Shown here: piece by piece, positions 1 to 64,000 of the stretch | Layout: the number at the start of each line of letters is the position of its first letter | Numbering within the stretch: the first letter of the stretch is position 1 | NCBI GenBank assembly: GCA_016872385.1 | Contig: VGZV01000001.1 | Span: 22,114 to 86,113 of the forward strand | From: SAR202 cluster bacterium | Lineage (GTDB): Bacteria > Chloroflexota > Dehalococcoidia > Lucifugimonadales > UBA3495 | Length of the DNA: 64,000 bases | Direction of reading: 5' to 3' | The notes under the pieces: generated by a model | What the model was told of the DNA's origin: nothing | The model's database searches: none | The model's input: the letters and a program-made list of their open reading frames with translations, nothing else | Translations under genes and position numbers: made by a program

Positions 1-1493
1 GTACACATATTGATGAGGAAGAGGCAGCCAGAATAGCTTCAGAGGTGGACGCCGTTATTGGCGCCACCGCGCATTGAGGAGGTTGCACGTCGTGGCTTGC
101 CCACGACATGGTTGCCCTGGAAAAGGCTGGCATTCCTGCAGTGGCCATCGCCGCCCAGAGCTTCGCCAGGGCCTGGCAGTCCTGCGTGGACGGATGGGGC
201 CAGCCCAGCACCGCTTTTGTTTGCATCCCGCACGCCACCACCGGCCAGCAGCCGGACTTCATACGCAAGATGGTGGATGAGCAGGTGGATGCCATCATCC
301 GGGGCCTCACTTCCTTACCTGCCTCTGCGGGCATCCCCAGAGGGGCCAGGGCCGGAAGCCGCGCCAGCGAGACCTACACCATCGAGATGGACGCAACACC
401 GGCAGGACTGGATGCGGTGAACCGCTTCCTGGCGGAACGGGACTGGAGCGATGGGATGCCGGTGATACCGCCCACCCCGGCAGCCGTGGAGGCGATGCTG
501 CGCGGCACCCGGCGCAACCCCCAGGACGTGGTCATGGTAATGGAGCCTGGCTTTGGCCTGGCTACCGTTGAGAAAATCGCCGTTAACGCCGTCATGGCGG
601 GCTGCCGGCCGGAGCAGTTCTCCATCCTGCTTGCCGCCATTGATTGCCTGGCGCAGCCTCAGATGAACCACCGGGACATGCAGGTCTCCGGCCATACGGA
701 AGCGCCCCTGATCCTGGTCAATGGTCCCATTGCCAAGAAGGCTGGCCTAAACTGGGGAAGCACGGCCATGGGTCCGGGTGTAGTCAACAGCGCCAACACG
801 GCCGTTGGCCGCGCGCTGCGCCTGTGTCTAATCAATATCGGCTATTGCAAGGCTGGGGCGGGAGACCCCAACTTCGTAGGCCTGCCAAGCAAGTTCGGAA
901 TGTGCCTCGCCGAGAACGAGGAACTGAGTCCCTGGCCTCCTTATCATGTTGACCGGGGATTCAAGCGCGAGGAAAGCGCCGTCACCGTGGTGTCGGTGAC
1001 CGGCCCCACAGATATCATAGACGCCGGTTCCAGGACTCCTGAAGACACCCTGAATAACATCGCCTCTATGATGTTCTACCGCAACGCAGGCGCCGGAGCC
1101 TGGGTCAGGGGTTGGCAGTCCGCCCAGGTTGGGCACACCAACAAGCGGGTCCCTTATCAGGGCCCCTACCATCCCATTGTCCTCAGCCCTTCCCGGGCCG
1201 TGATCTTGGCTGAAGCCGGCATGAGCAAGCAGGATGCCCAGGCCTGGCTGCACCGCAAGTGCAGCATCTCCCTGGAGTCGGTCCTGCGTGGCCGGGGTGT
1301 GCCCAAGGATGGCAGCGGCAAGTGGCTGGCTCACCCTGAGCTGCAACATCTGGAGAACGACCCGAACGCCACCGTTCCTGCCCTGGAGAGTCCAGAGCAG
1401 TACCTTCTCTTTGTCACCGGCGGGACGACCCACTATGCCCACTTCTTTTACGGGACCTACGGCTTGTCAACTGTAGGAGTTGAACCAGTCTGA
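1..1493 (+). CDS. Conserved hypothetical protein with N-terminal UGSC-like redox domain; 5' partial; in-frame TGA 75-77 read as candidate selenocysteine (alternative: separate gene starting ATG108)
   Basis: The frame is open from position 3 to 1493 except for TGA at 75-77. Sequence across the stop is ...EVDAVIGATAH-[TGA]-GGCTSWLAHDMVALEKAGIPAVAI. ATG108 lacks a properly spaced SD. The 461-aa downstream ORF is long and protein-like. Confidence 0.55.
86..110 (+). promoter_or_regulatory. SECIS-like hairpin downstream of TGA 75-77
   Basis: Perfect 7-bp stem 89-95 GTCGTGG / 101-107 CCACGAC with loop CTTGC, plus 2 further pairs (86-87/109-110). The apical loop lies about 20 nt 3' of the TGA. Confidence 0.35.
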
Positions 1494-1622
1494 CCTGCCT
1501 GCACCTGGGCGGGGATATGGCAACAACGAGGCCAGAACCGGGAATTTGCCTGGTGTAATAATCGGGGCCGGGCGCAAGGCCGGCAATATGGACATGCAGA
1601 TCCTTGCACTTGGTTACAAACT

Positions 1623-1788
1623 GCTCATGGTTCGACAAGCTCACCACGAGCGGGAATTGTCCACACGCTCTGAGAGCTTGTGTTAAAGGTGCCCGCTCAT
1701 GGTTCGACAAGCTCACCACGAGCGGGAAAAACCGCTCACACCTTCGGCTGGCTCAGGGCAGGCTCTGAGCTTGTCGAAGGGTGAGCAT
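1623..1788. repeat. Two tandem copies of C-type repeat (core GCTCATGGTTCGACAAGCTCACCACGAGCGGGAA; translates as SLSNHE / FDKL-type)
   Basis: The core occurs at 1623-1671 and 1691-1740, followed by a GAGCTTGTCGAAGGGTGAGC arm. The same core recurs at 7580, 12920, 21690, 25200, 38150 and 61990. Confidence 0.85.
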
Positions 1789-1964
1789 AGAAGTATATAC
1801 AACCTTTTAATACGGGCTCTTACAAAAGAAGCCCTTTGAAACTTCCTTAACATTGCGGTGATATTTTACCTTATGACGCTGGATTCCAAGCCTACGAATG
1901 GCCAACACGGAGTGCTGGCTATCACGCGCACGTTGGTGCGTTCAGGAGGTTTCCTTCTCTGTAG

Positions 1965-2306
1965 GTGGTAACTGGTATGAAAGAGATCTGGCTTGCTGCG
2001 CTGCGGGACCGGCATGCCAACATTGCAGAGTTCCGCCGCAATTCCGACCAGTTGGCGCGGTGGCTGGCGGCTGAAACCCTCGCTACGCTGCCAGTGGCAC
2101 GCAGGCAGATTGAAACTCCCCTGGGTCAAGCCACCGGCCCCACACCGCCCGAGGATGTCATGGTAGTGGTGATCTTGCGGGCAGCCTTGGCCCTTCTGGG
2201 GCCGTTCATGGAGGCTCTGCCGGGCGTGTCCGTGGGGTTTATAGGCATTGAGCGGGATGAAGGGAATGCACGCCCGCACCTCAGTGCCATTCCTAGGGCC
2301 GGTTAA
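1965..2306 (+). pseudogene. upp: Uracil phosphoribosyltransferase fragment (roughly residues 15-115 of a ~208-aa Upp)
   Basis: LRDRHANIAEFRRNSDQLARWLAAE...IETPLG...VVVILRAALALLGPFMEALPGVSVGFIGIERDE matches the Upp N-terminal half. It stops at 113 aa where it collides with the convergent globin gene, and no C-terminal half follows. Confidence 0.6.
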
Positions 2307-2702
2307 TCAGAAAAGTGGCCGTATGCTCGAAGTAGGCAATTAGCATTGCTGAATCCTCATCCGGGAGATGCATAGACCCAACAGCGGTAGTCATATGTTG
2401 TACCCAGGTGTCGCGCTCGGTCTGGCCAATGGCGAATTTCATGTGCCGCATCCTCAGCCGGGGATGACCCCGTTCGGCGGAGTAATGCGGCGGGCCACCC
2501 CAGTATTGGGATAAGAAGGCAGCCAGATGTTTTTTGCCTGGCTCCAGGTCGGGCGGGTATAGTGGCCGCAGCACGGGATCATTTTCCACCAGGTCATAGA
2601 AACGATTGACCAATGTGATGAAAATGTCTCCCCTCCTGCTCTGTCATAAAGGCTGGCATCTGCCACTGGACTTACTGGAATAGACTTGTCCTCTGGTTGC
2701 AT
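2293..2702 (-). CDS. glbO: Group II truncated haemoglobin (GlbO-like), interrupted by a 1-nt frameshift
   Basis: The C-terminal frame reads VNRFYDLVENDPVLRPLYP...FLSQYWGGPPHYSAERGHPRLRMRHMKFAI (trHbO signature). The N-terminal MQPEDKSIPVSPVADASLYDRAGG is in another frame, starting at ATG 2702. The frames join at the C4 run 2630-2633. Confidence 0.85.
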
Positions 2703-2875
2703 TGAAAAATTGGCCTCCGGAATATCCAGGCCACAAATTCTAAACTCCTTAAAAGTATATCCCCTGATCTCCAATGCGGCACACTGGGTAGTGGGTCAGT
2801 TTGCCGTGGCAAAAAGTCAGGGTTCCAATGGTCACAGCGGCGGAAGCCGGTGTCTAGAGACAGTATGGCTGGGGC

Positions 2876-2921
2876 GTACTGCTGGATTCCGGCTTGCGCC
2901 AGAATGACGAAAAGCTAATTG
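2876..2921. repeat. A-type repeat, right half only
   Basis: CTGGATTCCGGCTTGCGCCAGAATGACGAAAAGCTAATT matches the right arm of the full A elements at 12738 and 43169. Confidence 0.7.
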
Positions 2922-3061
2922 GCCCGTTACCGCACACTGGGTAGGTTGGACAGCGGCGGTTGGTCTCGGTATAATTTGCCATCCCCTTCAATATTCAGTC
3001 ACGAAACCGCCGGGCATTCCATAATCGCCATGCACGTAACTCGTACTTAAGGGGGCAAGAT

Positions 3062-3613
3062 ATGCCAGCCAAAGTTCTCGGCCTCGGTCATGTAGGGTTT
3101 TACGTAAAAGACCTGGAACTGATGAAGGACTTCTACGCGAATTTCATGGGCATGACTCTGACCAAGGTGGGTCCGCTGGGAGCCTTTTTCAGCGCCGATC
3201 CAGAGGCGTGCGACCACGAGATTGCCCTGATTAACGGGCGGCCCTCTCTTGACGACCCCCACTGGATTCAGCAGATCTCCATGCGGGTCGCGTCACTGAA
3301 TGATCTTCGCGACTTCAAGCGGCGCATTATTCAAAAGGGATACCAGCTGGACCGCATTGTATCCCATGCCAGCGCCATCGGCTGTTACTTCAGAGACCCG
3401 GAAGGCAACCCGACTGAAGTGTTCTGGCTAACCGGTATTACGTCTTGGGCCCAAATTGGGGTGCCTATTGACATAGACCAGCCGGATGAAAAGGTCATGG
3501 CGGACGTGCGCAGGTCTTATGAGGTTGTCAGGAACGTGGCAATGGGTCAAGTGCCCAGTCCGGAAACGCTAAAGGCCATTCGAGAGGCAACGGCAGTTGC
3601 CGCAGGCCGTTAA
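3062..3613 (+). CDS. VOC family protein (glyoxalase / extradiol dioxygenase fold)
   Basis: LGLGHVGFYVKDLELMKDFYANFMGMTL...DHEIALI is a VOC motif pattern. An SD-like GGGGG precedes the ATG. Confidence 0.8.
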   Translation: MPAKVLGLGHVGFYVKDLELMKDFYANFMGMTLTKVGPLGAFFSADPEACDHEIALINGRPSLDDPHWIQQISMRVASLNDLRDFKRRIIQKGYQLDRIVSHASAIGCYFRDPEGNPTEVFWLTGITSWAQIGVPIDIDQPDEKVMADVRRSYEVVRNVAMGQVPSPETLKAIREATAVAAGR

Positions 3614-3639
3614 GATTAGGCGATGTAGGTGAAATAGTT

Positions 3640-5019
3640 ATGGTGTCGCTCAGCCGGCAACTGTCTCAGTGGGTAGCGGCTCTGGAATATGAAGATCTCC
3701 CGCCTGCGGTGATTGACCGCGCCAAAGGCGTTACTTTGCACGGCCTTGGATCAGTGCTCCTTGGCTCCCAACTTTCCAAGGGCAGGCAAGCTGCCCAGCT
3801 TGTTGCGTCAGAGGAATCCGGAGTAGCCGCAGGCGCTACCATCATGGTGGATGGCGCCAGGGTGACCAAAGGCGGGGCTGCCTTCGCCAACTCGGAAATG
3901 ATTATGGCGGGCGGCAAGCTGGATTCCTTCCGAATGCTCACGCACCCGGGCACCAGCATTCTTCCTGGGGCCTTTGTGGCTGCTGAAACCGCTGGCGCTT
4001 CCGGCCGGGACTTCCTGACCGGCCTTGCGGCCGGCTATGAGGTAATGGAGCGCCTGGCAGCCGATGTCATTCCCACCGTGATGTCGCGGGGTTTTCACCC
4101 CAGCCCGGTGTTTGGCATCTTTGGTGCTGCTGCTGCCGCCGCCAAGATCCTGAACTTCACCGAGGACCAGATAAATAGCACCATTGCTCTCTGCGCGCAA
4201 CTGGCGGCCGGCAACGTGGAAGGGCCACGCAGCGGAGGCACGGCCCTGCGGGAGGGAGCCGCGGCCCGCAATGCCATGCTGGCTGTGGCCCTGGCCCAGC
4301 AGGGACATGTGGGCGGCGAAACAGTCCTGGAAGGCGATGCGGGCTTCTATCACGCTTATGCCGGCAACAACCGGGGCCAGTTAGCCTACAGCTTCGTGGG
4401 CGCCACGCAGGCCAACCTGGGTAACATTACTAAAGGGATAGGACAGGACTGGCTGTTCCTGGAAACCTTATACCGGATTTATTCAACGGCCGGTTACAAC
4501 ATTGCCCACGTGGACGTCACCGCACAGCTTTGTAGCGAGCGCAACATTCGCTACGAGGACGTTGAACGTGTGGAGGCTGTGGTGAACTGGCTGGAAACCC
4601 AGTATCCCAGCCCAGCCTTCCCCAGCCGGCGGGAAGACGGGCCGGCGCGGGCGAGGAGCACCCCATACTACACGGCCTACGGCGTCGTTCAGCGGGGCTT
4701 TCCGGTGCTGCCAAGCCACGAAGACCCCCCTGAAGTACTGGAGTTGATGCACCGGGTGAAACTCATCCCATCCCACGATATGACCCTCTTTGGGCCGCGC
4801 ATCACAATTTACACCCGAGATGGCAAGAGCTACACCAAGCAGTCCACCGGGCAGGAGTTTATGTGGGACTTCGATGAGGAAGCGCGGCGCGTCAGCGATG
4901 TTATTCCGGGGGTGCCCGTACCCGCGGCCCAGTTTGAAGAAATTATCGAGACTTGCCGCCACCTGGACACCCAGGGCCGGGCCGACCGGCTGGTTCAGTT
5001 GACCTTGAGGCAAGGCTAG
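3640..5019 (+). CDS. MmgE/PrpD family protein (2-methylcitrate dehydratase-like)
   Basis: 459 aa. The N-terminus LSQWVAALEYEDLPPAVIDRAKGVTLHGLGSVLLGS is typical of MmgE/PrpD. Confidence 0.85.
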   Translation: MVSLSRQLSQWVAALEYEDLPPAVIDRAKGVTLHGLGSVLLGSQLSKGRQAAQLVASEESGVAAGATIMVDGARVTKGGAAFANSEMIMAGGKLDSFRMLTHPGTSILPGAFVAAETAGASGRDFLTGLAAGYEVMERLAADVIPTVMSRGFHPSPVFGIFGAAAAAAKILNFTEDQINSTIALCAQLAAGNVEGPRSGGTALREGAAARNAMLAVALAQQGHVGGETVLEGDAGFYHAYAGNNRGQLAYSFVGATQANLGNITKGIGQDWLFLETLYRIYSTAGYNIAHVDVTAQLCSERNIRYEDVERVEAVVNWLETQYPSPAFPSRREDGPARARSTPYYTAYGVVQRGFPVLPSHEDPPEVLELMHRVKLIPSHDMTLFGPRITIYTRDGKSYTKQSTGQEFMWDFDEEARRVSDVIPGVPVPAAQFEEIIETCRHLDTQGRADRLVQLTLRQG

Positions 5020-5036
5020 AATGCAGCTGGGATGAG

Positions 5037-5168
5037 GGTAAGTAGTGCATCAATTATCTGTTCGGCATTCCGGCGGAAGCTGGAATCCAGGAGAAAATCT
5101 GACCCATGTAGATATCTAGACACCGGCTTTCTCCGGTGTGACGGGTTAAGGCTTGGGGTAAGCTGACA
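5037..5168. mobile_element. A-type MITE-like element (inverted orientation)
   Basis: CATTCCGGCGGAAGCTGGAATCCAG ... CTAGACACCGGCTTTCTCCGGTGTGAC, with flanks resembling the family TIR GTAGTG-ATCA. Confidence 0.7.
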
Positions 5169-5246
5169 CTCTACCTGTGGGCAAGGAATCTTAACGCAGA
5201 GTCTTGTAGACCGGCGCCGCTGATGCGGGGCCAAGGCCATAAAACA

Positions 5247-5966
5247 CTACCGGCAAGCTTCCAGCAGTTCGGGAGACCCCAGGGGAACAGCAACGCTATC
5301 CTCAAAGTAGTAAATGTTTTCCATTTTGAAGCCCCAGGAATCACCGCACCGGCAGATGTGCGGTTCAAAAGTAAACAAGCCGCAACTGCCCAGAGTGGTG
5401 TGATTATCTGCTTCGATGTATCGCCTGTCGTCCAAATGCTTCCCTATGCTATGGCCCAGGTTGCCGCGGAAATCAAGATTCTTGTATCCCCGGTCTTTAA
5501 TGGCCTGATTCATGGCCATGAACAGCTGATGCATGGTCGTGTGGGGCGCCGCAGTCTCCATCATCAGCTGGTGAAGCTGCCTTAGCGCCTCAATGCCGTG
5601 GTACAGGCCGGATGTGGCCCCAGGTTGGGCCACAACGCCGGATTCAACTATGTACGAGCGGGCGCAGTCACCCCAATAGCCATCAACCATTGGACTGAGA
5701 TCAATGGTGACCAGGTCCTGCTTACCTATCGCCAATGCCGAGGGTTGGTAAACCTTTCCCGATGCCGAAAGCGTGGTGCGTTCCCCTACCAGCACCAGTG
5801 CTCCAACGTTGTGATACCAGGACTCGCCTGCCCCGTATTGCTTCAAAAGGCGTATGCAGATGGCCGCAACCTCGCGCTCGGTGATGCCCTCTCGAATAAA
5901 GGGCGCAACGTCGCGCAATACCCTTAGCGCGATATTCTGCACATGGAAATGCGAAGATAAATCCAT
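5247..5966 (-). CDS. M24 family metallopeptidase (Xaa-Pro aminopeptidase / creatinase-like)
   Basis: 239 aa. DLVTIDLSPMVDGYWGDCARSY...GNLGHSIG...FTFEPH follows the pita-bread fold metal-ligand pattern. Confidence 0.75.
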   Translation of the reverse strand: MDLSSHFHVQNIALRVLRDVAPFIREGITEREVAAICIRLLKQYGAGESWYHNVGALVLVGERTTLSASGKVYQPSALAIGKQDLVTIDLSPMVDGYWGDCARSYIVESGVVAQPGATSGLYHGIEALRQLHQLMMETAAPHTTMHQLFMAMNQAIKDRGYKNLDFRGNLGHSIGKHLDDRRYIEADNHTTLGSCGLFTFEPHICRCGDSWGFKMENIYYFEDSVAVPLGSPELLEACR

Positions 5967-6210
5967 AAACTAACCGTTAAGTCAGAGCCTCAGTTGTGCG
6001 GCCAAGCGTCTTGTTGGGCCGCTGCCCAAGTATACCGTAATGGCGGAAGTTGGCACGGCAGCTTTGCTATCCCCTGGGGTTTAAGGGGTAGCAGGTGGCT
6101 CGTAATAATTGCCATTGCTCCTCTAAATACCCGGCGGTTTAATTCCTGCGGCGGGGATCTGGCATTGACCTTCCCCACCCGAATCTGCCAAAATACGCCA
6201 AATCCACCAA

Positions 6211-7248
6211 ATGGCGGGACATGGCAGCTGGCGAAATCGAGTATATGGGGGTAAGCAAGTGGCTGAAAATCTGAACATTCTGGTTGGAACAGTCGGCCAA
6301 GGCATAATTCGCAGCCGTGACGATGGGAAAACTTGGCAGCGCGTCGGCATCGGCGCTGGCCTCCATTCCGATGCCCTGGTGCGGTGTATCACCAACCATC
6401 CCAGCCAGCCCCAGGTAGTATTTATCGGCACTGAAAGAGGTCTATACCAGAGCAGGGACGCCGGGCAATCTTGGCGATTTCTTGATTCGCCAATGAACGG
6501 CACTTGTGTGTGGTCGCTGGCCATTGATCCCACGGACACCCACATAATGTATGCTGGGACTGGGACTCCCAACCCGGCCACCATCTTTCGGTCAACTGAT
6601 TCGGGCAAAACCTGGGACCGGAGACCAGTGGTGGTTGCCGCCGAGTGTCCTGCGGTGGGCGTGCCCCGGGTTACCGGCATTGCTATTGATCCTGAAAATC
6701 CCCAGGACATCTGGGCGGGATTTGAGGTGGACGGAGTACGTCACAGCATGGATGGAGGCGAGACCTGGGAACGGCTGGATAGCGAAGCTATTCCCAACCC
6801 CGACGTTCACAACGTGGCCATAGCCCCCGGCCCTCCCAAGACGGTGGTCGTGCTGGTAAATGACGACGTTTTTATGAGCGCCGATGGCGGCGCAAAGTGG
6901 AGGTCGGTGGGAGTACGCCAGAACTTCCCTCTGGGGTATCCCAGGGGTGTTTTGGTTCAGCCGGGTAATCCTAAAACAATCTTTGTCACCCTGGGCGATA
7001 CTACGCCAGGTTCCACTGGGACTATCATGCGTTCCAGGGATACGGGGCGCACCTGGCAGAATCTGACGCTTCCAGTCCAACCCAACACTGCCATGTGGGT
7101 GATACATTCCCAGCCCTTCGCCCCAAACACCTTGCTGGCCGGCAGCCGCTATGGGTATCTGTACCGCAGTGATGATGGCGGGGATAGCTGGGTGAAATTG
7201 TGGCGGGAAGTAAGTGAAGTCTCTTCCATATTGTGGATTCCCAATTAG
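6211..7248 (+). CDS. BNR/Asp-box repeat (sialidase / Ycf48-like beta-propeller) protein
   Basis: Repeated S-x-D-x-G-x-T-W motifs (SRDDGKTW, SRDAGQSW, STDSGKTW, SMDGGETW, SADGGAKW, SRDTGRTW, SDDGGDSW). The start may instead be GTG 6259. Confidence 0.85.
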   Translation: MAGHGSWRNRVYGGKQVAENLNILVGTVGQGIIRSRDDGKTWQRVGIGAGLHSDALVRCITNHPSQPQVVFIGTERGLYQSRDAGQSWRFLDSPMNGTCVWSLAIDPTDTHIMYAGTGTPNPATIFRSTDSGKTWDRRPVVVAAECPAVGVPRVTGIAIDPENPQDIWAGFEVDGVRHSMDGGETWERLDSEAIPNPDVHNVAIAPGPPKTVVVLVNDDVFMSADGGAKWRSVGVRQNFPLGYPRGVLVQPGNPKTIFVTLGDTTPGSTGTIMRSRDTGRTWQNLTLPVQPNTAMWVIHSQPFAPNTLLAGSRYGYLYRSDDGGDSWVKLWREVSEVSSILWIPN

Positions 7249-7368
7249 GCTGACCATGCCTCTGGAACGTCAGCAATAACGAGACACTTTGAGAGAGGAT
7301 GATACACTGGAGGTGTCGGATGAAGTCTGGCACTTTTGAGAAGTGATCTGCTTCTTCACCTAAGATTG

Positions 7369-7640
7369 CCTAACAAAATGAAGGATGTCATTCTGAGGAG
7401 TCCCGATGACATCGGGACGACGAAGAATCTGGGGTGGTGGGCGTTTGCCCCACCCCAGACCCTTCGTCCTTCAGCCGAAGGACTCAGGGTGACAGCTTCG
7501 GCATTTTGTTAGAGCGTGTGTGAGAAATGCCGTCTACCCAGCCCGCTCATCCTGAGCTTGTCGAAGGATGAGTAGCTTTTAGCCCGCTCATGGTTCGACA
7601 AGCTCACCACCAGCTGGAATTGTCACACACCCTCTTAGGG
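7369..7640. mobile_element. B-type MITE (TIR CCTAACAAAATG / CATTTTGTTAGG) carrying a nested C-type MITE
   Basis: Near-identical to the uninterrupted 145-bp copy at 34338-34482. This copy is split after CATTTTGTTA by the element at 7512-7634. Confidence 0.85.
7512..7634. mobile_element. C-type MITE (TIR GAGCGTGTGTGAG / CTCACACACCCTC) inserted into the B element, TSD TTA
   Basis: 13-bp terminal inverted repeats. TTA occurs at 7509-7511 and 7635-7637, versus a single TTA in the empty site at 34478-34480. Confidence 0.85.
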
Positions 7641-7886
7641 GTTCTAAGAAGACTGCCATCCGGAAGCCACTACCAGGAGAAATCCACACCCTCCTGGATT
7701 CGCAGAGCCTCTTGCTGGTTCAATGTCCTCCAGTAGCGCATGGTCATTGCCTGGCTGGCATGGTCAACTGGTTCTGCACTGTAGAAAGTCAGCGCTGTTC
7801 GGATATGCTCCCAGTCAATGAAGGGTGATGGTCAATGACCTCCGACATTAATTCTTTAGTGACTGTGATTATCCTCATACCTGCGG

Positions 7887-9095
7887 TCAGATGACTCCAG
7901 CACCCCGCAGCCGGCCCAAGTCTTCCAGGGGAATGCCCAGCTCACCACAATACACTTCCTCATTATGCTCGCCAAGCCGGGGTGCGGCACGCAAGGCGCT
8001 CATGGCGTTGGCCCCGTCTATCAAAAACCCTGGGCCCGAATATTTTAGCGGGCCAACTTCCGCGTGCTGCAACTCCACAAAGTAGCCACGCTCCGCCAGG
8101 TGGGGAGAGTTAACCACCTGGTCCGGGCTTTGCACCAAGCCAATCACCAGTCCGCGGGCCATGGTCTCGCGCATCAGGTCCAGGTTGTTCCATTGGGCCA
8201 GCTTGGGAGCTATCAGGTCGCGCAGTTCTTCCCAATTTTCTAAACGCAATTGCCTGGAAGCAAATTTGGGGTCAAGGAGCCGTGGTTCTTGCAGGAATTC
8301 CGCCCAGACCTCCATGGGCCTGCCCCCAGTGCCAGCGGTGGTCAAAGTCACTTCCCCATCCCGGGTTGGCAGGTGCATGCCATCCATGACATTGCGGTCG
8401 CCACCCCCGCGGCGCGGACTGCGTCCAGTGAAACTGTAAGGATGTATCAGCCCGGAAGGGGTGCTTATCGCAGCCTCCATAACCGAGACGTCCAGATGTT
8501 TGCCTTCGCCAGTAGTTTCTCTATGGAGGAGCGCCGCCATCACCGCAATGGCCCCGTTGCGGGCCGCCGTTATCTCCATTTGCTGGAGGACCGTTCCCAT
8601 GGGCGGGCGGTCCGCCGAGCCAGTGACCGCGTAGAGGTACCCGCCCAGAGCCTGGGCTATCAGATCATCCCCCAAGTAGTTCGAGTAGGGGCCGTCTTCG
8701 CCGAAGTAGGTAATGGACACCAGCACCAATCGTGGGTTGACTTGTTTAAGAGCTTCGTACCCTATGGCCAGCCGTTCCATTACGCCTGGCGGAAAACTCT
8801 CAATCACCACGTCTGCTTCCTTGACCAGCCTCACTAACAACTGGCGACCCGCGGCCTGGGCCAGATCCAGGGTAACGCCCCGTTTGTTGGTGTTGAACGC
8901 CAGAAAGGCGGTGCTGCGATCTGGATGAGGCTCTCCTCCAATGAAAGGAGGCTCCCGGCGCGCCAGGTCTCCCTGACCGGGCGGTTCAATCTTTATGCAA
9001 TCGGCGCCCTGGTCCGCCAGCAATTTGGCGCAGAAAGCCCCCGATGGCGCAGCGGCCAACTCCACCACTAGTAAATTGGACAATATGCCTGACAC
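7887..9095 (-). CDS. Family III CoA-transferase (CaiB/BaiF)
   Basis: 402 aa. The N-terminus LLVVELAAAPSGAFCAKLLADQGADCIKIEPP is the CaiB/BaiF signature. GTG start with a GAGGAGGA SD. Confidence 0.9.
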   Translation of the reverse strand: MSGILSNLLVVELAAAPSGAFCAKLLADQGADCIKIEPPGQGDLARREPPFIGGEPHPDRSTAFLAFNTNKRGVTLDLAQAAGRQLLVRLVKEADVVIESFPPGVMERLAIGYEALKQVNPRLVLVSITYFGEDGPYSNYLGDDLIAQALGGYLYAVTGSADRPPMGTVLQQMEITAARNGAIAVMAALLHRETTGEGKHLDVSVMEAAISTPSGLIHPYSFTGRSPRRGGGDRNVMDGMHLPTRDGEVTLTTAGTGGRPMEVWAEFLQEPRLLDPKFASRQLRLENWEELRDLIAPKLAQWNNLDLMRETMARGLVIGLVQSPDQVVNSPHLAERGYFVELQHAEVGPLKYSGPGFLIDGANAMSALRAAPRLGEHNEEVYCGELGIPLEDLGRLRGAGVI

Positions 9096-9125
9096 GGAAT
9101 CCTCCTCAGGTCTTTTCGACAGCCG

Positions 9126-10394
9126 TCATTCCGATTCAGCAGCGGTCTCTCCCAGTTTGGGCGTAGAGGAAATTATTCCTTCCCTGGCCAGTTCCTCAAT
9201 CTCTTCGTTGGACAATCCCGCCACGTCTCTCAGCACTTCATGGTTGTGCTGTCCCAGCGTGGCGACGTGCCGAATCGTCAGATTAACACCTGGCATACGG
9301 AAGGGCCGCCCGGCGTACACCCTGGTCCCAATATGGGGAGCTGCCTGGTTCTCAAATTCTTGCATGTAGTGTCTGCCTTGCATGTGGGGGTCCGCCACCA
9401 GGTCCTGGGCGGTAAGGATGGCGCCGGCACATATTCCACGTTCTTGCAGTGTCCGCATTAGCTGGCGGTCATCCTGTGTGGCGGTCCAGGTTCCCAACAG
9501 GTTGTCCAGCTCGCGGCGATGCTGCCAGCGTCCCAACGTGGTCTGGAAACGGGAGTCCGCCGCCCACGCCGGGTCATTCATTACGTCTTGGAGCGCCGTC
9601 CACTGGGCATCCTCCCACACGGAAATAGCTATCCATCGGTCGGTGCCACGGCAAGGATAGACGTTGTGGGGAGACTTCCACAGGTGGCCGCATCCCACGC
9701 GCGGACGCGTGATTCCGCGTTGGGCCTCCAGCACAGCCGGGCCGATGCACGAAATTCCAGTCTCCTGCATAGCCAGATCAATGCGTACTCCCTGGCCCGT
9801 GCGATTCCGGTGGTAAATGGCCAGCAGCAAGGCGTAGGCTACATTGTTCCCGGTGGAGTGGTCCATGTAATTATTGCTGGCGCGCTGGGAAGGCCCACCC
9901 TCGTACCCGGTGAGAAAAGACATCCCGCAAGCGGCGTCCACCGTGCGGGCGCGGGAACCGGCCCTGCGCCATGGACCAGTGTGGCCATAGGCGGTGCTGC
10001 TTAGGGTGATGATTCGCGGGTTGATCTTGGCCAGGCTAGCATGGTCGAAACCGAGGCGCTGCATGGTGCCGGGGCGAAAGTTGTCCGTTACCACGTCGCT
10101 ATTTTTTGCCAGGCGAAGGAAGACCTCCTTGCCTTTTGGGGTAGTCACTTCCAAGCACAGGCTTTGCTTGTTGCGTGTGCCATAATAGGCCAGGTTCCCT
10201 CCCTCATTCCACCACTCTTCTCCGCGCTGATTGTTAGGGAAGGGGCCGGCTTCGCGGTCTTGCAGGTGATCCACGCTTTCAATGCGGATGACCTGTGCGC
10301 CCAGATCTGCTAAAAACGACGTGCCCCAGGGCAGGGAGTGGACCTGCTCCAAGGTCAAGACCCGTATCCCGGCAAGGATTCCCGGCGTTGACAT
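9126..10394 (-). CDS. Family III CoA-transferase (CaiB/BaiF)
   Basis: IRVLTLEQVHSLPWGTSFLADLGAQVIRIES. ATG 10394 is preferred over 10421 because a GGAGGG SD lies 5 nt upstream. Confidence 0.9.
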   Translation of the reverse strand: MSTPGILAGIRVLTLEQVHSLPWGTSFLADLGAQVIRIESVDHLQDREAGPFPNNQRGEEWWNEGGNLAYYGTRNKQSLCLEVTTPKGKEVFLRLAKNSDVVTDNFRPGTMQRLGFDHASLAKINPRIITLSSTAYGHTGPWRRAGSRARTVDAACGMSFLTGYEGGPSQRASNNYMDHSTGNNVAYALLLAIYHRNRTGQGVRIDLAMQETGISCIGPAVLEAQRGITRPRVGCGHLWKSPHNVYPCRGTDRWIAISVWEDAQWTALQDVMNDPAWAADSRFQTTLGRWQHRRELDNLLGTWTATQDDRQLMRTLQERGICAGAILTAQDLVADPHMQGRHYMQEFENQAAPHIGTRVYAGRPFRMPGVNLTIRHVATLGQHNHEVLRDVAGLSNEEIEELAREGIISSTPKLGETAAESE

Positions 10395-10537
10395 GACGGC
10401 CCTCCGGTGAGGTAAAAGCATCCAGGATGCAATGGCCCGCCGCGGGCGGCCTGGCCCCCATCCTGCATAGTCTGGAACATGGTCCAGGACAGTTTACGGG
10501 CATCCTAGCTGTATCGCCGACGGGAGTCAATCCTCCG

Positions 10538-10655
10538 TAGTGTATCAATTTGGGCTTCATCGTTCCGCGTAAGCCGGAACCCAGTGCTGCATCTCAGCCC
10601 ACCCCTATCTGGGCACCGGCGGAAGCCGGTGCGACGGATAATTCCAAAGTAAACT
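10538..10655. mobile_element. A-type MITE-like element (inverted)
   Basis: GTAGTGTATCAATTTGGGCTTCATCGTTCCGCGTAAGCCGGAAC...GGCACCGGCGGAAGCCGGTGCGAC. Confidence 0.7.
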
Positions 10656-10898
10656 GATACACCACACCGCCCAATCCTCTGTACTCGTCGGTGTCCTCTG
10701 GTTATCCCAGGCCGGGGCATGGGCACTTTTGCTATTCCAGGGTCGAACAAGGGACTAACCAGTCGGGCATCTGCAGACCGGTGGGTGGCGCCGAAAGCCA
10801 GAGCCGCTGGTCATGCTCGCTGGCGGCTCTATTGGTCCTCAGCGTCCAGAGTTCCAAGTGTGTATAATAATGGCATCGCAAATCAGGCGGGAGGACGC

Positions 10899-11303
10899 AT
10901 GGCTATAAAAAACTGGGATACTAAGACATCTCGCATTGTATATCACCGCTTCGAAGCGGGAGAATCACTTTTGGAAGGCCTCGAGTCCTTGGCTATTTCA
11001 GAAGGCATCCGTGAAGCTGCCGTAATCTCCTGTATAGGAAGCCTGAGCCAATTAAAACGTCGTAATCTTTGCCGCGGCAAAGATGGTGTGAGAGGGCATG
11101 AGAGGGAAACAATCAACGAAATTCTTGAGTTGGTAAGTGCAGAGGGTTACGTTCAACCTTCGGAGGAGGGTGGAGTCCGGGTACATATACACGTCGCTGC
11201 TGCTCGACCTTCAGGGGAAATAGTCGGCGGCCACTGTGAAGACGCTATATGCTTTACAGGCGCATATTTGTATCTCCAGGTCGTAGAAGAAGCACGGAGT
11301 TGA
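10899..11303 (+). CDS. DUF296 / PCC-domain DNA-binding protein
   Basis: MAIKNWDTKTSRIVYHRFEAGESLLEGLESLAISEGIREAAVISCIGSL...HIHVAAARPSGEIVGGH. A GGGAGGA SD precedes ATG 10899. The upstream part of the track ORF is non-coding. Confidence 0.75.
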   Translation: MAIKNWDTKTSRIVYHRFEAGESLLEGLESLAISEGIREAAVISCIGSLSQLKRRNLCRGKDGVRGHERETINEILELVSAEGYVQPSEEGGVRVHIHVAAARPSGEIVGGHCEDAICFTGAYLYLQVVEEARS

Positions 11304-11878
11304 AACGTTAGGTAGGCTCTAGACTCTAACTCTTCCGCAAATTAGGTGAGGGGGTTCTGCACAAAAGCTGGTCAACAGGCGCTTTGCCTATCGTAGGCTG
11401 CCAACTGGTGCAGGACCCCTTGTCGCAATAAGTCCGGATTGGCCAAACTATATCCCATGTGTTTGGCCGATCTCGCCCAGCAGTTCTGGCCTTCACACTG
11501 GTCAGTACCCCAGGGCGCAGGCAATGCCTCTGGATACCCGCGCAGTCTTTCTGGGATCCTCAGGCTACCCTTTGGAACGGTTTGATGCCGGAATCAGCTT
11601 CTTCTTGGAGCCAGTCATCCAGTGGTGGCGCAGCGCATTCCCACGCCAACGGAAATGTCCAAAGATGGGCATTCCACTCCAACAGCGACGAGTCTATAGG
11701 GGCTTCCCCACGCTTGCGGAGTTCGCCGCTACGAGTCCTGCTGGGATTGAACTGGTCCCTGGCCAGCCAGCAAAACCCCAGCGTAACTAGGACCTACTTG
11801 GATTGGGCTGGAATAATGTAGTTGAATTGATTTCAGGCGTAGGCCACCGCCGCGCCCTGGTTTTAACGGAGGAACTCC

Positions 11879-12706
11879 ATGCAGATTGTCGATTCGCAAA
11901 TACACCTCTGGCAAAATGCCCGCATGGCCTCCCACCATAGGCAAATCCCCACTTTTTCAATGGACGACGCCTTGAAGGAGATGGCGGAGGCCGGGGTGGA
12001 AGCGGCGGTGTTGCATCCGCCCAGCACCTTGGGCGAGGCGGTGAATGTTCAGGCTGTGGAAGCGGCGCGGCGGCGACCGGACAAATTCTGCATTCTGGGC
12101 AATTTTGACCTTCAGCGCCCTGACCGGCGGGACATCGTCAAGAACTGGCGGCAGCGGCCGGGCATGGTGGGTTTCCGCTTCACCTTCAACCAACCGCACC
12201 AGCAGGCCTGGTGGAGCAACGGCTCCCTGGACTGGTTCTGGGCCGCGTGCGAGGAAGAAAGGTTGCCCGTGGGCTTGCTGGCGGGCGGCCACATGGCTGA
12301 CCTGGGCCAAATAGCCCAGCGCCATCCTGGGCTGAAGCTGCATATTGACCACTATGGCCGGGGCGGCGGCGGCAGCGGCGGGAAAGATGACGCCGCCTTT
12401 GCTGACTTGGGGGAGATGCTGGCCTTGGCGAAATACCCTAACGTGGCAGTCAAGCTCTCTGGAGGGCCGAGCTACTCGAGCCAACCCTATCCCTACCGCA
12501 ACATCCACAAATACATCCAGCAAGTCTTTAACGCCTTCGGGCCGCAGCGCTGCTTCTGGGGCACCGACCTAACCCGCATGCCGTGCCCGTACCGGCAATG
12601 CGTGACCATGTTCACGGAAGAGCTCCCCTGGCTCCGCGGCAGGGACAAAGAGCTAGTCATGGGGGATGCAGTCTGCGACTGGCTGGGTTGGAAACGGCCC
12701 ATCTAG
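11879..12706 (+). CDS. Amidohydrolase-2 family metal-dependent hydrolase (TIM barrel)
   Basis: The N-terminus MQIVDSQIHLW is the HxH-type metal motif. 275 aa, with a GGAGGA SD. Confidence 0.8.
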   Translation: MQIVDSQIHLWQNARMASHHRQIPTFSMDDALKEMAEAGVEAAVLHPPSTLGEAVNVQAVEAARRRPDKFCILGNFDLQRPDRRDIVKNWRQRPGMVGFRFTFNQPHQQAWWSNGSLDWFWAACEEERLPVGLLAGGHMADLGQIAQRHPGLKLHIDHYGRGGGGSGGKDDAAFADLGEMLALAKYPNVAVKLSGGPSYSSQPYPYRNIHKYIQQVFNAFGPQRCFWGTDLTRMPCPYRQCVTMFTEELPWLRGRDKELVMGDAVCDWLGWKRPI

Positions 12707-12737
12707 CGCAAGTCAGGGCGCTGGCAACAGAATTCAA

Positions 12738-13029
12738 TAGTGCGTCCGTTTGCTTAAAGGCTCAACTCGCCACACCGGCGAAAGCCGGTGTCCAGATATA
12801 GGATACATACAGTTCTCCACTGGATTCCGGTTTCCGGCGGAATGACTAAGAGCGTGTGTGAGAAATGCCGTCTACCCAGCCCGCTCATCCTGAGCTTGTC
12901 GAAGGATGAGTAGCTTTTAGTCCGCTCATGGTTCGACAAGCCCCGACCTGGTCGGGATCCCGATACGTCGGGACTCACCACCAGCGGGAATTCTCACACA
13001 CCCTCTAAGGGCTAATTGATATACTACCC
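12738..13029. mobile_element. A-type MITE carrying a nested C-type MITE
   Basis: Matches the uninterrupted 132-bp A copy at 43169-43300. It is interrupted after GGAATGAC-TAA by the element at 12850-13005. Confidence 0.8.
12850..13005. mobile_element. C-type MITE (longer subfamily with internal 33-bp hairpin insert), TSD TAA
   Basis: TIRs are GAGCGTGTGTGAG and CTCACACACCCTC. TAA occurs at 12847-12849 and 13006-13008. A 33-bp insert, CCCGACCTGGTCGGGATCCCGATACGTCGGGAC, is present relative to the 7512 copy. Confidence 0.85.
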
Positions 13030-13228
13030 AGAATTCTGATGCATTGCTCCTCATGTACATTACAAAGTAGCCGGAGGTTGCTTACGCAGGTACGGAATGG
13101 GTAAATTCGTAAATTGTGGGGTATGCCACGTCCTGGTCAAGGAGTATTGGAGGAATTAGCATTTACCAGGGAGCAGTTTGTTGAGGCGTCGGTCCAGTCT
13201 TGGGAATCTCGTCTGAGGGAAAAACATC

Positions 13229-14631
13229 ATGACCTCTCTTCAGGTAGCAAATAAACATGGTGGACATGCTACTTTGGACGTGGTTGTTCTTGACCAGTTT
13301 AATAAAGGAATACGCGGCCAAGTGGTGACTCCCGGCCAACCCAATTATGACCAGGCGCGGTCCCTCTGGAATGGCAATGCGGACAAACATCCGGCGCTAA
13401 TTGTCCAGTGTGACGGGGTGGCTGACGTCATCGCCTGTGTCAATTTCGCCCGGGACAACGGCCTGCTGCTCTCGGTACGGGGGGGCGGGCACAGCTTTCC
13501 CGGCACCTCGGTGGCCAACGACGGCCTGGTAATTGACCTGTCAGGTATGCACAGCATCCGGGTAGACCCGGTGCGGCGCACTGCCCGGGCGGAAGGGGGA
13601 ACCCGCTGGGGGGCTTTCGACCACGCCACCCAGGCCTTTGGCTTGGCCACTACCGGGGGCACTAACACTGATACCGGTATTGGTGGGCTGTCCCTGGGCG
13701 GCGGCCACGGCTGGCTGGGCGGTAAGCACGGGCTTGCCTTGGACAATCTGATCTCAGTGGACATCGTCACCGCCGACGGAAAACTGCGGATTGCCAGCCA
13801 GGAAGAGAACGCAGACCTTTTCTGGGCAGTGCGGGGTGGTGGCGGAAACTTTGGGGTGGTGACCTCCTTTGAGTACCGGCTTCACCCCGTGGGAGAATTG
13901 CTGGCGGGAATGCTGATCCATCCTATCGAGCGGGCCGCCGAAGCCTTTCGTTTCTACCGGGACTTCACTCGAAATGTTCCGGATGAGTTTACCAGTTGGT
14001 TTGTTTTGATGGTCTCCCCAGAAGGCCAGCGTGTGTGCGTCATTGTGCCCTGCTACAATGGGCCCCTGGCCGAGTGGGAGAAGTACCTAGAACCTTTACG
14101 AGAGTTCGCGCCTCCTGTAGCTGACTTAGTAGGCCCGATGAAGTATGAAGCCCTGCAGGCGCTTACTGACGACGCGCTAAAGGCCGGGCGGCAATACTAC
14201 GAAAAATCCCTCTTTCTAAAGGAAATCAGCGACGAGGCCATAGAAACCATCATCGAACACTACGACCGGGCCACGGCCCCCTACCGGTGGTGTTGCTTCA
14301 GCAGGTGGGCAACGCGGTGCTGCGGGTGCCCAATGCGGCGACGGCCTACGGCCATCGGGACGGGGCATACAACTGTCTTGCCATCCCGGTGTGGGACGAC
14401 CCTGGGGAAATGGAGATTCACCGCAAGTGGGCCCGAGACTTGTGGGAGGCCTTACTGCCCCATGGCACCGGCGGCTGGTACATAAATAACATAGGTAGTG
14501 AGGAGGACGACGGGGCGCAGGTGGTCCGCTCCTCCTTCGGCCCCAACTACCGGCGGCTGGCGCAAGTTAAGCATAAGTACGATCCAGACAACCTTTTCTG
14601 CCACAACCAGAACATTAGGCCTTTGGCTTAA
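13229..14631 (+). CDS. FAD-binding oxidoreductase with C-terminal BBE (berberine-bridge) domain, interrupted by a 1-nt frameshift
   Basis: The FAD_binding_4 pattern is LLLSVRGGGHSFPG...GIGGLSLGGGHGWLG. The C-terminal AYGHRDGAY...NYRRLAQVKHKYDPDNLF is in a second frame (track ORF 14287-14631). The frames join at the C5 run 14277-14281. Confidence 0.85.
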
Positions 14632-15050
14632 GCTGTAACAAAATTCGGGTGGGGAGCCGGCCTTAGTTGGAAACGGTTCTCATGTCAGGAGATTCCGTAT
14701 GGTTGAGGAGTCTCCTGACAATAATACCGGGCTCCCAGCGGAACCTGTCTTCCAACCGCAGGGTCTTTCAGGTTCTAGTTGCTGGCGCAAGACATATGCA
14801 CAGGAGGGCAAAGCAGCGCAAGACGTAGCTCTTCCTTGCGCACTTGCGGCAGTTTGAACAGTTACGCCAAAAGTGTACCGTAGCGCAGCCAAGGGAAACC
14901 TGCTAGAATGGATGCAGTGGTAAATATCAGCAGCCCGCCGCTCTGGCTGGGTTTAGTGCAGGACTCCCTTGTCTCTCCTGTCCTCCTCACCCCTGGAAAT
15001 CGCGCTGACTGAAGTTTCCCAACTTTTCTAACTCAAGGAGTTGGCGCGCT

Positions 15051-15398
15051 ATGCCAGACAAGACCCTTACCTGCCGCGATTGTGGCACAAATTTCATCTT
15101 CACCACTGCTGAACAGGAATTTTTCGCCAGCAAGGGCTTCACCAACGAGCCTGGCCGGTGTTCCGCGTGCCGGAGCGCCCGTAATGAATCCAGGGGCGGT
15201 TCCGGTGGCCGTGGTTACGGCGGCGGGGGCGGGTACGAACGCCGTTCCCAGCAGTTATTCCCCGCCGTTTGCGCCCAGTGCAGCAAGGATACCCAGGTGC
15301 CTTTCCAGCCCCGGGGCGACCGCCCAGTTTATTGTTCCACCTGCTATGAGACCCAGCGGGGCAGTTCTGGCCAGTCTCGCCGTGGCGGCAGCCGTTGA
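15051..15398 (+). CDS. Zinc-ribbon protein (two CxxC...CxxC units joined by an RGG/Gly-rich linker)
   Basis: TCRDCGTNFIFTTAEQEFFASKGFTNEPGRCSACR ... CAQCSKDTQVPFQPRGDRPVYCSTCY. The stop overlaps the helicase start. Confidence 0.8.
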   Translation: MPDKTLTCRDCGTNFIFTTAEQEFFASKGFTNEPGRCSACRSARNESRGGSGGRGYGGGGGYERRSQQLFPAVCAQCSKDTQVPFQPRGDRPVYCSTCYETQRGSSGQSRRGGSR

Positions 15399-16729
15399 TT
15401 GCTGAGGCGACCTCGTTCGCCAACGCCCGTATTCAACCAGCCACCCAACGCGCAATCTCACAAATGGGCATCACGGCGCCCACTCCCATTCAGGCCCAGG
15501 CAATACCAATGCTTCTTGCCGGAAATGACGTGGTGGGCCAAGCCCGCACCGGTTCCGGCAAGACCTTGGCATTCACCATCCCAATAGTGGAGCGGTGCAA
15601 CCCCAAGGTTCGTAGCGCTCAGGCCCTGGTCCTGGTGCCCACCCGCGAACTGGCCATTCAGGTGGGTGAGGTTATGGCGCACTTCTGCGCCGCCCGCCGC
15701 CTGCGCATGACGCTGCTTTACGGCGGCCGTTCCCTGGCCCCAGAGCGTTACTGGCTGGCAGGCGGAGCGCAGGTGGTGGTAGGCACCCCAGGCCGCACCC
15801 TGGACCACTTGCGCCAGGGCAGCCTTTCTCTCAACCAGTTGCACATGCTGGTGCTGGACGAAGGCGATGAGATGCTGGACCGGGGGTTTGCTCCCGATGT
15901 GGAGCGTATCCTGGCCCATACCCCGGCCAGTAGGCAGACCGCCCTTTTTTCCGCCACCATGCCCCGGTGGGTTATGGAGACTGCCTCCCGCCACCTCAGA
16001 AGCCCGGTCATGGTCCAAATTGACCGCGAAACGCAGCCGCCGCCGGAGATAGTGCATTCGGTCTATGAGGTAGCCCCCGGAGACAAGTTCAACGCGTTGC
16101 GGACCTTGCTGGACCAACGTGGCAACGGGCCTGTGCTGGTGTTCGGGCGCACCAAGCAGGGGGTGAAGAGACTGGCCCGGCAACTTGACGCCCTGGGGTA
16201 CCCGGTGGCGGCGTTGCAGGGAAACCTCAGCCAGAACACCCGGGAACGGGTATTGGGCGACTTCAAACTTGGCAACGTGCCCATCCTGGTGGCTACCAAC
16301 GTGGCGGCTCGCGGCCTGGACGTACTGGGCATTGAACGGGTAATCAACTACGAGCTTCCTGAGTCGCCGGAGCTTTTCACCCACCGCGTTGGCCGCACCG
16401 GGCGGATGGGGAACCAGGGCGAGGCTGTCACCTTTGTCACTCCGGAGGATGCCGGCAAATGGCGGCAGATTGAGCGGTCTCTCGGCCGCCGGTTGCCCCG
16501 CCGGGCCTGGCCGAAAGGCACGGCCTCCTCTGGGCAAGCAGGGCTTCCAGTAAACTCTCCCCAATCTTCGCTCGCCAGCGTCCAGGGAAATGGTCACGTC
16601 GGGAGCCAACCACACCAAGGCTCGGCGCATGCCCCTCGGCTAGCAAATGCTAGGGGCGGTTACCGGTTCAGAACGCCTGTCCGCCGCCCTGCGCCGCGCA
16701 GGACTCTTGGAGGACAACCAGGGCAGTAA
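15395..16729 (+). CDS. DEAD-box ATP-dependent RNA helicase
   Basis: Q motif, GSGKT (motif I), DEGD (variant DEAD box), SAT and HRVGRTGR are all present. The TTG start overlaps the upstream stop (TTGA). Confidence 0.9.
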   Translation: MIAEATSFANARIQPATQRAISQMGITAPTPIQAQAIPMLLAGNDVVGQARTGSGKTLAFTIPIVERCNPKVRSAQALVLVPTRELAIQVGEVMAHFCAARRLRMTLLYGGRSLAPERYWLAGGAQVVVGTPGRTLDHLRQGSLSLNQLHMLVLDEGDEMLDRGFAPDVERILAHTPASRQTALFSATMPRWVMETASRHLRSPVMVQIDRETQPPPEIVHSVYEVAPGDKFNALRTLLDQRGNGPVLVFGRTKQGVKRLARQLDALGYPVAALQGNLSQNTRERVLGDFKLGNVPILVATNVAARGLDVLGIERVINYELPESPELFTHRVGRTGRMGNQGEAVTFVTPEDAGKWRQIERSLGRRLPRRAWPKGTASSGQAGLPVNSPQSSLASVQGNGHVGSQPHQGSAHAPRLANARGGYRFRTPVRRPAPRRTLGGQPGQ

Positions 16730-16810
16730 GTCTAGCGCGGTAGGCACAATTAGGGGCCATGCGTTGGCAGTGGTGGAAAAGCTCCGTACCCCAGCAAAGT
16801 CCAGAAAGCG

Positions 16811-17060
16811 ATGGTCGCGCAATTCAGGGTGGATCCCCAATCGCTAGCCAAGCTTCGCCTCCTGGATAAAGCCGGACGCATCGCCCGAAGAGGGGTGAGG
16901 TTCATCCGCATCTTCGACCCCACCCCGGTCAGCGGACTAGCCGCCCAACCCCCACTTTGAGGACCTGGATTTGGCGGGGCAGCGCCAGTCCCTCCTGTTT
17001 ACTGGCCATATTGAATTGGACGGCTCCGTCTACCTGGCCCAGGTTGCCGCTGCCGGATGA
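16811..17060 (+). CDS. Possible small unannotated ORF (~83 aa) split by a 1-nt indel
   Basis: ATG 16811 MVAQFRVDPQSLAKLRLLDKAGRIARRGVRFIRIFDPTPVSGLAAQP, then after the C5 run 16949-16953 the +1 frame reads HFEDLDLAGQRQSLLFTGHIELDGSVYLAQVAAAG-stop (17058-17060). No family was recognised. Confidence 0.3.
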
Positions 17061-17131
17061 TGTCCCCCCTCACCTAGCGCCGCCCCGTGTTGCGTCCCAC
17101 TGGGGCGGCAATGCTATGAATGCAATCCTTG

Positions 17132-17277
17132 GGTACTGGTTCAGTTTGTCTCGCAAATGAGGAAGAAGTTGCTCGTCGCACCCCGACAAGTCGGGGTGCC
17201 CAGATACAGAATAGATACAGTTCTCTACTGGATTCCGGCTTCCGCCGGAATGACGGGTTTCAAACTGAACCAGTACT
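17132..17277. mobile_element. A-type MITE variant with 16-bp perfect TIR
   Basis: The TIR is GTACTGGTTCAGTTTG (17132-) / CAAACTGAACCAGTAC (-17277). The internal sequence is CCAGATACAGAATAGATACAGTTCTCTACTGGATTCCGGCTTCCGCCGGAATGAC. Confidence 0.8.
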
Positions 17278-17414
17278 CAATCCGCAATCTTGACAAGCTT
17301 GGGCATTTGTAACAAAATCAGGGGCAATCACCTTGCGGATGGTTCTATCCCGTGGCAGGGCTGTACCATACTACTCTCCCTGGTCAAACTGGACGCTTTT
17401 CTGCAGGAGTAGCC

Positions 17415-18212
17415 ATGACAACTACGTTAAGCGGCAGAGAGACTTCTATTACCGTCGCGGGCGCCAAGGTGCAAATGTTTTCCGGCGGCTCCGGCCCGGC
17501 CCTGGTCTTCCTCCACGGCGCGGGCGGCAGCGCAGGCTGGCAGGCCTACCACCAGGAGCTATCCAAGAAGTACACGGTGTATGTGCCTTCCCAGCCCGGC
17601 TTTAACGGCACGGAAAGGCCGGAGTGGGTCTATACCATTAACGACGTGGCCCACTTCAACCAGGCCATGGTGCAGCAGCTGGGACTGGACCATTACATTC
17701 TGATGGGTTCGTCCATGGGCGGCTGGATCGCTGCGGAAATGGCGGCCATGTGCCACCATAACCTGCGCGGGCTGATTCTGGTGGACGCGGCAGGCATCAA
17801 GCCCGAAAACTCGGACATCGCCGAGATTTTCATGGTGTCTGCTCAGACCCGCCTCAAGCAGCGGTTCTTCGATCCCACCCAGGTGCCCAATTATCAGCAG
17901 CTTACCCGCCAGCTTTCTCCTGAGGAGCAGCAGGTGGAACACGCCAACCGGGAGATGGCCTCCCGGCTGTGCTGGCGGCCCTACTTGCACAATCCCAGCC
18001 TGCCACACTATCTGGGTGCGGTGCCCACGCCTACCCTGATTGTGTGGGGCAAGCAGGACGCCATTATCCCGGTAGAGTGCGGCGAGCTGTACCAGAAGGC
18101 CCTGCCCAACGCTACCCTGCGCATTATTGACCACTGCGGCCATTCCCCAGCCCTGGAGAAGCCCCAGGAGTTCTTGAAAACGGTCACGGACTTCCTGTCC
18201 CGCCTCAAGTAA
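17415..18212 (+). CDS. Alpha/beta hydrolase
   Basis: PALVFLHGAGGS and the nucleophile elbow GSSMGG, with a C-terminal DHCGH. ATG 17415 has a GCAGGAG SD. Confidence 0.85.
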   Translation: MTTTLSGRETSITVAGAKVQMFSGGSGPALVFLHGAGGSAGWQAYHQELSKKYTVYVPSQPGFNGTERPEWVYTINDVAHFNQAMVQQLGLDHYILMGSSMGGWIAAEMAAMCHHNLRGLILVDAAGIKPENSDIAEIFMVSAQTRLKQRFFDPTQVPNYQQLTRQLSPEEQQVEHANREMASRLCWRPYLHNPSLPHYLGAVPTPTLIVWGKQDAIIPVECGELYQKALPNATLRIIDHCGHSPALEKPQEFLKTVTDFLSRLK

Positions 18213-18242
18213 TTAACCGGCATAGCAGAGCGGAGGATAGTC

Positions 18243-19385
18243 ATGGTAGAAGTGTACTGGTTCTCAGAGCAGCCCTATGGCCACATCACCGATGAAGACC
18301 TGGCTCCCTATGAGTCGGGACGGATGCACTTTCCCAACAAGAATTTTGACCCGCAGAAAGCCCAAGTGCTGTACCAGAACTACCACGACCAGTACGCCTG
18401 GGCCGACGAGATGGGTTTCGACGGTATCATGTCCAATGAGCACCACAGCGCCTACTGGTGCATGAAGCCTTCCGTCAATATTGACGGCGCGGTTATTGCC
18501 AAGGTTACCAAGCGGGCCAAGATTGCCCTGCTGGGCAACGTCATCGCCCTCAACGACCCGGTGAAAATGGCCGAGGAACTGGCGATGCTGGACTGCATCT
18601 CCGGCGGGCGGCTAATTTCCGGATTTGTGCGGGGCACGGCAGTGGAAACCCTGCACGCGGGCATCAGCCCCACGGAGAACCGTGACCGGTTTGAAGAGGC
18701 CCACGACCTGATTATCAAGTGCTGGACTACTCCCGGCCCCTTCCGCTGGGAAGGCCGCTACTTCCCCCACCGCATGGTCAACCCCTGGGTGCTGCCCATC
18801 CAAAAACCCCATCCGGCCATCTGGTTCCCGGGCACCGGCAGTCCAGAGAGCGTCATCTGGGCTGCCCAGCACCAGTACCCGTACATGAATCTGGGTGCTT
18901 TGCTGGACCTGACCATTCAGTTGAAGGGGATTTATCAGGAGACTGCCCACGAAATGGGGTACGATCCCGGCCCGGAGCACTTTGGCTACTTGATGCGGGT
19001 GCTGTGCGCCGACACCGACGAGCGGGCATACGAAATTGGCAAGACCTTTTTGTGGACCCAGACCCACCGGCAGCGCGGCCCCATTGAGTTCAACGATCCG
19101 CCAGGCTACCAGTCCCGGGAGGCCCTGCGCATCAAGATGACCCGGCCCATGATTGGCACCGGCACCATTGGCCGGCAGATGACTTACGACGATCTCCAGG
19201 CGGCTTACAACATCGTAGTGGGTAGCCCGGAAACCGTCATCAAAAAGCTGCGCCACGTCCGCAAGGAGCTGAACCCTGGCTACATCCTGATTTATGGCAA
19301 CGAGGGCTTGATGCCCCACCAGGATGTGATGCGCTCCATCGAGTTGCTGGGCAGCAAGGTAATTCCGGCCATTAAGGAAGACTAA
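18243..19385 (+). CDS. LLM-class flavin-dependent oxidoreductase (luciferase-like monooxygenase)
   Basis: 380 aa. FDGIMSNEHH and the overall LLM pattern. Confidence 0.75.
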   Translation: MVEVYWFSEQPYGHITDEDLAPYESGRMHFPNKNFDPQKAQVLYQNYHDQYAWADEMGFDGIMSNEHHSAYWCMKPSVNIDGAVIAKVTKRAKIALLGNVIALNDPVKMAEELAMLDCISGGRLISGFVRGTAVETLHAGISPTENRDRFEEAHDLIIKCWTTPGPFRWEGRYFPHRMVNPWVLPIQKPHPAIWFPGTGSPESVIWAAQHQYPYMNLGALLDLTIQLKGIYQETAHEMGYDPGPEHFGYLMRVLCADTDERAYEIGKTFLWTQTHRQRGPIEFNDPPGYQSREALRIKMTRPMIGTGTIGRQMTYDDLQAAYNIVVGSPETVIKKLRHVRKELNPGYILIYGNEGLMPHQDVMRSIELLGSKVIPAIKED

Positions 19386-19416
19386 ATATCTGGCATTCCC
19401 TGGCGGTTATGATGGT

Positions 19417-19455
19417 GCAGGGGCGGGTCTGAAATCCGCCCCTGCTGTGTTTATT
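19417..19455 (+). terminator. Rho-independent terminator after the LLM gene
   Basis: 10-bp stem GCAGGGGCGG / CCGCCCCTGC, 9-nt loop, followed by TGTGTTTATT. Confidence 0.75.
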
Positions 19456-19510
19456 GACGTTCACCTCCGACTTGAAGGCATCTCACGCCTATGGTATTCT
19501 GTAACAACGT

Positions 19511-19587
19511 CGGGGCGTAGCGCAGCCCGGTAGCGCACCTGCATGGGGTGCAGGGGGTCGCCAGTTCAAATCTGGCCGCCCCGACCA
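19511..19587 (+). tRNA. tRNA-Pro (anticodon GGG), CCA encoded
   Basis: Acceptor CGGGGCG/CGCCCCG. Anticodon stem CCTGC/GCAGG with loop AUGGGGU. T arm GCCAG-TTCAAAT-CTGGC, then a terminal ACCA. Confidence 0.9.
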
Positions 19588-19610
19588 GTCTCCCTGACCC
19601 GGCAGAATCA

Positions 19611-19646
19611 AGAGGGGCCGCCCGTAAGGCAGCCCCTTCTTTTTTG
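19611..19646 (+). terminator. Rho-independent terminator after tRNA-Pro
   Basis: AGAGGGGC ... GCCCCTTCT hairpin followed by TTTTTT. Confidence 0.6.
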
Positions 19647-19697
19647 CCTTTTGTGGCCCGCTGCGGGGCCAAGGCCAGCCACGGTCCTGATGTGGCG

Positions 19698-21434
19698 TTA
19701 CTTCAAGACTATGGTGTGCAGGGCGGAGGGGTACACCCCCAGTGGGTAAGGGCTCCAGCTCACCACTCGCGGCCCTACGCCCCAGGGGATGTTCACGTAC
19801 CCAATGCCCAACTGATAAGACTCCTCACGCAGGCGGACCATCAGCTTTCTGGTGGCCTCCGCCCGCTGCACGGGGTCAATGGTCTGGGTTGTCTCCTGGG
19901 ACATGCGGAAGATTTCCGGGTCCCCATGCAGCCGGATGTTGCTCTTGGCGTCGGCAAAGCTGGTGACCAGGGCGCCGGTGGCATCCTTGCGGGTCTCGTT
20001 GTCCCGCCAGATGATTTGCCCGTTGAGACTTCCTGCGGCCCACGCCGATCTGATGGCAGTGCTGTCGCCAACCTTTAGTTCCACATCAAGGCCCAGTTCC
20101 CTCCGCCAGTACTCGGCAGCCAGTTCCGCCGCTTCCACCTGGAAGGGCATGGAGCCGGAAGGATAGCTGTTCACAATGAGCTTGCCAAAGTCCTTGCCGC
20201 CCGGATACCCTGCTTCGGCCAGTAATTGACGGGCCTTGTTGGGGTCAAAGGGCCAGGGGTCTATGGCAGTACTGTAGCCAATGGTGCTGGGAGTCACGGC
20301 GCCGTAGCCCTTGGCCTGGAACACCTCGGGTCCGCCGTACAGCCGGTCCCGGATTATCTCCTTGTTGACCGCATAGTCCAGGGCCTGTCGCACGGCCTTC
20401 TTGTTGCAAGGGAACTTGGTGTCAAAGCAGCCTATCAGGGGCACCCACACAAATACCCCCTGCTGTCCAAATATTAACCGTCCGCCATCGGTTTCCACCT
20501 GTTTCCTGGTGGTCAGGCTGGCTGGCACAATATCTGCGCCGCCCGCCCGCAGCGCCGCCACACGGGTAGCCTCCTCGGGCACTATCTGCAAGTCCAGGGT
20601 GCGGAAGTTAGGCCGCTTGTCCAGGGGCAAGCCATTCTTGGGCTGGAAGTAAAAGTCCTCAAAGCGTTCCAACTGCATGGATGCCGCCGGAACGTACTTG
20701 ACCAGCTTCATTGGCCCAGCGCCAATGGGGTTCTTGTCGTACGCCGCTTCCAGCGCCTCGTCATGCACCGTGGGCCGCTTGGGAGATATGTGGTACCAGG
20801 AGGTGCTGGCCTCCGAAACCAGTACGCCGAAATCTGTCACCGGGATGGTGGTGGATAGGGTTACTTTGTCGGTCCCGGCCAATTCAATCTTGCCTGCCGA
20901 ACGAGACAACCGCAGAGACGACGGGGCAATGGCGTAGTTTACGGCATCTGGCCCGAAGTGGTGCTGCAACGACCACTGCACGTCTGCGGGGGTTACCTCC
21001 GTGCCGTCATGGAATTTGACTCCCTTGCGAATGGTGAAGGTCCAGGTCAGGCCGTCTGGGGAGAGGGCCCATTGGGTGGCCATGCCGGGCACCAGTTCTT
21101 TCTTTTCGTCGTCGGAGATAAGAAACCCATGCACCACCCGGCCGTAGTTAAGCCCTGCTGGCAGACCAAGTTGGAAGGAAGCGTCGAACCGTTCGTTGGC
21201 CAGGCTGCCCATCATAATGGTCAGCTTGCCGGGGTGCACTACCGGCGCGGCTGGCGCGGCGGTGGGCTTGGGCGCAGCAGTGGGAGTGGCAGCGCCTCCG
21301 GCCGAGGGTGGAGGGGTAGCAGTGGGTGCAGGCTGCGGCGTGGCAGTGGCCGCGGCTCCGCACGCTACCGCCAGCAGCATTAGTCCCAAGATCAGCCCAA
21401 GGGTCGGCACATGCCAGGTGGTTGACTTGCTCAT
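19698..21434 (-). CDS. ABC transporter substrate-binding lipoprotein, family 5 (peptide/nickel, DppA/OppA-like); no cognate permease or ATPase adjacent
   Basis: 578 aa. Lipobox LLAVAC, a Pro/Ala/Thr-rich linker, then an SBP_bac_5-like body. Confidence 0.85.
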   Translation of the reverse strand: MSKSTTWHVPTLGLILGLMLLAVACGAAATATPQPAPTATPPPSAGGAATPTAAPKPTAAPAAPVVHPGKLTIMMGSLANERFDASFQLGLPAGLNYGRVVHGFLISDDEKKELVPGMATQWALSPDGLTWTFTIRKGVKFHDGTEVTPADVQWSLQHHFGPDAVNYAIAPSSLRLSRSAGKIELAGTDKVTLSTTIPVTDFGVLVSEASTSWYHISPKRPTVHDEALEAAYDKNPIGAGPMKLVKYVPAASMQLERFEDFYFQPKNGLPLDKRPNFRTLDLQIVPEEATRVAALRAGGADIVPASLTTRKQVETDGGRLIFGQQGVFVWVPLIGCFDTKFPCNKKAVRQALDYAVNKEIIRDRLYGGPEVFQAKGYGAVTPSTIGYSTAIDPWPFDPNKARQLLAEAGYPGGKDFGKLIVNSYPSGSMPFQVEAAELAAEYWRRELGLDVELKVGDSTAIRSAWAAGSLNGQIIWRDNETRKDATGALVTSFADAKSNIRLHGDPEIFRMSQETTQTIDPVQRAEATRKLMVRLREESYQLGIGYVNIPWGVGPRVVSWSPYPLGVYPSALHTIVLK

Positions 21435-21665
21435 ACACCTCTCCTGAACAAAGTTTGCCAGAAGGATACACTAGCGCCAGCGCAGTGGCAATATGACAAC
21501 ATTTGAATGCCCTGGCTTATGTATTTCACCAAGCCATTTCTAGCCATTGTACCGGACTCACTGCATTCTTCATGGCCGCCCCTGGCTGCGTCGGCGATTT
21601 CCAGCCGCCATGTTCCGTTGCGCCAAGGGCCACCTGATGGGTGGCCCCTTTCTTCCCCTTCTTTT

Positions 21666-21766
21666 TGTTAGAGCCTGTGCTGAAAGTGCCCGATCATGCT
21701 TCGACAAGCTCACCATGAGCGAGAGAAAAGCGCTCATACTGGGCTTGTCGAAGGGTGGGCGCTGGT
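21666..21766. repeat. C-type repeat (degenerate)
   Basis: GCCCGATCATGCTTCGACAAGCTCACCATGAGCGAG...GGCTTGTCGAAGGGTGGGCG. Confidence 0.7.
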
Positions 21767-22003
21767 AGTGCACAGCGCTTTTTGAACACGCGCTAGTACT
21801 ACGGCAGTAAATTTGCCTGTCCTGTTGTGTCATGTCCCTGAACTCCCGTTTATCCACAAACGTTGGTATGATGCCGATTTACTTGGGTAAGTGCCATGTC
21901 AATAATACGTTTTGTATATCGTTTTTACGGTGTGGATGCAATTTTTCTTCATAACAGGAGTGCCAAAAGCATTGCACCAGCTTGACCGTGGAGGGTAGAC
22001 TAA

Positions 22004-22031
22004 AGTGAATTTTTAGTGATAAAAAGTGAAT
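22004..22031 (+). promoter_or_regulatory. Three helically phased direct repeats AGTGAAT / AGTGATA / AGTGAAT upstream of the secreted repeat protein
   Basis: Copies start at 22004, 22015 and 22025 (spacing 11 and 10 nt) in an AT-rich segment. They end 26 nt before ATG 22057. Confidence 0.4.
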
Positions 22032-22056
22032 AAACGGGGAGGAGTCGGAGTAGGCT

Positions 22057-24975
22057 ATGCGCGTGACCTTTACGGCGCACTTCTTGTCTGGGCCGTGGTG
22101 GGCGGGAATCTTCCTGGGCGTACTGGCCCTGTTCCTGGCGGTGAATATCCGTGCCAGTGAGGCCATGTCTTGCCCGGCGGGTTCCACGGCTGGCGACATC
22201 GGATTTGGAGAGCACATAGCATGTTCCATTGATGTCGCAGGTGAACAGGATTTTTTCACATTCAGCGGGGTCAGCGGTGAAGCTGTGTACGTGCGGGTGG
22301 CCCGCACCAACCCATCGCCTCTGGTCCTGGAGGCCCGCATCTTCCGTCCGGACAATTCTTCCCTCTGCAACGGCACCACCGCTTCCTTCAGCGATACGGC
22401 ATGCGTGCTTAACGTGACTGGCACATTCAAGATAAGGGTTTCCAATCCCGTCTCCAGCGCCACTGGGCCATACGTGCTTTACCTGCAAAACTTGACCACC
22501 CCAGTGAACGCTGCCGCCGCCAGCTATGGCGACAACTATCCGGGCAATCTTGCTGCAGGGCATGTGGCAGCTTTTACGTTCAGCGCTTTGGCGGGAGAGA
22601 ATATATTCGTGCGTTTTGCCCAGGCAGCGCCTTCGGCCTCTCTGGACCCCGAATTCAAGATTTACGGATCCGGCGGCGTCGCGCCGGTTACTCTTCTGGG
22701 GCAGGACTGCAAACGCTTCTCCTCCACCAGTGCCTTCAGAGACTGCAATATTGATGTGGATGACGCCTACACTGTGCTGGCCTTTGACCACAACGCCAGC
22801 GGTTCCGGCGATTACGTCTTTTACCTTCAGAACGAGAGCCATCGGCAAAATACCACGGTCACTACCTTTGGACAGAACTACTCGGGAATCCTCGGCCCGG
22901 GCCAAGTAGCCGACTTCACCTTCACCGCAGCTGAGAATGAGGCAGTTTACGTGCGATTTGCCCGCGCCGCCGCTTAGGCCAGCTTTGACCCGCAGTTGGA
23001 GTCCTACGATGCCGACGGCGGCTGGTTTTGCGACGGCTTTGGCGCCCACTATGCGGTGCTGGGCTGCACCATCGCCTACACCAACGGCACCCACACGGTC
23101 CTGGCCTTTGACGAAAACGGCTACCATGACGGAAGCTACGTTTTCTATTTGCAGCGGTTGAACGACCCAGTCAATGCCACGGTTTTGCCCTTTGGAGCCA
23201 CCTTGCCTGGAAGCATTGGCCCTGGGCAAGTGGCTGCCTATACCTTCAACGGAGTCGCCGGCCAGGAAGCCGATGTGGAAGTCATGGAGTCGGGGCCAAT
23301 GTCCCCGGAGTTTGAAGTGTATGGAGCCGAGACTTGGTGCTCCGTTTGGGACCAAAGTGTGGCCACACTTACTTGTCCCCTGGACAATGGTGTGCACACC
23401 ATCCTGGTCTATGACCATGTGGCGCATAACAGCGGTTCCTTTGAGATTACCCTTTGCCACACGGAGACTGGCTGTGTGGTGGCGGAAAATGCCAGCATCT
23501 CCTTAGTGAAAAAGACTAACGGCCAGGACGCCAACAGTGCGCCAGGCCCCACCTTAATTGTTGGAGACCCCATAACCTGGACTTATGAAGTCACCAATAC
23601 CGGCACGGTGACGCTCACCAGCGTCATGGTCAGTGATGATCAAGGGGTGGCGGTTAACTGTCCCAGCAATTTGCTTGCTGCGGGCGTATCCATGACTTGC
23701 ACCGGCAGCGGCGTGGCGGTAGCAGGGCCGTACAGCAATATTGGCAGCGTTACAGGCGCTCCGCCCGCTGGTGACCCGGTGGCTGCACAAGACCCAAGCC
23801 ATTACTTTGGCGTGAACCCCACGCACCTGAAGCTGGTGAAAGTGGTGGTGAACGACAACGGCGGCACTGCGGCGGCCACGGACTGGACCCTTTCTGCTGC
23901 TGGGCCAACGCCCCTGAGCGGGGCAGGGGAGGTGGAGGGCGACGTTGCGCCGGGCACTTATGCTCTTTCAGAGTCCGGGCCAGCCGGATATGCCACCACG
24001 GGGTACGATTGCGGGGCATCGGTGACCCTGGCGCTGGGAGAGTCGCGCACCTGCACCATCACCAACAACGACGTCCCGGCGCACCTGAAGCTGGTGAAGG
24101 TGGTGGTGAACAATAACGGCGGCGCTGCGGCGGCCACGGACTGGACCCTTTCTGCTGCTGGGCGTACGCCCATTGGAGGCGCGGGCGGCGCTGAGGGAGA
24201 TGTCAGCGCCGGTACTTACACCCTCTCCGAGTCTGGGCCTGGGGGTTACACCACCACCGGCTACGACTGCGGGGCGTCAGTGATCCTGGCGCTGGGAGAG
24301 TCGCGGACCTGCACCATCACCAACGATGATATGGTGCCTGATACTGCTAAGCCAGTCTGCACCATGACCGCGTACGCCACCGACCAAAACGGCAAGCGTT
24401 ACATTGAAATGTCGGTGCAGGACGCTCAGAGTGGTCTGTATAGCATTACCGTGCTGCACGTGGTCAACGCAGTAGTTACCGGTCTGACCGACCCCACCGT
24501 GGGAGTGCCCAACCTGATGGGCGGCACTACTTTGCCCGTGGCAGTTAGGGCCACCCAGATTAATCTTGGGCAGGGGCTTCAGTTGCAGTTCCTGGCCAAG
24601 GACGTGGCGGGAAACAAGGTTGCTTGTGATCCCATTGAAATCCCCATTGAACGGGGACGGGGGAAGCCGGTGACTGTTACCGTGACCGATGAGGTGCCCG
24701 GTTGCCCGGAGTGCGGCATCCCGCCAGGCACCGGGGTTGTTGCCATCATTCAGAACGGCGACCCGGGCGTGCTGCAACTGACGCTGGTGGTCAACCGGAC
24801 ATCATGGTCTTTGCGAGGGCTGGAAGCAAACGAGGAGCGAACCCTGGATATCTCGTCGGCCATCGCTGCCAAGGAGGCGGCCATCAACACTTTTTCGGTA
24901 ACCGTCCACGGCAAACCCTCCAAGGACGACGTGGCTAGGTCGGCGCTAATCACCATTCTCTGGCCCGCACCCTGA
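22057..24975 (+). CDS. Secreted or membrane-anchored multi-domain repeat protein (4 PPC-like beta-sandwich modules, DUF11-like domain, 2 prealbumin/SpaA-like repeats, C-terminal domain) with one in-frame TAG at 22975-22977
   Basis: Track ORFs 22057-22977 and 22996-24975 share one frame. The TAG sits inside module 3 (VRFARAAA-*-ASFDPQLESY versus VRFAQAAPSASLDPEFKIY in module 2). The N-terminus has a signal/TM segment. Confidence 0.8.
23824..24339 (+). repeat. Tandem duplication, 2 x 258 bp (86-aa domain HLKLVKVVVN-NGG-AAATDWTLSAAG...GESRTCTITN)
   Basis: Units 23824-24081 and 24082-24339 are largely identical at nucleotide level at both ends and diverge in the centre. Confidence 0.9.
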
Positions 24976-25007
24976 CCCAGACTGATATTCAGATTCGCCC
25001 AGCAACT

Positions 25008-25041
25008 GGCAGGCCGCCTATTGGGCGGCCTGCCTCTTTTT
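25008..25041 (+). terminator. Rho-independent terminator after the secreted repeat protein
   Basis: 11-bp stem GGCAGGCCGCC / GGCGGCCTGCC, loop TATTG, followed by TCTTTTT. Confidence 0.85.
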
Positions 25042-25134
25042 ACTTTGGAGCCTGGGCGAGTTGTGAGTCTACCCATCGCCCGTTTTGACCCGCCGTCTAT
25101 AATACCCTGCAGAGAAATTGCCGGAGCTGTCCCA

Positions 25135-25290
25135 GAGGGCGTGTGACAATTCCCGCTCGTGGTGAGTCCCGACGTATTGGGATCCCGACCAGGTCGGGGC
25201 TTGTCGAACCATGAGCGGGCTAAAAGCTACTCATCCTTCGACAAGCTCAGGATGAGCGGGCTGGGTAGACGGCATTTCCCACACAAGCTC
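25135..25290. mobile_element. C-type MITE, long subfamily, inverted orientation
   Basis: Reverse complement of the 12850-13005 copy, including the same 33-bp internal insert. Its end abuts the bicupin SD (TTAGGAGGT). Confidence 0.85.
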
Positions 25291-25305
25291 TTAGGAGGTA
25301 TTGAG

Positions 25306-26025
25306 ATGCCGCCGCTAATCAGGAATTACCGGAAAGTTTATCAGCCGGGCGGCCCCAGCGTGCGTCTGGTTTCGTTGGAAGACAATCCACCGACTTGCAC
25401 CATGACTTACTCGGTCATTGCACCGGGCAAAACCAGTTCCCACCACCTGCACCCCTGGGAGCATGAGGTATTCATCCTGGAAGGATCTGGTGCGCTGGTG
25501 TGCGATGGCAGAGAGTATCCCATCGCCGCAGGCGACGCCATGCTAATTCCGGCCAACGTAGACCACGTGACGCGTAACACTGGCCGCACTTCCATACGGC
25601 GCATCGAGGTCAATCCCCTGGCCGCTTCTCGTAACCCCAGCGCCGCCGTACAGGGCGTCAGGGGCACAGGCCAGCCGCCGGTAGTCCGCAACTTGCGCCA
25701 GATAGACCAGAGCGACGGCCCGGCCCGCCCAATACTTAATGCGGCGGATGGCGCGGTGAACTACATAATGGCCTTCCGCTCCCTGGACCCGGGCAGCGTG
25801 GCTCCCAACCACGTCCATCCCGCCGAGCACCTGGCCTACATGATGGAAGGGGGCTGCGACCTGGTGGTGGACGGCCGGGCCTATCCGGTGCAGGAGGGGG
25901 ACGCAGTCCTGGTGCAGCCCAACGCCGCCCACGAGTGGCGCAGCAACAGCCCCCGGCGGGCCGCCTGGCTGGTTTTAACCCCAGATAGCGGAACATTTAG
26001 ACCGCCAGCCTTGCCTCAAAAGTAG
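25306..26025 (+). CDS. Bicupin (two cupin_2 domains)
   Basis: HHLHPWEHEVFILEGSG...GDAMLIPANVDH and a second HVHPAEHLAYMMEGG...GDAVLVQPNAAH. ATG 25306 has an AGGAGG SD. The upstream part of the track ORF is MITE sequence. Confidence 0.85.
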   Translation: MPPLIRNYRKVYQPGGPSVRLVSLEDNPPTCTMTYSVIAPGKTSSHHLHPWEHEVFILEGSGALVCDGREYPIAAGDAMLIPANVDHVTRNTGRTSIRRIEVNPLAASRNPSAAVQGVRGTGQPPVVRNLRQIDQSDGPARPILNAADGAVNYIMAFRSLDPGSVAPNHVHPAEHLAYMMEGGCDLVVDGRAYPVQEGDAVLVQPNAAHEWRSNSPRRAAWLVLTPDSGTFRPPALPQK

Positions 26026-26037
26026 GGCTTTCGATAG

Positions 26038-26195
26038 TCAGTAACGTTTTGCACTCAATTAATGTCACCCTGAGCGGAGCGAAGCTCATTCTTTGCTCCC
26101 TTATATAAAATACAAGGGTCTAAATTTCCAGGATTTTAGATTCTTCGTCCCGATGCAATCGCGATTCAGGGTGATATTTTGGGCAAAGCCGCAGG
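26038..26195. repeat. Degenerate B-type element (inverted)
   Basis: TGTCACCCTGAGCGGAGCGAAG ... TAGATTCTTCGTCCCGATGCAATCGCGATTCAGGGTGATATTTTG resembles the 7369 and 34338 copies. Confidence 0.55.
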
Positions 26196-26214
26196 GCCGG
26201 TTCATTCTCTAATC

Positions 26215-26290
26215 GTTGGGGCGCACCCGTGTGGGCGTTCCCGGCATGGCCCTCCACCCAAGGGCAGACCCATGGGTCTGCCCCTACCCC
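26215..26290. repeat. G-type GC-rich hairpin repeats
   Basis: GGGGCGCACCCGTGTGGGCGTTCC and GGGCAGACCCATGGGTCTGCCCCTAC. Related to 53685-53712. Confidence 0.6.
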
Positions 26291-26394
26291 CGCCGAGGAT
26301 GAATCAACCCAGGTAAAGCCGCTGCTGGTATTGACAAGCCGTCAATTTATGCTAGTCTATGTATTCGCAATCAGTTACACTAACTGCCATTATT

Positions 26395-26844
26395 ATGAGC
26401 AACCAAGAACAAGTGATAGAGTCCTTGCGGGCCAGGGGCTACCGCTTGACCCCCCAGCGGCTGCTGGTGCTGAGCATCATTGCCGAAGGCGGCGGGCACA
26501 TGGGAGTGGACGAAGTATTCCAGCGAGCCAAGGCGGCCTACCCGTACATGGACATCGCCACAGTGTACCGCAACCTGCACCTGCTGAAAGGGTTGGGGGT
26601 GGTCACCGAGGTGGCCATTGGCGACCGCCTGCACTACGAGCTTACTGATCCCAACGGCCACCACCATCACATGGTCTGCCGGGTATGCCGGGGCGCTTTC
26701 AACCTCAGCCCCCATTACCTGGAGGAGTTCCGGCAGGTGTTGACCCGGGACTTTGGCTTTGAACCGGACCTGGACCACTTTGCCGTGTCCGGCGTCTGCG
26801 CCTCTTGCCACGCTGCGGGCGGGGAAGCGCAAGGGGCTGGATGA
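26395..26844 (+). CDS. Fur family transcriptional regulator (Zur-like)
   Basis: LRARGYRLTPQRLLVLSIIAE...VYRNLHLLKGLGVV...HHHHMVCRVCRG...C..C. The stop overlaps the SBP start (ATGA). Confidence 0.85.
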   Translation: MSNQEQVIESLRARGYRLTPQRLLVLSIIAEGGGHMGVDEVFQRAKAAYPYMDIATVYRNLHLLKGLGVVTEVAIGDRLHYELTDPNGHHHHMVCRVCRGAFNLSPHYLEEFRQVLTRDFGFEPDLDHFAVSGVCASCHAAGGEAQGAG

Positions 26845-27860
26845 CCATGCGTTGCAGGCTGCTTGGCGTCCTGGTTATGCCTTTGCTCATGGTCGTAGTG
26901 GGTTGCGCCCAAAGGCCAGCCCCTGCGTCCCCGACAGCCCCTGGACTGGGGCTGCAAGTGGTGACCACCGTATCTCCCATCACCAGCATTGTGGAGAACA
27001 TTGGCGGTGTACGTATTCATCTGGAAGGCATTGTGCCGGAAGGGACCAACTCCCACACTTTTGAACCTGCGCCCTCGGTGGCAGGGGCGCTTGCCAAGGC
27101 GGACCTTATCATTGTGAATGGACTGTTTCTGGAGGAGCCGACGCTGGCGATGGCCCAGGCTAACAAGAAGCCTGGTGCGGTAATTCTGTCCCTGGGCGAC
27201 GGGACCATCTCTAAAGACCAGTGGGCCTTTGACTTCTCCTTTCCAGAATCAGAAGGGCACCCTAACCCCCACCTCTGGCCGGACCCGCTTCTAGGCTTGA
27301 AGTATGCAGAACTGGTGGAGGCGGAACTGTCCCGGCTGGACCCCGCCAACGCCAATTACTACCAGGAGAACCTGGGCAAGTTCCGGCAGCGCATTGAGGC
27401 CCTGGATGCAGGCATTCGCGCCGCCGTCCAGACTATTCCGCCCGGCCGCCGCAAACTGCTGACCTACCACGATTCTTGGGCCTATTTTGCCCGCCGGTAC
27501 GGCATGGAGGTCATTGGCGCGGCCCAGCCCTCGGACTTCTCGGAGCCTTCGGCCAAGGAGGTGGCCGGCTTGATTGACCAGATCCGCCAGCAGCAAGTCC
27601 CGGCGGTGTTCGGTTCAGAAGTGTTCCCCAGCACGGTGCTGGAGACTATCGCCAAGGAAGCTGGGGCAAGGTATGTTGATGAATTACGGGACGACGATCT
27701 GCCTGGCGCGCCTGGAGATACCCTCCATTCCTACCTGGGCCTGATGCTGCAAAATATGGAAATCATGATTCCCGCCTTGGGCGGCACGGTGGACTCCTTA
27801 TCTGGCTTTGATGCCAGCCCGGTATTCTCCGGCGCCAGTCCGGCAATCTACCTGCAGTAG
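26841..27860 (+). CDS. Metal ABC transporter substrate-binding lipoprotein (ZnuA/TroA cluster 9)
   Basis: Lipobox MVVVGC. VVTTVSPITSIVENIGG and HPNPHLWPDP motifs. Confidence 0.85.
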   Translation: MTMRCRLLGVLVMPLLMVVVGCAQRPAPASPTAPGLGLQVVTTVSPITSIVENIGGVRIHLEGIVPEGTNSHTFEPAPSVAGALAKADLIIVNGLFLEEPTLAMAQANKKPGAVILSLGDGTISKDQWAFDFSFPESEGHPNPHLWPDPLLGLKYAELVEAELSRLDPANANYYQENLGKFRQRIEALDAGIRAAVQTIPPGRRKLLTYHDSWAYFARRYGMEVIGAAQPSDFSEPSAKEVAGLIDQIRQQQVPAVFGSEVFPSTVLETIAKEAGARYVDELRDDDLPGAPGDTLHSYLGLMLQNMEIMIPALGGTVDSLSGFDASPVFSGASPAIYLQ

Positions 27861-27869
27861 CTGTAAGTC

Positions 27870-28748
27870 GTGCTTCATCCTACTCCGCATCACCGGGCGC
27901 CGGGCCAGCCAATCATTGAGCTGCGCGGAGTCACCAGCGGGTATGAAGGCCAGCAAGTGCTGCGCCAGGTTGACCTGCGGGTTATGCCCGGCGATTTTAT
28001 TGGCTTGCTGGGCCCCAGTGGTTCCGGCAAGACGACTTTGTTGCGCACTATGCTGGGCGCGGCCCACATTTTCCACGGCGAAGTCTTGGTCCACGGCGTT
28101 TCCATTGCCCGGCAGCGGCCCCAGGCGGGATACGTGCCCCAGTTGGAAACCATAGACTGGAACTTTCCGGTCACGGTAGCTGAGGCAGTGATGATGGGCC
28201 GCACCATGAACAACGTCCTCTTTCCCTGGCACCGGCGTCAGGACTGGAAGCTGGCCCGGGAGATGATGGACCGGCTGGGCATTTCCCACCTGGCCCGGCG
28301 GCACATTCGTGAGCTGTCCGGCGGGCAGCAGCAACGGGTGTTCCTGGCCCGCGCCCTGGTCAGCAGTCCCGATTTGCTGCTTTTGGACGAACCCACCAGC
28401 GGCGTGGACATCAAGACCCGCGATGATGTGATGCACCTGCTCCATGAACTGAACCACCAGGGCGTCACCATCATCCTTACCACCCATGAAATCAACGCCG
28501 TGGCCGTGCACCTGCCCTGGCTGGTCTGCCTTAACGGGTACGTTCTGGCCGAAGGCCCGCCGGCCAAGGTCATAACCTCGCAGGTCCTCAAGCAGACCTA
28601 TGGCGCCGAGATGCCGGTGATTAACTACCAGGGCATGATGCTGGTGGCGGAAAGCCCGCACCCGTTTAACCGCAACGGCGGCGACTCCAGCCGTAACGCC
28701 GGAGGGCAGGGCGCGGCCGAAGCAGGCGCTGCGGACAGCCATGCTTGA
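27870..28748 (+). CDS. Metal ABC transporter ATP-binding protein (ZnuC-type)
   Basis: Walker A GPSGSGKTT, signature LSGGQQQR, Walker B LLLLDEP. Confidence 0.9.
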   Translation: MLHPTPHHRAPGQPIIELRGVTSGYEGQQVLRQVDLRVMPGDFIGLLGPSGSGKTTLLRTMLGAAHIFHGEVLVHGVSIARQRPQAGYVPQLETIDWNFPVTVAEAVMMGRTMNNVLFPWHRRQDWKLAREMMDRLGISHLARRHIRELSGGQQQRVFLARALVSSPDLLLLDEPTSGVDIKTRDDVMHLLHELNHQGVTIILTTHEINAVAVHLPWLVCLNGYVLAEGPPAKVITSQVLKQTYGAEMPVINYQGMMLVAESPHPFNRNGGDSSRNAGGQGAAEAGAADSHA

Positions 28749-29616
28749 GCCTTTTCAATACCAGTTCTTTGTCCGTGGCCTGGCGGCGGCGACCCTGGTG
28801 GGCGGGCTGTGCGGCCTCATCGGCGTATACATCGTCCTGCGCCGCATGGCCTACATAGGGCATGGGCTGTCCCACTCGGTGTTTGGCGGCGCAGTGGTCA
28901 GCTACGTCATGTCCTTCAATTTTTTTGTGGGAGCCAGCCTGTGGGGCTTCCTCTCCGCCATTCTCATCACCCTCACCACCAGAAAACATAAGATTGGCTC
29001 CGATGCGGCCATTGGCATTATCACCACTGCCAGCTTTGCCTTGGGCATTGCCCTGATTAGCCGGTACAAGACCTTCACACGCAGCTTCGATGCAGCCTTG
29101 TTCGGCAACATCCTGGGAGTCACGCAGGGCGACTTGCTGGCCATTGTGGTGGTGGCGGCGGCCACCGCCATAATCCTGTTCTCTGGCTACAAACTCTTCT
29201 TGTTTGCCACCTTTGAACCGGAAGTCTCCCGCTTTTACGGCGTGCCCACGGGCTGGGTTGACACCCTGTTTTCCTTGGTGCTAGCCGCCACCATTGTGGT
29301 GTCCATGCAAATACTGGGCGTCACCCTCATCGCCGCCGCCATCGTCATACCGCCCATAGTTGCCCGGCTGCTCACCGACAGCTTCAAGACCATGATCCTG
29401 CTCTCCACTGCCGTGGGAGCTTTTTGCGGGCTGGCCGGGGTCTACATCAGCTACTATGTGGACGTGTCCTCCGGGGCCAGCGTGGTGCTGTTTTCCGCTC
29501 TGGTCTTTGTGGCGGTGCTGGCCTACTCCAACCTCAAGACCCGGCTAGCCCTAGCCGCTGGCGCAGGCGGCAGGGCGGGGCACCATCACGCCGGAGACAC
29601 CAGTCCCTTCCACTAG
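28741..29616 (+). CDS. Metal ABC transporter permease (ZnuB-type, ABC-3 family)
   Basis: 291 aa, polytopic. Overlaps the ATPase gene by 8 nt. Confidence 0.85.
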   Translation: MLEPFQYQFFVRGLAAATLVGGLCGLIGVYIVLRRMAYIGHGLSHSVFGGAVVSYVMSFNFFVGASLWGFLSAILITLTTRKHKIGSDAAIGIITTASFALGIALISRYKTFTRSFDAALFGNILGVTQGDLLAIVVVAAATAIILFSGYKLFLFATFEPEVSRFYGVPTGWVDTLFSLVLAATIVVSMQILGVTLIAAAIVIPPIVARLLTDSFKTMILLSTAVGAFCGLAGVYISYYVDVSSGASVVLFSALVFVAVLAYSNLKTRLALAAGAGGRAGHHHAGDTSPFH

Positions 29617-29785
29617 CCCCAAGGTGGGCTGATCCTTCTGGGACTTCCCTTTCTGAATTCAGGCCGGGATCCGGCTAGTTGTTCACCTGCCCCCGCGCCT
29701 GGGCGCCGGCTTTTGCCGGTGCGGCGTAAGCCTTCCTAATGCTCGCCACGGCAAGCTGGGCCATTGCCCTTTAGTGCCCATCCTA

Positions 29786-29872
29786 AAAACTCACCGCTGA
29801 GTACGCGGAGACCGCTGAGATAAAAGGAATCCAATACAAACTCTCTGCTTTCTTTGCGCTCTCTGCGGTTAT
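29786..29872. repeat. E-type repeat (AAAAACTCACCGCTGAGTACGCGGAGACCGCTGAG...CTCTCTGCGGTTAT)
   Basis: Reverse complement of the copy at 58529-58617. Related copy at 54376-54459. Confidence 0.8.
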
Positions 29873-29944
29873 TGGATAGGCGCTTATAGCTTTGCAGGAT
29901 GCTCCTGAGCACATACCCACCTTGCTGCCTTGGTTTACAAATAA

Positions 29945-30014
29945 GTAACAAGTTTTTAACAACGACGTTACACTCCAGAAATGTTCTGGAAATACCTGCG
30001 TTACATACTTTAAC
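29945..30014 (+). promoter_or_regulatory. Array of 11-nt phased pentamers (GTAAC-n6-TTAAC-n6-GTTAC-n6-GAAAT-n6-GAAAT-n6-GTTAC) with a central 17-bp palindrome; candidate nitrogen-regulator operator
   Basis: Pentamers start at 29945, 29956, 29967, 29978, 29989 and 30000. The palindrome TCCAGAA-ATG-TTCTGGA spans 29974-29990. The AT-rich segment lies 80-150 nt upstream of the PII-like gene. Confidence 0.4.
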
Positions 30015-30091
30015 TTGCCAACAAGTTCTGTTGGCGTCCACTTAACTTCATAATTTAGGATGATTACGTATTAGTAACCGGCGATAATGAG

Positions 30092-30409
30092 GTGGATGCA
30101 GTGAAGGAAGTCATTGCGATAGTCCGTCCGGAGCGGCGAGAGGCCACACTAAACGCCATGCGCAGCGTCGGCCTTGCAGAATTGCTCCATGTCCGTGTCA
30201 TGGGCCGCGGACGCCAACAGGGCCTTCAGTACCTGCGCCGCGCCCAGGGTGAGCAGGAGGCAGGCATGGCCTTCCTTTCCAAGCGCCTCATGTCCTGGAT
30301 GGTGCCCGATGACCAGGTGGAGCAAACAGTGCGTACCCTGCTGCGAATAAATCAGTCCGGCAACCACGGCGATGGCAAGATTTTTGTCTGCCCGGTGGAA
30401 GAAGCCTGA
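30092..30409 (+). CDS. P-II-like nitrogen regulatory protein with extended T-loop and no C-terminal tail
   Basis: KEVIAIVRPER...VMGRGRQQG...GDGKIFVCPVEEA. The start is GTG 30092 or GTG 30101 (a GAGGTGG SD favours 30101). Confidence 0.8.
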   Translation: MDAVKEVIAIVRPERREATLNAMRSVGLAELLHVRVMGRGRQQGLQYLRRAQGEQEAGMAFLSKRLMSWMVPDDQVEQTVRTLLRINQSGNHGDGKIFVCPVEEA

Positions 30410-30455
30410 AGGCAGCCCTGGCAAATTACTGCTGAAGGGACGGGAGTGATACGAC

Positions 30456-31106
30456 GTGGCCAAGCGCGAAGGCGTCAACTACCCCAAGTTTAAGGATCAG
30501 TTTGCGGTGATGGACTTTGAGGCGGAGCCGTTGCCCGTGCTGTCGCTGTTCCCAATGCCGCCGGCCAGCTATTTGGAAGACTGGCAGTTGACTTTCACCG
30601 ACGTCAACAGCCAGCGGCGCGTGGTCACCGGTGCCCAACTCTTGAGTCTGCCCCGGGTGCATGGGCGCGTCCCCCTGGTATGCCAGATTTTTAACTGGTC
30701 TGAGGAGCCGGAGGTGGAGGGGGTGCGCCTGGTGGATGTGCTGGATGCCATCGGTGTAGACGCCCCGGATAGCGGCTATTTTGCCTTTCACTCCGCTGAC
30801 GGCCTCTATTTTGAAGGGCTTCCCCGCACTATGGCCCGCGACCCCCGGGTGCTGCTGGTCTTTGGGCTGGCGGGCCGCCCGCTGCCCCGGGAGTACGGCG
30901 GCCCGGTGCGCTCGCTGGTGCCCTTCCTGCAAGGCTACAAGAGTGTCAAGTGGGTGCATCTGGTGCGGGCTTACCGCAAGGACCCGGTGGGCATCAAACG
31001 GCTGCTGGGCCAGAGCCGCACCGCAGTGCTGGGTTCAGTGGGCCAGGAATTGGCTGGCGTGGTAGTGGGCCGCATGGGCGACGGCGACAGCACCCTGGAG
31101 GTATGA
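30456..31106 (+). CDS. Small cytoplasmic molybdopterin-binding oxidoreductase, sulfite-oxidase/YedY fold
   Basis: 216 aa with no signal peptide. WQLTFTDVNSQRRVVTGAQLLSLPRVHGRVPLVCQIFNWSEEPEVEGVRLVDVL and GRPLPREYGGPVRSLVPFLQGYKSVKWV match the Oxidored_molyb pattern, including the Cys ligand context. Confidence 0.7.
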   Translation: MAKREGVNYPKFKDQFAVMDFEAEPLPVLSLFPMPPASYLEDWQLTFTDVNSQRRVVTGAQLLSLPRVHGRVPLVCQIFNWSEEPEVEGVRLVDVLDAIGVDAPDSGYFAFHSADGLYFEGLPRTMARDPRVLLVFGLAGRPLPREYGGPVRSLVPFLQGYKSVKWVHLVRAYRKDPVGIKRLLGQSRTAVLGSVGQELAGVVVGRMGDGDSTLEV

Positions 31107-32353
31107 ACGTGGGGCACCGTCCAACGCTTATAGCCTCTTTCCTGCATTTTGACGTCAGTTTCATGCTCTGGGTGCTGCTGGGCGCACTGGGCGTGTATAT
31201 TGCCGAGAGCTTGGGACTTACGTCGGCGCAGAAGGGCCTCATGGTGGCGGTGCCCATCCTCAGCGGGGCGCTGCTGCGAATACCTCTGGGATTGCTTAGT
31301 GACCGCTTTGGTGGAAGGCGCATTGGCGCCGGATTGCTGGTCTTCCTGTTTTTGCCTTTGACCCTGGGCTGGCGGATGGGCGACAGTCTTCCGGCGCTGC
31401 TGGGCATTGGCCTTATGCTGGGGGCGGCAGGCGCGTCCTTTGCCGTGGCATTGCCCCTGGCCAGCCGGTGGTATCCCAAGGAGCGGCAGGGCCTGGTCAT
31501 GGGAATAGCCGCCGCGGGCAACAGCGGCACGGTCATCGCTAACTTGCTGGCGCCGCGGCTGGCTGCTTTAGTTGGATGGCACAACGTGCTGGCGCTGGCC
31601 ATGCTGCCCCTGGCGGTGGTCTTGCTGGCCTTCGTGCTTATGGCCAAGGAACAACAGCAAGTTGCATCCCAAAGGTGCCCTGCCCTTGCTGCTGGCGGCC
31701 CAAAGTTCTTGGCCCTGAAACAAGCGGACCTCTGGTGGTTCTGCCTGTTCTACAGCGTCACCTTCGGAGGCTACGTAGGGCTGAGCAGTTTCCTGCCCAT
31801 TTTCCTTAGAGACCAGTACCACGTTGCGCCAGTGACCGCTGGTTACCTGACTGCCGCTGCTGCGGTAGTAGGCAGCGGCCTGCGCCCGGCGGGCGGCTAT
31901 CTGTCCGACAAATTTGGCGGCGTGGCCATGCTCACCGCCCTGCTGCTGGGCATCAGCCTGGTGTATGTGCTAGCCAGCCGCCTGCCCGCCCTGGGCATCA
32001 TGATGGTTCTGATCATCGCCGGGATGGCCTGCCTGGGCATGGGCAACGGCGCAGTTTTCCAGTTGGTGCCTCAGCGGTTCTCTGGGGAAATTGGCCTGGC
32101 CACTGGAATTATCGGGGCCTTTGGCGGCTTGGGCGGTTTCTTCCTTCCCAATTTGCTGGGGAATGCCAGGGAAGTTAGCGGCTCCTTTGGGCCGGGTTTG
32201 CTGGTGCTGGCGGGGGCTGCCTTGACCGCACTGGTGGCGTTGCGAGTCCTGGTGCTGGTGGAAAACGGCTGGCGCCGGGCCTGGGCGCAGCCTACCCCGG
32301 CGCCTGAAGCAGTGCCGGGGAGAGTCATTATGGTCCCTTACCTGCAACCCTAG
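31103..32353 (+). CDS. narK: Nitrate/nitrite MFS porter (NNP family, NarK/NasA-type)
   Basis: 12-TM profile. NNP signatures IAAAGNSGT and GIIGAFGGLGGFFLP. ATG 31103 overlaps the upstream stop (ATGA). Confidence 0.85.
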   Translation: MNVGHRPTLIASFLHFDVSFMLWVLLGALGVYIAESLGLTSAQKGLMVAVPILSGALLRIPLGLLSDRFGGRRIGAGLLVFLFLPLTLGWRMGDSLPALLGIGLMLGAAGASFAVALPLASRWYPKERQGLVMGIAAAGNSGTVIANLLAPRLAALVGWHNVLALAMLPLAVVLLAFVLMAKEQQQVASQRCPALAAGGPKFLALKQADLWWFCLFYSVTFGGYVGLSSFLPIFLRDQYHVAPVTAGYLTAAAAVVGSGLRPAGGYLSDKFGGVAMLTALLLGISLVYVLASRLPALGIMMVLIIAGMACLGMGNGAVFQLVPQRFSGEIGLATGIIGAFGGLGGFFLPNLLGNAREVSGSFGPGLLVLAGAALTALVALRVLVLVENGWRRAWAQPTPAPEAVPGRVIMVPYLQP

Positions 32354-32388
32354 TTGAGCACTCTGGGAGGGCGGAAAGGAGGCGCACT

Positions 32389-33945
32389 ATGAAACCCGGC
32401 AACAACCCCATGGAAAAAATCAAGGCTGAGAAAGATGGCCTGGACATTCTCCAGGAGATTGACGAACTGGCCGCCAAACACGGCGGCTGGGAGACCCTGG
32501 ATCCCGGCGACCGGGAGCGCCTCAAATGGATTGGCACTTTCTTCCGCAAACCCACCCCTGGGCTGTTCATGATGCGGATACGCATCACCAACGGCCAGGC
32601 TACCAGCGCCCAGTTGCGCGCTTTGGCGGACATTGCCCAGCGGTTGGGCAACGGGGTGCTGGACTTGACTACCCGCCAGCAGGCGCAGCTCCGCGCGGTC
32701 AAAATCCAGGATGTGCCTCAAATCATTCAGGCGCTGCAAGGGGTGGATCTGACCTCCTTGCAGACCGGCCTGGATAACATCCGCAACATTAGCTGCTGTC
32801 CGCTTTCCGGCCTCACTGCCAACGAGTTGCTGGACGCTTCGCCCGTGGGCGTTGAATACACGCGGATGTTTCTGAACAACAAGGAGTTCTCCAACCTGCC
32901 CCGCAAGTTCAACGTGACCATTACCGGGTGCCTGGAAAACTGCACCCATGCCGAGACCCAGGACCTGGGTATGACGCCGGCCGTGCGCACCTCCGACGGC
33001 CAGCCCGGTTTCAACGTGGTGGCGGGGGGCAAAATGGGTTCCGGCGGTATGACCGTAGCCCAACCCCTGGACATTTTTGTCACGCCCCAAAACGCGGCAC
33101 GGCTGGCGGCCCAGGTCACTCTGCTGTTCCGGGACGAAGGCGTGCGGGAGCAACGAAACAAGGTGCGGCTGGCCTTTCTCATCCAGGCCTGGGGTGTGGA
33201 CAAGTTCCGGGCAGCCCTGGAGGACCGCTGGGGGCTTCCCCTGGAGCGGGCCGGCCGGGATGTGCGCCATGCTGTTCACACGGACCACCTGGGCGTGCAG
33301 CGGCAGAAGCAGCCTGGCATGTATTCCGTGGGCCTGTGTGTGCCCACGGGCCGCATAACCAGCGAACGGATGCAGGAGTTGGCTCTTCTGGCCGATAGAT
33401 ACGGCAGCGGCCACGTACGTTTGACCAACGCCCAGAACGCTATTCTGGTCAACGTGCCCCAGCATCGCCTGACCGCCCTGCTGTCCGAGCCGCTGCTGCG
33501 CGAGTTGTCGCCGGTGCCTTCCGCCTTCCATCGTGGGCTGGTTACCTGCACCGGCGTGGATTACTGCAACCTGGCCTTGATTGAGACTAAGGGCACTGGC
33601 CTGGCCTTGTCCAACGCCCTGGCCCGGCGGTTTCCCGGTGCATCCAACCTTACCATGCACTGGTCGGGGTGTCCTGCCGGATGCGGCAACCATCAAGCGG
33701 CGGATGTGGGGTTCCAGGGGGCCAAGGCGCGGGTCAACGGCCAGGTGGTGGATGCAGTAAGCATATTTGTGGGCGGCCGCACCGGCACCGAGCCCAAGCC
33801 TGGCGAAAAAATCATGGAACTGATACCCGTAGATATGCTGGAAGAGGTTGTGCCCGTCGTTCTGCGGCACCTGGAGGTGCTGAAAAAGGTTACCCGGGAT
33901 TCCGAGGCTGAGTCCCGTGTTTTGATGGTCCCGGTGCTGGTTTAA
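32389..33945 (+). CDS. nirA: Ferredoxin-dependent nitrite/sulfite reductase (siroheme, 4Fe-4S)
   Basis: 518 aa. Cluster-binding Cys motifs TCTGVDYC and SGCPAGCGNH, in a two-half NIR_SIR architecture. Confidence 0.85.
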   Translation: MKPGNNPMEKIKAEKDGLDILQEIDELAAKHGGWETLDPGDRERLKWIGTFFRKPTPGLFMMRIRITNGQATSAQLRALADIAQRLGNGVLDLTTRQQAQLRAVKIQDVPQIIQALQGVDLTSLQTGLDNIRNISCCPLSGLTANELLDASPVGVEYTRMFLNNKEFSNLPRKFNVTITGCLENCTHAETQDLGMTPAVRTSDGQPGFNVVAGGKMGSGGMTVAQPLDIFVTPQNAARLAAQVTLLFRDEGVREQRNKVRLAFLIQAWGVDKFRAALEDRWGLPLERAGRDVRHAVHTDHLGVQRQKQPGMYSVGLCVPTGRITSERMQELALLADRYGSGHVRLTNAQNAILVNVPQHRLTALLSEPLLRELSPVPSAFHRGLVTCTGVDYCNLALIETKGTGLALSNALARRFPGASNLTMHWSGCPAGCGNHQAADVGFQGAKARVNGQVVDAVSIFVGGRTGTEPKPGEKIMELIPVDMLEEVVPVVLRHLEVLKKVTRDSEAESRVLMVPVLV

Positions 33946-34015
33946 CACCAGCAACAGCGATCGCATGACCGTTCCGCCTGGGTATTTGAATAGCTTGTGT
34001 ATAAGGAGGCCAGCC

Positions 34016-34333
34016 ATGAAGATGATACGTGCGGTGGTCCGCCCGGAAAAAGAGGAAGCCGTAGGTGCAGCCCTGGCCAAGGCTGGGTTCCCGGCGCTTA
34101 CCAAATGGGATGTGGTGGGGCGGGGCAAGCAACAGGGCATTCAAGTGGGCAGCCACATTTATGATGAGCTGGCCAAGTCCCTGGTGCTAATAGTGGTCAA
34201 TGATGACCAGGTGGAAAAGGCAGCCAAGGTGATTCATGATGCAGCCTTCTCCAGATATCCGGGCGACGGCAAAATCTTCGTCACGCCGGTGGATACCGCT
34301 TATACCATCCGCACTGGCAAGTCAGAGCTTTAG
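34016..34333 (+). CDS. P-II-like nitrogen regulatory protein (short non-canonical T-loop)
   Basis: MKMIRAVVRPEKEE...VVGRGKQQGIQVGSHIYDE...GDGKIFVTPVDTAYTIRTG. An AAGGAGG SD precedes ATG 34016. Confidence 0.85.
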   Translation: MKMIRAVVRPEKEEAVGAALAKAGFPALTKWDVVGRGKQQGIQVGSHIYDELAKSLVLIVVNDDQVEKAAKVIHDAAFSRYPGDGKIFVTPVDTAYTIRTGKSEL

Positions 34334-34337
34334 AGTG

Positions 34338-34482
34338 CCTAACAAAATGAAGGATGTCATTCTGAGGAGTCCCGATGCTATCGGGACTGCAAAGAAGCTG
34401 GGGTGGGGCAAGCGCCCACCACCCCAGACCCTTCGTCCTTCAGCCGAAGGACTCAGGGTGACAACTTCGGCATTTTGTTAGG
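34338..34482. mobile_element. B-type MITE, intact 145-bp copy
   Basis: TIR CCTAACAAAATG / CATTTTGTTAGG. Near-identical to 7369-7511 and serves as the empty-site reference for the nested insertion there. Confidence 0.85.
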
Positions 34483-34607
34483 GGTTTTTATTCACCTTCC
34501 CGGGCGGCGGGTGCGCCACTGGGAAGGGCCGCTACTGGCCCAGCAACATTCCAAGAAAGAGAGCGCCCCTGTGTGCCAGGAGGCGCTCCTTGACGTATAG
34601 TCACCGG

Positions 34608-36825
34608 CTATTGCACCAGCAGGCCGGCGCATTCTCCAGGCGCGCCAACGAACCCCAGGGCGGTAGCCGCTGCGTTGGGGATGTACTGCACCTTGAAGGA
34701 GTAGGTCCCCACCGCCAGCGGGCCATAGTTGCTGGACTGGGCGGTTGTGACACCGCTGCCGCCGCTAAGGGCCACTGTTTGCATGGAGGCAGGCCGGACA
34801 TTGCAGCTTGAGGTGCCTGTGAAGTATGCAATACTCACGCTGCCCGTTGGCGTCGCCGATGGGTCGCTACTGGTGATTGTGGCCTTGACATAGACGGAGG
34901 ACCCGGAGGCCACTACCTTCACGTTGCAGTTGTTGAAATTGCACAAAGCCGTGGCCGGAGGAACTGCCAGGACCTCCGTGCCCACAGTGGCCACTGGCGG
35001 CGGCACAATGGTGAAGGAATAAACAAACGGGGCCATGACGTTGCCCGCCAGGCCCCCGGCTTCCACGGTCACATCCACTACCTGGGAATTGGCAAAGTTA
35101 ACGGCTGGGTCGTAGGTCAGCGTGTAATCCGCCGCCGAGCCGGTGATGGCTGGTGACACCACGGTTCCTTCCACCGTCATCTTCAGGCTGGAGAGGTTGA
35201 CCCCTGCGGCCAAGTCTTTCACGTGCACCACAATGTTGGTGTAAACGGGTACGTTGGTGGCTCCCGGCAGCGGGTCGTGGCCCGAGGTGAAGGGCGGGGT
35301 TACGTCCAGCACCGTGACCACTGCGGTGTCGCATCCTGCGCCGCCGTTGTTGTCGGTTACGCAAACGGCGGCGTTAAACGCGCCTATGGAGTTGTAAGTA
35401 TGGCTCAAGGCAAAGGTCTTGCTGGCCGTCAGGGTCAACGGCTGAATGCCTGAGCCGTCGCCGTAGTCCACGGTGGCTGTCCAGGTATCACTGCCGGCGT
35501 CAGTAAAGGAGCCGGAACTGGAAAAAGCGGCACCCTGGTTGATGGTGGCATCGGGGCCTGCGTTCACCACCGGCGCCACGTTGGCAACCACTACTGAGGC
35601 AGTGTCTGTCCCGCTTTTGCCCAGGGTGTTGGTGACTTTCAGCCCTATGCTGAAAGTCCCGTTGTCGGAAAATACCACTGCTACCGTAATTCCGGTGGCA
35701 TCATCGTATAGATTGTCGTTGTCCAGGTCCCACAGGTAGGTTAAAGCGCTGCCGCCGGGTTCGCTCGATCCTGTGCCAGTGACGGTCACGGCGCTGCCTT
35801 CAGCTCCAGCATAAGGTCCGACAGCCTCTGCAGTGGGTGGCGGCAGGGGAGTTGGCGTCGGCGCCGGAGTAGGCGTCGGCCCCCCCTGCGACTCCGCCGC
35901 AGTTGGTGGCGCCGCTGTCGGTGAAGGTCTTGCCCGCCACCGGAATAAATTGCCAGTCGTAGCTGGTGGGGTGCAGCGTAAGTTTGAGCACGCCGTGAGT
36001 ATTGGCGTTACGGACCTCGCTATTGGGCAAAACAGTGCCAATGCGCGACAGTCCAGCTCCGCCGGTGCCTACGGTAATCTGCCGGAAGCCGTTTACGGGG
36101 TCGGCTTGGCCTGCCGGGTTCTGCAGGCCAAATCGCTCGTAGATGTGTTCATGGGCATTGAGCACCACGTCCACACCGTTGTCGTAAAGAATCTGGAGCA
36201 TCGGAATGATGTTGGGATTGACGCCGCCATGGGTGGTGCCGGAGCTGAAGGCCGGGACGTGCCAATAGGCCAGCAAGCACTGAGACCTGCTGCGGCCCGC
36301 CAGGTCGCTGAGCAGCCAGCTGGTTTGAGCAGAACTGGGGCTGCTGAGGGAGACCACGTGCCATGCGCCCAGGTCGTAACTGTAGTAACCCAGCCCGTTT
36401 GGACCTGCGTTGGCCCCGAAATAGGTATAGTAGGGCACGCCGCCGGTGCCTTGCATATCGTGGTTGCCCGGGGCAGGCTGGGTGCGGGCCTTGTGGCGTC
36501 CCCACACCGGGTCATAACAGTTGTTAAAGTTGTCGGTAGTGCCGCTGGGGTACACATGGTCCCCCAAGGTAAGCACAGTGCCCGGAATACTGTCCACCAG
36601 TGTGGCGGTGGCTGAGTCGGTGGTGAAGTTACAGCCCGCAATGTCACCGGCTGCCACCACCACTGGGTCGGTCACTTGGCCGGGCGCCTGACTGGCGGCG
36701 AAATTGTCAAACACCTTGAGGGAATTGTAGGCAGTCGGGAGTTGGTACAGCACGCCAAACAAACTGGCCAGCAGCACCAGCGCTGCAACAGGCCACCAAC
36801 GCCGCAATCGCATAAACAGCATCAC
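34608..36825 (-). CDS. Secreted metallophosphoesterase fused through a Pro/Thr linker to PKD and Ig-like domains; interrupted by a 1-nt indel in a G7 run
   Basis: Track ORFs 35800-36825 (GDHVYP...GNHD...NAHEHIYER calcineurin-like motifs, N-terminal TM/signal) and 34608-36041 (PTPTPAPTPTP linker, PKD-like YLWDLDNDNLYDD..) overlap out of frame. They join at the C7/G7 run 35880-35886. Confidence 0.8.
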
Positions 36826-37043
36826 CCTTACCCTTCCTCTTGCTTAATTAACAACGATAACTAGAGCAAATTGCCGGACTCCGAGACGCCATGGGTTATT
36901 ATACTTCGATACAGTATGTGAGGTCAGTACCCAAACGGTGAATGTATGGAGTACCATCTGTCACGGAATGACTACCTTCTCCCTTGGATTTGCGGTAAAC
37001 TGCGGCGGCGGTGCAAGCGTAAGTCTGCGCCGGGAGTTATTAC

Positions 37044-38126
37044 ATGAAAATTACGGCTATCGAGTGCTTTATCCTGGACAAGCAGTTCCCCTTCGTCAAG
37101 GTGCATACCGATGAAGGGATAACCGGCATCGGAGAAATCTTCCGGCGCAATGCCGCCATCTACAAGACTGCGGCAGAGAGCGTGCTGGCGCCCTGCCTCA
37201 TCGGCAAAGACCCCCTCAATGCGGAGGGCCTTTGGCAAGAGATGTCCCGCGCGGGCGTGGCCATAGACACCCGCAGCGCGGTCTATTGCGCCATGGCGGG
37301 CATAGATATTGCCCTCTGGGATATCCGCGGCAAGGCCTGGGGTGTGCCGATTTACCAGTTGCTGGGCGGCAAAGTCCGGGACAAAATTCCAGTGTACGCC
37401 AGTTCGCTGGCGCGCACTCTGACGCCGGTGGAAGAAGCGAAACGCGCCGCCCATTTTGCCGAGCTGGGGTTCCGAGGGTACAAGCTGCACAACGCCGTGG
37501 CCGCCGCCCTGGACGACCCGCGAGAGACGGTAGTGGCCAGTGTGCGCGAGGTGCGCCGGGCAGTGGGCGACGGGTATCCAATCCTGGTGGACGTGAACGG
37601 GGCATTCTCCGCCCACCGGGCCATTGAAATTGGCAAGCAGTTGCAGGACCTGGGCACCTTTCACTTTGAGGAGCCGTGTCCCAACTACGACCTGGAAGGT
37701 CTTGCCCAGGTGGCGGGGGCGCTGTCTATGCCCATCGCCTCAGGCGAATGCATTTACACGCGCCGCGACTTTGCCGACCTGATTCTTAAAGGCCAGGTGG
37801 ACATTGTCCAGCCAGACATTGTAAAGGCGGGCGGCTTCACCGAGATGCAGAAAATTGCGGCGGTGGCTTCCACTTTCCGACGGCCCATCACCGTGCATAA
37901 TGTCCAGCCCACCATCTGCACCGTGGCCCACCTGCATTTTTGCGCCAACCAGGCCAACGTGGTGTATTCCCAGGAGTACGTCATAGAACAGGTGTCCATC
38001 CGGGACCAGCGGCCTATCCTCAAGACGCCAATGGAAGTCAAGGACGGCTACCTGGCGGTGCCCGAAGGCCCTGGTTTGGGCGTAGAATTGGATGAGGCGG
38101 CTTTCAGTTACTGGGCGTCGGTCTAA
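37044..38126 (+). CDS. Enolase-superfamily enzyme (mandelate racemase / muconate lactonizing family)
   Basis: 360 aa. MKITAIECFILD...VKVHTDEGITGIGE, DVNGAF and EEP metal-ligand pattern. Confidence 0.85.
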   Translation: MKITAIECFILDKQFPFVKVHTDEGITGIGEIFRRNAAIYKTAAESVLAPCLIGKDPLNAEGLWQEMSRAGVAIDTRSAVYCAMAGIDIALWDIRGKAWGVPIYQLLGGKVRDKIPVYASSLARTLTPVEEAKRAAHFAELGFRGYKLHNAVAAALDDPRETVVASVREVRRAVGDGYPILVDVNGAFSAHRAIEIGKQLQDLGTFHFEEPCPNYDLEGLAQVAGALSMPIASGECIYTRRDFADLILKGQVDIVQPDIVKAGGFTEMQKIAAVASTFRRPITVHNVQPTICTVAHLHFCANQANVVYSQEYVIEQVSIRDQRPILKTPMEVKDGYLAVPEGPGLGVELDEAAFSYWASV

Positions 38127-38144
38127 AAGCTTGTATCAGAAGGA

Positions 38145-38240
38145 GACCGCTCATGGTGAGCCCGTCGAACCATGAGCGGTGCGGATACGCTCCGCCCCTT
38201 CGGCTGGCTCATGGCAAGCTCAGAGCTTGTCGAAGAGCGG
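38145..38240. repeat. C-type repeat (degenerate composite)
   Basis: GACCGCTCATGGTGAGCCCGTCGAACCATGAGCGGT ... CAGAGCTTGTCGAAGAGCGG. Confidence 0.7.
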
Positions 38241-38317
38241 ACCAGTGAACTAATGCAACTTCCAGATGGGTTCATCCTTGGCAACAATCATCTAAAGTAC
38301 TGGCTGGAGCGGAAGAA

Positions 38318-38848
38318 ATGGAGACGGCCACACTGGGCGGTGGATGCTTCTGGTGCGTTGAAGCGGCCTTCAATGAGTTGAAGGGCGTACAACAGGCGCT
38401 GTCAGGCTACTCTGGCGGAACGGTGGCAAATCCTACATACCGCCAGGTCTGCACGGGCGGGACCGGCCACGCCGAAGTGGTGCAAGTGACTTTCGATCCC
38501 CAGGTGATTTCCTACCAGGAAATCCTGGAGGTCTTTTTCTCGGTGCATGACCCTACCACGTTGAACCGCCAGGGCAATGACGTGGGCACTCAATACCGCT
38601 CCGTCATTTTCTACCATAGCCCGGAGCAGAAGGCCACGGCGGAAGCGGTGGTGAAAGAGCTGGCGGCCGATCAGACCTGGCATGACCCCATTGTCACGCA
38701 GATTGTTCCTTTCAAGGAATTCTTTGTGGCCGAGGACTACCACCAGGAGTACTACCGGCTGAACGGCCAGCAGCCCTACTGCCAGTTTGTTATATCCCCC
38801 AAAATGGCCAAATTCCGCAAGACGTACCGGGAAAAGCTGAAGCGCTAG
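38318..38848 (+). CDS. msrA: Peptide-methionine (S)-S-oxide reductase
   Basis: TLGGGCFWCVEAAF catalytic motif, 176 aa. Confidence 0.92.
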   Translation: METATLGGGCFWCVEAAFNELKGVQQALSGYSGGTVANPTYRQVCTGGTGHAEVVQVTFDPQVISYQEILEVFFSVHDPTTLNRQGNDVGTQYRSVIFYHSPEQKATAEAVVKELAADQTWHDPIVTQIVPFKEFFVAEDYHQEYYRLNGQQPYCQFVISPKMAKFRKTYREKLKR

Positions 38849-39798
38849 CTCCCCTCAAAGAAGCGCCGCGGGTTCTCCACGGTAATCTGTTGAATGACCT
38901 GGCTGGATACGCCCAACTCCCGCAGCCGGGGCAGCACTTTCTTGGAGATAAAGGTGTAGCCGTCTGGATTCAGTCTGCGGCGTTCTTCCTGCATCTCCGG
39001 GCTGTGGCGGGCCTTGGGCACTGAGTAATCGTGGGACAGCATGATGCGGTGGGCGTAGCCTGCATCTATAAGCTGCTTGGCAACTTCGGTGCGTTGCTCC
39101 CACTTGGGCGTCCCGGCAATGCGGCCCCCGGGATATCTGTCCAGGCCCAGCCAGACTCCCTTCTCCAGCAGCCCCAGCAAGTAGCTCAGGTCGGTGTCGT
39201 CGTTGCTGTGGCCAATATACACTCGGTTCAGGTCCACCCCCTCCTCCTCCAGAATACGCACCTGCTGTTCCCCCACCCGGTCGGGAGACCAGGTATGGGT
39301 TGAAATTGGCGTGCCGGTGCGCAGGTGGGTCCGGGCTGCGGCGCGCAGAATCACCTCCTGCGGGGGAGTTATCCCTCCCCGGTCGCTGGCCACCTTGATA
39401 ATGCCTGCCTTGATGCCGGTGCCTTCAATTCCTTCTTCAATTTCCCTGACATAAAGGGGGACGATTAAATCAGGCGACACTTCGCCGAAGGAGCGCGGCA
39501 CCGACAGGTGGTTGCCCGTGGCGGCGATTATCTGCAACCTGGTCTTTTGTGACACTTCCTCAATCATTCGGATGTCCCGTCCCAGGTCGAAGGTGGTCAC
39601 ATCCACCACCGTGCGGACTCCCAGGTCGTAGGCTGCCTTGAACGCCGCCACCGACTGCTCGATGATGCCCGCCCGGTCAACAAACTCCGGGTAAGTGTGA
39701 CGCAGGCCGGCGGAGTTGGTGCCCACGTGCTCGTGGCTCAGGGTGTACCCCATGTTTGCGGTATCTATTGGCCCCAGAACTGTGTTTATGGTTGCCAT
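38845..39798 (-). CDS. Phosphotriesterase-related protein (PTE/Php family amidohydrolase)
   Basis: MATINTVLGPIDTANMGYTLSHEHV... 317 aa. The 3' end overlaps the convergent msrA by 4 nt. Confidence 0.85.
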   Translation of the reverse strand: MATINTVLGPIDTANMGYTLSHEHVGTNSAGLRHTYPEFVDRAGIIEQSVAAFKAAYDLGVRTVVDVTTFDLGRDIRMIEEVSQKTRLQIIAATGNHLSVPRSFGEVSPDLIVPLYVREIEEGIEGTGIKAGIIKVASDRGGITPPQEVILRAAARTHLRTGTPISTHTWSPDRVGEQQVRILEEEGVDLNRVYIGHSNDDTDLSYLLGLLEKGVWLGLDRYPGGRIAGTPKWEQRTEVAKQLIDAGYAHRIMLSHDYSVPKARHSPEMQEERRRLNPDGYTFISKKVLPRLRELGVSSQVIQQITVENPRRFFEGS

Positions 39799-39851
39799 AC
39801 TTAACGCTCCTTGCTGGTTTCAGAAGGTGTCTACAAAGGCACATCATTGGC

Positions 39852-39923
39852 CATTGCGAGCGAAGCCATGCAATCTCTCCTCTTAAAGCAGGATTGCATT
39901 GGGGTTGCGCCCCTCGCAACGAC
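39852..39923. repeat. F-type hairpin repeat (CATTGCGAGCGAAGC...GCGCCCCTCGCAACGAC)
   Basis: Single copy in this window. Palindromic arms typical of small interspersed repeats. Confidence 0.5.
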
Positions 39924-40093
39924 TTTTTAAACATGCCCTCAGGCAGAGATATTCTAACGCACCTGGCGGGGAACGCCAGGCCAGGCTGGACTTTTCTGGC
40001 GCTTGTTGCGGCCTTGATTTTCCCGTAACTTGCCTTAAGATATCGGAGAAATCCGTCGCAAATTATGCGGCGAGAGGATGAGGAGGTCCTGGC

Positions 40094-40558
40094 ATGGCAA
40101 CCAAGATAGCTGGCGAGACCTACTTGGGCGACGCTCTGCACCTTCCCCTGTCTCAGGATGGACAGGTATCGGCGTATGTATGGCCAATGCGCGTTCTCAA
40201 GACCGGATGCGGCGGTCCCACCATCGGCGTAGAAGTGGGCAATGAGGAAGTCCTGCGCTGGGACTGCCACGACCAGCCCGGCCATTGGCACCGCGGCGGC
40301 TATGACAAGCTGGGCGCCCGCGGTTCCCATGTGGAGTTTCCCGAAGGCGTGCATGAAGCTGGCAAGCAGGTGACCTGGGCGCTGGGCCAGATTACCAAGT
40401 CCAGTGGCGAGCTTCTTACCGAAGCTGGCTTTGGCCAGGCCGCAACCCTGCTGGACCCGGCCCTGGTCAAGGCCGCCATCACCAAGATTAAGCGGCACAT
40501 CCGCAACCAGGGCGACCTGAAGTCCGTCGCCATCGAAAAGAAGCTGCTCAAGGTCTAG
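40094..40558 (+). CDS. Hypothetical protein (154 aa), no family recognised
   Basis: Clean ORF with protein-like composition (…WDCHDQPGHWHRGGYDKLG…), followed 23 nt later by the VHL-domain gene. Confidence 0.6.
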   Translation: MATKIAGETYLGDALHLPLSQDGQVSAYVWPMRVLKTGCGGPTIGVEVGNEEVLRWDCHDQPGHWHRGGYDKLGARGSHVEFPEGVHEAGKQVTWALGQITKSSGELLTEAGFGQAATLLDPALVKAAITKIKRHIRNQGDLKSVAIEKKLLKV

Positions 40559-40580
40559 GGGCAGCAGCAGACTGGCCAGG

Positions 40581-41254
40581 ATGCCTGTGCGCCGCAAGTG
40601 GGGAATGCCGGAGGAAGTTTGGTGGCTGAGCGTATTGCTCGGCATGGCCATCAGCCCCATTCTGTTGGCCTCAACGGTGGTCGTGGCGGACAAGGCCATC
40701 CTGTCCAGTTCTTCATACAGCCGGCAGTACCGTGCACCTGGCGGAGGCGCTCCAGTGCCAGGCGGGCTGCTGCCCAGTTCTGGCGCGGCCTCCGCCGGTT
40801 TGCCAACGCCCGTTTCCGGACAAAGCGGCGGCCACGGATTGGGAGCAGGTAGTTCTCCATCGGCGCCTGCCCAATCCAGCGGTGCGCCACTGGCCGCCAC
40901 TTCCGTTGCGACGCCTGCCGCCACCGTCGCGGTTACACCCGCGCCTACCAGCACTACGGTGGCGGCGCCGCGCGCAAGTTTGCCGCCCCTGGATTGCAGC
41001 AACGAGCCGGACTTACGGTCCACGGAAGGCGCGGTTGTCACTTCTGTGGAGTTCACCAACGGGTCTACCAAACCCGTGCGGGTTTACTGGCTAGACTACA
41101 GCGGGCAGGCCAGCTCTACCAGACCTTGCCTACCACCGCCCACTATGTCCAAAGCACCTGGGTCACTCACCCCTGGGTGGTGACGGACTTGAACGGGCGG
41201 TGCCTGGCTATTTACCTGGCGGTGGCTCAGCCGGGGAGCGTTGCACTAAAATAA
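40581..41254 (+). CDS. Membrane-anchored protein with C-terminal VHL beta-domain; interrupted by a 1-nt indel
   Basis: N-terminal TM, Ala/Ser/Pro/Gly-rich low-complexity linker, then LRSTEGAVVTSVEFTNGSTKPVRVYWLDYSGQ / (frame change near 41103-41111) / QLYQTLPTTAHYVQSTWVTHPWVVTDLNGRCLAIY. This aligns with the human VHL beta-domain pattern LRS..V.F.N.S...V..WL...G....Y.TLP......S...H.W...D..G. Confidence 0.65.
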
Positions 41255-41302
41255 CCGCTGGCGATGACCGCCAAGATATATGCTCTTCATTGGAGTATTA
41301 GG

Positions 41303-41839
41303 GTGATAAGAAGCTACCAGGGCAAGACTCCCAAGGTGCATCCCACTGCCTGGGTCAGTGAAGCGGCGTACGTAATCGGCGACGTGGAAATCGGAGAGTA
41401 TTCCAGCGTTTGGCCTGGCACAGTAATCCGGGCCGACACGGTAAAAATAACCCTGGGGAAGTATGTGGACATCCAGGACAATTGCGTAATTCACGGTGAC
41501 ACCGATTCCTACTATGGTGACTACGTTACCCTGGGGCACGGAGTCACCTGCCACGCCAAAAACATCAGCAACCACTGCCTCATAGGCAACGGCGCCACTC
41601 TTAACGATGGTGTAATTCTGGGGGAGTATTCCATTGTGGCCAGTGGTTCCGTGGTCTTGGAAAGGAAGGAGTTCCCCGCCAGGTCATTTGTGGTGGGCGT
41701 CCCTGCCGCCGCCAGAGAGGAGCCAACCAACGAGCGGCACCATCAAATGATACAGCGCACCGCCGAGAACTATGCCCGCAAGGCGCAACTATTCAAGGCC
41801 GAAGGGCTGGGCGGCACTGAAGTGGAGGGCGGCAGCTAA
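41303..41839 (+). CDS. Gamma-class carbonic anhydrase family protein (left-handed beta-helix, hexapeptide repeats)
   Basis: IRSYQGKTPKVHPTAWVSEAAYVIGDVEIGEYSSVWPGTVIRAD. The GTG 41303 start is preferred over 41264. Confidence 0.85.
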   Translation: MIRSYQGKTPKVHPTAWVSEAAYVIGDVEIGEYSSVWPGTVIRADTVKITLGKYVDIQDNCVIHGDTDSYYGDYVTLGHGVTCHAKNISNHCLIGNGATLNDGVILGEYSIVASGSVVLERKEFPARSFVVGVPAAAREEPTNERHHQMIQRTAENYARKAQLFKAEGLGGTEVEGGS

Positions 41840-41888
41840 TCAGTCCTCCTGCCTCCTGCACCCCTGGGGCTGACCATTTCCGGGCACG

Positions 41889-41925
41889 AAAACCCCCAGC
41901 CGTTGAAGAACGGGCTGGGGGTTTT
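41889..41925 (+). terminator. Rho-independent terminator (A-tract / hairpin / T-tract, potentially bidirectional)
   Basis: AAAA-CCCCCAGCC-GTTGAAGAACG-GGCTGGGGG-TTTT. Confidence 0.85.
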
Positions 41926-41998
41926 GAGTTAGGAGCCGCAGTCGTACCAGAAAGGGTTCTTAGCTGGCTGGGATCAGTTCGGCGGCCACCATTAGCCA

Positions 41999-43024
41999 GT
42001 GGGTAGCATTATCCCAGCTCATGTCCGCCACCTGGCTGAAGTTGTTGCGATTGCCAAGGTTCTGGACCTGAATTCGTTAATCGCAGATACATCCAGAATG
42101 TTGAACAGGGTTATCGGTGATGAGGTGGAACTGACCACAGACCTGTCCCCCAACTTGGGCCTGGTCAAGATAGATTCCGGCCAATTTGTCCAGGTTATCA
42201 TTAACATGGCTATCAACGCCAGAGATGCCATGCCGCAAGGCGGCAAGCTGAGAATCTCCACCAAGAGCGTCATCATTCAGCAGGGACAAGCTTCCCAGCT
42301 TCATATACTGGCGCCTGGAAAATATGTGGCCGTCACTATAGCGGACACCGGCGCTGGCATGACTGAGGAAGTCAAAGCCCACCTGTTTGAGCCCTTCTTC
42401 ACCACCAAGGAACTGGGCAAAGGAACTGGTCTGGGGCTGTCCACTTGCTACGGGATTATCCGGCAGGCGGGCGGGCATATTGAAGTCGCCAGCGAGCCGG
42501 GGCAAGGCGCAGCCTTCACCATCTACTTGCCAACCGTCAGTGCTGTGGCAGAGAGGACTACCGACGCTCCTCAAGCGGCTCCCCGGCCGCCGGCCTGGGA
42601 GACCGTCCTTCTGGTGGAGGACGATCCCAACGTCCGGAAATTTGTGGGAGGGTGCCTCCGCCTGGAAGGGTATGAGGTCATTGAAGCGGTCAACGGCGTA
42701 GAGGCGTTGTCCGTGATGGGAAACCATCCTGACAAGCCAATCCATGTTTTGGTTACTGACGTGGCAATGCCACGCATGGGGGGACAGGAGTTGGCCCAGC
42801 AGCTTCAGATCGCTCAGCCGGGTGTCAAGGTGCTGTTCATCTCGGGCCATGCTGTGAGCGGTAGCGCAGCTGGCAATGCCGCCGCGCCTGGGACAGACGT
42901 GCTGCTGAAGCCTTTTTTGCCAGATGTCTTGGCGCGCAAGATCCGCGAGTTGTTGGATAAGCCGGATGCACTCGCCCATTCTGTGGCTGCAGAAGTGCGG
43001 ACTTCCCGCGTTTCTCCTCAGTAG
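41999..43024 (+). pseudogene. Hybrid histidine kinase remnant: HATPase_c plus receiver domain only; sensor and HisKA phospho-acceptor regions missing
   Basis: Starts at ...KVLDLNSLI (the segment that normally follows HisKA), with N/G1/G2 boxes (NARDAMPQGG, DTGAGM, GTGLGLS), then REC (LLVEDDPNVR...VTDVAMPRMGG). A terminator lies immediately upstream and no HisKA is present in any frame. Confidence 0.6.
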
Positions 43025-43168
43025 TCCAAAGTCCGTCTGTCTTAAATCCGTGCTGGGAGCCACTGGTTCTTGCCCCTGGCCTGCAACCGTCCCTGCCACC
43101 GGTGGGGTCAACCCTAGTGTGTGCCGGGAGCAGTTCTACCTTATTCCGACAATGATTTGCTCCATTGA

Positions 43169-43300
43169 GTAGTGTATCAGTTTGCTTAAGGCCTCAACTT
43201 GTCACACCGGCCTTCGCCGGTGTCCAGATACAGAATAGATACAATTCTCTACTGGATTCCGGCTTCCGCCGGAATGACGAAGGGCTAATTGATACACTAC
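43169..43300. mobile_element. A-type MITE, intact 132-bp copy
   Basis: TIR GTAGTGTATCA / TGATACACTAC. Internal CACACCGGCCTTCGCCGGTGTCCAGATA...CTGGATTCCGGCTTCCGCCGGAATGAC. Confidence 0.85.
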
Positions 43301-43500
43301 CATCCATTGGTGTTTCTTGCTTCTGTCCTGGCAATAGCAGTGTAAAACGTGGTAGTGGCGTAGGCTTGCTTGACTGATTAGATAGCTGCCGGGGCCAGAG
43401 GGAGCTTGTTCACGTAAGGACGGATGACACGGATGTGTCCTCTGGCATATACTGAGCTTCGTTAGGTAGTGTTGGCCAAGACTGGCTGAAGCTCGTTCCA

Positions 43501-45366
43501 ATGGCAAAGAGCCAGGATAAAGGCGGTCTGGAGGAAACGCATTTGGGCCGTGTTCATGTAGGCGTCCTGGTCATTCTAGCGTTTCTGGCCCCGGTCATAC
43601 TGGCGGCCTGCAAAACTTCCCAGGCTGCGCCCCCGCCTGCGGCTTCCGCTGGAGCGCGCCAATCGCCATCGGTGGCCGTACGGGTAGCGCCCGCCGTCAT
43701 GGGCAGCATTGCCGTAGGATCAGAGTATCCCGCCACTGTGAATGCCCGCGATCAGGTTAATCTGGCGCCCTTGTCCACCGGGCGGCTGGACAAACTCCAC
43801 GTGGACGTGGGTTCAGAAGTCCGGAAAGGCCAGGTAATCGCTGAACTGAGCCACGGTACTTTGGACGCTCAGTTGCAGCAAGCTCAGGCGGGCGTGCGCA
43901 ATGCCCAGGCCAAGCTTGCCGCGGTAAAGGCCGCCATCGGCCCCAACCAGCTTAAAGCCCAGGCGCAGTTGGATGCCGCCAGGGCCAAACTCCAGCAGTT
44001 GGCGGCGCCTTCGGCGTTGGAGCTTCAGTCCCAGGAAAGCCAGGTGGCCAAGGCCAGGGCCGATGTGGAAAGCGCACAGCTGAAACTCTACCAGCTCCAG
44101 CACCCGTCGGCGGCTGACCTGGCCGATGCTATCTCTGATGTGGCGGAAGCCCAGAGCAAGCTCGGTGATGCCCAGGCCAATACTAATGCCGCCATATCTC
44201 ACCACCTGAAATCCACCTCTCTGGGCGCAGACGTGCGGAACTGGTGGCAGCTTCTACTGGACTCACGGGAAGTCCTGGCAGCCAATAAAATAACCATCCT
44301 GAATTTGCCTCAGGTCTTTGGCTTGCAGCTTTCGTCTGCCGATGTAGCTGCCGCCCAGGAACTGGCGGAATCCAGCCAGCATACTATCGCCGCGCTATTG
44401 GGGAATATCTACGCATCGTCCTTGATGCCCCAGAAGGTGCAGACCGCAATGTGGGCGGAGGCATCGGCAGAAGCGACGCTGAACGACGCCAGGGCAGCCC
44501 TGGAAACCTTGCAAAGCCCCAGCGTGACGGACATCGCCCTGGCCCAAGCAGACGTGGACTTTGCTGAGGCTGACCTGGCATCGGCAGAAGCCAAGCTGGC
44601 CTTGCTGAAGTCTCCCAGCATGGCGGACATCTCCGCGGCCCAGTCGGCCGTGGCTGCCGCCGAATATACTTTCGCGCTGAGCCAAGACTCCTTCGTCCAG
44701 CAAGATATTGCTGCCGCCCAGGCCCAGGTGGACCAGGCCCAGGCCCAGGCAGACCTGGTGCAGCACCAGTTGGCGGACCTCCAGTTGCTGGCCCCCTTCG
44801 ACGGCTTTATAACCCAGCGCTTTCTGGCGCCGGGAGCGTTGGCCGCCACGCAGTCTCCCATTGTCACCCTGGCAGGAAAGGACATGGTCATCTCTCTGCG
44901 AGTGGAAGAGAGCAAAATCGGCTCACTTCAGCCGGGCCAGCGCGTCGCCTTTACCAGTCCAGCCATTACCGGCGGTCCAGTCCAGTTGGGGGTGGAGCGC
45001 ATTGCCCCCGCCGCCGACGAGAAGTCGCACACCTTCCAGGTACAGTTGACGCCCTTGGCTGGGGCTCCTGTCCTGAAACCAGGCATGTCCGGCCAGGTGG
45101 ACATACTGGATGGCCGAGATAACGCAGTCTTGGTGCCCAAAGAAGCAGTGGTGCGGGGCGACGGTCAAAGCTATATTTTTATTGTGCAGGAAGGGAAAGC
45201 CCGGCGTCAGAAGGTGGACGCAGGGCTGGTTGACTCCAAAAATACCGAAGTCCGGCAGGGCGTCAACGCCGGAGACCGGGTGGTGGTGGCGGGCCAGAAC
45301 TTGCTTAAGGACGGCGACCGTGTCTCGGTGGAAGGGGCCACAGAACGGCAGCGTCCGCCCGGCTAA
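43501..45366 (+). CDS. Efflux RND transporter periplasmic adaptor (HlyD/MFP family) with very long coiled-coil hairpin
   Basis: 621 aa. N-terminal anchor ending in Cys, extended Ala/Gln/Leu-rich coiled coil, C-terminal beta-barrel (VVRGDGQSYIFIVQEGKARRQKV). Confidence 0.85.
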   Translation: MAKSQDKGGLEETHLGRVHVGVLVILAFLAPVILAACKTSQAAPPPAASAGARQSPSVAVRVAPAVMGSIAVGSEYPATVNARDQVNLAPLSTGRLDKLHVDVGSEVRKGQVIAELSHGTLDAQLQQAQAGVRNAQAKLAAVKAAIGPNQLKAQAQLDAARAKLQQLAAPSALELQSQESQVAKARADVESAQLKLYQLQHPSAADLADAISDVAEAQSKLGDAQANTNAAISHHLKSTSLGADVRNWWQLLLDSREVLAANKITILNLPQVFGLQLSSADVAAAQELAESSQHTIAALLGNIYASSLMPQKVQTAMWAEASAEATLNDARAALETLQSPSVTDIALAQADVDFAEADLASAEAKLALLKSPSMADISAAQSAVAAAEYTFALSQDSFVQQDIAAAQAQVDQAQAQADLVQHQLADLQLLAPFDGFITQRFLAPGALAATQSPIVTLAGKDMVISLRVEESKIGSLQPGQRVAFTSPAITGGPVQLGVERIAPAADEKSHTFQVQLTPLAGAPVLKPGMSGQVDILDGRDNAVLVPKEAVVRGDGQSYIFIVQEGKARRQKVDAGLVDSKNTEVRQGVNAGDRVVVAGQNLLKDGDRVSVEGATERQRPPG

Positions 45367-45387
45367 AATCTTGGTGAGAGGCTGGCT

Positions 45388-48300
45388 GTGGGCATAACCC
45401 AGTTTGCCATCAAACGTCCTGTAACCATCGCCATGTTCATTTTGGGCATGGTGCTCATTGGCATCATGGCCTATGACCGGCTCCAGGTTAGCCGCCTCCC
45501 AAATATCACATTTCCGGTAGTCACCATCCAGGTAGGGTATCCGGGGGCTTCTGCCCGGGATGCCGAGCAACTGGTGGCCCGGCCCATTGAACAGGCGGTC
45601 AACGGCCTGGCGGGCTTGCAGGACATAACTTCCACATCTACGGAAGGCCGGGCCACTATAAGGCTAACCCTGGCCGACAACGCTGACCTGAACCAGGCGG
45701 TGGGTGAGGTGGACCGCATCATGTCCTCCATCCGCAGCCGCCTGCCTGATGACATTGACCCCCCCAACGTCATCCGCGCCGATATTAACGCCCAGCCCAT
45801 TATGAACATCTCCCTTTCGGGAGACGTTTCCCTGGGCCAGCTATACACCCTGGCTACCGAGCGCATTGCGCCAAGGCTCCAGTCAGTGGAGGGTGTGGCC
45901 CAGGTCAACGTGTCTGGCGGGCTGCGTCCAGAAGTCCAGGTACTGGTAGATCCCACCAAACTGCAAGCCTATGGCCTGACCCTGCAGCAAGTGCAGACCG
46001 CCTTGTCCCAGAGCAACCTCAACAGTCCCGGCGGCACTGTGTACCAGGGAGTAACCCAGTTTGATGTGCGCACCTCCGCTTCCCTGGACAGTGTGGACCA
46101 GTTTAGGGACATAGTGGTGAGTTCTGGGCCTGCTGGCAGCGTTTACTTGCGGGACGTGGCGCGGGTGGAGGACACGTTTGCGCCCCAACGGACAATGCAG
46201 CGGTTCAACGGCCAGCCCAGTGTAGGGTTGTCCATTGTCCAGCAGAGCGGGGCTAACGCGGTGCAGACCGTGGAACTGGTTAGGGAGGAGTTGGAACGCC
46301 TGGAACCTACCTTGCCCGCCAGCGCGGAGTTCCACGTGACCAACGACGCCAGCCGGTTCACCAAGGCTTCCATTCATGCGGTGCAGACTGACTTGCTGAT
46401 TGCGGTGGTGCTGTGCGGGCTGGTGCTGCTGGTCTTTTTACACGCCTGGCGCAACACCGTCATTGTATTGCTGGCCATACCTACGTCCCTCATTTCTACT
46501 TTCCTGGTCATGTATCTGCTCCACTTCAGCCTCAACACCATCTCCTTGATGGCCCTGGCTTTACTGGTGGGCATTCTGGTGGATGACTCCATTGTGGTGT
46601 TGGAAAACATCCACCGCCACCGTCAGCTGGGGGAAGAGCCTTTGCTGGCCGCAGTGAAGGGCCGGAACGAAATAGGTGCCGCCGCCATTGCCATCACTCT
46701 CACCGATGTGGTGGTGTTCCTGCCCATCGCATTTATTTCCGGATCCCTGGGCCAGCTCCTGCGGGAATTTGGCCTGACGGTGGTGGCGGCAACCCTTTTC
46801 TCCCTGTTCATTTCCTTCACCCTGACCCCCATGCTGGCGGCCCACTGGCTAAAACCGGAGAAGTTCAACCTCCGCCGCCGGGATGCTGCCGCAAGGCAAT
46901 ACCTTGACCTGGGCAGGTTTGGCGAGGCGTGGGATGCGAGCCTGGACCGGCTGGCCAGGCACTATCAGGAGGTGTTGCGCTGGGCGCTGGGCCATCCCCT
47001 GGTGGTCCTGCTGGCGGGAGGCGCTGCGCTGGGCACAGCCATTGCTTTTATTCCCCTGCATATCCTGGGCACCGAGTACACGCCGGTGGAGGATGATAAC
47101 CAGTTCAACGTTCAAGTGCAGATGCCGCCCGGCACTTCATTGCAAGGCACCAGCGAGGCTATGACCAGGCTGGAAGCCAAGCTGATGGAACTGCCGGAAG
47201 TCCGGGGGGTGTTTGCCACGGTGGGCAGCAGCGGTCAGCGGGCCGATTCTGGCAGCATTAGCGTGCAGTTGGTGGATAAAGGGCAGCGGCAGCGCACCGC
47301 CACTGAGGTGCTCCAGGACGCCCGGCGCATTGGCCGCACCATTCCCGGAGCTTCGGTCAGCGGCAACGTCCCCAGCAGTTTGGGCGGCGGCGGTTCGCCC
47401 ATCAGCATCCGCATCCTGGGCAGCGACTTTGACACCCTCAAGGAGGTGGCAGCCCAGGTGAGCGCCGTGGTGCGGGATACCCCCGGCGCCACCGATGTAC
47501 GCTTCTCCGACCCGGCGGGTCTGCCGGAGGTGGATGCAGTGGTGGACTGGACGCGCATGGCGCCCCTGGGCATATCGGCATCCAGCGTGTCCGGGACCTT
47601 GCGCACTGCCGTCACCGGCAGCGTAGCAGGCCAGTTTGACCGTCCCGACGGCACCCAGAGCGACGTGCGGATGAAGATTGAGGGCGCCGACCATATGACC
47701 GTCGCTCACCTTGGCGCGCTGCCTATTTACTCTCCGGTTGCGGGAAGTTCGGTGCGCCTGGACCAGGTGGCCCGCCTGGAGCAGGTCTTGGGCCCCAGCC
47801 AGATTAACCGGGCCAGCCAGCAGCGCAGCCTTACCTTAAGCGCCAATGTCAGCGGGCGTTCTCTGGGCGAAGTGGCCCGGGATTTGGAGACCCAACTCCA
47901 GCAGATTCAACTGCCCCCTGGTTACCGGGTAGTGTTCACCGGCCAGGTGGACCGGCTCAACCAGACCTTCACATCCCTGCAGCAGACATTGATGCTATCG
48001 GCCCTGATGATTTACATGCTGCTGGCCGCCCTGTACGAAAGCCTGCTGCGCCCGCTGGCCATAATGTTTTCCATCCCCCTGGCCCTGGTGGGGGCCTTCA
48101 CCGGCCTGCTGGTCAGCGGCAATACCATCAACCTGTTCTCCATGATCGGCATGATATTGCTGATGGCCCTGGTTGCCAAGAACGGCATCTTGCTGATTGA
48201 CTACGCAGATACGCTGCACAAGCGCGGTGTGGCCCGCCGGGAGGCCATTCTGGAAGCCGGGGCCACCCGGCTGCGGCCTATATTGATGACTTCCTTCACC

Positions 48301-48543
48301 ATCGTGTTTGCCATGATTCCCCTAGCTCTGAAGCTGGGGCCGGGGGCTGAGTCCCGCTCACCCATTGCAGTGGTGTTGATGGGGGGAGTCATCAGTTCCA
48401 TGCTGCTGACCCTGGTGGTGGTGCCAGTGGCCTACGATCTGCTGGAAGAGGCTTTGGCGTGGGGGAAAAGAGCGCCTGCGTTGATGCGGGGGGCAGGCGC
48501 GCCAGCCCCGCGGTTGCCGCCCAGGTGCATGGCGGCGGCTTGA
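45388..48543 (+). CDS. Efflux RND transporter permease (AcrB/HAE1-type)
   Basis: 1051 aa. FAIKRPVTIAMFILGMVLIG N-terminus and a 12-TM duplicated architecture. Confidence 0.92.
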   Translation: MGITQFAIKRPVTIAMFILGMVLIGIMAYDRLQVSRLPNITFPVVTIQVGYPGASARDAEQLVARPIEQAVNGLAGLQDITSTSTEGRATIRLTLADNADLNQAVGEVDRIMSSIRSRLPDDIDPPNVIRADINAQPIMNISLSGDVSLGQLYTLATERIAPRLQSVEGVAQVNVSGGLRPEVQVLVDPTKLQAYGLTLQQVQTALSQSNLNSPGGTVYQGVTQFDVRTSASLDSVDQFRDIVVSSGPAGSVYLRDVARVEDTFAPQRTMQRFNGQPSVGLSIVQQSGANAVQTVELVREELERLEPTLPASAEFHVTNDASRFTKASIHAVQTDLLIAVVLCGLVLLVFLHAWRNTVIVLLAIPTSLISTFLVMYLLHFSLNTISLMALALLVGILVDDSIVVLENIHRHRQLGEEPLLAAVKGRNEIGAAAIAITLTDVVVFLPIAFISGSLGQLLREFGLTVVAATLFSLFISFTLTPMLAAHWLKPEKFNLRRRDAAARQYLDLGRFGEAWDASLDRLARHYQEVLRWALGHPLVVLLAGGAALGTAIAFIPLHILGTEYTPVEDDNQFNVQVQMPPGTSLQGTSEAMTRLEAKLMELPEVRGVFATVGSSGQRADSGSISVQLVDKGQRQRTATEVLQDARRIGRTIPGASVSGNVPSSLGGGGSPISIRILGSDFDTLKEVAAQVSAVVRDTPGATDVRFSDPAGLPEVDAVVDWTRMAPLGISASSVSGTLRTAVTGSVAGQFDRPDGTQSDVRMKIEGADHMTVAHLGALPIYSPVAGSSVRLDQVARLEQVLGPSQINRASQQRSLTLSANVSGRSLGEVARDLETQLQQIQLPPGYRVVFTGQVDRLNQTFTSLQQTLMLSALMIYMLLAALYESLLRPLAIMFSIPLALVGAFTGLLVSGNTINLFSMIGMILLMALVAKNGILLIDYADTLHKRGVARREAILEAGATRLRPILMTSFTIVFAMIPLALKLGPGAESRSPIAVVLMGGVISSMLLTLVVVPVAYDLLEEALAWGKRAPALMRGAGAPAPRLPPRCMAAA

Positions 48544-48571
48544 GTACGGCGCCTGGTGACGACGGTGACGA

Positions 48572-49171
48572 TTAGGTCTGCTCCACCAGCCAGCGCAATA
48601 GCGCCTCCACTTCCTCCACAGAGTGTAGCTTGAGGTCAATGACCGCCAGAAAGTCTGGGCGGTTTTCTGCGTTTACTACACCGATGCCCAGAGTTTTGAC
48701 ATCCTCGGTTTCCCGCAGGGACCGCACCGCATAGAACGCGTCCATGTCGGTGATGTCATCGCCAAGATAGATGATGCCACGCAATTGGTGAGCCGCCATC
48801 AATGACCGCAGCACGGTGCCTTTGTTAATTGCCAGGGGCGGCCGCAGTTCCAGAACCCTCCGTCCTTCCGTTATTTTGAGCCCTCCTCGGTCTGCGAGAG
48901 AGACAGGTATCCCTAGACATGATGCAGACCTGCATAATGCAACCAGCCTTTGGGTAAGCTGGCGGAGCGAAAGCTGCCGGTTGGCGGTTTTGGCCGCCGC
49001 TCCACCGGTGATAAAGGCGTCCCCGTTGCGGGGACAGGCACTGGATTGGGGATTCAGTGCCTGGAGTAGCCTGGGATGCCTGCGCCTTCGGGCGGCGCGT
49101 CCAGGAGTTTCTGGACTCGGCCCCCAGCCAGTCGCACCAACTACGACTGGATGACATATCTTTATCCTCAC
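48572..49171 (-). pseudogene. Trehalose-phosphatase-like HAD protein, apparently degenerate (C-terminal third conserved, catalytic DxDGT motif and cap region eroded)
   Basis: The C-terminal VLELRPPLAINKGTVLRSLM...IIYLGDDITDMDAF matches OtsB motifs III/IV. The N-terminal position of DxDGT reads GATGW and the middle region is about 60 aa short. Confidence 0.4.
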
Positions 49172-49478
49172 ATGAGTATAACCTGCATATTATGATATAA
49201 CAGCCCCTGGAATGTGGTGCACTTACGGATGACTCATTGAAAATAGCAATCAATATGTAAAAAGTTAATCCTAATTTGCCGTACACTGGTCGGCGGCTCT
49301 GATGTTGGCATGGGATTAGGTGGCACATGCTGGGCCACTGCCGCGGGTGTGAATGGGAAAAACCCGTGACGGTGCTAGATTTGCCAAGGTGAACCTGCGT
49401 TGCAATTATGTATAATCGCCTAGGAGTATTGTCCACTTTCTTAGAATTTTCCCATTTACTTTTTGGCGGCCAGGGATT

Positions 49479-50958
49479 GTGGTCTCATGCCGCTGCTGCC
49501 GAAGGATTGTCTGCTTAGTGACTGACCGTCCTGATCTTACGCCCACAGAAGGGGACAGCGCCGTCCAGGTACAAGTGGACCACGGTTTATCCAGGCCGTT
49601 GGCCAGGGCAATTACCCTGGACAAGCAAGTGACCGCCCCTCCCAAAACATTGGGAGTTAACGGTGTCGCCCTGGGTTTCGCCCTGTTGATTTTGCTGGGT
49701 ACGGTACTTCTTTCGTTGCCCGTGGCCCTAGCGCCAGGCACTGACTGGGATGTTTTGACTGCTTTTTTTACGGCTACCTCCGCCGTGTGTGGTGGGCTTG
49801 GTGGTGGTGGATACGGGCACGCACTGGAGCACCTTTGGTCAGGTAGTGATTATCACCTTGGTGCAGTTGGGCGGCCTGGGGGTAATGACCGCCTCCATGT
49901 TCATCCTCATTATCTTGCGAAGGCCCATATCATTCCGTGACCGCTTTGAACTAAGGGAGGTTTCTAAGGCCGGCGGGATCCAATCGGTGGCTGGCCTTAT
50001 CTGGGCAACTGTGCTGGTGACCCTGCTTTTTGAAGCAGTGGGCGCGGCGGCTTTGTGGTACCGCATGGACGGTTTGGAGGGGAACCATAGGGCCATCGGG
50101 ATGGGCGTATTTCATGCGGTGTCTGCCTTTAATAATGCCGGCTTCGATTTGATGCCGCCATTCACCAATTTGACAACTTACGCCACTGATCCTTTTTTCT
50201 TGCTGGTAACCGCCCTTCTGGTCTTTTTTGGCGGCATTGGCGCCCTGGTTCTGATGGACATTTTTAGCAAACGCACCTGGAAAGCCTTATCTCAAAATTC
50301 CAGAATTGTGCTAATTGCTTCGGGGATTTTGCTCCTCGTCGGGTTTCTGGGAATTCTCGCCACTGAGTTCACAAACCCCAAGACCTTGTTCCCCCTTAGC
50401 TGGCACGACAAGTTGGTCAACGCCTTTTTTCACTCAGTAACGGCCCGTACCGCAGGATTTGACTCACTGAGTGTGGCGGATTTCAAAGACGAGACCCAAT
50501 TCTTACTTATGCTGTTGATGTATATCGGCGGAGCCACCGGTTCTACCGCCGGCGGTATTAAAGTCACTACTCTGGCAATTTTGGTGCTGGCTTCTCTGGC
50601 TGCAGTCCGCGGGTATGAACACGCTTCGGTTATGGGAGCACGGCTCAGCCACCGCCTGGTTTACCGGGCGATGTCGGTGGCGGTGCTCACGCTGTTTGTT
50701 ATTTTCCTTGCGACTCTGGTGCTCACCGTCTCAGAAGAGTTCTTGTTCCGCCAAGTCCTGTTTGAGGTCGTATCGGCATTTGCCACGGTGGGCCTGACCA
50801 CCGGCATAACCCCGGACTTGAGCCTGGTGGGAAAGCTGACCATCATAGTGGTCATGTACCTGGGCCGGCTGGGACCGTTGACTTTGGCCTATGCCCTGGC
50901 CCAACGCGCCAGGGAGCCCAGCTATCAGCTGCCGGAAAGGGAAATCGGCATTGGTTAG
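49479..50958 (+). CDS. trkH: TrkH/KtrB family potassium uptake protein, interrupted by a 1-nt indel
   Basis: The first frame reads GFALLILLGTVLLSLP...FFTATSAVC. The second frame (track ORF 49789-50958) reads GLVVVDTGTHWSTFGQVVIITLVQLGGLG. They join at GG 49791-49792. The true start is uncertain (GTG 49574 is possible). Confidence 0.8.
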
Positions 50959-50978
50959 TCAGCAGAGGGAGGTGCCTC

Positions 50979-51617
50979 TTGGCAAAAAACGTGGTAATTG
51001 TTGGCTTGGGGCGGTTTGGGTCAGTCCTGTCGAAAGAGCTGACTCAGGCCGGCTATGACATTCTGGGCGTGGACCGGCGTCCCGACCGGGTGCGGGAAAT
51101 GGGCCAGACAATTAGCAAGGCGGTGCAGGGAGAAGCCACCGATCCGGAGCTTTGGCGGGACATTCCTGTGAAGGGCGCGGACGCTGGAGTTGTAGCCTTC
51201 AGTTCCAGCGTGGAAGCCAATGTGCTGGCGGCGCTTCTGATGCGCCGGGCGGGGCTTAAGCACGTGGTGGCCGTTTCCCGCAGCGAACTGCACTCGGAAG
51301 TCTTGCAGGCCATTGGGGTGGACCAGATTGTGGAACCCCAGGTGGAAAGCGCCATGCGGCTGGCGCGAGCCTTTGGCACTAATATCAAGGACTATCTGGA
51401 AGTGACCAAGGGCTTTGGAATAGCCCGGATTCCGGCGGAGACCCACTGGAAGGGCGCTACCGTGCAGAAAGTCCAGCAGGATGAGGATGTGACGGTGCTG
51501 GCGCTGGTGCGGGGCCACCGGGTTTTGCTGGTGCCTTCGGAGAACGACAAGCTGAGTGAGGGGGATGTGCTAGTGCTGGCAGGCAAGGATGGAGACTTGC
51601 GGAAGCTGCCGAGTTAA
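50979..51617 (+). CDS. trkA: TrkA/KtrA family potassium uptake regulatory protein (RCK N and C domains)
   Basis: VVIVGLGRFG Rossmann motif, 212 aa. TTG start with a GAGGGAGG SD. Confidence 0.85.
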   Translation: MAKNVVIVGLGRFGSVLSKELTQAGYDILGVDRRPDRVREMGQTISKAVQGEATDPELWRDIPVKGADAGVVAFSSSVEANVLAALLMRRAGLKHVVAVSRSELHSEVLQAIGVDQIVEPQVESAMRLARAFGTNIKDYLEVTKGFGIARIPAETHWKGATVQKVQQDEDVTVLALVRGHRVLLVPSENDKLSEGDVLVLAGKDGDLRKLPS

Positions 51618-51675
51618 GTGGCATGGACTGGGCGCGTGGAAGACGTGCGTGGTTTACTGACATGAGGCGACGCCA

Positions 51676-52723
51676 GTGACTAACCCGATGCTTGGCCTTG
51701 CTTTACTGATATTGCTGGCAAAAGTCCTTGAGGAAGTTGCCGCCCGTCTGCGCCAGCCGCCGCTGCTGGGCGACGTGGTGGCTGGACTCCCCATGGGACC
51801 GCTGGGATTTTCCGCGGTGCACCCCAGCGATGAGCTGGAGCTGTTCATAACTATCGGTATTTTCTTCCTGGTTGGTCTGGAAGAAATTGATGTAGCTGGG
51901 TTCTTGGCAAACTTGCGCACGCGGCTGTTTGTGGCCTCGGTGGCGGCGTTTGCCGCTCCCTTCGCACTGGTTATGGTGGTCTGCCGGTACTTTGGGCTGG
52001 GTTAGACGCCGGCCATAGCCATCAGTTCCGTGGCGGCCATTTCCAGCTTGAGCGTACTGGCCAAGGTGCTGGGGGATATGGGGCGGCTTCGGGACCACAC
52101 CGGCTCCAGCTCTTTAGCATCACCGTCATTGTGGAGCTTTTGGGGCTGCTGATTGTCAGCGTGCTGACTTTCACCGCCGCGGGGGCCAGGAATTTGAGGC
52201 CCTGGAGCTTCTGTGGTTTGCGCTGGGAGTTGTAGGCTTTATGGTGGGCGGCTGGGTGCTGGGGCATTGGCTGGCGCCCCGGTTGCTGCGCCTGGCGTTG
52301 CGCTATACCAGCGCCCGGGAAATTCCCTTTGGCGTCCTGATGGGCATCCTGTTGCTCTTTGTATATTTCGGAGAGCTTAGCGGGGTCCACGGCACTATAG
52401 GCGCATTGTTGTTGGGCGTAGCAATGTCCAGGAGCGCCCACGAGTTCCACGCGGATGTGGTGAAGGGGTTCCGCAGCATTGTCTACGGGGTCTTTGTGAC
52501 CATATTCTTCGCTGGCGCCTGGTTGCGCCTGGACCTCTCCTTTTTGCAGCTTTCTGGACTGGTGGTGGCCGGGCTCATTGGCGCAACCATCATCATCACA
52601 AATATATGCCCTGCCACCCCAAGTATAGCAGTATTTAACGATGTTACTCACCGAATATTGTCATATATTCACTTATTGGGACTATTTACTGAGAAGTGGA
52701 GTTATATTTGTCGTGCTTGTTGA
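51676..52723 (+). pseudogene. Cation:proton antiporter (CPA2/Kef-type) pseudogene: in-frame TAG, two frameshifts, truncated and replaced 3' end
   Basis: LLILLAKVLEEVAARLRQPPLLGDVVAG...TAG at 52003-52005...ISSLSVLAKVLGDMGRLRD. Frame change near 52103-52107, then LQLFSITVIVELLGLLIVS. Frame change at the G5 run 52181-52185, then EFEALELLWFALGVVGFMVGGW. After about 52600 the sequence becomes AT-rich and non-homologous. Confidence 0.8.
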
Positions 52724-52829
52724 CCAGGAGATCTTACTGTGGAGCGGGGTGTCAACCTGACGGGGTGAGCAGAAGGGCGAGGGCAGCAACCTGTCCGAGT
52801 GGCGACGTGGCTTCAGTGGTCCCCTGGTG

Positions 52830-53741
52830 TTAGCCCCTTCTGGAAGGCGGAATGTCTACTCCCAGCAGGGCGCGCCGCGCCACCGCCCAGGCGCCGCGCA
52901 ATACTCCTTGCGCCGATGCCGTGTCCGGAGCCAGCGTCTTTACCGCCATGCCCTGCCCGCCGGGCAGAAGACTGGCCCCGGCCGCAGCGTTGGGGCATCC
53001 GCCAACTGCGGCGCGGACCTGATGCAGCAGAAGCTCCGCATCCCCCGCCTGCGACACGACAATGAGGGTCCCCACGGCGTATCCGTGGCCCTGGGTTTGA
53101 ATACCCAGCACGCCCCTGCCCAGGGGAGAGCGGGCTGCTGGCGAAAGGTCATAGCTTTCCCAGTACAGGATATGCCCTGCCGAGTCCTGCACCTCCAGCC
53201 GGTTTTGCAGCCGGGAATAGGCCAGGTTTTCCCCGCGGGCGGTCCGCCCCTGGGCCAGCGCCTCGCCGTAGATCAACGTGGCGCCTGGGGCTACTCTTAT
53301 GTGTGTCTGCTGGCTTAGGCGGGCGCTCTGGAAGGGTATGAGCGGCTCTGGCATGTACTCTAGACAACTGTCCTGGCCAAGGGTTAGACAGGTGTCCAGG
53401 CGTGCGCTTCCTTCCGGCATGGAATAGACTTTGGTGGCCGCCTGGGTAGTCAGGTGCGCCCTGGCCCCAGGGCCAACCTCTGCCTGCACTGTTAAGTGGT
53501 CGCCTGCCAGCAGCCCGGCCGTAGGGTTGCACAAGTAAATAAAAGCCATGTCCGGCAGGTTGTGGTCCAGGTACAGCGCCCGCTGTACCTGCAGAGGTGG
53601 GACGGTGCGCTTCCCCACCAGGCGGGTGCGGCCTTCCCGCACCGCCAGGGCCAGGTCCGCCAGTCCCTCCTGCGCCCTGGTTACGTAGGGGCAGACCTGG
53701 GTGTCTGCCCTGGGAGTCGGTTCAGCAGCGGGCCGCAACAA
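52830..53741 (-). CDS. ureD: Urease accessory protein UreD/UreH
   Basis: [23 protein letters not shown]...[14 protein letters not shown]...YMPEPLIPF. The start is uncertain. The nearest upstream canonical start in frame is TTG 53741 (the track ORF extends to 53828 and overlaps ureG). Confidence 0.8.
53685..53712. repeat. G-type GC-rich hairpin between ureG and conserved ureD sequence
   Basis: GTAGGGGCAGACC-TGGGT-GTCTGCCCTG. Related to 26262-26287. Confidence 0.6.
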
Positions 53742-54351
53742 CCCCGACTCCCCTGAGAATATGCGCCACCACTTCCTCCAGGCCCTGGCCGGTGCGGCAG
53801 TTGGTGAACAAGAAAGGCTTGCCGGCACGGACGCGGGCGGCGTCCCGCTCCATCACCGCCAGGTCAGCGCCCACGTGGGGGGCCAGATCAATTTTGTTAA
53901 TCACCAGCAGGTCGGTCTGGGTGATGCCCTGGCCGCGCTTGCGGGGGATCTTGTCGCCCGCAGCCACGTCAATGACATAAAGCTGGTAGTCGGCTAGTGC
54001 TGGACTAAAGGTCAGGGTCAGGTTGTCGCCGCCGCTTTCGATGAGCATCAGGTCCGAATCCGGATATGCCGCCGCCAGCTCCTCCGCCGCCAGCAGGTTC
54101 ATGCTGGGGTCTTCCCGCACCGCGGTGTGGGGACATGCGCCGGTCTCCACGCCGCGGATGCGGCCCAGGTCCAGCACCCCCGCCAGGGTGCGCCGCACGT
54201 GGTCGGCGTCCTCGCGGGTGAAGATGTCGTTGGTGATGACCAGGGGTTTCAGCCCGCGGGCCAGCAGGCGGGGCGCCAGGGCCTCCAGCAACGTGGTCTT
54301 GCCGGAACCCACCGGGCCGCCAATACCGACGCGGGGAATTTGTGGGGGCAT
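53722..54351 (-). CDS. ureG: Urease accessory GTPase UreG
   Basis: [16 protein letters not shown]-loop, ESGGDNL and NKIDL motifs. Confidence 0.95.
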
Positions 54352-54375
54352 GGCTTTTCTCCTTGGGGGGAAGGA

Positions 54376-54459
54376 TTAACCGCAGGGAGCGCGGGGAGAG
54401 CAGAGGATTTTTGGTTACTCTTAAAAACTCAGCGTTCTCTGCGGTCTCCGCGGTGAATT
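54376..54459. repeat. E-type repeat in the ureF-ureG spacer
   Basis: TAACCGCAGGGAGCGCGGGGAGAGCAGAGG...CTCAGCGTTCTCTGCGGTCTCCGCGGTGAATT. Confidence 0.75.
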
Positions 54460-54460
54460 G

Positions 54461-55309
54461 TTAGCTGGCAAATATCCGCAAGTCGCTGCTCTCATGGTTC
54501 ATGGCCGCAATGTCCAGCTCCGGAGTGAAGGAGGTCATCTCCCGCCAGTCTCGCTGGGCAATTTCCTGGGCCAGCTCCAGGGCCAGGGATTGCAGGCGGC
54601 GCAGAATTTCCTGGGCCTGGCGGTGGGTCATGGGCAGCAGGCGCAGCCCGGCGCTGAGCACGCCCACGCAATAGCTGTGGCAAAAAGCCAACAGCGCCCA
54701 CTGCTCCGGTATTTCCAGGCAATGAGACACTACCCCCAGGGCCACTGCGCCGGCGCCTGGCGATTCCCTGCGTTCCACCGCGGCCAGGAAGCTGCGGTGC
54801 ATGGGGTGGCTGGTAAAGGCGGCGGTCTCCTGGAGCAGCCTGCGGCCGTGCTGGCAAGAGGCGGCCCGCAGCTCCGAGGGCAATTTCAAGGCGTGCAGGC
54901 GCTGGTCAATGGCGACTACCGTTGCCAGGTCGTTATGGACGGCGGCGCGATAGGCATGGAGCAGGGCCACGCCGTCGGCGGGCAGCACCGACCAGGCAAG
55001 CTGGTGGGCCAGTAATTCCTCCACGTCGGCGGCGGCGCGCACCCAGTCCTGGCGCACCATGCCCTCCATCCCCTGGGAGTGGGCGTACATCCCCGTGGGG
55101 AAGAAGGAGTCGGATAGCTGGAGGGCGGTGAGGAAGGCCCGGCTGTGGTGGCGGAAATCCCCCCCACCCCCCTTTGCAAAGGGGGGCTTAGTTAACCCCC
55201 CTTCAGTAAGAAGGCGACTGGCTAACCATCCTTCATCAATGGAAGACCCCTCTAACCCCCCTTTTCTAAAGGGGGGTACGGGGGGATTTAGGGCCTCGCC
55301 GCTTCTCAT
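54461..55309 (-). CDS. ureF: Urease accessory protein UreF with a ~55-aa N-terminal extension encoded by two D-type repeats
   Basis: The conserved UreF body starts at FLTALQLSDSFFPTGMYAHSQGME. The only canonical in-frame start upstream of it is ATG 55309, 6 nt after the ureC stop, so the repeat copies at 55153-55293 are read as PPFRKGG...PPFAKGGGG. Confidence 0.8.
   Translation of the reverse strand: MRSGEALNPPVPPFRKGGLEGSSIDEGWLASRLLTEGGLTKPPFAKGGGGDFRHHSRAFLTALQLSDSFFPTGMYAHSQGMEGMVRQDWVRAAADVEELLAHQLAWSVLPADGVALLHAYRAAVHNDLATVVAIDQRLHALKLPSELRAASCQHGRRLLQETAAFTSHPMHRSFLAAVERRESPGAGAVALGVVSHCLEIPEQWALLAFCHSYCVGVLSAGLRLLPMTHRQAQEILRRLQSLALELAQEIAQRDWREMTSFTPELDIAAMNHESSDLRIFAS
55153..55293. 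repeat. Two D-type repeats (CCCCCC-TTT-nn-AAA-GGGGGG palindromes flanked by GGGGGGATTT) inside the ureF 5' region
   Basis: Copies at 55153-55200 and 55251-55293. Related copies at 57056-57093 and 57280-57320. Confidence 0.8.
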
Positions 55310-55314
55310 CGCAT

Positions 55315-57033
55315 CTACACCAGGAAGAATAACTGGGCCAGGCTCAGGCGCTCCGCCGGGGGCACGGTAGCCAACTCGCCGTCTACCCGCACCTGGTAGG
55401 TGTCCGGGTTTACCTCGATGTGGGGCGTGCGGTCGTTGCGCACCATCTGGCGCTTGGTGATGGTGCGGCAGCCCAGCACCGGCGCCACCATCCGCCGCAG
55501 CCCCAGCTGCTGGTGCACCCCCAGCTCGTAGGCGCGGCGGGAGACGAAGGTGACGCAGGTGCGGGCCAGGGCTGACCCCAGCGCCCCGTACATGGGCCGG
55601 TAAAACTGCGGCTCGGCGGTGGGGATGGAGCCGTTGGGGTCGCCCATCAGCGCCCAGGCCACCATGCCACCTTTGATAATCATCTTGGGCTTGGCCCCAA
55701 AAGTGCCCACCGGCCACAGCACAATATCCGCCAGCTTGCCCGGCGTCAAAGACCCCACCAGGTGGCTGATGCCGTGGGTGATGGCTGGATTGATGGTCAA
55801 CTTGGCCAGGTAGCGCAGCACCCGGAAGTTGTCATGCTCCGCAGCGTCCTCCGGCAGCTTCCCTTTCATCTGCTTCATCTTGTCGGCAGTCTGGAACAGG
55901 CGGGTAAAGTTCTCGCCCACCCGGCCCATGGCTTGGGAGTCGGAGGAGTACATACTTATGACGCCCAGGTCGTGGAGCACATCTTCCGCGGCCATGGTCT
56001 CCGGGCGGATACGGCTCTCGGCGAAGGCCACGTCCTCGGCCACGCCGGGGTTCAGGTGGTGGCACACCATCAGCATGTCCATGTGCTCGGCCAGGGTGTT
56101 GACCGTGTAGGGCCTTGTAGGGTTGGTGGAGGAGGGCAGCACGTTCAGGTGGGCAGAGATGCGGATGATGTCCGGGGCATGGCCGCCGCCCGCACCCTCG
56201 GTGTGGTAGGTGTGGATGGTGCGGCCCGCGATGGCGGCGATGGTGTCCTCCACGAACCCAGCCTCGTTCAGGGTGTCGGTATGGATGGCCACCTGCACGT
56301 CGTGGGCGTCAGCCGCCCGCAGGCAGGCGTCAATGGCGGCGGGGGTGGTGCCCCAGTCCTCATGGAGCTTCAACCCGCAGGCCCCGGCCTCGATCTGCTC
56401 CTCCAGCGGGGAAAGTTCGCTGGCGTTGCCTTTGCCCAGCAGGCCCCAGTTGATGGGCAGCGCCTCCGCCGCCTCCAGCATCCGGTGGATGTGCCACGGG
56501 CCGGGGGTGCAGGTGGTGGCGCGGGTGCCGTCGGCGGGGCCGGTGCCGCCGCCAATGTGGGTGGTGATGCCGTTGGACAGGGCGTGGTACACCTGCTGGG
56601 GCGCAATCATGTGGATGTGGGTGTCTATGCCGCCAGGAGTGGCGATAAGGTGTTCCCCGGCGATGACTTCCGTGCCCGCGCCCACCACCAGGCTGGGGTC
56701 CACTCCGTCCATGACGCCGGGGTTGCCCGCCTTGCCGATGCCAACGATGCGGCCATCCTTGACCCCCAGGTCGGCCTTGATGATGCCCAGCAGGGGGTCC
56801 ATGACGATGACATTGGTAATCACCAGGTCCAGAGCGCCGTTGCGGTTGGTGGCGTTGGGGGACTGGCCCATGCCATCCCTGGCGGTCTTGCCGCCGCCAA
56901 AGACCAGCTCGTCGCCGGGGGTAATCAGGTCCCGCTCCACCTGGCAGATGAGGGATGTATCGGCCAGCCGGAACCGGTCCCCGGCGGTGGGGCCATAAAG
57001 CTCAGCGTAGTGGCGGCGGCTAATGCGGGCCAT
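55315..57033 (-). CDS. ureC: Urease alpha subunit
   Basis: 572 aa. [41 protein letters not shown] and other urease active-site motifs. Confidence 0.97.
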
Positions 57034-57055
57034 GCTAATTAGCTCCCTTGAGGCG

Positions 57056-57320
57056 AAAATTTCCCCAACGACCTCTTGTGAAAGGGGGGAACGCTGTAAG
57101 CTCCCTTTTGATAATGGGGTACTGGTACACTTTGCGGGCGCAGCAGAAAATGAGTTTATTCGTCACACCGGCGGAAGCCGGTGTCCAGAAATGCACGAGG
57201 CAGTTGCACGCTTCTGAATTCCGGTGCAAGCCGGAATGACGAGGCCCGAAAGGACCCAGTACCGCAAATGGGGAAGGACTTAAGCCCCCCTTTCGTAAAT
57301 GGGGGTTGGGGGGATTTCCC
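57056..57320. repeat. Composite of D-type, A-type (57119-57262) and D-type repeats filling the ureB-ureC spacer
   Basis: The 309-bp spacer between ureB (stop 57343) and ureC (start 57033) consists almost entirely of recognisable repeat copies. Confidence 0.8.
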
Positions 57321-57342
57321 GCGCCGCTAAGCAACCCGCCTT

Positions 57343-57735
57343 TCATTGCAGAGCGCCTCCGCCAAACCCCCGCTGCTCCGCCGCCGCCTGCGCCCTTGCC
57401 CGCGCCTCTGGCCCGTCCAGGCCGCCGTTGGTCAGGCCGTTCAGGCCCTGCACCCGCCGTGTGCCGCCGATGGCTACCAGGGTCACATCCTTGCGGTCCC
57501 CCGGCTCGAAGCGCACTGCCGTGCCCGCAGGGATATCCAGCCGCATCCCAAAGGCGGCGGCGCGGTCAAAACGCAGCGCCCGGTTGACCTCAAAGAAGTG
57601 GAAGTGGGAACCCACCTGCACTGCCCGGTCGCCGGTGTTCCACACGCTGAGGCTCACCGTGGGCCGGCCTGAGTTAAGCTCTATCGTGCCCTGGTCGGGA
57701 AGGTAGTTGGCGGTTTCACCGGACATAAGCATCAC
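57343..57735 (-). CDS. ureB: Urease beta subunit
   Basis: [39 protein letters not shown] 57726 is the likelier start (an AGGTGA SD lies 6 nt upstream). Confidence 0.93.
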
Positions 57736-57785
57736 CTAACAGTGAGAGTCGTCCTTACGAGCGACATCCCGAATTTGCATCGAAA

Positions 57786-57873
57786 GCACCGGCTTAAGGT
57801 AGTTAGCGCATCGTTCTGGCGAAAGCCGGAACCCAGAGCGGCAACTGGATTCCAGCTTTCGCTGGAATGACGG
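57786..57873. repeat. A-type repeat in the ureA-ureB spacer
   Basis: GCACCGGCTTAAGG...CTGGCGAAAGCCGGAACCCAG...CTGGATTCCAGCTTTCGCTGGAATGACGG. Confidence 0.75.
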
Positions 57874-57953
57874 GGCCATACTAGGGTGGCTCCTCTGCCT
57901 AAAAATCTGGCTGAAAATTCGGAATGATTTATGGACAAAGGTGGTGGCAGTCC

Positions 57954-58256
57954 CTACACAATCGGGTCGTGGCAGGAGACCAGCTTGGTGCCGTCGGGAA
58001 AAGTGGCCTCCACCTGTACCAGGGGCACCAGGTCCGGCACCCCTTCCATGACCTCTTCCCGCGTCAACACCTGGCGGCCCAGCTCCATCACCTGGGCCAC
58101 GGTCTTGCCGTCCCGCGCGCCCTCCAGCATGGCCTCAGTAATCAAGGCCACCGATTCCGGCACGTTGAGCTTGAGGCCTCGCGCTTTGCGCCTGCGAGCC
58201 ACCTCCGCCGCCACGTACACCAGCAGCTTTTCCGATTCCCGGGGAGTCAGCATCAT
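57954..58256 (-). CDS. ureA: Urease gamma subunit
   Basis: [31 protein letters not shown]...100 aa. Confidence 0.95.
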
Positions 58257-58385
58257 TGCAGCACCCGCCGCCGTGAATGTATTTGCGCCATGATTATATT
58301 ACGTATTCGGCCTTCTGCGGGGCTTGACCCAAGGCGGTCATTCATCCCCCTCGCCCAATTAGCGAGCCTTGCCCGAAAAATCATT

Positions 58386-58462
58386 GTCGCACCGGCGAAA
58401 GCCGGTGCCCAGACTCTCTGTGAAGTTGCGGCTACTGGGTTCCGGCTTCCGCCGGAACGACG
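58386..58462. repeat. A-type repeat upstream of ureA
   Basis: GTCGCACCGGCGAAAGCCGGTGCCCAG...CTGGGTTCCGGCTTCCGCCGGAACGACG. Confidence 0.75.
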
Positions 58463-58528
58463 TTCTATCCCTCGGCGATATTCGGATAACCCCCGCTGGG
58501 CGGGAGAATGGGATTTAGAGCCTATCCT

Positions 58529-58617
58529 AATAACCGCAGAGAGGGTAAAGAACGCAGAGAGTTTGTATTGGATTTCTTTTAACTCGGCGTTCTCCGCGTA
58601 CTTGGCGGTAAGTTTTT
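58529..58617. repeat. E-type repeat between glnA and ureA
   Basis: AATAACCGCAGAGAGGGTAAAGAACGCAGAGAGTTTGTATTGGATT...CTCGGCGTTCTCCGCGTACTTGGCGGTAAGTTTTT. Reverse complement of 29786-29872. Confidence 0.8.
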
Positions 58618-58650
58618 AGGATAGGCACTTAGGGGGTGGGGGTAATCCTC

Positions 58651-59985
58651 CTAAAGCACCGGCAAGTACCGGGAAATTTCGTAGTCGGTCACGGTGGAGC
58701 GGTAATCCTCCCACTCCAGTTTTTTATTCTGCAGGAAGCTGGTGAAGATATGGTCGCCCAGGGCGTCATGCACCAACTCACTGCGCTCGGCCAGGATAAT
58801 GGCCTCGCCCAGGCTGCCGGGCAGCTGGCCGATGCCCAGGGACTGCCGCCGCTGGGGTGTCATTTCAAAAACGCTGCCCGTCAGGGGCGGCAGCACCGGG
58901 TAATTTTCCTGTATGCCTTTCATTCCTGCCGCCAGCATTGCGCTGAATGCCAGGTAGGGGTTGCAGGCCGGGTCCGGCGCCCGGTACTCCAGCCGGATGG
59001 AGTCCTCAAAACCGGGCTTGTAGTCCGGGACCCGCACCAGGTCAGACCGGCTCAAGTAGCTCCAGGATGCGTAAACTGGGGCTTCGTGCCCCGGCACCAG
59101 GCGCTTGTAGGAGTTAATCCACTGGTTGGTCACCAGCGTGATTTCCGGGGCGTGGCGCAGCAGACCGGCAATAAACTGCTTGGCAGATCGGGAAAGGTAG
59201 TGGTCATCGTCGTTGTCAAAAAAGGCGTTCCGGCCCTCTTTAAACAGCGATTGGTGGAAGTGCATTCCGGAGCCGTTGATGCCAGAGATGGGCTTGGGCA
59301 TAAAGGAGGCATACGCTCCTTGAATCTGGGCCAGCTCTTTAATGACCAGCTTGGCGGTCATCAGGTTATCCGCCATGGTGAGGGCATCGGCGTACTCCAG
59401 GTCAATTTCGTGTTGGCTGGGGGCGTCCTCATGGTGGGAGTATTTCACCGAAATGCCCATCTCGGCCAGGTTCAGCACGGTGTCTCGCCGCAGGTCGCTG
59501 GCGGGATAGGTGGAAAGCTGGTCGAAATAGCCGGAGTGGTCCAGCAGTTCCGGCTTCTCCGAGCTTTTCATGTAGAAAAATTCCAGTTCCGTGCCGATGT
59601 TGTAGGTGAAGCCCAAACGCACCAGCTTTTCCAGGTTGCGCTTGAGCACGTAGCGCGGGTCCCCGGCGAAGGGTTCACCCCGGGGGCGGCGGATATCGCA
59701 GAACATGCGGGCCACCGCGTTTTGCTTGGGACGCCAGGGCAGCAAGGTGAAAGTGGCTGGGTCCGGAAAGGCCCGCATATCACTTTCGTGGGAGCGGGCA
59801 AAGCCGTCAATGGCTGAACCGTCAAAGCCCACGCCTAGCTCCAGGGCTTCCTCCAGGTCGTCCACGTTGATGGCGAAACCTTTCAGGTGGCCCAGAATGT
59901 CGGTGAACCAGAGGCGGACGAATTTTACGTCCTTCTCCCTGGCTAGCCTCACCACCCAGTCCCGGTCTTTTGTCTCTGTAGTCAT
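58651..59985 (-). CDS. glnA: Glutamine synthetase, type I
   Basis: 444 aa. VKFVRLWFTDILGHLKGFAI, GFDGSAIDGF, MPKPISGINGSGMHFHQSL. Confidence 0.95.
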   Translation of the reverse strand: MTTETKDRDWVVRLAREKDVKFVRLWFTDILGHLKGFAINVDDLEEALELGVGFDGSAIDGFARSHESDMRAFPDPATFTLLPWRPKQNAVARMFCDIRRPRGEPFAGDPRYVLKRNLEKLVRLGFTYNIGTELEFFYMKSSEKPELLDHSGYFDQLSTYPASDLRRDTVLNLAEMGISVKYSHHEDAPSQHEIDLEYADALTMADNLMTAKLVIKELAQIQGAYASFMPKPISGINGSGMHFHQSLFKEGRNAFFDNDDDHYLSRSAKQFIAGLLRHAPEITLVTNQWINSYKRLVPGHEAPVYASWSYLSRSDLVRVPDYKPGFEDSIRLEYRAPDPACNPYLAFSAMLAAGMKGIQENYPVLPPLTGSVFEMTPQRRQSLGIGQLPGSLGEAIILAERSELVHDALGDHIFTSFLQNKKLEWEDYRSTVTDYEISRYLPVL

Positions 59986-60035
59986 GTTTATTACTCCCTA
60001 TTGCCCAGTTAAATTAGGTTAAGCAGCAAAAGAGC

Positions 60036-60215
60036 TTCAATTAGGAGAACGTCATTCCGGCGGAAGCCGGAATCCAATAGAATGCATCAACCACTTTTGT
60101 ATCAGGACACCGCCGAAAGCCAGTGTGATGAGCCGAGTTCTTAAGCAAATTGATTCACTACACTTATTTCAAGAACCTTACTTTCTCTGGGCACCGGCCT
60201 TCGCCGGTGCGACGG
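60036..60215. repeat. A-type element (inverted, 60036-60161) plus a solo A-type hairpin (60187-60215)
   Basis: GTCATTCCGGCGGAAGCCGGAATCC...GGACACCGCCGAAAGCCAGTGTGA...CTTAAGCAAATTGATTCACTAC, then GGCACCGGCCTTCGCCGGTGCGAC. Confidence 0.75.
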
Positions 60216-60224
60216 TCAGATACC

Positions 60225-60935
60225 CTACACGGCCAGGTACTCCCGCACCATATTCTGGTCCAGGTACTTGGCAGTTCCTTCCAGGACTATGGACCCCTTC
60301 TCCATCACATAGCAGTAGTCGGCTACGCTCAAGGCAAAGTCCAGGAATTGCTCCACCAGCAAAATGGTAGTGCTGCCCGTGTTGCCCAGTTCCTGGAGCA
60401 GCGCCTCAATCTCCTGGACTATGGAGGGCTGGATGCCTTCAGTAGGTTCATCCAGCAGCAAGAGCTTGGGACGGCGCACCAGGGCGCGGGCCAGGGCCAG
60501 CTGCTGCTGCTGGCCGCCGCTGAGCGTGCCGCCGATTTTCCTGGGGTTTACTTTGAGGGCGGGGAACAGCTGGTACATCTCGTCCACCGCTTCCAGGCCG
60601 CGCTGTTTGCTGGGCACCGGCTCTAGGCCCATGAGCAGGTTTTCGTGAATGGTCAGGTATGGGAAGATGTCCCGGCCCTGGGGCACGTAGCTAATGCCGG
60701 CCCTGGCCCGCTTGTAGGTTGGCCAGCCCGTCACGTCCTGGTCCTGGAAGGTCACCTGTCCCTGGCGGGGGCGCAGCAAGCCCATGATGGACTTGAGCAG
60801 GGTGGTCTTGCCCACGCCATTGCGGCCCATAAGGCACACCACGCCGTGCTGGGGAATGGCCATATTCACTTGGGACAGCACTACGCTCTCCCCGTAAGCC
60901 ACTGATAAGGACTGGATTTCCAGCATCTGGTCCAT
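60225..60935 (-). CDS. urtE: Urea ABC transporter ATP-binding subunit UrtE
   Basis: Walker A GRNGVGKTT and LSGGQQQQL. Position and size (236 aa) follow UrtD. Confidence 0.88.
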   Translation of the reverse strand: MDQMLEIQSLSVAYGESVVLSQVNMAIPQHGVVCLMGRNGVGKTTLLKSIMGLLRPRQGQVTFQDQDVTGWPTYKRARAGISYVPQGRDIFPYLTIHENLLMGLEPVPSKQRGLEAVDEMYQLFPALKVNPRKIGGTLSGGQQQQLALARALVRRPKLLLLDEPTEGIQPSIVQEIEALLQELGNTGSTTILLVEQFLDFALSVADYCYVMEKGSIVLEGTAKYLDQNMVREYLAV

Positions 60936-60938
60936 GTT

Positions 60939-61844
60939 TTAAGCGGTGGCTGAGGCGGAACTTCTGTGGCTGCTGGCGAGACTGGTACTGCTGGTCCCGG
61001 CAGCAGGTTCGGGCTCGCCCTCGGCCTTTACCGGGCGCTGTTTGCCGTGGCCCAGGTATGCCTTGATGACCTGGGGGTCTTGCTGCACGTCCTCCATAGA
61101 ACCTTCGCTGAGCACCTTGCCCATGTGCATCACCGTCACCTTGCGGGCCAGTTGACGCACGAATTGCATGTCGTGCTCCACCACCAGCACCGACCGGTCC
61201 TGGACAATGCGCTGCAACAGTTCGCCGGTGCGGTCCCGCTCCCGCCGGGTCATGCCCGCCACCGGCTCGTCCAGCAGCAGCAGTTTGGGGTCTTGCACCA
61301 GCAGCATCCCAATCTCCAGCCACTGTTTCTGCCCGTGGGACAGCGTGCCAGCCCGCTGGTTAACCTGTTCGGTCAGGCTTACCTGTTCCAAAGTTGCGCC
61401 GATGCGGTCGGCATCTTGAGCACCCAAGGATTTGAGCTGCGCCCCCAAGGAACTGCGGAATCCCAGGGCTACCTCCAGGTTCTGGAACACCGACAGGCTG
61501 CCGAATACAGATGGGGTTTGGAACTTGCGCCCAATTCCCAGGCGCACCAGGTCATGCTCCTGCCTGCGGGCCAGGTCAATCCAGCCGTCAAAAATTACGC
61601 GGCCCCGGCTGGGCTTGGTCTTGCCTGTAATTACGTCTATCAAGGTGGTCTTGCCAGCCCCGTTGGGGCCGATGAGGAACCGCATCTCTCCCCGGTCCAG
61701 GCTGAAATCCAGGGCGTCCAGCACAGTGAAGCCGTCAAAGCTCACCGTCAGCTTCTCTGCCGATAGGATGGGCCCGCTGCCCGCTGGGGATGCGCGGACG
61801 GCTGAAGGGCTGCTACTGGGCTTTTTGGGGAATATACTGATCAT
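60939..61844 (-). CDS. urtD: Urea ABC transporter ATP-binding subunit UrtD
   Basis: GPNGAGKTTLIDVITGKTKP, LSHGQKQWLEIG. ATG 61844 is preceded by an AGGAG SD. Confidence 0.88.
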   Translation of the reverse strand: MISIFPKKPSSSPSAVRASPAGSGPILSAEKLTVSFDGFTVLDALDFSLDRGEMRFLIGPNGAGKTTLIDVITGKTKPSRGRVIFDGWIDLARRQEHDLVRLGIGRKFQTPSVFGSLSVFQNLEVALGFRSSLGAQLKSLGAQDADRIGATLEQVSLTEQVNQRAGTLSHGQKQWLEIGMLLVQDPKLLLLDEPVAGMTRRERDRTGELLQRIVQDRSVLVVEHDMQFVRQLARKVTVMHMGKVLSEGSMEDVQQDPQVIKAYLGHGKQRPVKAEGEPEPAAGTSSTSLASSHRSSASATA

Positions 61845-61958
61845 TCCGTCTCCTGTGGGATTGGCTCCGGCAGGCCGGCACCGATTTTTTAGGTAACACC
61901 CCAAATAGTATTGGCGGATCAAAAGCCTGTTCTAAAACGCCATTAATACTTCCACGCA

Positions 61959-62035
61959 CCCTTCGACAAGCTCAGGGTGAGCGGGTTTTTTCCGCTCGTG
62001 GTGAGCTTGTCGAACCAGGAGCGGGCACTTTTAAC
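61959..62035. repeat. C-type repeat overlapping the urtC 3' end
   Basis: CCCTTCGACAAGCTCAGGGTGAGCGGGTTTTTTCCGCTCGTGGTGAGCTTGTCGAACCAGGAGCGGGC. The urtC stop (61972-61974) lies inside it. Confidence 0.8.
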
Positions 62036-63174
62036 ATGCCGCCTTGTTGCGAATCGGCCAGTTTCTTTCTGCCCAAGGCTGCCCGTACCTGTCCCAGCCA
62101 TCCCCAGCGGGGCCGCCAGCCTTCCCCGCGGAACAAGCCCATAATGCCGCCAGGGAAGACCAGCACCGCCCCTACAAACAAGGCGCCCAGGAAGTACTGC
62201 CAGATGTCAGGGAATGACTCGCTCAGCAGGCTTTTAGCGCCGTTGACCACAATGGCTCCCAGCACTGCTCCCATCAGCACGCCGCGGCCTCCTACGGCAA
62301 CCCAGATGGCTATTTCCACCGAGGGTACGATGCCCATCATGGAAGGTGATACTATGCCTACCTGGGGCACGAACAGCGCCCCGGCAATTCCTGCCAGCCC
62401 GGCAGAAAGGGTGAACACCAGGGTTTTGAGAATGGCCGGGTTGTAGCCCGAAAACCGCACCCGGTTCTCATCATCGCGCATGGCCACTAGCAGCCGTCCC
62501 AGCCGGGAAGAAATTATCCAGTGGCACAGCAAGTAGGTCAGTGCCAGGGCCGCCACGGTAACGTAGTACAGGGCCAACTGGGTGCCTGGCCTGGAAATGG
62601 GAAATCCGAAGATGGCGCTGAAGTTGGTTATGCCGTTGGTGCCTCCGGTGTAGGGCTGTTGTCCCACAAAGAGGATGCTGACAATCAGGGCCAGGGCCTG
62701 GGTTATCAGGGCAAAGTACACACCGGTGATGCGGCTGCGAAACACCAGGTAACCCAGGCCTCCCGCCAGCGCGGCAGGAATGATGAATATCATGGGCAAG
62801 GCAAACCAGGGATGCCGGAAAGGCTCCCAGAAGAAAGGCAGTTCCCGAAGGCCGCTCCAGAACATAAAGTCCGGCAGCTTGCCCCCGGCGGCTTCCAGTT
62901 TCAAGTACATGGCAAAGGAGTACCCTCCCAGGCCAAAGAACACGCCGTGGCCCAGGCTGAGCATCCCCGCATAACCCCAGATTAGGTTCAGGGACAGGGC
63001 CAGTATGGCAAAGGTCATGAACTTGCCCAGGAGCCCCATGCGGAAGCCGGAAAGCACCGCCGGGGCCAGCAGCAGCGCCAGCAGCGCCAGCGCCGGGAAA
63101 GCCCACTGGGCCAGCCACGGCTTGCGCAGGCCAGGCTGGAAGAAAGTCCGAAGTACGCCCAATCCTCTTATCAT
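61972..63174 (-). CDS. urtC: Urea ABC transporter permease UrtC (C-terminal ~20 codons supplied by a repeat element)
   Basis: 400 aa. [24 protein letters not shown] branched-chain-type permease motifs. Operon context. Confidence 0.88.
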
Positions 63175-63187
63175 GGCAAGGCCTGTT

Positions 63188-64000
63188 CTACCGGGTCCGC
63201 AGCCGCATTAGACCCGCAGGCTTCCATTGCAGGAAAAGAATCACCATGACAAAGACCAGCACTTTGCCCACCACCGCCGTGGTGCCGAATTCAAATATCG
63301 TGTTAAGCATTCCAATTATGAATGCGGCCATAATGGTGCCCGGTATTTGCCCCAGGCCGCCCAGAATCACTACTATAAAGGCATCCACTACATAAAAGGT
63401 GCCCAGCGACGGACCAATGGGGCCGATTAGCGTCAGCGCCCATCCTGCAATGCCCGCCAGTCCAGCTCCCAGGGCAAAAGTCAGGCTGTCCACCCGCCGG
63501 GTGGACACGCCCAGGCTGGAGGCCATATCCCGGTTCTGCATCACGGCCCGCATCCGGCGGCCTTCGCTGGATCGGTACATGTACCAGTAAATGCCTGCCA
63601 GGCACACCAGCACCACCAGGATAATGAAGAGCCGCTTCATGGGCAGCACCAGGTCGCTGCCCAGGGCCACGCCGCCGGAAAGCCATTGGGGGGCCACCAC
63701 CTGCACGTTGGGCGCGCCGAAGATAGACCGGGCCAGTTGCTGCAAAATCAAGCCTACTCCCCACGTAGCCAGCAAAGTGTCCAGGGGGCGGCGGTATAGA
63801 AACCGGATTAGGGACCGCTCCACCAGGAATCCCACTGCCCCGGTAACGATAAAAGCCAGAGGTATGGCGATTAGAAATGTTACTTCCGAGGAAGGTCCGC
63901 CGGTAAGGGCGCTGGCGGCAATCTGCAGGGCGTAGGTGGTATAAGCGCCAATCATGATGAACTCGCCGTGGGCCAGGTTGATGACGTTCATCAAGCCGAA
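63188..64000 (-). CDS. urtB: Urea ABC transporter permease UrtB (5' end beyond the window)
   Basis: [20 protein letters not shown]... The ORF is open to the window edge. It lies upstream of urtC on the same strand. Confidence 0.85.

Follow-up and report, generated by a model that had tools for sequence, protein, structure and literature searches.

Regulators of the OmpR/PhoB family typically bind direct repeats of 11 bp beside the -10 element. The pho boxes are an example, in which direct repeats with an 11-bp period take the place of the -35 element, leaving about 10 bp between the last repeat and the -10 element. NtcA of the cyanobacteria, and TnrA and the MerR-type GlnR of Bacillus, belong to systems that respond to nitrogen status. 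The OmpR-type GlnR of Actinobacteria is the described system closest to the locus reported here. Its boxes read gTnAc-n6-GaAAc (PMC10235972), or t/gTAAC-n6-Gc/aAAC in M. smegmatis (PMC10704036), and the sites are usually four, forming two 22-bp boxes, with one to three boxes known (PMC10235972, PMC10704036). In the M. tuberculosis GlnR activation complex (8HIH) four protomers are arranged head-to-tail on a1-b1-a2-b2, the b2 site is found downstream of a poor -35 element, and the protomer on b2 makes contact with region 4 of sigma and with the beta flap (PMC10235972). Structure 8HML holds the DNA-binding domain of S. erythraea GlnR on DNA, and in the S. erythraea co-crystal R186, V190, R193 and R194 contact bases of GTAAC (PMC10235972). 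Mycobacterial glnR is autoregulated, and the receiver aspartate is essential in the M. smegmatis protein (PMC10704036).

We analysed a stretch of 64,000 nucleotides, here called the window, in which a row of similar pentamers is placed in front of a nitrite/nitrate operon. The row lies inside a 484-nt intergenic region (29617-30100) that follows a zur-znuABC operon ending at 29616. The operon on the other side is read from the + strand, and its first gene, by gene call, encodes a divergent P-II-like protein of 102 aa (30101-30409; Pfam P-II, 1.2e-14), starting with GTG at 30101 after the ribosome-binding site AGGTGGA. It is followed by genes for a sulfite-oxidase-fold molybdoenzyme of 216 aa (30456-31106; Oxidored_molyb, PF00174, 8e-22), kept in synteny, for a NarK/NrtP-like MFS transporter of 416 aa (31103-32353; Pfam MFS_1) and for a ferredoxin-type nitrite reductase, NirA, of 518 aa (32389-33945; Pfam NIR_SIR and NIR_SIR_ferr). 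The last gene, again by gene call, encodes a canonical P-II protein of 105 aa (34016-34333; Pfam P-II, 3e-25). The small molybdoenzyme is a candidate for the nitrate-reducing enzyme of the cluster. Rfam and tRNA scans of the intergenic region gave nothing, and the lack of an Rfam match implies that the region holds no known riboswitch or leader RNA.

The nearest relatives of the molybdoenzyme are found in Dehalococcoidia, SAR202 and Chloroflexota MAGs, with 89% to 57% identity when one genome per species is counted, and the more distant matches are from Nitrospirota and Thaumarchaeota. As the closest relatives are all of the former kind, the host is, judged from this protein, a member of the Chloroflexota, a freshwater Dehalococcoidia and not an actinobacterium. 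This host phylum is the first difference from the GlnR systems of Actinobacteria. The sequence of the window matches the metagenome contig ENA ERZ27247963 and is also present in a JGI lake sample. The aquatic Dehalococcoidia and SAR202 lineages are abundant, and the sulfite-oxidase-fold molybdoenzyme of their operon is undescribed.

The array, on the + strand, comprises six units with an exact 11-nt phase (29934-29993): TTTAC at 29934, GTAAC at 29945, TTAAC at 29956, GTTAC at 29967, GAAAT at 29978 and GAAAT at 29989, with scores of 3.0, 8.6, 7.8, 6.9, 4.9 and 6.4 bits, respectively. They are predicted to be GlnR-like sites, and the array was delimited by its phase and by a match, unit for unit, to the closest relative, L004, where the corresponding pentamers are TTCAC, GTAAT, TTAAC, GTTAC, GCAAT and GAAAC. 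The first-pass annotation had reported six pentamers 11 nt apart between 29945 and 30004, and every one of them is where it was reported. The limits of the array were, on the other hand, shifted by one unit: the part from 29945 to 29993 was retained, TTTAC at 29934 was added as it has the counterpart TTCAC in L004, and the most downstream pentamer was dropped. This pentamer, GTTAC at 30000-30004, is the seventh in phase (the sixth of the earlier description) and scores 6.9 bits, but it is doubtful because it overlaps the predicted -10 element and has no counterpart in L004, which reads TTCCC; it is probably outside the conserved array. A further TTAAC at 30010 is only 10 nt beyond it and thus out of phase.

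The arrangement is not expected by chance. Five KWWAY pentamers at 11-nt spacing occur at a single site in the 64-kb window (three overlapping matches, both strands searched), and 0.00 matches were obtained in 100 dinucleotide-preserving shuffles. We also built a weight matrix from 266 units of 43 distinct arrays in other genomes, with the window excluded; its units were first chosen by a loose pentamer rule, which the matrix partly reflects. Its consensus is c-G-(T/A/C)-A-A-(C/T), where G1, A3, A4 and C/T5 are kept and the spacers are uninformative. With this matrix the array scores 28.1 bits for four units, as compared to at most 12.7 bits in 20 local shuffles and 8.5 bits for the runner-up among real sites in the window. 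The upstream four units reach 23.2 bits also on the opposite strand, which makes their orientation ambiguous.

The units of the window and the matrix have the pentamer form of the GlnR box (gTnAc / GaAAc, with a GTAAC consensus), and the sites follow each other head-to-tail with n6 spacers, the 11-nt phase being exact over six units, or seven if GTTAC at 30000 is counted. Pentamer consensus, 6-nt spacers and tandem order are all shared with the actinobacterial GlnR sites of Streptomyces, Mycobacterium, Amycolatopsis and Saccharopolyspora. Unlike these, the arrays are often longer (six units in the window, eight or more in many relatives), and the strict alternation of a and b sites is absent here.

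The operon order, with P-II-like protein, molybdoenzyme, in some cases the transporter, NirA and P-II, is kept in 49 Dehalococcoidia loci, and the P-II-like gene is the first one in these 49. An array of at least 20 bits on the + strand was found at the orthologous promoter in 44 of the 49, and four more have a weaker array of six units. The arrays of the relatives have four, six or eight units in exact 11-nt phase and are located within the 300 nt that precede the first gene; eight or more units are seen in many relatives, for instance in L024 (TTAAC-GCAAC-GAAAA-GTAAC-GTAAC-GAAAC-GCAAT-GAAAC). Some units in L008, L010 and L015 read TTCAC. In the 30 loci outside Chloroflexota that carry the molybdoenzyme gene (Nitrospirota, Thaumarchaeota and others) the sole score of at least 13 bits is one of 13.1 bits in L061, a borderline match away from any promoter. 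Matrix matches in L034 and L039 are due to 33-nt tandem repeats in coding sequence and were discarded as false positives, and a match of 20.6 bits within a gene in L086 (2964-3003) is probably due to chance.

When the promoters were aligned on the last unit of the array, a second element appeared at a fixed distance. In 45 distinct promoters, that of the window included, exactly 10 nt separate the last unit from a downstream YAnnnT: position +17 is A in 45/45, position +21 is T in 44/45, and position +16 is T or C in 45/45. The commonest last unit is GAAACA. The YAnnnT element resembles a -10 box, and the window obeys this geometry only if GAAAT at 29989 is taken as the last unit, so that the array ends at 29993 and the predicted -10 hexamer, on the evidence of the alignment, is CATACT (30004-30009, + strand). 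Transcription would then start at about 30016, with the units at about -27, -38, -49, -60, -71 and -82 and the whole array from about -82 to -23. No sigma-70 consensus promoter, -35 element or terminator was found in 29500-30200, and the lack of a consensus promoter fits an activator-dependent one. The proximal unit, whose predicted position is about -27 to -23, is found upstream of CATACT where a consensus -35 element is absent. As in the M. tuberculosis GlnR complex (PMC10235972), the proximal site of the window would thereby be located between the -35 position and the predicted -10 element.

The array is likely to serve a GlnR-type, activator-dependent promoter as its cis-element, and its description as a conserved row of predicted GlnR-like regulator sites at the promoter of the nitrite/nitrate operon is supported. 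The view taken from the beginning, that form, spacing and placement at the nitrate/nitrite cluster are those of GlnR boxes, gains from the conservation, from the promoter geometry, from a second array at urtA and from a linked regulator gene, the last two of which are described below. An orphan OmpR/PhoB-family homologue of GlnR would bind head-to-tail, with one winged helix on each G(T/A/C)AA(C/T) pentamer and a helical turn of 11 bp from one protomer to the next. Placed between the missing -35 element and CATACT (about -27 to -23), the proximal protomer would recruit or stabilise the RNA polymerase, and scarcity of fixed nitrogen would in this way switch on the operon for the P-II-like protein, the molybdoenzyme, the NarK-like transporter, NirA and P-II. 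The four promoter-proximal units may form the core, and the two upstream units may be auxiliary, like a3-b3. Other targets of the same regulator would be the urtA promoter on the contig and, in relatives, the regulator gene itself. As the units and the spacing, and the predicted position and orientation to the -10 element, are the same as in the GlnR complex, we infer a class-II-like activation; binding, the sign of the regulation and the nitrogen-limitation signal are inferred as well.

It was also possible to find a candidate for the regulator. In L007, L011, L013 and L016 a protein of about 225 aa with a C-terminal OmpR/PhoB winged helix is encoded directly upstream of the array, and the same arrangement of gene and array is seen in L212 and in L216-220; in L216-220 the operon is identical in make-up to that of the window. 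The regulators are 217-239 aa overall. The GlnR-like genes have arrays of their own: four units were found upstream of the gene in 9/9 loci (L007, L011, L013, L016, L088, L090, L212, L213 and L216), and 10 nt followed by YAnnnT came after this array in 6/6 that were read out (L007, L011, L013, L088, L090 and L216). In one case a regulator gene, that of P0041, is found about 320 kb from an eight-unit nir array on the same 3.30-Mb chromosome (L088 and L040, respectively).

Among solved structures, the regulators linked to arrays are nearest to GlnR. The best matches of three of them are the GlnR entries 8HIH, 8HIG and 8HML, with E values of 5e-31 to 8e-38, and for the first regulator that we examined the GlnR entries gave 5e-31 to 1e-26, followed by the next family, RegX3, with 1e-19. 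Entry 8HIG is an actinobacterial GlnR entry that is not mentioned in PMC10235972. With its counterpart in S. erythraea GlnR the DNA-binding domain shares 52% identity. The base-contacting residues R186, V190, R193 and R194 are conserved in 4/4 positions in the candidate regulators, as are 12/15 of the DNA-contact residues in L011 and 15/15 in L138, so that these proteins combine an OmpR/PhoB winged helix closest, among solved structures, to GlnR with the contact residues of GlnR. The recognition-helix residues of the candidate are also those of E. coli PhoB, and are by themselves no proof of GTAAC specificity. At E <1e-20 at least 1,847 proteins belong to the family, and those named by organism among the matches listed, about a dozen, are all Chloroflexota or Dehalococcoidia MAG proteins. 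The curated cut-offs of NCBIfam gave no match for the regulators, the top model being PhoB, far below its cut-off.

The receiver domain separates these proteins from actinobacterial GlnR, an orphan regulator whose conserved receiver aspartate is unphosphorylated and required for dimerisation. In the Dehalococcoidia regulators Pfam detects Trans_reg_C and no Response_reg, and the conserved aspartate of the GlnR receiver is replaced, in L011 by a serine in the alignment. The receiver domain is thus degenerate in Dehalococcoidia, and given this, dimerisation or control of these regulators may differ; the regulators linked to amtB retain ...LVLVD.... No histidine kinase gene adjoins the regulator genes in the loci inspected, which is consistent with an orphan status. 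A GlnR-like orphan regulator of the OmpR family, of the kind that the first-pass annotation proposed to look for, is encoded beside the array in relatives, but none is encoded in the 64-kb window (tblastn) or in its flanks of about 20 kb, about 10 kb per end. Five regulators that we traced (P0118, P0013, P0018, P0008 and P0011) are all from other organisms than that of the window, and from the relatives it would follow that the window organism too encodes a GlnR-like regulator.

The array could also be bound by another OmpR paralogue, either a PhoB/PhoP-type phosphate regulator or the winged-helix-only protein encoded in L018, and this we consider unlikely. The layout of 11-bp direct repeats beside a -10 element is common to the whole family including the pho boxes, where the repeats likewise replace the -35 element, and the recognition helix RTVDVHIRRLR is shared with PhoB. 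The TTCAC units of the three relatives resemble the actinobacterial PhoP repeat GTTCACC, the L018 protein has an array of its own beside amtB, and GlnR and PhoP reportedly compete at the same promoters in Streptomyces. The unit consensus is, however, GTAAC/GAAAC as for GlnR, and neither CTGTCAT, the pho repeat of enterics, nor GTTCACC is present in 29900-30100. Every target gene that was found is a nitrogen gene (nir, urt, amtB-glnK-glnA) and not a phosphate gene, and the recurrent neighbour of the arrays with an array of its own is the GlnR-like gene. Furthermore, the DNA-binding domain of the candidates alone scores 97-103 bits against GlnR and 58-71 bits against the PhoB domain, i.e. about 30-40 bits higher with GlnR, which places PhoB well below GlnR as a match for these regulators.

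A still less probable explanation is that the functional element is a palindrome recognised by a dimeric regulator with a helix-turn-helix, of the CRP/NtcA, NsrR or Fur type, and that the pentamers are incidental. The central 17-bp palindrome that had been noted in the array is indeed present, TCCAGAAATGTTCTGGA at 29974-29990, with 7-nt arms and a 3-nt loop over units 5 and 6, and this perfect 7-3-7 inverted repeat falls in the region from -42 to -26, where repressors and class II activators bind. It is not conserved in the closest relative: the counterpart in L004 is TCCGGCAATGTCCTAGA, whose arms are no more complementary, whereas the pentamers are all kept there, and the pentamer array is kept throughout the class, unlike the palindrome. 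The array shares with NtcA, and with TnrA and the MerR-type GlnR, a position upstream of nitrogen genes (nir, nrt, urt, amt and glnA in those systems), but the sites of NtcA and TnrA are palindromic and meant for dimers (GTAN8TAC and TGTNAN7TNACA, respectively), while the array consists of direct repeats. In 29900-30100 no motif of NtcA, TnrA, NrpR, AmtR-like or sigma-54 type was found, and neither strand matched GTAN8TAC, TGTNAN7TNACA, GGAAN6TTCC or TGGCAC-N5-TTGC. That the pentamers are curved, UP-element-like DNA or a chance AT-rich periodicity with no dedicated regulator is the least probable of all, for although AA dinucleotides phased by about one helical turn do bend DNA and the region is AT-rich in a genome of 60% GC, G1 and C/T5 are conserved as strongly as the A's while the spacers vary, the shuffles gave 0 pattern matches, the register to the -10 element does not deviate by a single base in 45 promoters, and the arrays co-occur with a specific regulator gene.

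A GlnR-type regulator should have sites at other nitrogen promoters, and a matrix scan of these gave a divided answer. The contig continues beyond the window, and about 1.6 kb further on the urtA promoter has the array GAAAC-GTAAC-TTAAC-TTAAC-GAAAC-GCAAT with a score of 33.1 bits (L084, 7511-7583), which together with the nir array means that two nitrogen-acquisition operons of the organism share the element. The regions upstream of glnA and ureA in the window, in contrast, have no array, with best four-unit scores of -2.1 and 0.0 bits, respectively. Both genes are classic GlnR targets, yet they are without arrays in this window, and the absence of sites at glnA and ure is a difference from the actinobacterial regulon.

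We also scanned metagenomes with the pattern GTAAC-n6-GnAA-n7-GnAA-n7-GAAACA-n10-AnnnT. The output was mixed with one recurrent human-gut sequence and with simple tandem repeats, and the hits are to be read as examples and not as a census: at least 13 contigs have an array directly upstream of amtB and at least three have one directly upstream of glnA, usually in the order amtB-glnK-glnA. Many of the amtB-linked arrays adjoin a divergently transcribed GlnR-like gene, and both contigs with a named source are from Chloroflexota. The sites are accordingly placed at nitrogen-assimilation promoters, those of nir, urtA, amtB-glnK-glnA and the regulator's own gene. This resembles the actinobacterial GlnR regulon, with its amtB, glnA, nitrite/nitrate and urea targets and its sites at the regulator gene (PMC10235972, PMC10704036). 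The operon of the window differs from that regulon in that it opens with a P-II-like gene and that a sulfite-oxidase-fold molybdoenzyme replaces NasA/NarB.

These observations suggest that the GlnR system, so far described in Actinobacteria, operates also in Chloroflexota. A full-text search of incomplete coverage found no relevant paper that links an OmpR-type GlnR with Chloroflexi, Chloroflexota or Dehalococcoidia, and nitrogen control in Chloroflexota is essentially uncharted; what would be new is a GlnR-box promoter in a phylum for which this search gave no earlier description of the GlnR system. There is perhaps an even chance that GlnR and its GTAAC-n6 boxes constitute the master nitrogen regulon of the Chloroflexota, comprising amtB-glnK-glnA, urea uptake, the regulator's own gene and the molybdoenzyme nitrite/nitrate operon, with arrays of up to eight or more sites, and that in Dehalococcoidia, where the receiver aspartate is lost, nitrogen is sensed in another way, for instance via the P-II-like protein of the first gene. 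If the reading of the array as a GlnR-type promoter is correct, an array followed by 10 nt and YAnnnT would serve, in genomes of uncultured SAR202 and Dehalococcoidia, to predict which promoters are under nitrogen control and where transcription starts, and the candidate regulator would be open to purification and testing. It would also suggest a greater age or a greater mobility of the GlnR system than has been assumed, and a nitrogen regulation of the small molybdoenzyme would support a role for it in nitrate/nitrite assimilation.

The first-pass annotation had pointed to a pair of TTAAC pentamers near glnA as well. The pair is present, 23-37 nt from the glnA start codon, but it is not a site of the array type; with its 10-nt spacing and the best four-unit score of -2.1 bits given above, it was rejected as a GlnR site. 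Comparison of the promoter with the remainder of the window for common 11-mers gave noise only, and a match to GTTCTKGAAATA upstream of glnA was at chance level. Near glnA, the TTAAC pair is adjoined by a REP-like repeat.

A nitrate reductase of the NasA/NarB type is absent from the assimilation operon of the window. Between the P-II-like gene and the genes for the NarK-like transporter and NirA, the operon encodes a Mo protein of the sulfite-oxidase fold, 216 aa long (window 30456-31106). Among the loci compared (L004-L083), about 49 from Dehalococcoidia have the gene for this protein beside a gene for NirA, NarK or P-II. The same gene is likewise found beside NirA, NarK or P-II genes in loci from Nitrospirota and Thaumarchaeota. 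The 216-aa protein may be an undescribed assimilatory reductase, a candidate for nitrate or nitrite-related reduction; a literature search on such a Mo protein found no paper.

The first gene of the operon codes for a divergent P-II-like protein (window 30101-30409), which shares about 40% identity with the canonical P-II encoded by the last gene, and it keeps this first place in all 49 of the 49 Dehalococcoidia loci. The P-II-like protein could be a putative link from nitrogen sensing to the Asp-less regulator, the GlnR-like OmpR-family protein of the relatives that has a degenerate receiver domain.

The urtA promoter, about 1.6 kb past the end of the window on the same contig, carries an array of this type with six units, scoring 33.1 bits (L084 7511-7583), and is a predicted second target of the array element in this organism. 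Apart from the nir array, two arrays were seen in the comparison locus L018. One of them (3444-3483, minus strand) belongs to the gene of a small OmpR-like protein consisting only of the winged helix (2995-3363, minus strand), which adjoins amtB and may be a truncated paralogue or a competitor. The other (5171-5210, plus strand), which precedes the nir array by about 400 nt, has the proper -10 geometry, with 10 nt between the last unit and YAnnnT. In another lineage (L213/L214), a classical nasA, nirB-like, nirA and narK cluster is immediately preceded by a GlnR-like gene, which carries an array of its own.

The metagenome pattern scan returned a 46%-GC sequence, GTAACAGGATTGTAATGTATGTGAAACGGGTGTGAAACA, which recurs among the matches listed in human-gut contigs (L092, L097 and about 30 more), 31 nt upstream of the gene for a 428-aa secreted protein. 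It may be a genuine site from a different phylum, or a chance match.

A 107-nt repeat element is present in the window as two copies in inverted orientation to each other, 88% identical. One (29767-29873) precedes the array by about 60 nt and the other (58529-58635) is upstream of ureA; the array itself lies outside the repeat. Two families of short intergenic hairpin repeats, REP/MITE-like, are also found, CTACTGGATTCCGGCTTCCGCCGGAATGACG and CGCTCATGGTTCGACAAGCTCACCACGAGCGGG, with numerous copies (copies of the two families at window 2879, 12817, 17225, 43249, 57211, 57842, 58432 and 60036-60093, and further at 1612, 1684, 7575, 12913, 21681, 25218 and 61962), and the glnA leader holds one such copy. 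The urease genes are on the minus strand, and an Rfam match to 5_ureB_sRNA (window 56583-56884, plus strand, 98.8 bits) is antisense to them.

Follow-up and report, generated by a model that had tools for sequence, protein, structure and literature searches.

A candidate Mo-MPT nitrate reductase with a NifI-like PII pair in a NarK-NirA operon of a SAR202 cluster bacterium

The window analyzed here is a stretch of 64,000 nucleotides from a SAR202 cluster bacterium of the Dehalococcoidia (GenBank assembly GCA_016872385.1, contig VGZV01000001.1). Five tightly packed genes occupied positions 30101-34333 of the window in one direction, encoding a NifI2-like PII protein (PII_A), a SUOX-fold Mo protein, a NarK porter, the nitrite reductase NirA, and a NifI1-like PII protein (PII_B). 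The original prediction had claimed five co-directional, close-set genes at this site, and all five were found. They are listed below with a block lying upstream.

29945..29992, + strand: upstream block with the inverted repeats GTAAC-N17-GTTAC and CCAGAA-ATG-TTCTGG
30101..30409, + strand: PII_A, NifI2-like PII protein, 102 aa (PF00543, E 1e-14)
30456..31106, + strand: SUOX-fold Mo-MPT protein, candidate nitrate reductase, 216 aa (PF00174, 78 bits)
31103..32353, + strand: NarK/NNP-family MFS porter, 416 aa (TIGR00886, 262 bits)
32389..33945, + strand: NirA, ferredoxin-type siroheme/[4Fe-4S] nitrite reductase, 518 aa (NF007125, 517 bits)
34016..34333, + strand: PII_B, NifI1-like PII protein, 105 aa (PF00543, E 3e-25)

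The open reading frame of PII_A opens at GTG 30092, and orthologues and the public gene call fit a start at GTG 30101, which is the most likely one (MKEVIAI...). That of PII_B opens at ATG 33965, with ATG 34016 the most likely start (MKMIRAV...). The predicted ATGA overlap between the stop of the Mo gene and the start of narK was confirmed on the sequence at 31103-31106, and it couples translation of the porter to that of the Mo gene. The upstream block was kept in an orthologous locus (L001, 89% identical) while the surrounding intergenic DNA diverged. It had neither a sigma-70 consensus nor an Rfam match, and it may serve the operon as an operator or promoter, a function that is only inferred.

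The window porter scored below the TIGR00886 (NarK/NNP) cut-off of 311.7 bits, but every other family trailed this one by more than 170 bits. Porters occupying the corresponding place in six other clusters scored 260-314 bits against the same model (314 in L018), and all eight cluster transporters checked (the window's plus seven others, seven loci in all) belonged to the NarK family. NirA had NF007125 as its best family at a score under the cut-off of 594 bits, and carried the complete domain architecture of two NIR_SIR and two NIR_SIR_ferr domains. Its thaumarchaeal counterpart reached 596 bits.

Domain search of the 216-aa Mo protein detected PF00174 (Oxidored_molyb; cut-off 24 bits) as its sole domain, with no signal peptide and no second domain, in keeping with the earlier description of a SUOX/YedY fold without signal peptide, haem or FAD domain. 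The AF2 model had a pLDDT of 76.7 and a pTM of 0.75, with low confidence at both termini, where the family-specific conserved motifs lie. Foldseek matched the model at probability 1.0 to SO, YedY, SoxC, SorA/T and NR (chicken SO, 9e-10; YedY, 3.6e-9; Pichia NR, 7e-7); PruR pterin-binding regulators were hit as well (1.6e-6 to 5e-5). The protein fell within a narrow clade of 23 representatives at E<=1e-30. Cys76 aligned with the Mo-ligand Cys (CAGNRR) of plant SO 1ogp and was invariant in an alignment of 17 diverse members (A1), making it the putative Mo ligand on sequence grounds. The same alignment gave an N-terminal family motif, R-x4-Y-P-x-F-x2-Q-F at its invariant positions (NYPKFKDQF in the window protein), alongside a C-terminal family-specific motif, DPxGIKRLLGQS, and a strictly conserved Moco-phosphate motif, GGPxRxxxPxxxGxKSVKW. 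In the thaumarchaeal locus L050, the Mo gene clustered with MoaA, MoaC, MoaE and MoaB/Mog genes in the absence of PII. With this fold, an invariant Cys and, in L050, Moco genes nearby, the Mo protein looks like a genuine molybdoenzyme, its binding of Moco being inferred. The ORF layout of another locus, L057, whose ORFs are unannotated, matched that of L050.

Known members of the fold offered partial likenesses. Like YedY/MsrP and the "uncharacterised single-subunit cytoplasmic" SUOX-family group (Kappler 2008 and Workun 2008, both cited by PMC7759655), the Mo protein has one Moco domain without a dimerisation domain. It shares the Cys context C-x-x-x-x-W with YedY/MsrP, and MsrP was its best NCBIfam match. 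It differs in being cytoplasmic, in having its own N- and C-terminal motifs, and in its nitrogen-assimilation context. An assignment as MsrP itself was rejected, with only 33.8 bits to NF003767 against a cut-off of 207, an N-terminus (MAKREGVNYPKF) without a Tat motif, and no YedZ-like gene in the cluster. With eukaryotic assimilatory nitrate reductase (Mo-MPT, SUOX fold; Pichia angusta 2BIH/2BII), it has in common the fold that binds the cofactor and, by inference, a Mo-MPT centre with a Cys ligand, the proposed reaction, and a place in the pathway ahead of a siroheme nitrite reductase and beside an NNP/NRT2-type porter. The Mo-co dimerisation, cytochrome b5 and FAD/NAD(P)H domains of the eukaryotic enzyme are lacking, and control there is by phosphorylation and 14-3-3 proteins, whereas control by PII is inferred here. 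Since the Mo protein showed no greater structural similarity to NR than to SO or YedY, an independent recruitment of the fold is suggested. In a profile alignment to 1ogp, moreover, the anion-pocket arginines of SO and eukaryotic NR were not conserved (the "RNH" Arg was missing, and the residues that follow the Cys in "CAGNRR" were deleted), so any nitrate pocket would need a different construction.

The original prediction had noted no Mo-bisPGD nitrate reductase in the cluster or the window. This held for the window ORFs scanned (all five of at least 550 aa and most of at least 250 aa) and for the genes called in about 10 kb past either window end. In 80 related loci, none was present up to 8 kb to either side of the Mo gene, and Molybdop_Fe4S4, Molybdopterin and Molydop_binding domains were absent from the Mo protein, the window ORFs scanned and these 80 loci. 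Of the loci in which a Rieske domain is fused to the Mo domain, L083 and L084, the two with complete flanks, also had none within ±10 kb; the downstream flank of L085 spans only about 5.6 kb. The slot that the Mo gene occupies, alongside genes for a nitrite reductase and for a NarK/Nrt transporter, is that of NasA/NasC/NarB (DMSO-reductase family, Mo-bisMGD and [4Fe-4S]). The electron input is apparently alike too, from ferredoxin (NarB-like) or from NirB and the Rieske protein NasG (NasC-like). The fold and cofactor, however, are unrelated, and those enzymes have about 700 aa against about 216 aa.

The PII pair was compared with NifI1, NifI2, GlnK and GlnB. PII_A matched Methanoperedens NifI2 best (40% identity; 80 bits versus 63 for GlnK), its closest relatives beyond its own family were NifI2 proteins in nifH-I1-I2-DK clusters, and its relatives are annotated "PII 2" by JGI. 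PII_B shared 56% identity with Methanoperedens NifI1 across 105 aa, at equal length and with the same short T-loop (112 bits versus 69 for GlnK). The resemblance to NifI1/NifI2 noted at the outset is therefore homology. Both proteins retained the nucleotide/2-OG motifs GRGxQxG, K58 and GDGKIF, and PII_A shared the motif ...NQSGxxGDGKIFVCPVE(D/E)A with NifI2. A long insert ascribed to the T-loop of PII_A was overstated. The loop exceeds its counterpart in E. coli GlnB by just 3 residues and falls 10 short of a true NifI2, whose loop in Methanoperedens extends 13 residues beyond GlnB. The short T-loop of PII_B was real, 4 residues below GlnB and identical in length to NifI1, as was the loss of the usual C-terminal tail from PII_A, the RxR tail being missing in Dehalococcoidia. 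As with NifI1/NifI2, two paralogues are encoded alongside the Mo enzyme that they presumably control. This pair, however, does not lie between nifH and nifD, its partner is a SUOX-fold protein instead of nitrogenase, and neither the cluster nor the window ORFs scanned contained nif genes.

The linkage of these genes was counted in 66 related loci with enough flanking DNA. A siroheme nitrite reductase was present in 63 loci, NarK in 57, and PII_A-type and PII_B-type genes in 61 each. The same gene set, with all four partners, recurred in 53/66, so the arrangement is far beyond chance. The co-occurrence survey proposed by the original prediction thus showed the Mo gene nearly always with NarK and a nitrite reductase. 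This linkage spanned at least five phyla. The module recurred in at least six and was conserved in Dehalococcoidia/SAR202, Nitrospirota, Acidobacteriota and Thaumarchaeota. Among its carriers are Manganitrophaceae (L060, L064, L066, L080). Ca. Manganitrophus dominates enrichments with 1 mM nitrate as nitrogen source (PMC9040806), which is consistent with the Mo protein being a nitrate reductase.

Gene fusions were informative on both control and electron supply. C-terminal fusions of the NifI2-like PII_A to the Mo protein were observed in Nitrospirota and Acidobacteria, with the PII_B gene following (19 fused domains among 80 loci, in two phyla). In these phyla, unlike in the NifI couple, the PII protein is covalently joined to its presumed target. 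The fusion supports binding of PII to the Mo enzyme, the complex itself being inferred. In a sister clade, a NirD/NasG-like Rieske domain (CPHxGG...CPxHGW) was fused to the Mo domain immediately after NirB, and in Thaumarchaeota a NirA with a C-terminal NirD-like Rieske domain adjoined the Mo gene. These fusions point to an electron supply for the Mo domain, with the donor inferred. The arrangement resembles Paracoccus NasB-NasG-NasC in that a NirD/NasG-type Rieske protein comes after NirB and lies next to, or is fused to, the presumed nitrate-reducing subunit, which suggests that both reductions draw on one NAD(P)H supply. The terminal module differs, being SUOX-fold instead of NasC, and the window operon has no Rieske protein and a ferredoxin-type NirA. 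As the Mo protein itself has no redox domain, electrons must come directly from a small carrier; we know of no precedent for direct transfer from ferredoxin to Mo-MPT.

We consider it somewhat more probable than the contrary, although unproven, that the Mo protein serves as an assimilatory nitrate reductase of the Mo-MPT type, with a ferredoxin or Rieske carrier as its electron source and a NifI-like PII couple as its switch. The operon would then be a self-contained nitrate-to-ammonium module with a new kind of prokaryotic nitrate-reducing enzyme. NarK would take up nitrate, the 216-aa protein would convert it to nitrite at a Mo-MPT centre with Cys76 as ligand, and NirA would reduce nitrite to ammonium. 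The carrier in the Dehalococcoidia version would probably be the ferredoxin that also supplies NirA, and in other lineages the NirD/NasG-type Rieske domain fused to the Mo domain or NirA, as the Paracoccus system would suggest. By analogy with NifI1/NifI2 on nitrogenase, PII_A and PII_B would probably form a hetero-oligomer on the Mo enzyme and switch it off at nitrogen sufficiency, a block that 2-oxoglutarate and ATP would relieve; these effectors are inferred. The earlier proposal, which put this protein forward as the best candidate for reducing nitrate to nitrite or else for a nitrate/nitrite-linked redox role, was supported by linkage, by the lack of a Mo-bisPGD reductase in the 80 loci, by the Rieske fusion, by the Moco genes in Thaumarchaeota, and by the decayed SUOX domain found next to a NasC. 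Activity remains an inference, as does nitrate as the substrate, since there are no activity data for any member of the family.

An unlikely but not negligible alternative casts the Mo protein as an accessory redox enzyme in nitrite assimilation, with nitrate reduction, if any, encoded elsewhere. Its substrates might be hydroxylamine, N-hydroxylated or N-oxide by-products (cf. mARC, YcbX), or NO/nitrite side products. SUOX/MOSC-type Mo-MPT enzymes are versatile, reducing sulfoxides, N-oxides and N-hydroxy compounds, and this versatility favours such a role, as does the lack of an SO/NR-type arginine pocket. Moreover, many carriers are nitrite-exposed Nitrospirota, and many carriers, these for example, might assimilate nitrite alone via NarK, which counts against a nitrate reductase. 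One would not expect a detoxifier, however, to occur more universally in the clusters than nitrate reductase itself, and no Mo-bisPGD reductase was present in any of the approximately 85 loci. Coupling to NarK, fusion to a NasG-like carrier and a dedicated NifI-type switch would be equally unexpected for it. Sandaracinus amylolyticus, the only locus with an adjacent NasC (NF047855, 792 bits), bears on both sides. A relative of the SUOX domain shares the operon with NasC there, which shows that the two can coexist and counts against the nitrate reductase function. That domain is degenerate, with Cys replaced by Thr and the N- and C-terminal family motifs lost, so it gives no evidence for an active accessory enzyme. 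Loss of the Cys where NasC adjoins is a complementarity that supports the Mo protein as the nitrate reductase.

It is less likely still that the SUOX-fold protein is a non-catalytic, PruR-like ligand-binding sensor that controls NarK and/or the nitrite reductase together with both PII proteins. The fold shared with the PruR regulators, the fusion of the Mo domain to a PII signalling domain, and the frequent location of PII genes beside transporters under their control (glnK-amtB being an example, present in L087) would all suit a sensor. Against it stand the strictly conserved Mo-ligand Cys and Moco-phosphate motif, and the Moco biosynthesis genes that accompany the Mo gene without any PII in L050. 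The Rieske carrier fusion argues for redox chemistry, and the Cys was lost exactly where NasC was present. We likewise give little credence to a nitrate reductase whose PII pair gates NarK or the nitrite reductase instead, with the Mo::PII_A fusion reflecting mere co-expression: the PII genes on either side of the MFS gene in Sumerlaeota-type clusters (PII-MFS-PII-NirB-NirD::Mo) and a third, NifI1-like PII gene after NirB in Nitrospirota leave room for it, and the pair might indeed act on the porter and not on the enzyme, but the covalent fusion turns up in two phyla, the PII_A-Mo-PII_B trio occurs by itself in L010 and L013, whose clusters have no transporter or nitrite reductase, and the Manganitrophaceae clusters L064, L072 and L080 retain their PII genes without NarK.

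Together, the recurrence of the module in at least six phyla suggests that the Mo protein is probably a kind of prokaryotic nitrate reductase not recognised before, equipped with a switch of its own, and we found no earlier description of such a module in the literature. Whether it forms a class in the full sense, a single-domain Mo-MPT enzyme of about 215 aa that arose independently of the eukaryotic one, is fed directly by ferredoxin or a NasG-type Rieske protein, and is regulated post-translationally by a NifI1/NifI2-type PII couple recruited from nitrogenase control, is in our view evenly balanced. If true, this would explain nitrate use in SAR202/Dehalococcoidia and in Manganitrophaceae and other Nitrospirota, whose genomes appear to have no nitrate reductase, and likewise in some Acidobacteria, Sumerlaeota and some Thaumarchaeota that apparently have none, the genome-wide absence of NasA/NarB being inferred.

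The interval 30092-34333 contained five genes, all in the same direction:

30101-30409, plus strand: first gene, a PII protein (PII_A), assigned by PF00543
30456-31106, plus strand: second gene, a 216-aa protein (the Mo protein) whose only domain was PF00174 Oxidored_molyb (78 bits)
from 31103, plus strand: third gene, an MFS protein, by far best matched by NarK/NNP TIGR00886 (262 bits)
fourth gene, plus strand: two NIR_SIR and two NIR_SIR_ferr modules, with ferredoxin-nitrite reductase NF007125 as best family (517 bits)
34016-34333, plus strand: fifth and last gene, a second PII protein (PII_B)

The five-gene cluster of the original prediction stood, and the predicted ATGA overlap between the stop of the Mo gene and the ATG of the porter (31103-31106) was borne out on the sequence. 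The start proposed for the first PII gene, 30092, was not upheld; orthologues and public gene calls placed it at a GTG at 30101 (102 aa) and the start of PII_B at an ATG at 34016 (105 aa). The window had also been said to lack a Mo-bisPGD protein (the DMSO-reductase-family type, such as NasA, NasC or NarB), and indeed none was found among all five ORFs of at least 550 aa and most of those of at least 250 aa. None was called in the ~10 kb outside either window end, the remaining genome not being covered. An Rfam scan of 29000-35000 gave zero matches, and a promoter and terminator scan gave a result no better than shuffles. Located 5' of the operon was an AT-rich block (29945-29992) with GTAAC-N17-GTTAC and the palindrome CCAGAA-ATG-TTCTGG. 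The block was kept in the closest genome-resolved relative of the window (locus L001 of a Dehalococcoidia MAG, Mo protein 89% identical), and the intergenic DNA around it was not. Going by this conservation, it may be a binding site for an unidentified nitrogen regulator.

The remaining window genes fit a SAR202-like Dehalococcoidia and included family III CoA-transferases, a luciferase-like monooxygenase, and MmgE/PrpD and amidohydrolase-2 paralogues. On the minus strand, a nitrogen-assimilation neighbourhood (52830-64000 and L094) carried a urease operon (ureABC, ureF, ureG, ureD) and a urea/branched-chain-type ABC transporter, with glutamine synthetase at 58651-59985; the organism appears to cluster several nitrogen-acquisition routes inside ~35 kb. 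Directly 5' of the nitrate cluster, a ZnuA/ZnuC/ZnuB-type metal ABC transporter (26805-29616) is probably unrelated to it, molybdate import not being excluded. Directly 3' on the minus strand (34608-36825) were a 477-aa PKD/Big_5-domain protein and a 341-aa calcineurin-like metallophosphatase, whose ORFs overlapped by ~240 bp (35800-36041), so that one start codon is probably wrong.

The sulfite-oxidase (SUOX) fold of the Mo protein was observed in an AlphaFold2 model (pLDDT 76.7; core >90, both termini poorly predicted). Foldseek matched the model at probability 1.0 to chicken and plant sulfite oxidase, YedY, SoxC and SorA/SorT, with Pichia nitrate reductase ranked lower, and also matched non-catalytic pterin-binding PruR proteins. 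In a profile alignment with plant sulfite oxidase, Cys76 (PLVCQIFNWS) aligned with the Mo-ligand cysteine and W81 with the pocket tryptophan. The segment with the CAGNRR arginine was deleted and the RNH arginine was missing, indicating that the anion pocket is not of the sulfite oxidase or nitrate reductase type. Across a diverse alignment of 17 sequences Cys76 was invariant, as were positions of the Moco motif GGPxRxxxPxLQxYxSVKW (window version GGPVRSLVPFLQGYKSVKW), a family-specific N-terminal R-x4-Y-P-x-F-x2-Q-F (NYPKFKDQF) and a C-terminal DPxGxKRxxGxS (DPVGIKRLLGQS). The clade assignment by HMM that the original prediction had called for was obtained from a full scan over 1.84 billion representatives. 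Only 23 scored at E<=1e-30, below which scores fell to generic SUOX proteins, many carrying signal peptides; the Mo protein thus belongs to a distinct, tight clade of cytoplasmic single-domain SUOX proteins. A special affinity to eukaryotic nitrate reductase was rejected, since in the sequence profile as well as in the fold comparison that enzyme fell below sulfite oxidase, YedY, SoxC and SorA/T. The Mo protein is not its close kin.

When 185,579 species genomes were scanned, 80 loci were found: 50 in Dehalococcoidia/SAR202, 25 in Nitrospirota (Manganitrophaceae, Troglogloeales, Nitrospira and others), two each in Thaumarchaeota and Acidobacteria, and one in Lindowbacteria. Six-frame ORFs of all 80 were searched with the five window proteins, and co-occurrence, also asked for at the outset, was counted on the 66 loci with sufficient flanking DNA.

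Components found with the Mo gene in 66 loci
Siroheme nitrite reductase: 63/66
NarK: 57/66
PII_A-type domain: 61/66
PII_B-type protein: 61/66
All four components: 53/66

Synteny of the module was observed across these loci. All transporters tested belonged to the NarK family (260-314 bits). The nitrite reductase was ferredoxin-type NirA in Dehalococcoidia and Thaumarchaeota, and NAD(P)H-type NirB or a reductase of ~1,100 aa with a fused NirA-like module in other lineages. Clustering of all ORFs from the 80 loci revealed no further consistently linked gene. By this clustering and Pfam, ferredoxin, siroheme and Moco genes were not recurrent neighbours in Dehalococcoidia, where recurrence was limited to generic families of SAR202 paralogues and an OmpR-type regulator; Moco genes were clustered with the module in Thaumarchaeota only. 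The 80 loci yielded no Mo-bisPGD protein: of their 83 unassigned ORFs of at least 550 aa, none had a plausible Mo-bisPGD N-terminal Fe-S motif. One regex match, in L019, was discounted, as its ORF, rich in arginine and cysteine, appears to be an off-frame artefact. An OmpR/PhoB-type Trans_reg_C protein, a possible transcriptional regulator, lay a few kb 5' of the module in 17 Dehalococcoidia loci (e.g. L042, 4902-5711) and was not seen adjoining the cluster in the window. In six loci from long-read MAGs (L007, L009, L044, L047, L077 and L080) Mo, NarK or NirA was broken up over two or three neighbouring ORFs, most likely by homopolymer sequencing errors and not as pseudogenes.

Gene fusions were observed at several points of the module. 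The Mo protein of Nitrospirota and Acidobacteria measured 365-400 aa owing to a fused C-terminal PII domain, identified by Pfam; this domain was PII_A-type and the next gene PII_B-type. Two Dehalococcoidia loci (L010, 7285-9079; L013, 7624-9076) contained a PII_A-Mo-PII_B trio alone and lacked NarK or a nitrite reductase beside it, which suggests that these three proteins are the functional core. In a sister clade, proteins of ~335 aa began with a NirD/NasG-like Rieske domain, its cluster ligands complete, followed in fusion by a related Mo domain that had the Cys; members of the clade lay in PII-NarK-PII-NirB-Rieske::Mo clusters. No Mo-bisPGD gene was found within 10 kb in two of these loci, both seen whole (L083, L084); of L085 only ~5.6 kb downstream was available. 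The first PII-like gene of these Sumerlaeota-type loci was highly divergent (166 aa; L083, 5383-5883; L085, 5386-5886), with the B-loop GDGKIF replaced and a long C-terminal extension; to go by these residues, the protein may no longer bind nucleotide. Thaumarchaeal NirA carried a C-terminal NirD-like Rieske domain and was encoded directly 5' of the Mo gene. A groundwater Thaumarchaeota/Nitrosopumilales MAG (L050, 5961-15733) had NirA::Rieske, Mo and NarK with MoaA directly after, MoaE, MoaB/Mog and MoaC close by, and no PII genes. The unannotated ORF layout of a second such MAG (L057) matched it. A nitrate or nitrite assimilation cluster would be unusual in this group.

The likeness of the PII pair to NifI1/NifI2, noted in the original prediction, was confirmed as homology. 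PII_B was 56% identical to NifI1 of Ca. Methanoperedens over all 105 residues versus 36% to GlnK, and PII_A was 40% identical to NifI2 versus 34% to GlnK. Relatives of PII_A carry the JGI label 'PII 2', and its next relatives (40-45% identity) were NifI2 proteins of nifH-nifI1-nifI2-nifD-nifK clusters in Ca. Methanoperedens. GRGxQxG, K58 and GDGKIF, the nucleotide and 2-oxoglutarate binding motifs of PII proteins, were kept in both. Relative to E. coli GlnB, the T-loop differed in length by +3 in PII_A, -4 in PII_B, -4 in NifI1 and +13 in NifI2. The usual C-terminal tail was indeed absent from PII_A, the RxR tail being missing in Dehalococcoidia. Clusters of Nitrospirota and Acidobacteria with a third PII gene had three PII domains each; this gene, NifI1-like, followed a NirB-type nitrite reductase (L052, 14805-15158; L064, 12636-12977; L076, 9006-9443).

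One locus combined a SUOX domain with NasC. In Sandaracinus amylolyticus the order was NirB, Rieske::SUOX, NasC (NF047855, 792 bits) and a NasB-like reductase; the gene between nirB and nasC (L081, 10001-10852; CP011125), annotated 'NirD', was actually the Rieske::degenerate-SUOX fusion. In both Sandaracinus sequences the Mo-ligand Cys was replaced by Thr (YVTTMMFGF), and both terminal motifs of the family were missing, along with KW from the Moco motif. The operon was therefore set aside as a refutation of nitrate reductase function. In this cultured organism the gene resembles a molecular fossil left by the SUOX-type module, and its decay is expected if the SUOX domain and NasC share one job and one is redundant.

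Under the most parsimonious reading, nitrate is reduced in this pathway by the SUOX-fold protein, whose Moco loading and substrate are inferred. Electrons would come from ferredoxin in the window version and, in other lineages, from NirB via a NasG-like Rieske domain, both donors being inferred. The latter route mirrors the NasB-NasG-NasC logic of Paracoccus. NifI1/NifI2 inhibit nitrogenase; by analogy, the NifI-like couple would bind the Mo enzyme in an inferred complex and turn it off under nitrogen sufficiency. The Mo protein could instead be an accessory N-oxide or hydroxylamine reductase or a non-catalytic sensor, or the PII pair could act on NarK. All three are less consistent with the Rieske fusion, the clustering of Moco genes with the Mo gene, the disappearance of the Cys where NasC is adjacent, and the stand-alone trios. 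Assignment as a nitrate reductase has its own weak points: activity data are lacking, the pocket does not resemble that of nitrate reductase and genome-wide absence of nasA/narB is not established. To our knowledge, electron transfer from ferredoxin directly to Mo-MPT (the SUOX-type cofactor) is unprecedented, and in some carriers the cluster may serve nitrite alone. The module was present in Manganitrophaceae, and the physiology of Ca. Manganitrophus, which dominates enrichments with nitrate as nitrogen source (PMC9040806), is consistent with a nitrate reductase.

All characterised prokaryotic nitrate reductases known to us (Nas/NarB, Nar, Nap) belong to the DMSO-reductase family. A 2026 paper describes the prokaryotic assimilatory enzymes in these terms (PMC13381448). 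No prokaryotic SUOX-type assimilatory nitrate reductase and no PII/Mo cluster of this kind was found described in full-text searches of the open-access literature or in papers on Nitrolancea, Sulfobacillus, Nitrospina, Nitrospirales, aquifer Nitrospirota, Methanococcales and Acididesulfobacillus; such absence is not proof. Eukaryotes are known to reduce nitrate with a SUOX-fold enzyme, and nitrogenase is known to be under NifI-type PII control; neither is known in the present form or combination. The hypothesis lends itself to direct testing, as the Mo protein is soluble and of small size, and nitrate already supports growth of Ca. Manganitrophus enrichments; the natural Mo::PII fusions of some phyla would provide a regulator-target fusion for structural work. 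If the hypothesis is true, a central reaction of the nitrogen cycle would gain a new class of enzyme, an independent parallel to eukaryotic nitrate reductase that needs only Mo-MPT and not the bis-MGD branch of cofactor synthesis. A NifI-type couple on a non-nitrogenase Mo enzyme would widen the known targets of that regulator family. SAR202 bacteria are abundant in the nitrate-rich deep ocean, and the scoring of nitrate assimilation in metagenomes would change, in that nasA/narB marker sets would miss SAR202, groundwater Nitrospirota and some Thaumarchaeota.

Follow-up and report, generated by a model that had tools for sequence, protein, structure and literature searches.

Does a urease operon with palindromic repeats at all of its gene junctions still function, and are the repeats next to the start codons of ureF and ureD translated into protein? 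The question is raised by a stretch of 64,000 nt, referred to below as the window (GCA_016872385.1, contig VGZV01000001.1, positions 22,114-86,113, forward strand). The source is an uncultured Dehalococcoidia MAG, and SAR202 cluster bacterium is its NCBI label. Six urease genes lie on the minus strand in the order ureA-ureB-ureC-ureF-ureG-ureD, downstream of urtBCDE-glnA, and their identities are established by Pfam matches with E values of 1e-35 to 1e-77:

57954..58256, minus strand: ureA, urease gamma subunit, 100 aa (PF00547, E = 1.5e-44)
57343..57726, minus strand: ureB, urease beta subunit (PF00699, E = 2.5e-44)
55315..57033, minus strand: ureC, urease alpha subunit, 572 aa (PF00449 and PF01979)
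54461..55135, minus strand: conserved core of ureF, from FLTALQLSDSFFPTG (PF01730, E = 4e-35)
53722..54351, minus strand: ureG, GTPase, 209 aa (PF02492)
52830..53741, minus strand: ureD, with a TTG start (PF01774, E = 7e-51)

The ureB start at ATG 57726 (127 aa), which is used by a public gene call, has a Shine-Dalgarno-like AGGTGA motif 6 nt upstream, and the longest possible ureB start is GTG 57735. Direct reading of the sequence shows a separate AAGGAG motif 8 nt ahead of ureG. The interval from ureC to ureF is free of ORFs, and UreE was not among 20 further, mostly small, window ORFs that were scanned. The same ureABCFGD order was seen in the loci of relatives, and ureE is absent, with the same gene order, at about 50 Dehalococcoidia loci that were examined; the lack of ureE and the tight gene coupling appear from these sequences as traits of the entire class, nothing peculiar to this operon. 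In Mycobacterium tuberculosis, too, the urease operon is ordered ureABCFGD: ureF follows ureC directly, and ureE is missing.

The initial annotation had placed repeats at every junction of this operon. The elements lying outside ureF, listed without strand, are as follows:

58385..58629: glnA/ureA leader, holding a CGTC-REP dimer (58385-58462) as well as an E-type element of 110 nt (58520-58629)
57811..57872: A-type inverted dimer in the ureA/ureB spacer, CGTC ATTCCAGC GAAA GCTGGAAT CCAG plus a diverged partner
57281..57319: D-type copy in the ureB/ureC spacer, AAATCCCCCC AA CCCCCATTT ACG AAAGGGGGG ..., from pattern search and alignment
57161..57241: ureB/ureC spacer, A-type, two CGTC-REP units forming an inverted dimer, from 57161 (plus) and 57241 (minus)
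about 57054..57089: degenerate D-type immediately ahead of the ribosome-binding site of ureC, CCCCCCTTTCACAAGAGGTCGTTGGGGAAATTTTCG, from alignment
54370..54459: ureF/ureG spacer, E-type-like, related to the 110-nt repeat but diverged, from alignment
53685..53714: G-type, GTAG-tagged REP inside the ureD 5' end, plus strand GTAG GGGCAGAC CTGGGT GTCTGCCC

The repeat families established here are the A, D, E and G types. The A-type is a CGTC-tagged REP with a unit of 28 nt arranged as inverted dimers, and it is dispersed, at about 12 sites in the 64 kb; 14 CGTC hairpins occur in the window against 1.4 expected from shuffles. Twelve of the 14 show the architecture CGTC + 8 bp + 4 nt + CCAG/CCAA, and the first stem bases of these fitting units are AT in six and AC, GC or GT in the other six. 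In the ureA/ureB spacer (218-227 nt) the units at 57811-57836 and 57845-57872 form an inverted pair with an 18-bp RNA stem (-52.6 kcal/mol, z = -4.1), and the folds of the ureB/ureC dimer (-47.3 kcal/mol, z = -3.1) and of the glnA/ureA leader repeats (-54.8 kcal/mol, z = -4.7) are of similar stability. The D-type is a double-stem palindrome of ~48 nt with stop codons in none of its six frames, and a pattern search of the window gave five occurrences against 0.13 expected. Its consensus is found in relatives too, and D-like copies occur outside urease operons as well. The ureB/ureC spacer of 309 nt contains a D copy that matches the ureF copy at 55153-55190 with 90% identity over 39 nt, then the A dimer, then the degenerate D, which folds no better than shuffled sequence. 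The ureF/ureG spacer (109 nt) aligns with the 110-nt element at 58520-58629 and 29773-29881, and the RNA fold of its element has z = -2.3. The G-type has a second copy at about 26255-26290 (minus strand, from 26287) with an identical stem and shared flanks; with two copies of GTAG GGGCAGAC ... GTCTGCCC in the window, its copy-number support is weak. Neither the CGTC nor the GTAG tag is present on the D and E types. We considered and rejected a MITE identity (terminal inverted repeats, target-site duplications, usually 100-400 bp, IS-derived) for the D and A types, which are a palindrome of ~48 nt and units of 28 nt, with no evident target-site duplication in the aligned copies.

Most of the layout described by the initial annotation stands. 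The gene order and strand were as given, with all six genes matched in Pfam; the A-type element at ureA/ureB was recovered as a CGTC-tagged inverted hairpin pair, all three members of the D + A + D series in the 309-bp spacer were located, and the G-type hairpin at ureG/ureD was found together with its matching copy. Repeats are indeed present at all junctions, but ureG and ureD overlap by 20 nt and thus the last junction is not a spacer. The E-type call at ureF/ureG is upheld by the alignment but not by blastn-short, which returned no significant match for this element, and because the element is too diverged for that search its assignment is the weakest of the four. Moreover, 15 of the 32 intergenic gaps of at least 40 nt in the 64-kb window (about half) hold repeats; repeat richness is a trait of the whole genome, not of the urease operon alone.

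We consider it probable, judging from sequence comparison, that a functional ureABCFGD operon has been hit by at least four families of REP-type palindromes, some of which would be translated as N-terminal additions to UreF and UreD. On this explanation, short palindromes of a selfish, non-autonomous kind would settle between genes where a spacer can open, that is at ureA/ureB, ureB/ureC, ureF/ureG and in the glnA/ureA leader, and the intergenic copies would probably be co-transcribed as stable RNA hairpins, with possible effects on the mRNA. The downstream gene at each of these four spacers has its own Shine-Dalgarno-like motif. The repeats might instead, or in addition, act at the RNA level and adjust how strongly the segments of the operon are expressed relative to one another. 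Hairpins 3' of ureA, ureB and ureF would guard upstream mRNA from decay or cause pausing, and near the start of ureF the Pro-Pro codons and G/C hairpins would throttle UreF relative to UreC. The dimers at 57161-57241, 57811-57872 and 58385-58462 are very stable (-47 to -55 kcal/mol; z of the hairpins -3 to -4.7), D copies are kept across the clade defined below at the ureB/C, ureF 5' and ureF/G positions, all four D copies of the 64-kb window fall within the urease operon, and same-strand intergenic REPs are thought to be RNA elements (PMC3733652). Against such a role, different repeat families occupy the same junctions in different relatives, the sister locus L003 and most of the class have compact operons without repeats, and some copies are degenerate and fold no better than shuffles. 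The spacers also have no terminator-like T tracts or promoter-like sites; a search for intrinsic terminators (G+C-rich hairpin plus T run) found none in the operon spacers, and the total was at or below the shuffle expectation. We regard regulation by RNA elements as the less likely account, though one to be taken seriously, and it is compatible with the explanation that we prefer.

The remaining two junctions are those where translation of the repeats is at issue. Four features define the first of them:

55307..55317, minus strand: ureC stop / ureF start coupling site, TAG-ATGCG-ATG, as in relatives' loci
55136..55309, minus strand: repeat-derived N-terminal extension of ureF, 58 codons, MRSGEALNPPVPPFRKGG...KPPFAKGGGGDFRHHSRA
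55245..55289, no strand: D-type copy 1 within ureF, reading as NPPVPPFRKGGLEG
55154..55204, no strand: D-type copy 2 within ureF, reading as KPPFAKGGGGDF

Since ureF would begin 5 nt past the ureC stop and ureD inside the ureG end, neither has a spacer, and the sole tolerated landing site would thus be the poorly constrained N-terminal linker after the start codon. An insertion would survive there only if it preserved the reading frame and brought in no stop. That ATG 55309 is the only canonical start of ureF, as previously claimed, was borne out by a scan for in-frame ATG, GTG and TTG from the ureC stop to FLTALQLSDSFFPTG, and the 58-codon stretch containing both D palindromes has no in-frame stop, compared with five in each of the other two frames. 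The window by itself gives a chance of an open frame of about 0.10, times 1/3 for the frame, or about 0.03. The start-codon argument is therefore weak on the window alone, and it is the comparison with relatives that makes the case much stronger.

The window, L001/L090, L002, L004 and L006 form a clade with UreC 92-94% identical, and L007 is an independent lineage. In the six repeat-bearing loci and in L003 an ATG lies 3-7 nt past the ureC stop, in frame with the UreF core. The repeat stretches of the six loci (121-231 nt) have no stop in 322 in-frame codons against 30 in 636 off-frame codons, a contrast to be read with the facts that five of the six loci share ancestry and are not independent, and that the D element is stop-free in every frame, so that part of the open frame comes free. 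Shuffled gaps stay open with a probability of 0.08-0.38 each. Distant relatives with an expanded ureC/ureF gap keep the proximal ATG, and there the frame is closed by stops in 13 of 14 (Fisher p = 2e-4 for in-frame openness between the two groups). Homologous UreF extensions are present in relatives, the right arm of D copy 2 being orthologous to the GGWGDF/L segment of L001, L002 and L006, and L006 has a palindromic element midway through the UreF core, in frame, at a place where its translation is unavoidable. Comparison with a repeat-free relative, which the initial annotation had called for, was provided by L003, where the coupled ATG is followed by 13 codons to the core against the window's 58; the window's UreF tail, with its two palindromes, would be about 45 residues longer. 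The earlier proposal that the D palindromes are read through as a UreF extension is thus supported mainly by the frame conservation established among relatives, and we infer that translation starts at ATG 55309, probably by coupling to that of ureC. AlphaFold gave residues 1-50 of UreF a pLDDT below 50 and the core above 90; the extension is predicted to be disordered.

The sole near-cognate codon in frame within the ureF extension is ATT 55240. A protein starting there would be expected to begin MDEGWLASR, and peptides such as SGEALNPPVPPFR would not fit that start. If ureF did start at this or another non-canonical or internal codon, D copy 1 would be untranslated leader and D copy 2 alone would be coding. 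A Shine-Dalgarno-like GAGGGG stands 6 nt ahead of ATT 55240, while the motif before ATG 55309 is poor (GGTG alone, against GAGG or GGGAG in relatives), and L002, L006 and L007 carry alternative GTG or TTG codons 13-21 codons before the core that could shorten the translated extension there. We nevertheless consider an internal start quite improbable. ATT is very seldom used for initiation, every relative has the coupled ATG at a conserved position and in the same frame, and the stretch ahead of the internal candidates is open too. Even with such a start, D copy 2 would have to be translated, as the interval from it to conserved helix 1 contains no start codon of whatever type.

Two further readings were weighed. 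The insertions might have disabled ureF or the whole accessory set, making the long ORF a meaningless read-through, and the class-typical tight coupling is indeed broken, with a ureB/ureC gap of 309 nt against 1-4 nt. Yet the ureF core has a dN/dS of 0.24-0.35 at dS 0.58-0.77 (against clade members), which establishes purifying selection on the core, as estimated from these sequences, persisting through a dS of about 0.6-0.8 since the insertion; moreover, none of the six genes is broken and all match Pfam strongly, UreG has its CPH motif and the UreF core is modelled confidently. A disabled operon is hence very unlikely. An assembly artefact in the C6-C7/G6-G7 runs is less likely still, to the point of being barely credible. 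By our own reading, a single additional G behind the GTG of AAGGGGGGTGGGGGGGAT would yield MGGDFRHHSRAFLTALQL and, starting at the GTG in D copy 2, a UreF of typical length, but the assembly is reproducible, the window DNA being 100% identical in contigs from five independent sequencing runs and assemblers, and the same GTG is out of frame also in L001, L002 and L006.

For ureD, starts that lie 14-29 nt inside the end of ureG are found across the class, and TTG 53741 of the window lies at the modal -20 position, where L001, L002 and L004 have TTG as well. The distance from the ureG stop to the GLADL motif is 55 nt against a modal 22 nt, and this excess of 33 nt (11 codons) fits an in-frame REP insertion. 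The claim that TTG 53741 places the hairpin inside ureD is thus sustained by the class-wide overlapping start and by an in-frame excess that contains the REP. Starting from this TTG, UreD would gain about 11 residues, including the GTAG REP, which reads as RADTQVCPY. Taken with ureF, the repeat segments of both proteins are most likely translated as floppy N-terminal tails, and the tail would be neutral or nearly so. It is possible, though we think it unlikely, that the repeat-derived 5' segment of ureF is no neutral passenger and has been recruited to throttle urease maturation, with its stable G/C hairpins, Pro-Pro codons and C6-C7/G6-G7 runs, directly behind a coupled start, setting the amount of UreF per UreC or switching it reversibly by slippage. 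Such a throttle would account for the retention of the frame in this segment throughout the clade over a dS of about 0.6-0.8, and for the persistence of D copies at three operon positions.

Several known systems resemble parts of this arrangement. In E. coli, REP/BIME palindromes lie within operons such as malEFG, where they are transcribed between cistrons and can stabilise the upstream mRNA segment. The palindromes described here likewise lie between cistrons of one operon, but the spacers here are much larger, having replaced tight translational coupling. CGTC- and GTAG-tagged REPs and REPIN dimers were described by Di Nocera et al. 2013 (PMC3733652) and Bertels and Rainey 2011 (PMC3116915), the former defining CGTC-REPs by CGTC at one end, a stem of 8-9 bp with a loop of 4-5 nt, and CCA as the tail. 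The A-type shares with these the CGTC tag and the CCA(G) tail, around a stem of 8 bp and a loop of 4 nt, and is likewise arranged as inverted dimers; the G-type shares the GTAG tag, with a stem of 8-9 bp, and most copies lie between same-strand or converging genes, as REPs do. Stems start with the A-T residues described for CGTC families in only about half of the units, and no gene for a RAYT (IS200/IS605-like tyrosine transposase) or other transposase was found among the window ORFs scanned. Intragenic copies, including some at ORF N-termini, are reported in PMC3733652, whose authors also caution that many such N-terminal REPs in fact lie outside the gene, which counts against our preferred explanation. 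An artificial UreE-UreF fusion of Klebsiella aerogenes is functional (Kim, Mulrooney and Hausinger 2006, as cited in PMC3792862), and thus N-terminal additions to UreF can be tolerated; the fusion shares with our case a large N-terminal addition to UreF, which there is a folded domain and here is natural, repeat-derived and predicted to be disordered.

The closest parallel in behaviour is with the Rickettsia palindromic elements (RPE; Ogata et al. 2000 and 2002, reviewed in PMC10969869). These too are short palindromes in frame in functional coding genes and translated as an added peptide, they persist only where the protein fold tolerates them, and several families stand side by side in one genome. 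The conserved frames of ureF and ureD, the selection acting on the ureF core and the mid-UreF insertion of L006 point to in-frame insertion of the same kind, with probable translation. The likeness is a behavioural analogy and not membership, and the D type has no CGTC tag, which is reported for RPE-4 and RPE-6. The differences are that the D element, at about 48 nt, is shorter than RPE-1 with its 100-150 nt or so, that the insertions here sit in N-terminal linkers beside starts that would be translationally coupled, and that the host is a free-living Chloroflexota lineage and not an obligate intracellular alphaproteobacterium. The kind of event is therefore known, as in Rickettsia, and what is new is the host lineage.

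We assigned the urease gamma, beta and alpha subunits and UreF, UreG and UreD to six minus-strand ORFs by Pfam (E 1e-35 to 1e-77), which confirms the gene order ureABCFGD proposed in the initial annotation, and these genes share one strand with their upstream neighbors in the order urtBCDE-glnA-ureABCFGD:

60225-63994 (-), four ABC-transporter genes, read as urtBCDE from Pfam ABC/permease matches
58651-59985 (-), glnA, upstream of the ure genes
52830-58256 (-), the six urease ORFs

The UreF ORF of 282 aa exactly matches an NCBI protein whose source is a MAG labelled 'SAR202 cluster bacterium', and the closest genomes to the window are Dehalococcoidia MAGs. The operon DNA was assembled in five independent sequencing runs with 100% identity, except for one mismatch in one contig, and because the same DNA came from independent runs, neither the homopolymer runs nor the reading frame is an assembly artefact. 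Downstream of ureD, public gene calls place two ORFs of 109 and 160 aa (51676-52005 and 52241-52723, +), both of the Na+/H+ exchanger family, apparently an antiporter gene that is truncated or split into fragments. A second nitrogen-related cluster is present at 30092-34333 (+), where two long ORFs (30950-32353 and 32389-33945) lie between two genes for P-II nitrogen regulators (30092-30409 and 33965-34333). The long ORF 22996-24975 contains, at 23817-24329, a tandem pair of ~255-258-nt units that are 81% identical, and the unit is probably a duplicated protein domain.

Junction distances were compared across about 50 Dehalococcoidia urease loci. L107, considered as an additional close relative, was left out because its ureF is not adjacent to ureC.

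Junction distances in the class and in the window
ureA/ureB gap: class mostly 8-40 nt; window 218 nt
ureB/ureC gap: class 1-4 nt; window 309 nt
ureC stop to UreF FLxALQL motif: class modal 39-42 nt; window 179 nt
ureG stop to UreD GLADL motif: class modal 22 nt; window 55 nt

In almost every one of these loci, ureD starts within the end of ureG. The reported lack of ureE also holds, as the gene is absent between ureC and ureF both in the window and in every one of the ~50 loci. Large insertions occupy the ureC/ureF gap of two distant loci: by ORF reading without a Pfam scan, that of L041 (3753-4933) holds two minus-strand ORFs, by eye an IS630-like transposase, and that of L028 (4002-4780), read in the same way, a pair of small ORFs. 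A hidden ureE in these two gaps was rejected, since the ORFs there resemble no UreE on reading. Across the class, mobile DNA seems to have inserted repeatedly at the ureC/ureF junction.

For ureF, the initial annotation had found no alternative canonical start, and this is correct: ATG 55309, located 5 nt past the ureC stop, is the sole in-frame ATG, GTG or TTG before conserved helix 1, and ATT 55240 is the sole in-frame near-cognate codon. A frameshift or assembly error that would bring a GTG inside the second D-type copy into frame was ruled out, because the same DNA was obtained in five runs and this GTG is out of frame in the relatives too. By itself, the window is weak evidence for translation of the extension, since the probability that a shuffled gap remains open is 0.10.

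The main evidence is the comparison of reading frames with relatives. In NJ trees of UreC alone or of UreC with UreF, the window clusters with the related loci L001/L090, L002, L004 and L006 (UreC identity 92-94%), L003 is their sister and L007 belongs to another lineage. The L003 operon is compact and repeat-free, and its ureF begins as TGA-GGA-ATG followed by 13 codons to FLAALQL. In 5/5 clade members, the ureC stop is followed 3-7 nt later by an ATG that shares the reading frame of the core, and 38-76 codons of palindromic repeats extend from this coupled ATG to the UreF core. The right arm of the D repeat occupies the same position in four of the five, where it reads GGWGDF/L (GGGGDF in the window). 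Upstream of this arm the genomes differ: the window carries another D copy, L004 and L006 carry an 'H-type' hairpin, and L002 carries a third family. Thus the length of the extension changed several times, and the frame was kept each time. Across six repeat-bearing loci, the ureF frame contains 0 stops in 322 codons versus 30 stops in 636 codons for the other two frames. Among distant loci with an expanded ureC/ureF gap, by contrast, 13 of 14 have in-frame stops and a proximal ATG, with the insertion upstream of the start (Fisher p = 2e-4 for clade versus distant loci, a test that ignores the ancestry shared by five of the six clade loci). Purifying selection acts on the ureF core (dN/dS 0.24-0.35 at dS 0.58-0.77), and AlphaFold gives residues 1-50 of UreF a pLDDT <50 and most of the core >90. 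Moreover, PMC3792862 cites a functional UreE-UreF fusion in Klebsiella aerogenes, hence N-terminal additions to UreF can be tolerated. These comparisons argue that these particular repeat copies are coding; what the initial annotation observed is correct, and its interpretation is supported.

Repeats also lie inside the UreF and UreD bodies of relatives, where translation is unavoidable. In L006, a Baikal-deep-G113 MAG, an H-type hairpin (GGGATTAGGAGATTAGGGGAT ... ATCCCCAAATCC) occurs twice in one ureF (5440-5510 and 4925-5000), once in the 5' extension and once in frame mid-core, where ~45 residues are added between helices of UreF. In L001 (~3500-3535) and L004 (~7520-7555), an in-frame palindromic insertion, GGTCCTCCCTTGAAAGGAC ..., read as GPPLKGRGEGRG, is present in the UreD body after the LAVR motif; neither the window nor L003 has this insertion. 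The ureA/ureB gap of L004 (3381-3647) is filled by another repeat family (CTCCCCCTTGGTAAGGGGGAG ATACAGAGGGGGTGGTC ...), which in L002 (4180-4270) forms part of the putatively translated UreF extension.

For ureD, translation must begin upstream of GLADL(T/A)LAVR because this UreD motif is conserved, and the only canonical starts there in the window are TTG 53741 and TTG 53738. With its 20-nt overlap with ureG, TTG 53741 occupies the modal ureD start position of the class, and a TTG is found at the same position in L001, L002 and L004. The 33 nt by which the window exceeds the modal distance preserve the frame and include a 27-30-nt GTAG REP, read RADTQVCPY, so that the hairpin falls within the coding region, as had been suspected.

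Four repeat families are involved. A-type units consist of CGTC, an 8-bp stem, a 4-nt loop and CCAG, and 14 CGTC hairpins are present in the window compared with 1.4 in shuffles. Inverted A-type dimers lie in or near the operon at 57161-57241, 57811-57872 and 58385-58462 (the last in the leader), with RNA folds of -47 to -55 kcal/mol (z -3.1 to -4.7). The G type is a GTAG-tagged REP (GTAG GGGCAGAC ... GTCTGCCC), and a second copy at ~26255-26290 shares both stem and flanks with the first. The A and G types have the tags and stem-loops that define CGTC and GTAG REPs, and the D and E types lack both tags. The D type is a double-stem palindrome of ~48 nt with the consensus CGAAATCCCCCC-AA-CCCCCCTTTGCAAAGGGGGG-CGA-GGGGGGATTTCG, which by reading has no stop codon in any of six frames. 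The E-type copy between ureF and ureG is related to, though diverged from, a 110-nt repeat found at 58520-58629 and 29773-29881, and is the weakest of the four assignments. A further abundant palindromic family, with core CTCATGGTTCGACAAGCTCACCACGAGCGG and inverse CCTGAGCTTGTCGAAGG, occupies many intergenic gaps of the window, among them the 49-nt gap between an ABC-transporter ATPase (60939-61922) and permease (61972-63174):

1601-1785, 7543-7640, 12881-13011, 21670-21760, 25218-25280, 38140-38235 and 61945-62021, copies of the abundant palindromic family

Repeats with copies elsewhere in the window are held by 15 of the 32 intergenic gaps of at least 40 nt; the genome is repeat-rich in general, and what is unusual is repeats within an operon.

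All D copies in the window (four) and in the relatives' urease loci lie within ure operons. A urease-specific regulatory element was rejected, as D-like copies adjoin tctA/arylsulfotransferase and ABC/MFS genes on other contigs. D is thus a dispersed, low-copy family, and ancestry together with local duplication best accounts for its clustering in the operon; only 21 candidates among 5.8 billion proteins share words with D peptides, which indicates that the family is rare. No A-type repeats were found in the relatives' urease loci, so colonisation by CGTC REPs is confined to the lineage of the window. The same junctions hold different families in different relatives and D copies are shared, a pattern which suggests that the D layer is old and the A layer recent and lineage-specific. 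No RAYT transposase was found among the window ORFs scanned, and the operon spacers gave no promoters, terminators or Rfam matches. Rfam 5_ureB_sRNA (RF02514), modelled on a Helicobacter pylori antisense RNA overlapping the urease large-subunit gene, matches 56583-56884 (+) antisense to ureC over the full model (98.8 bits, E = 1.5e-25); conserved coding sequence, not a genuine sRNA, is the most likely cause of the match.

We propose that the repeats are selfish REP-type elements whose insertion the intergenic spacers could absorb; Shine-Dalgarno-like motifs follow the spacers at ureB (AGGTGA), ureC (GGGAG) and ureG (AAGGAG). The genes ureF and ureD, without a spacer, would rely on coupling to the preceding gene, and an insertion there would have to fall in the unconstrained N-terminal linker, in frame and stop-free, to survive. 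G+C-rich palindromes are readily stop-free. Insertion sites would be restricted because coupled or overlapping starts leave the N-terminal linker alone free. Possibly the hairpins regulate mRNA stability or throttle UreF, for which hairpin stability is the only support.

Urease biology as known is unchanged by this finding, and annotation of Chloroflexota MAGs is affected, since gene callers differ on these starts; the JGI call cuts L004 ureF into the conserved motif. Tryptic peptides of the UreF extension (SGEALNPPVPPFR, GGLEGSSIDEGWLASR and LLTEGGLTKPPFAK) would let metaproteomics test REP translation. The operon is a well-controlled natural case, outside Rickettsia and Proteobacteria, of selfish palindromes turned coding, and it can be compared with a repeat-free sister operon and several diverged descendants; the surviving insertion sites also have a plain structural reason. 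We found no prior description of intragenic REPs in this lineage in the literature. The A type has the same architecture as the CGTC-tagged REPs of Di Nocera et al. (2013, PMC3733652), who noted ORFs with REPs at their N-termini and warned that many may be extragenic. The behavior of the ure repeats matches that of these intragenic GTAG and CGTC REPs and, by analogy, that of Rickettsia palindromic elements. We regard the operon as a clear new example, comparatively well supported, of a phenomenon already known, rather than as a new kind of system.
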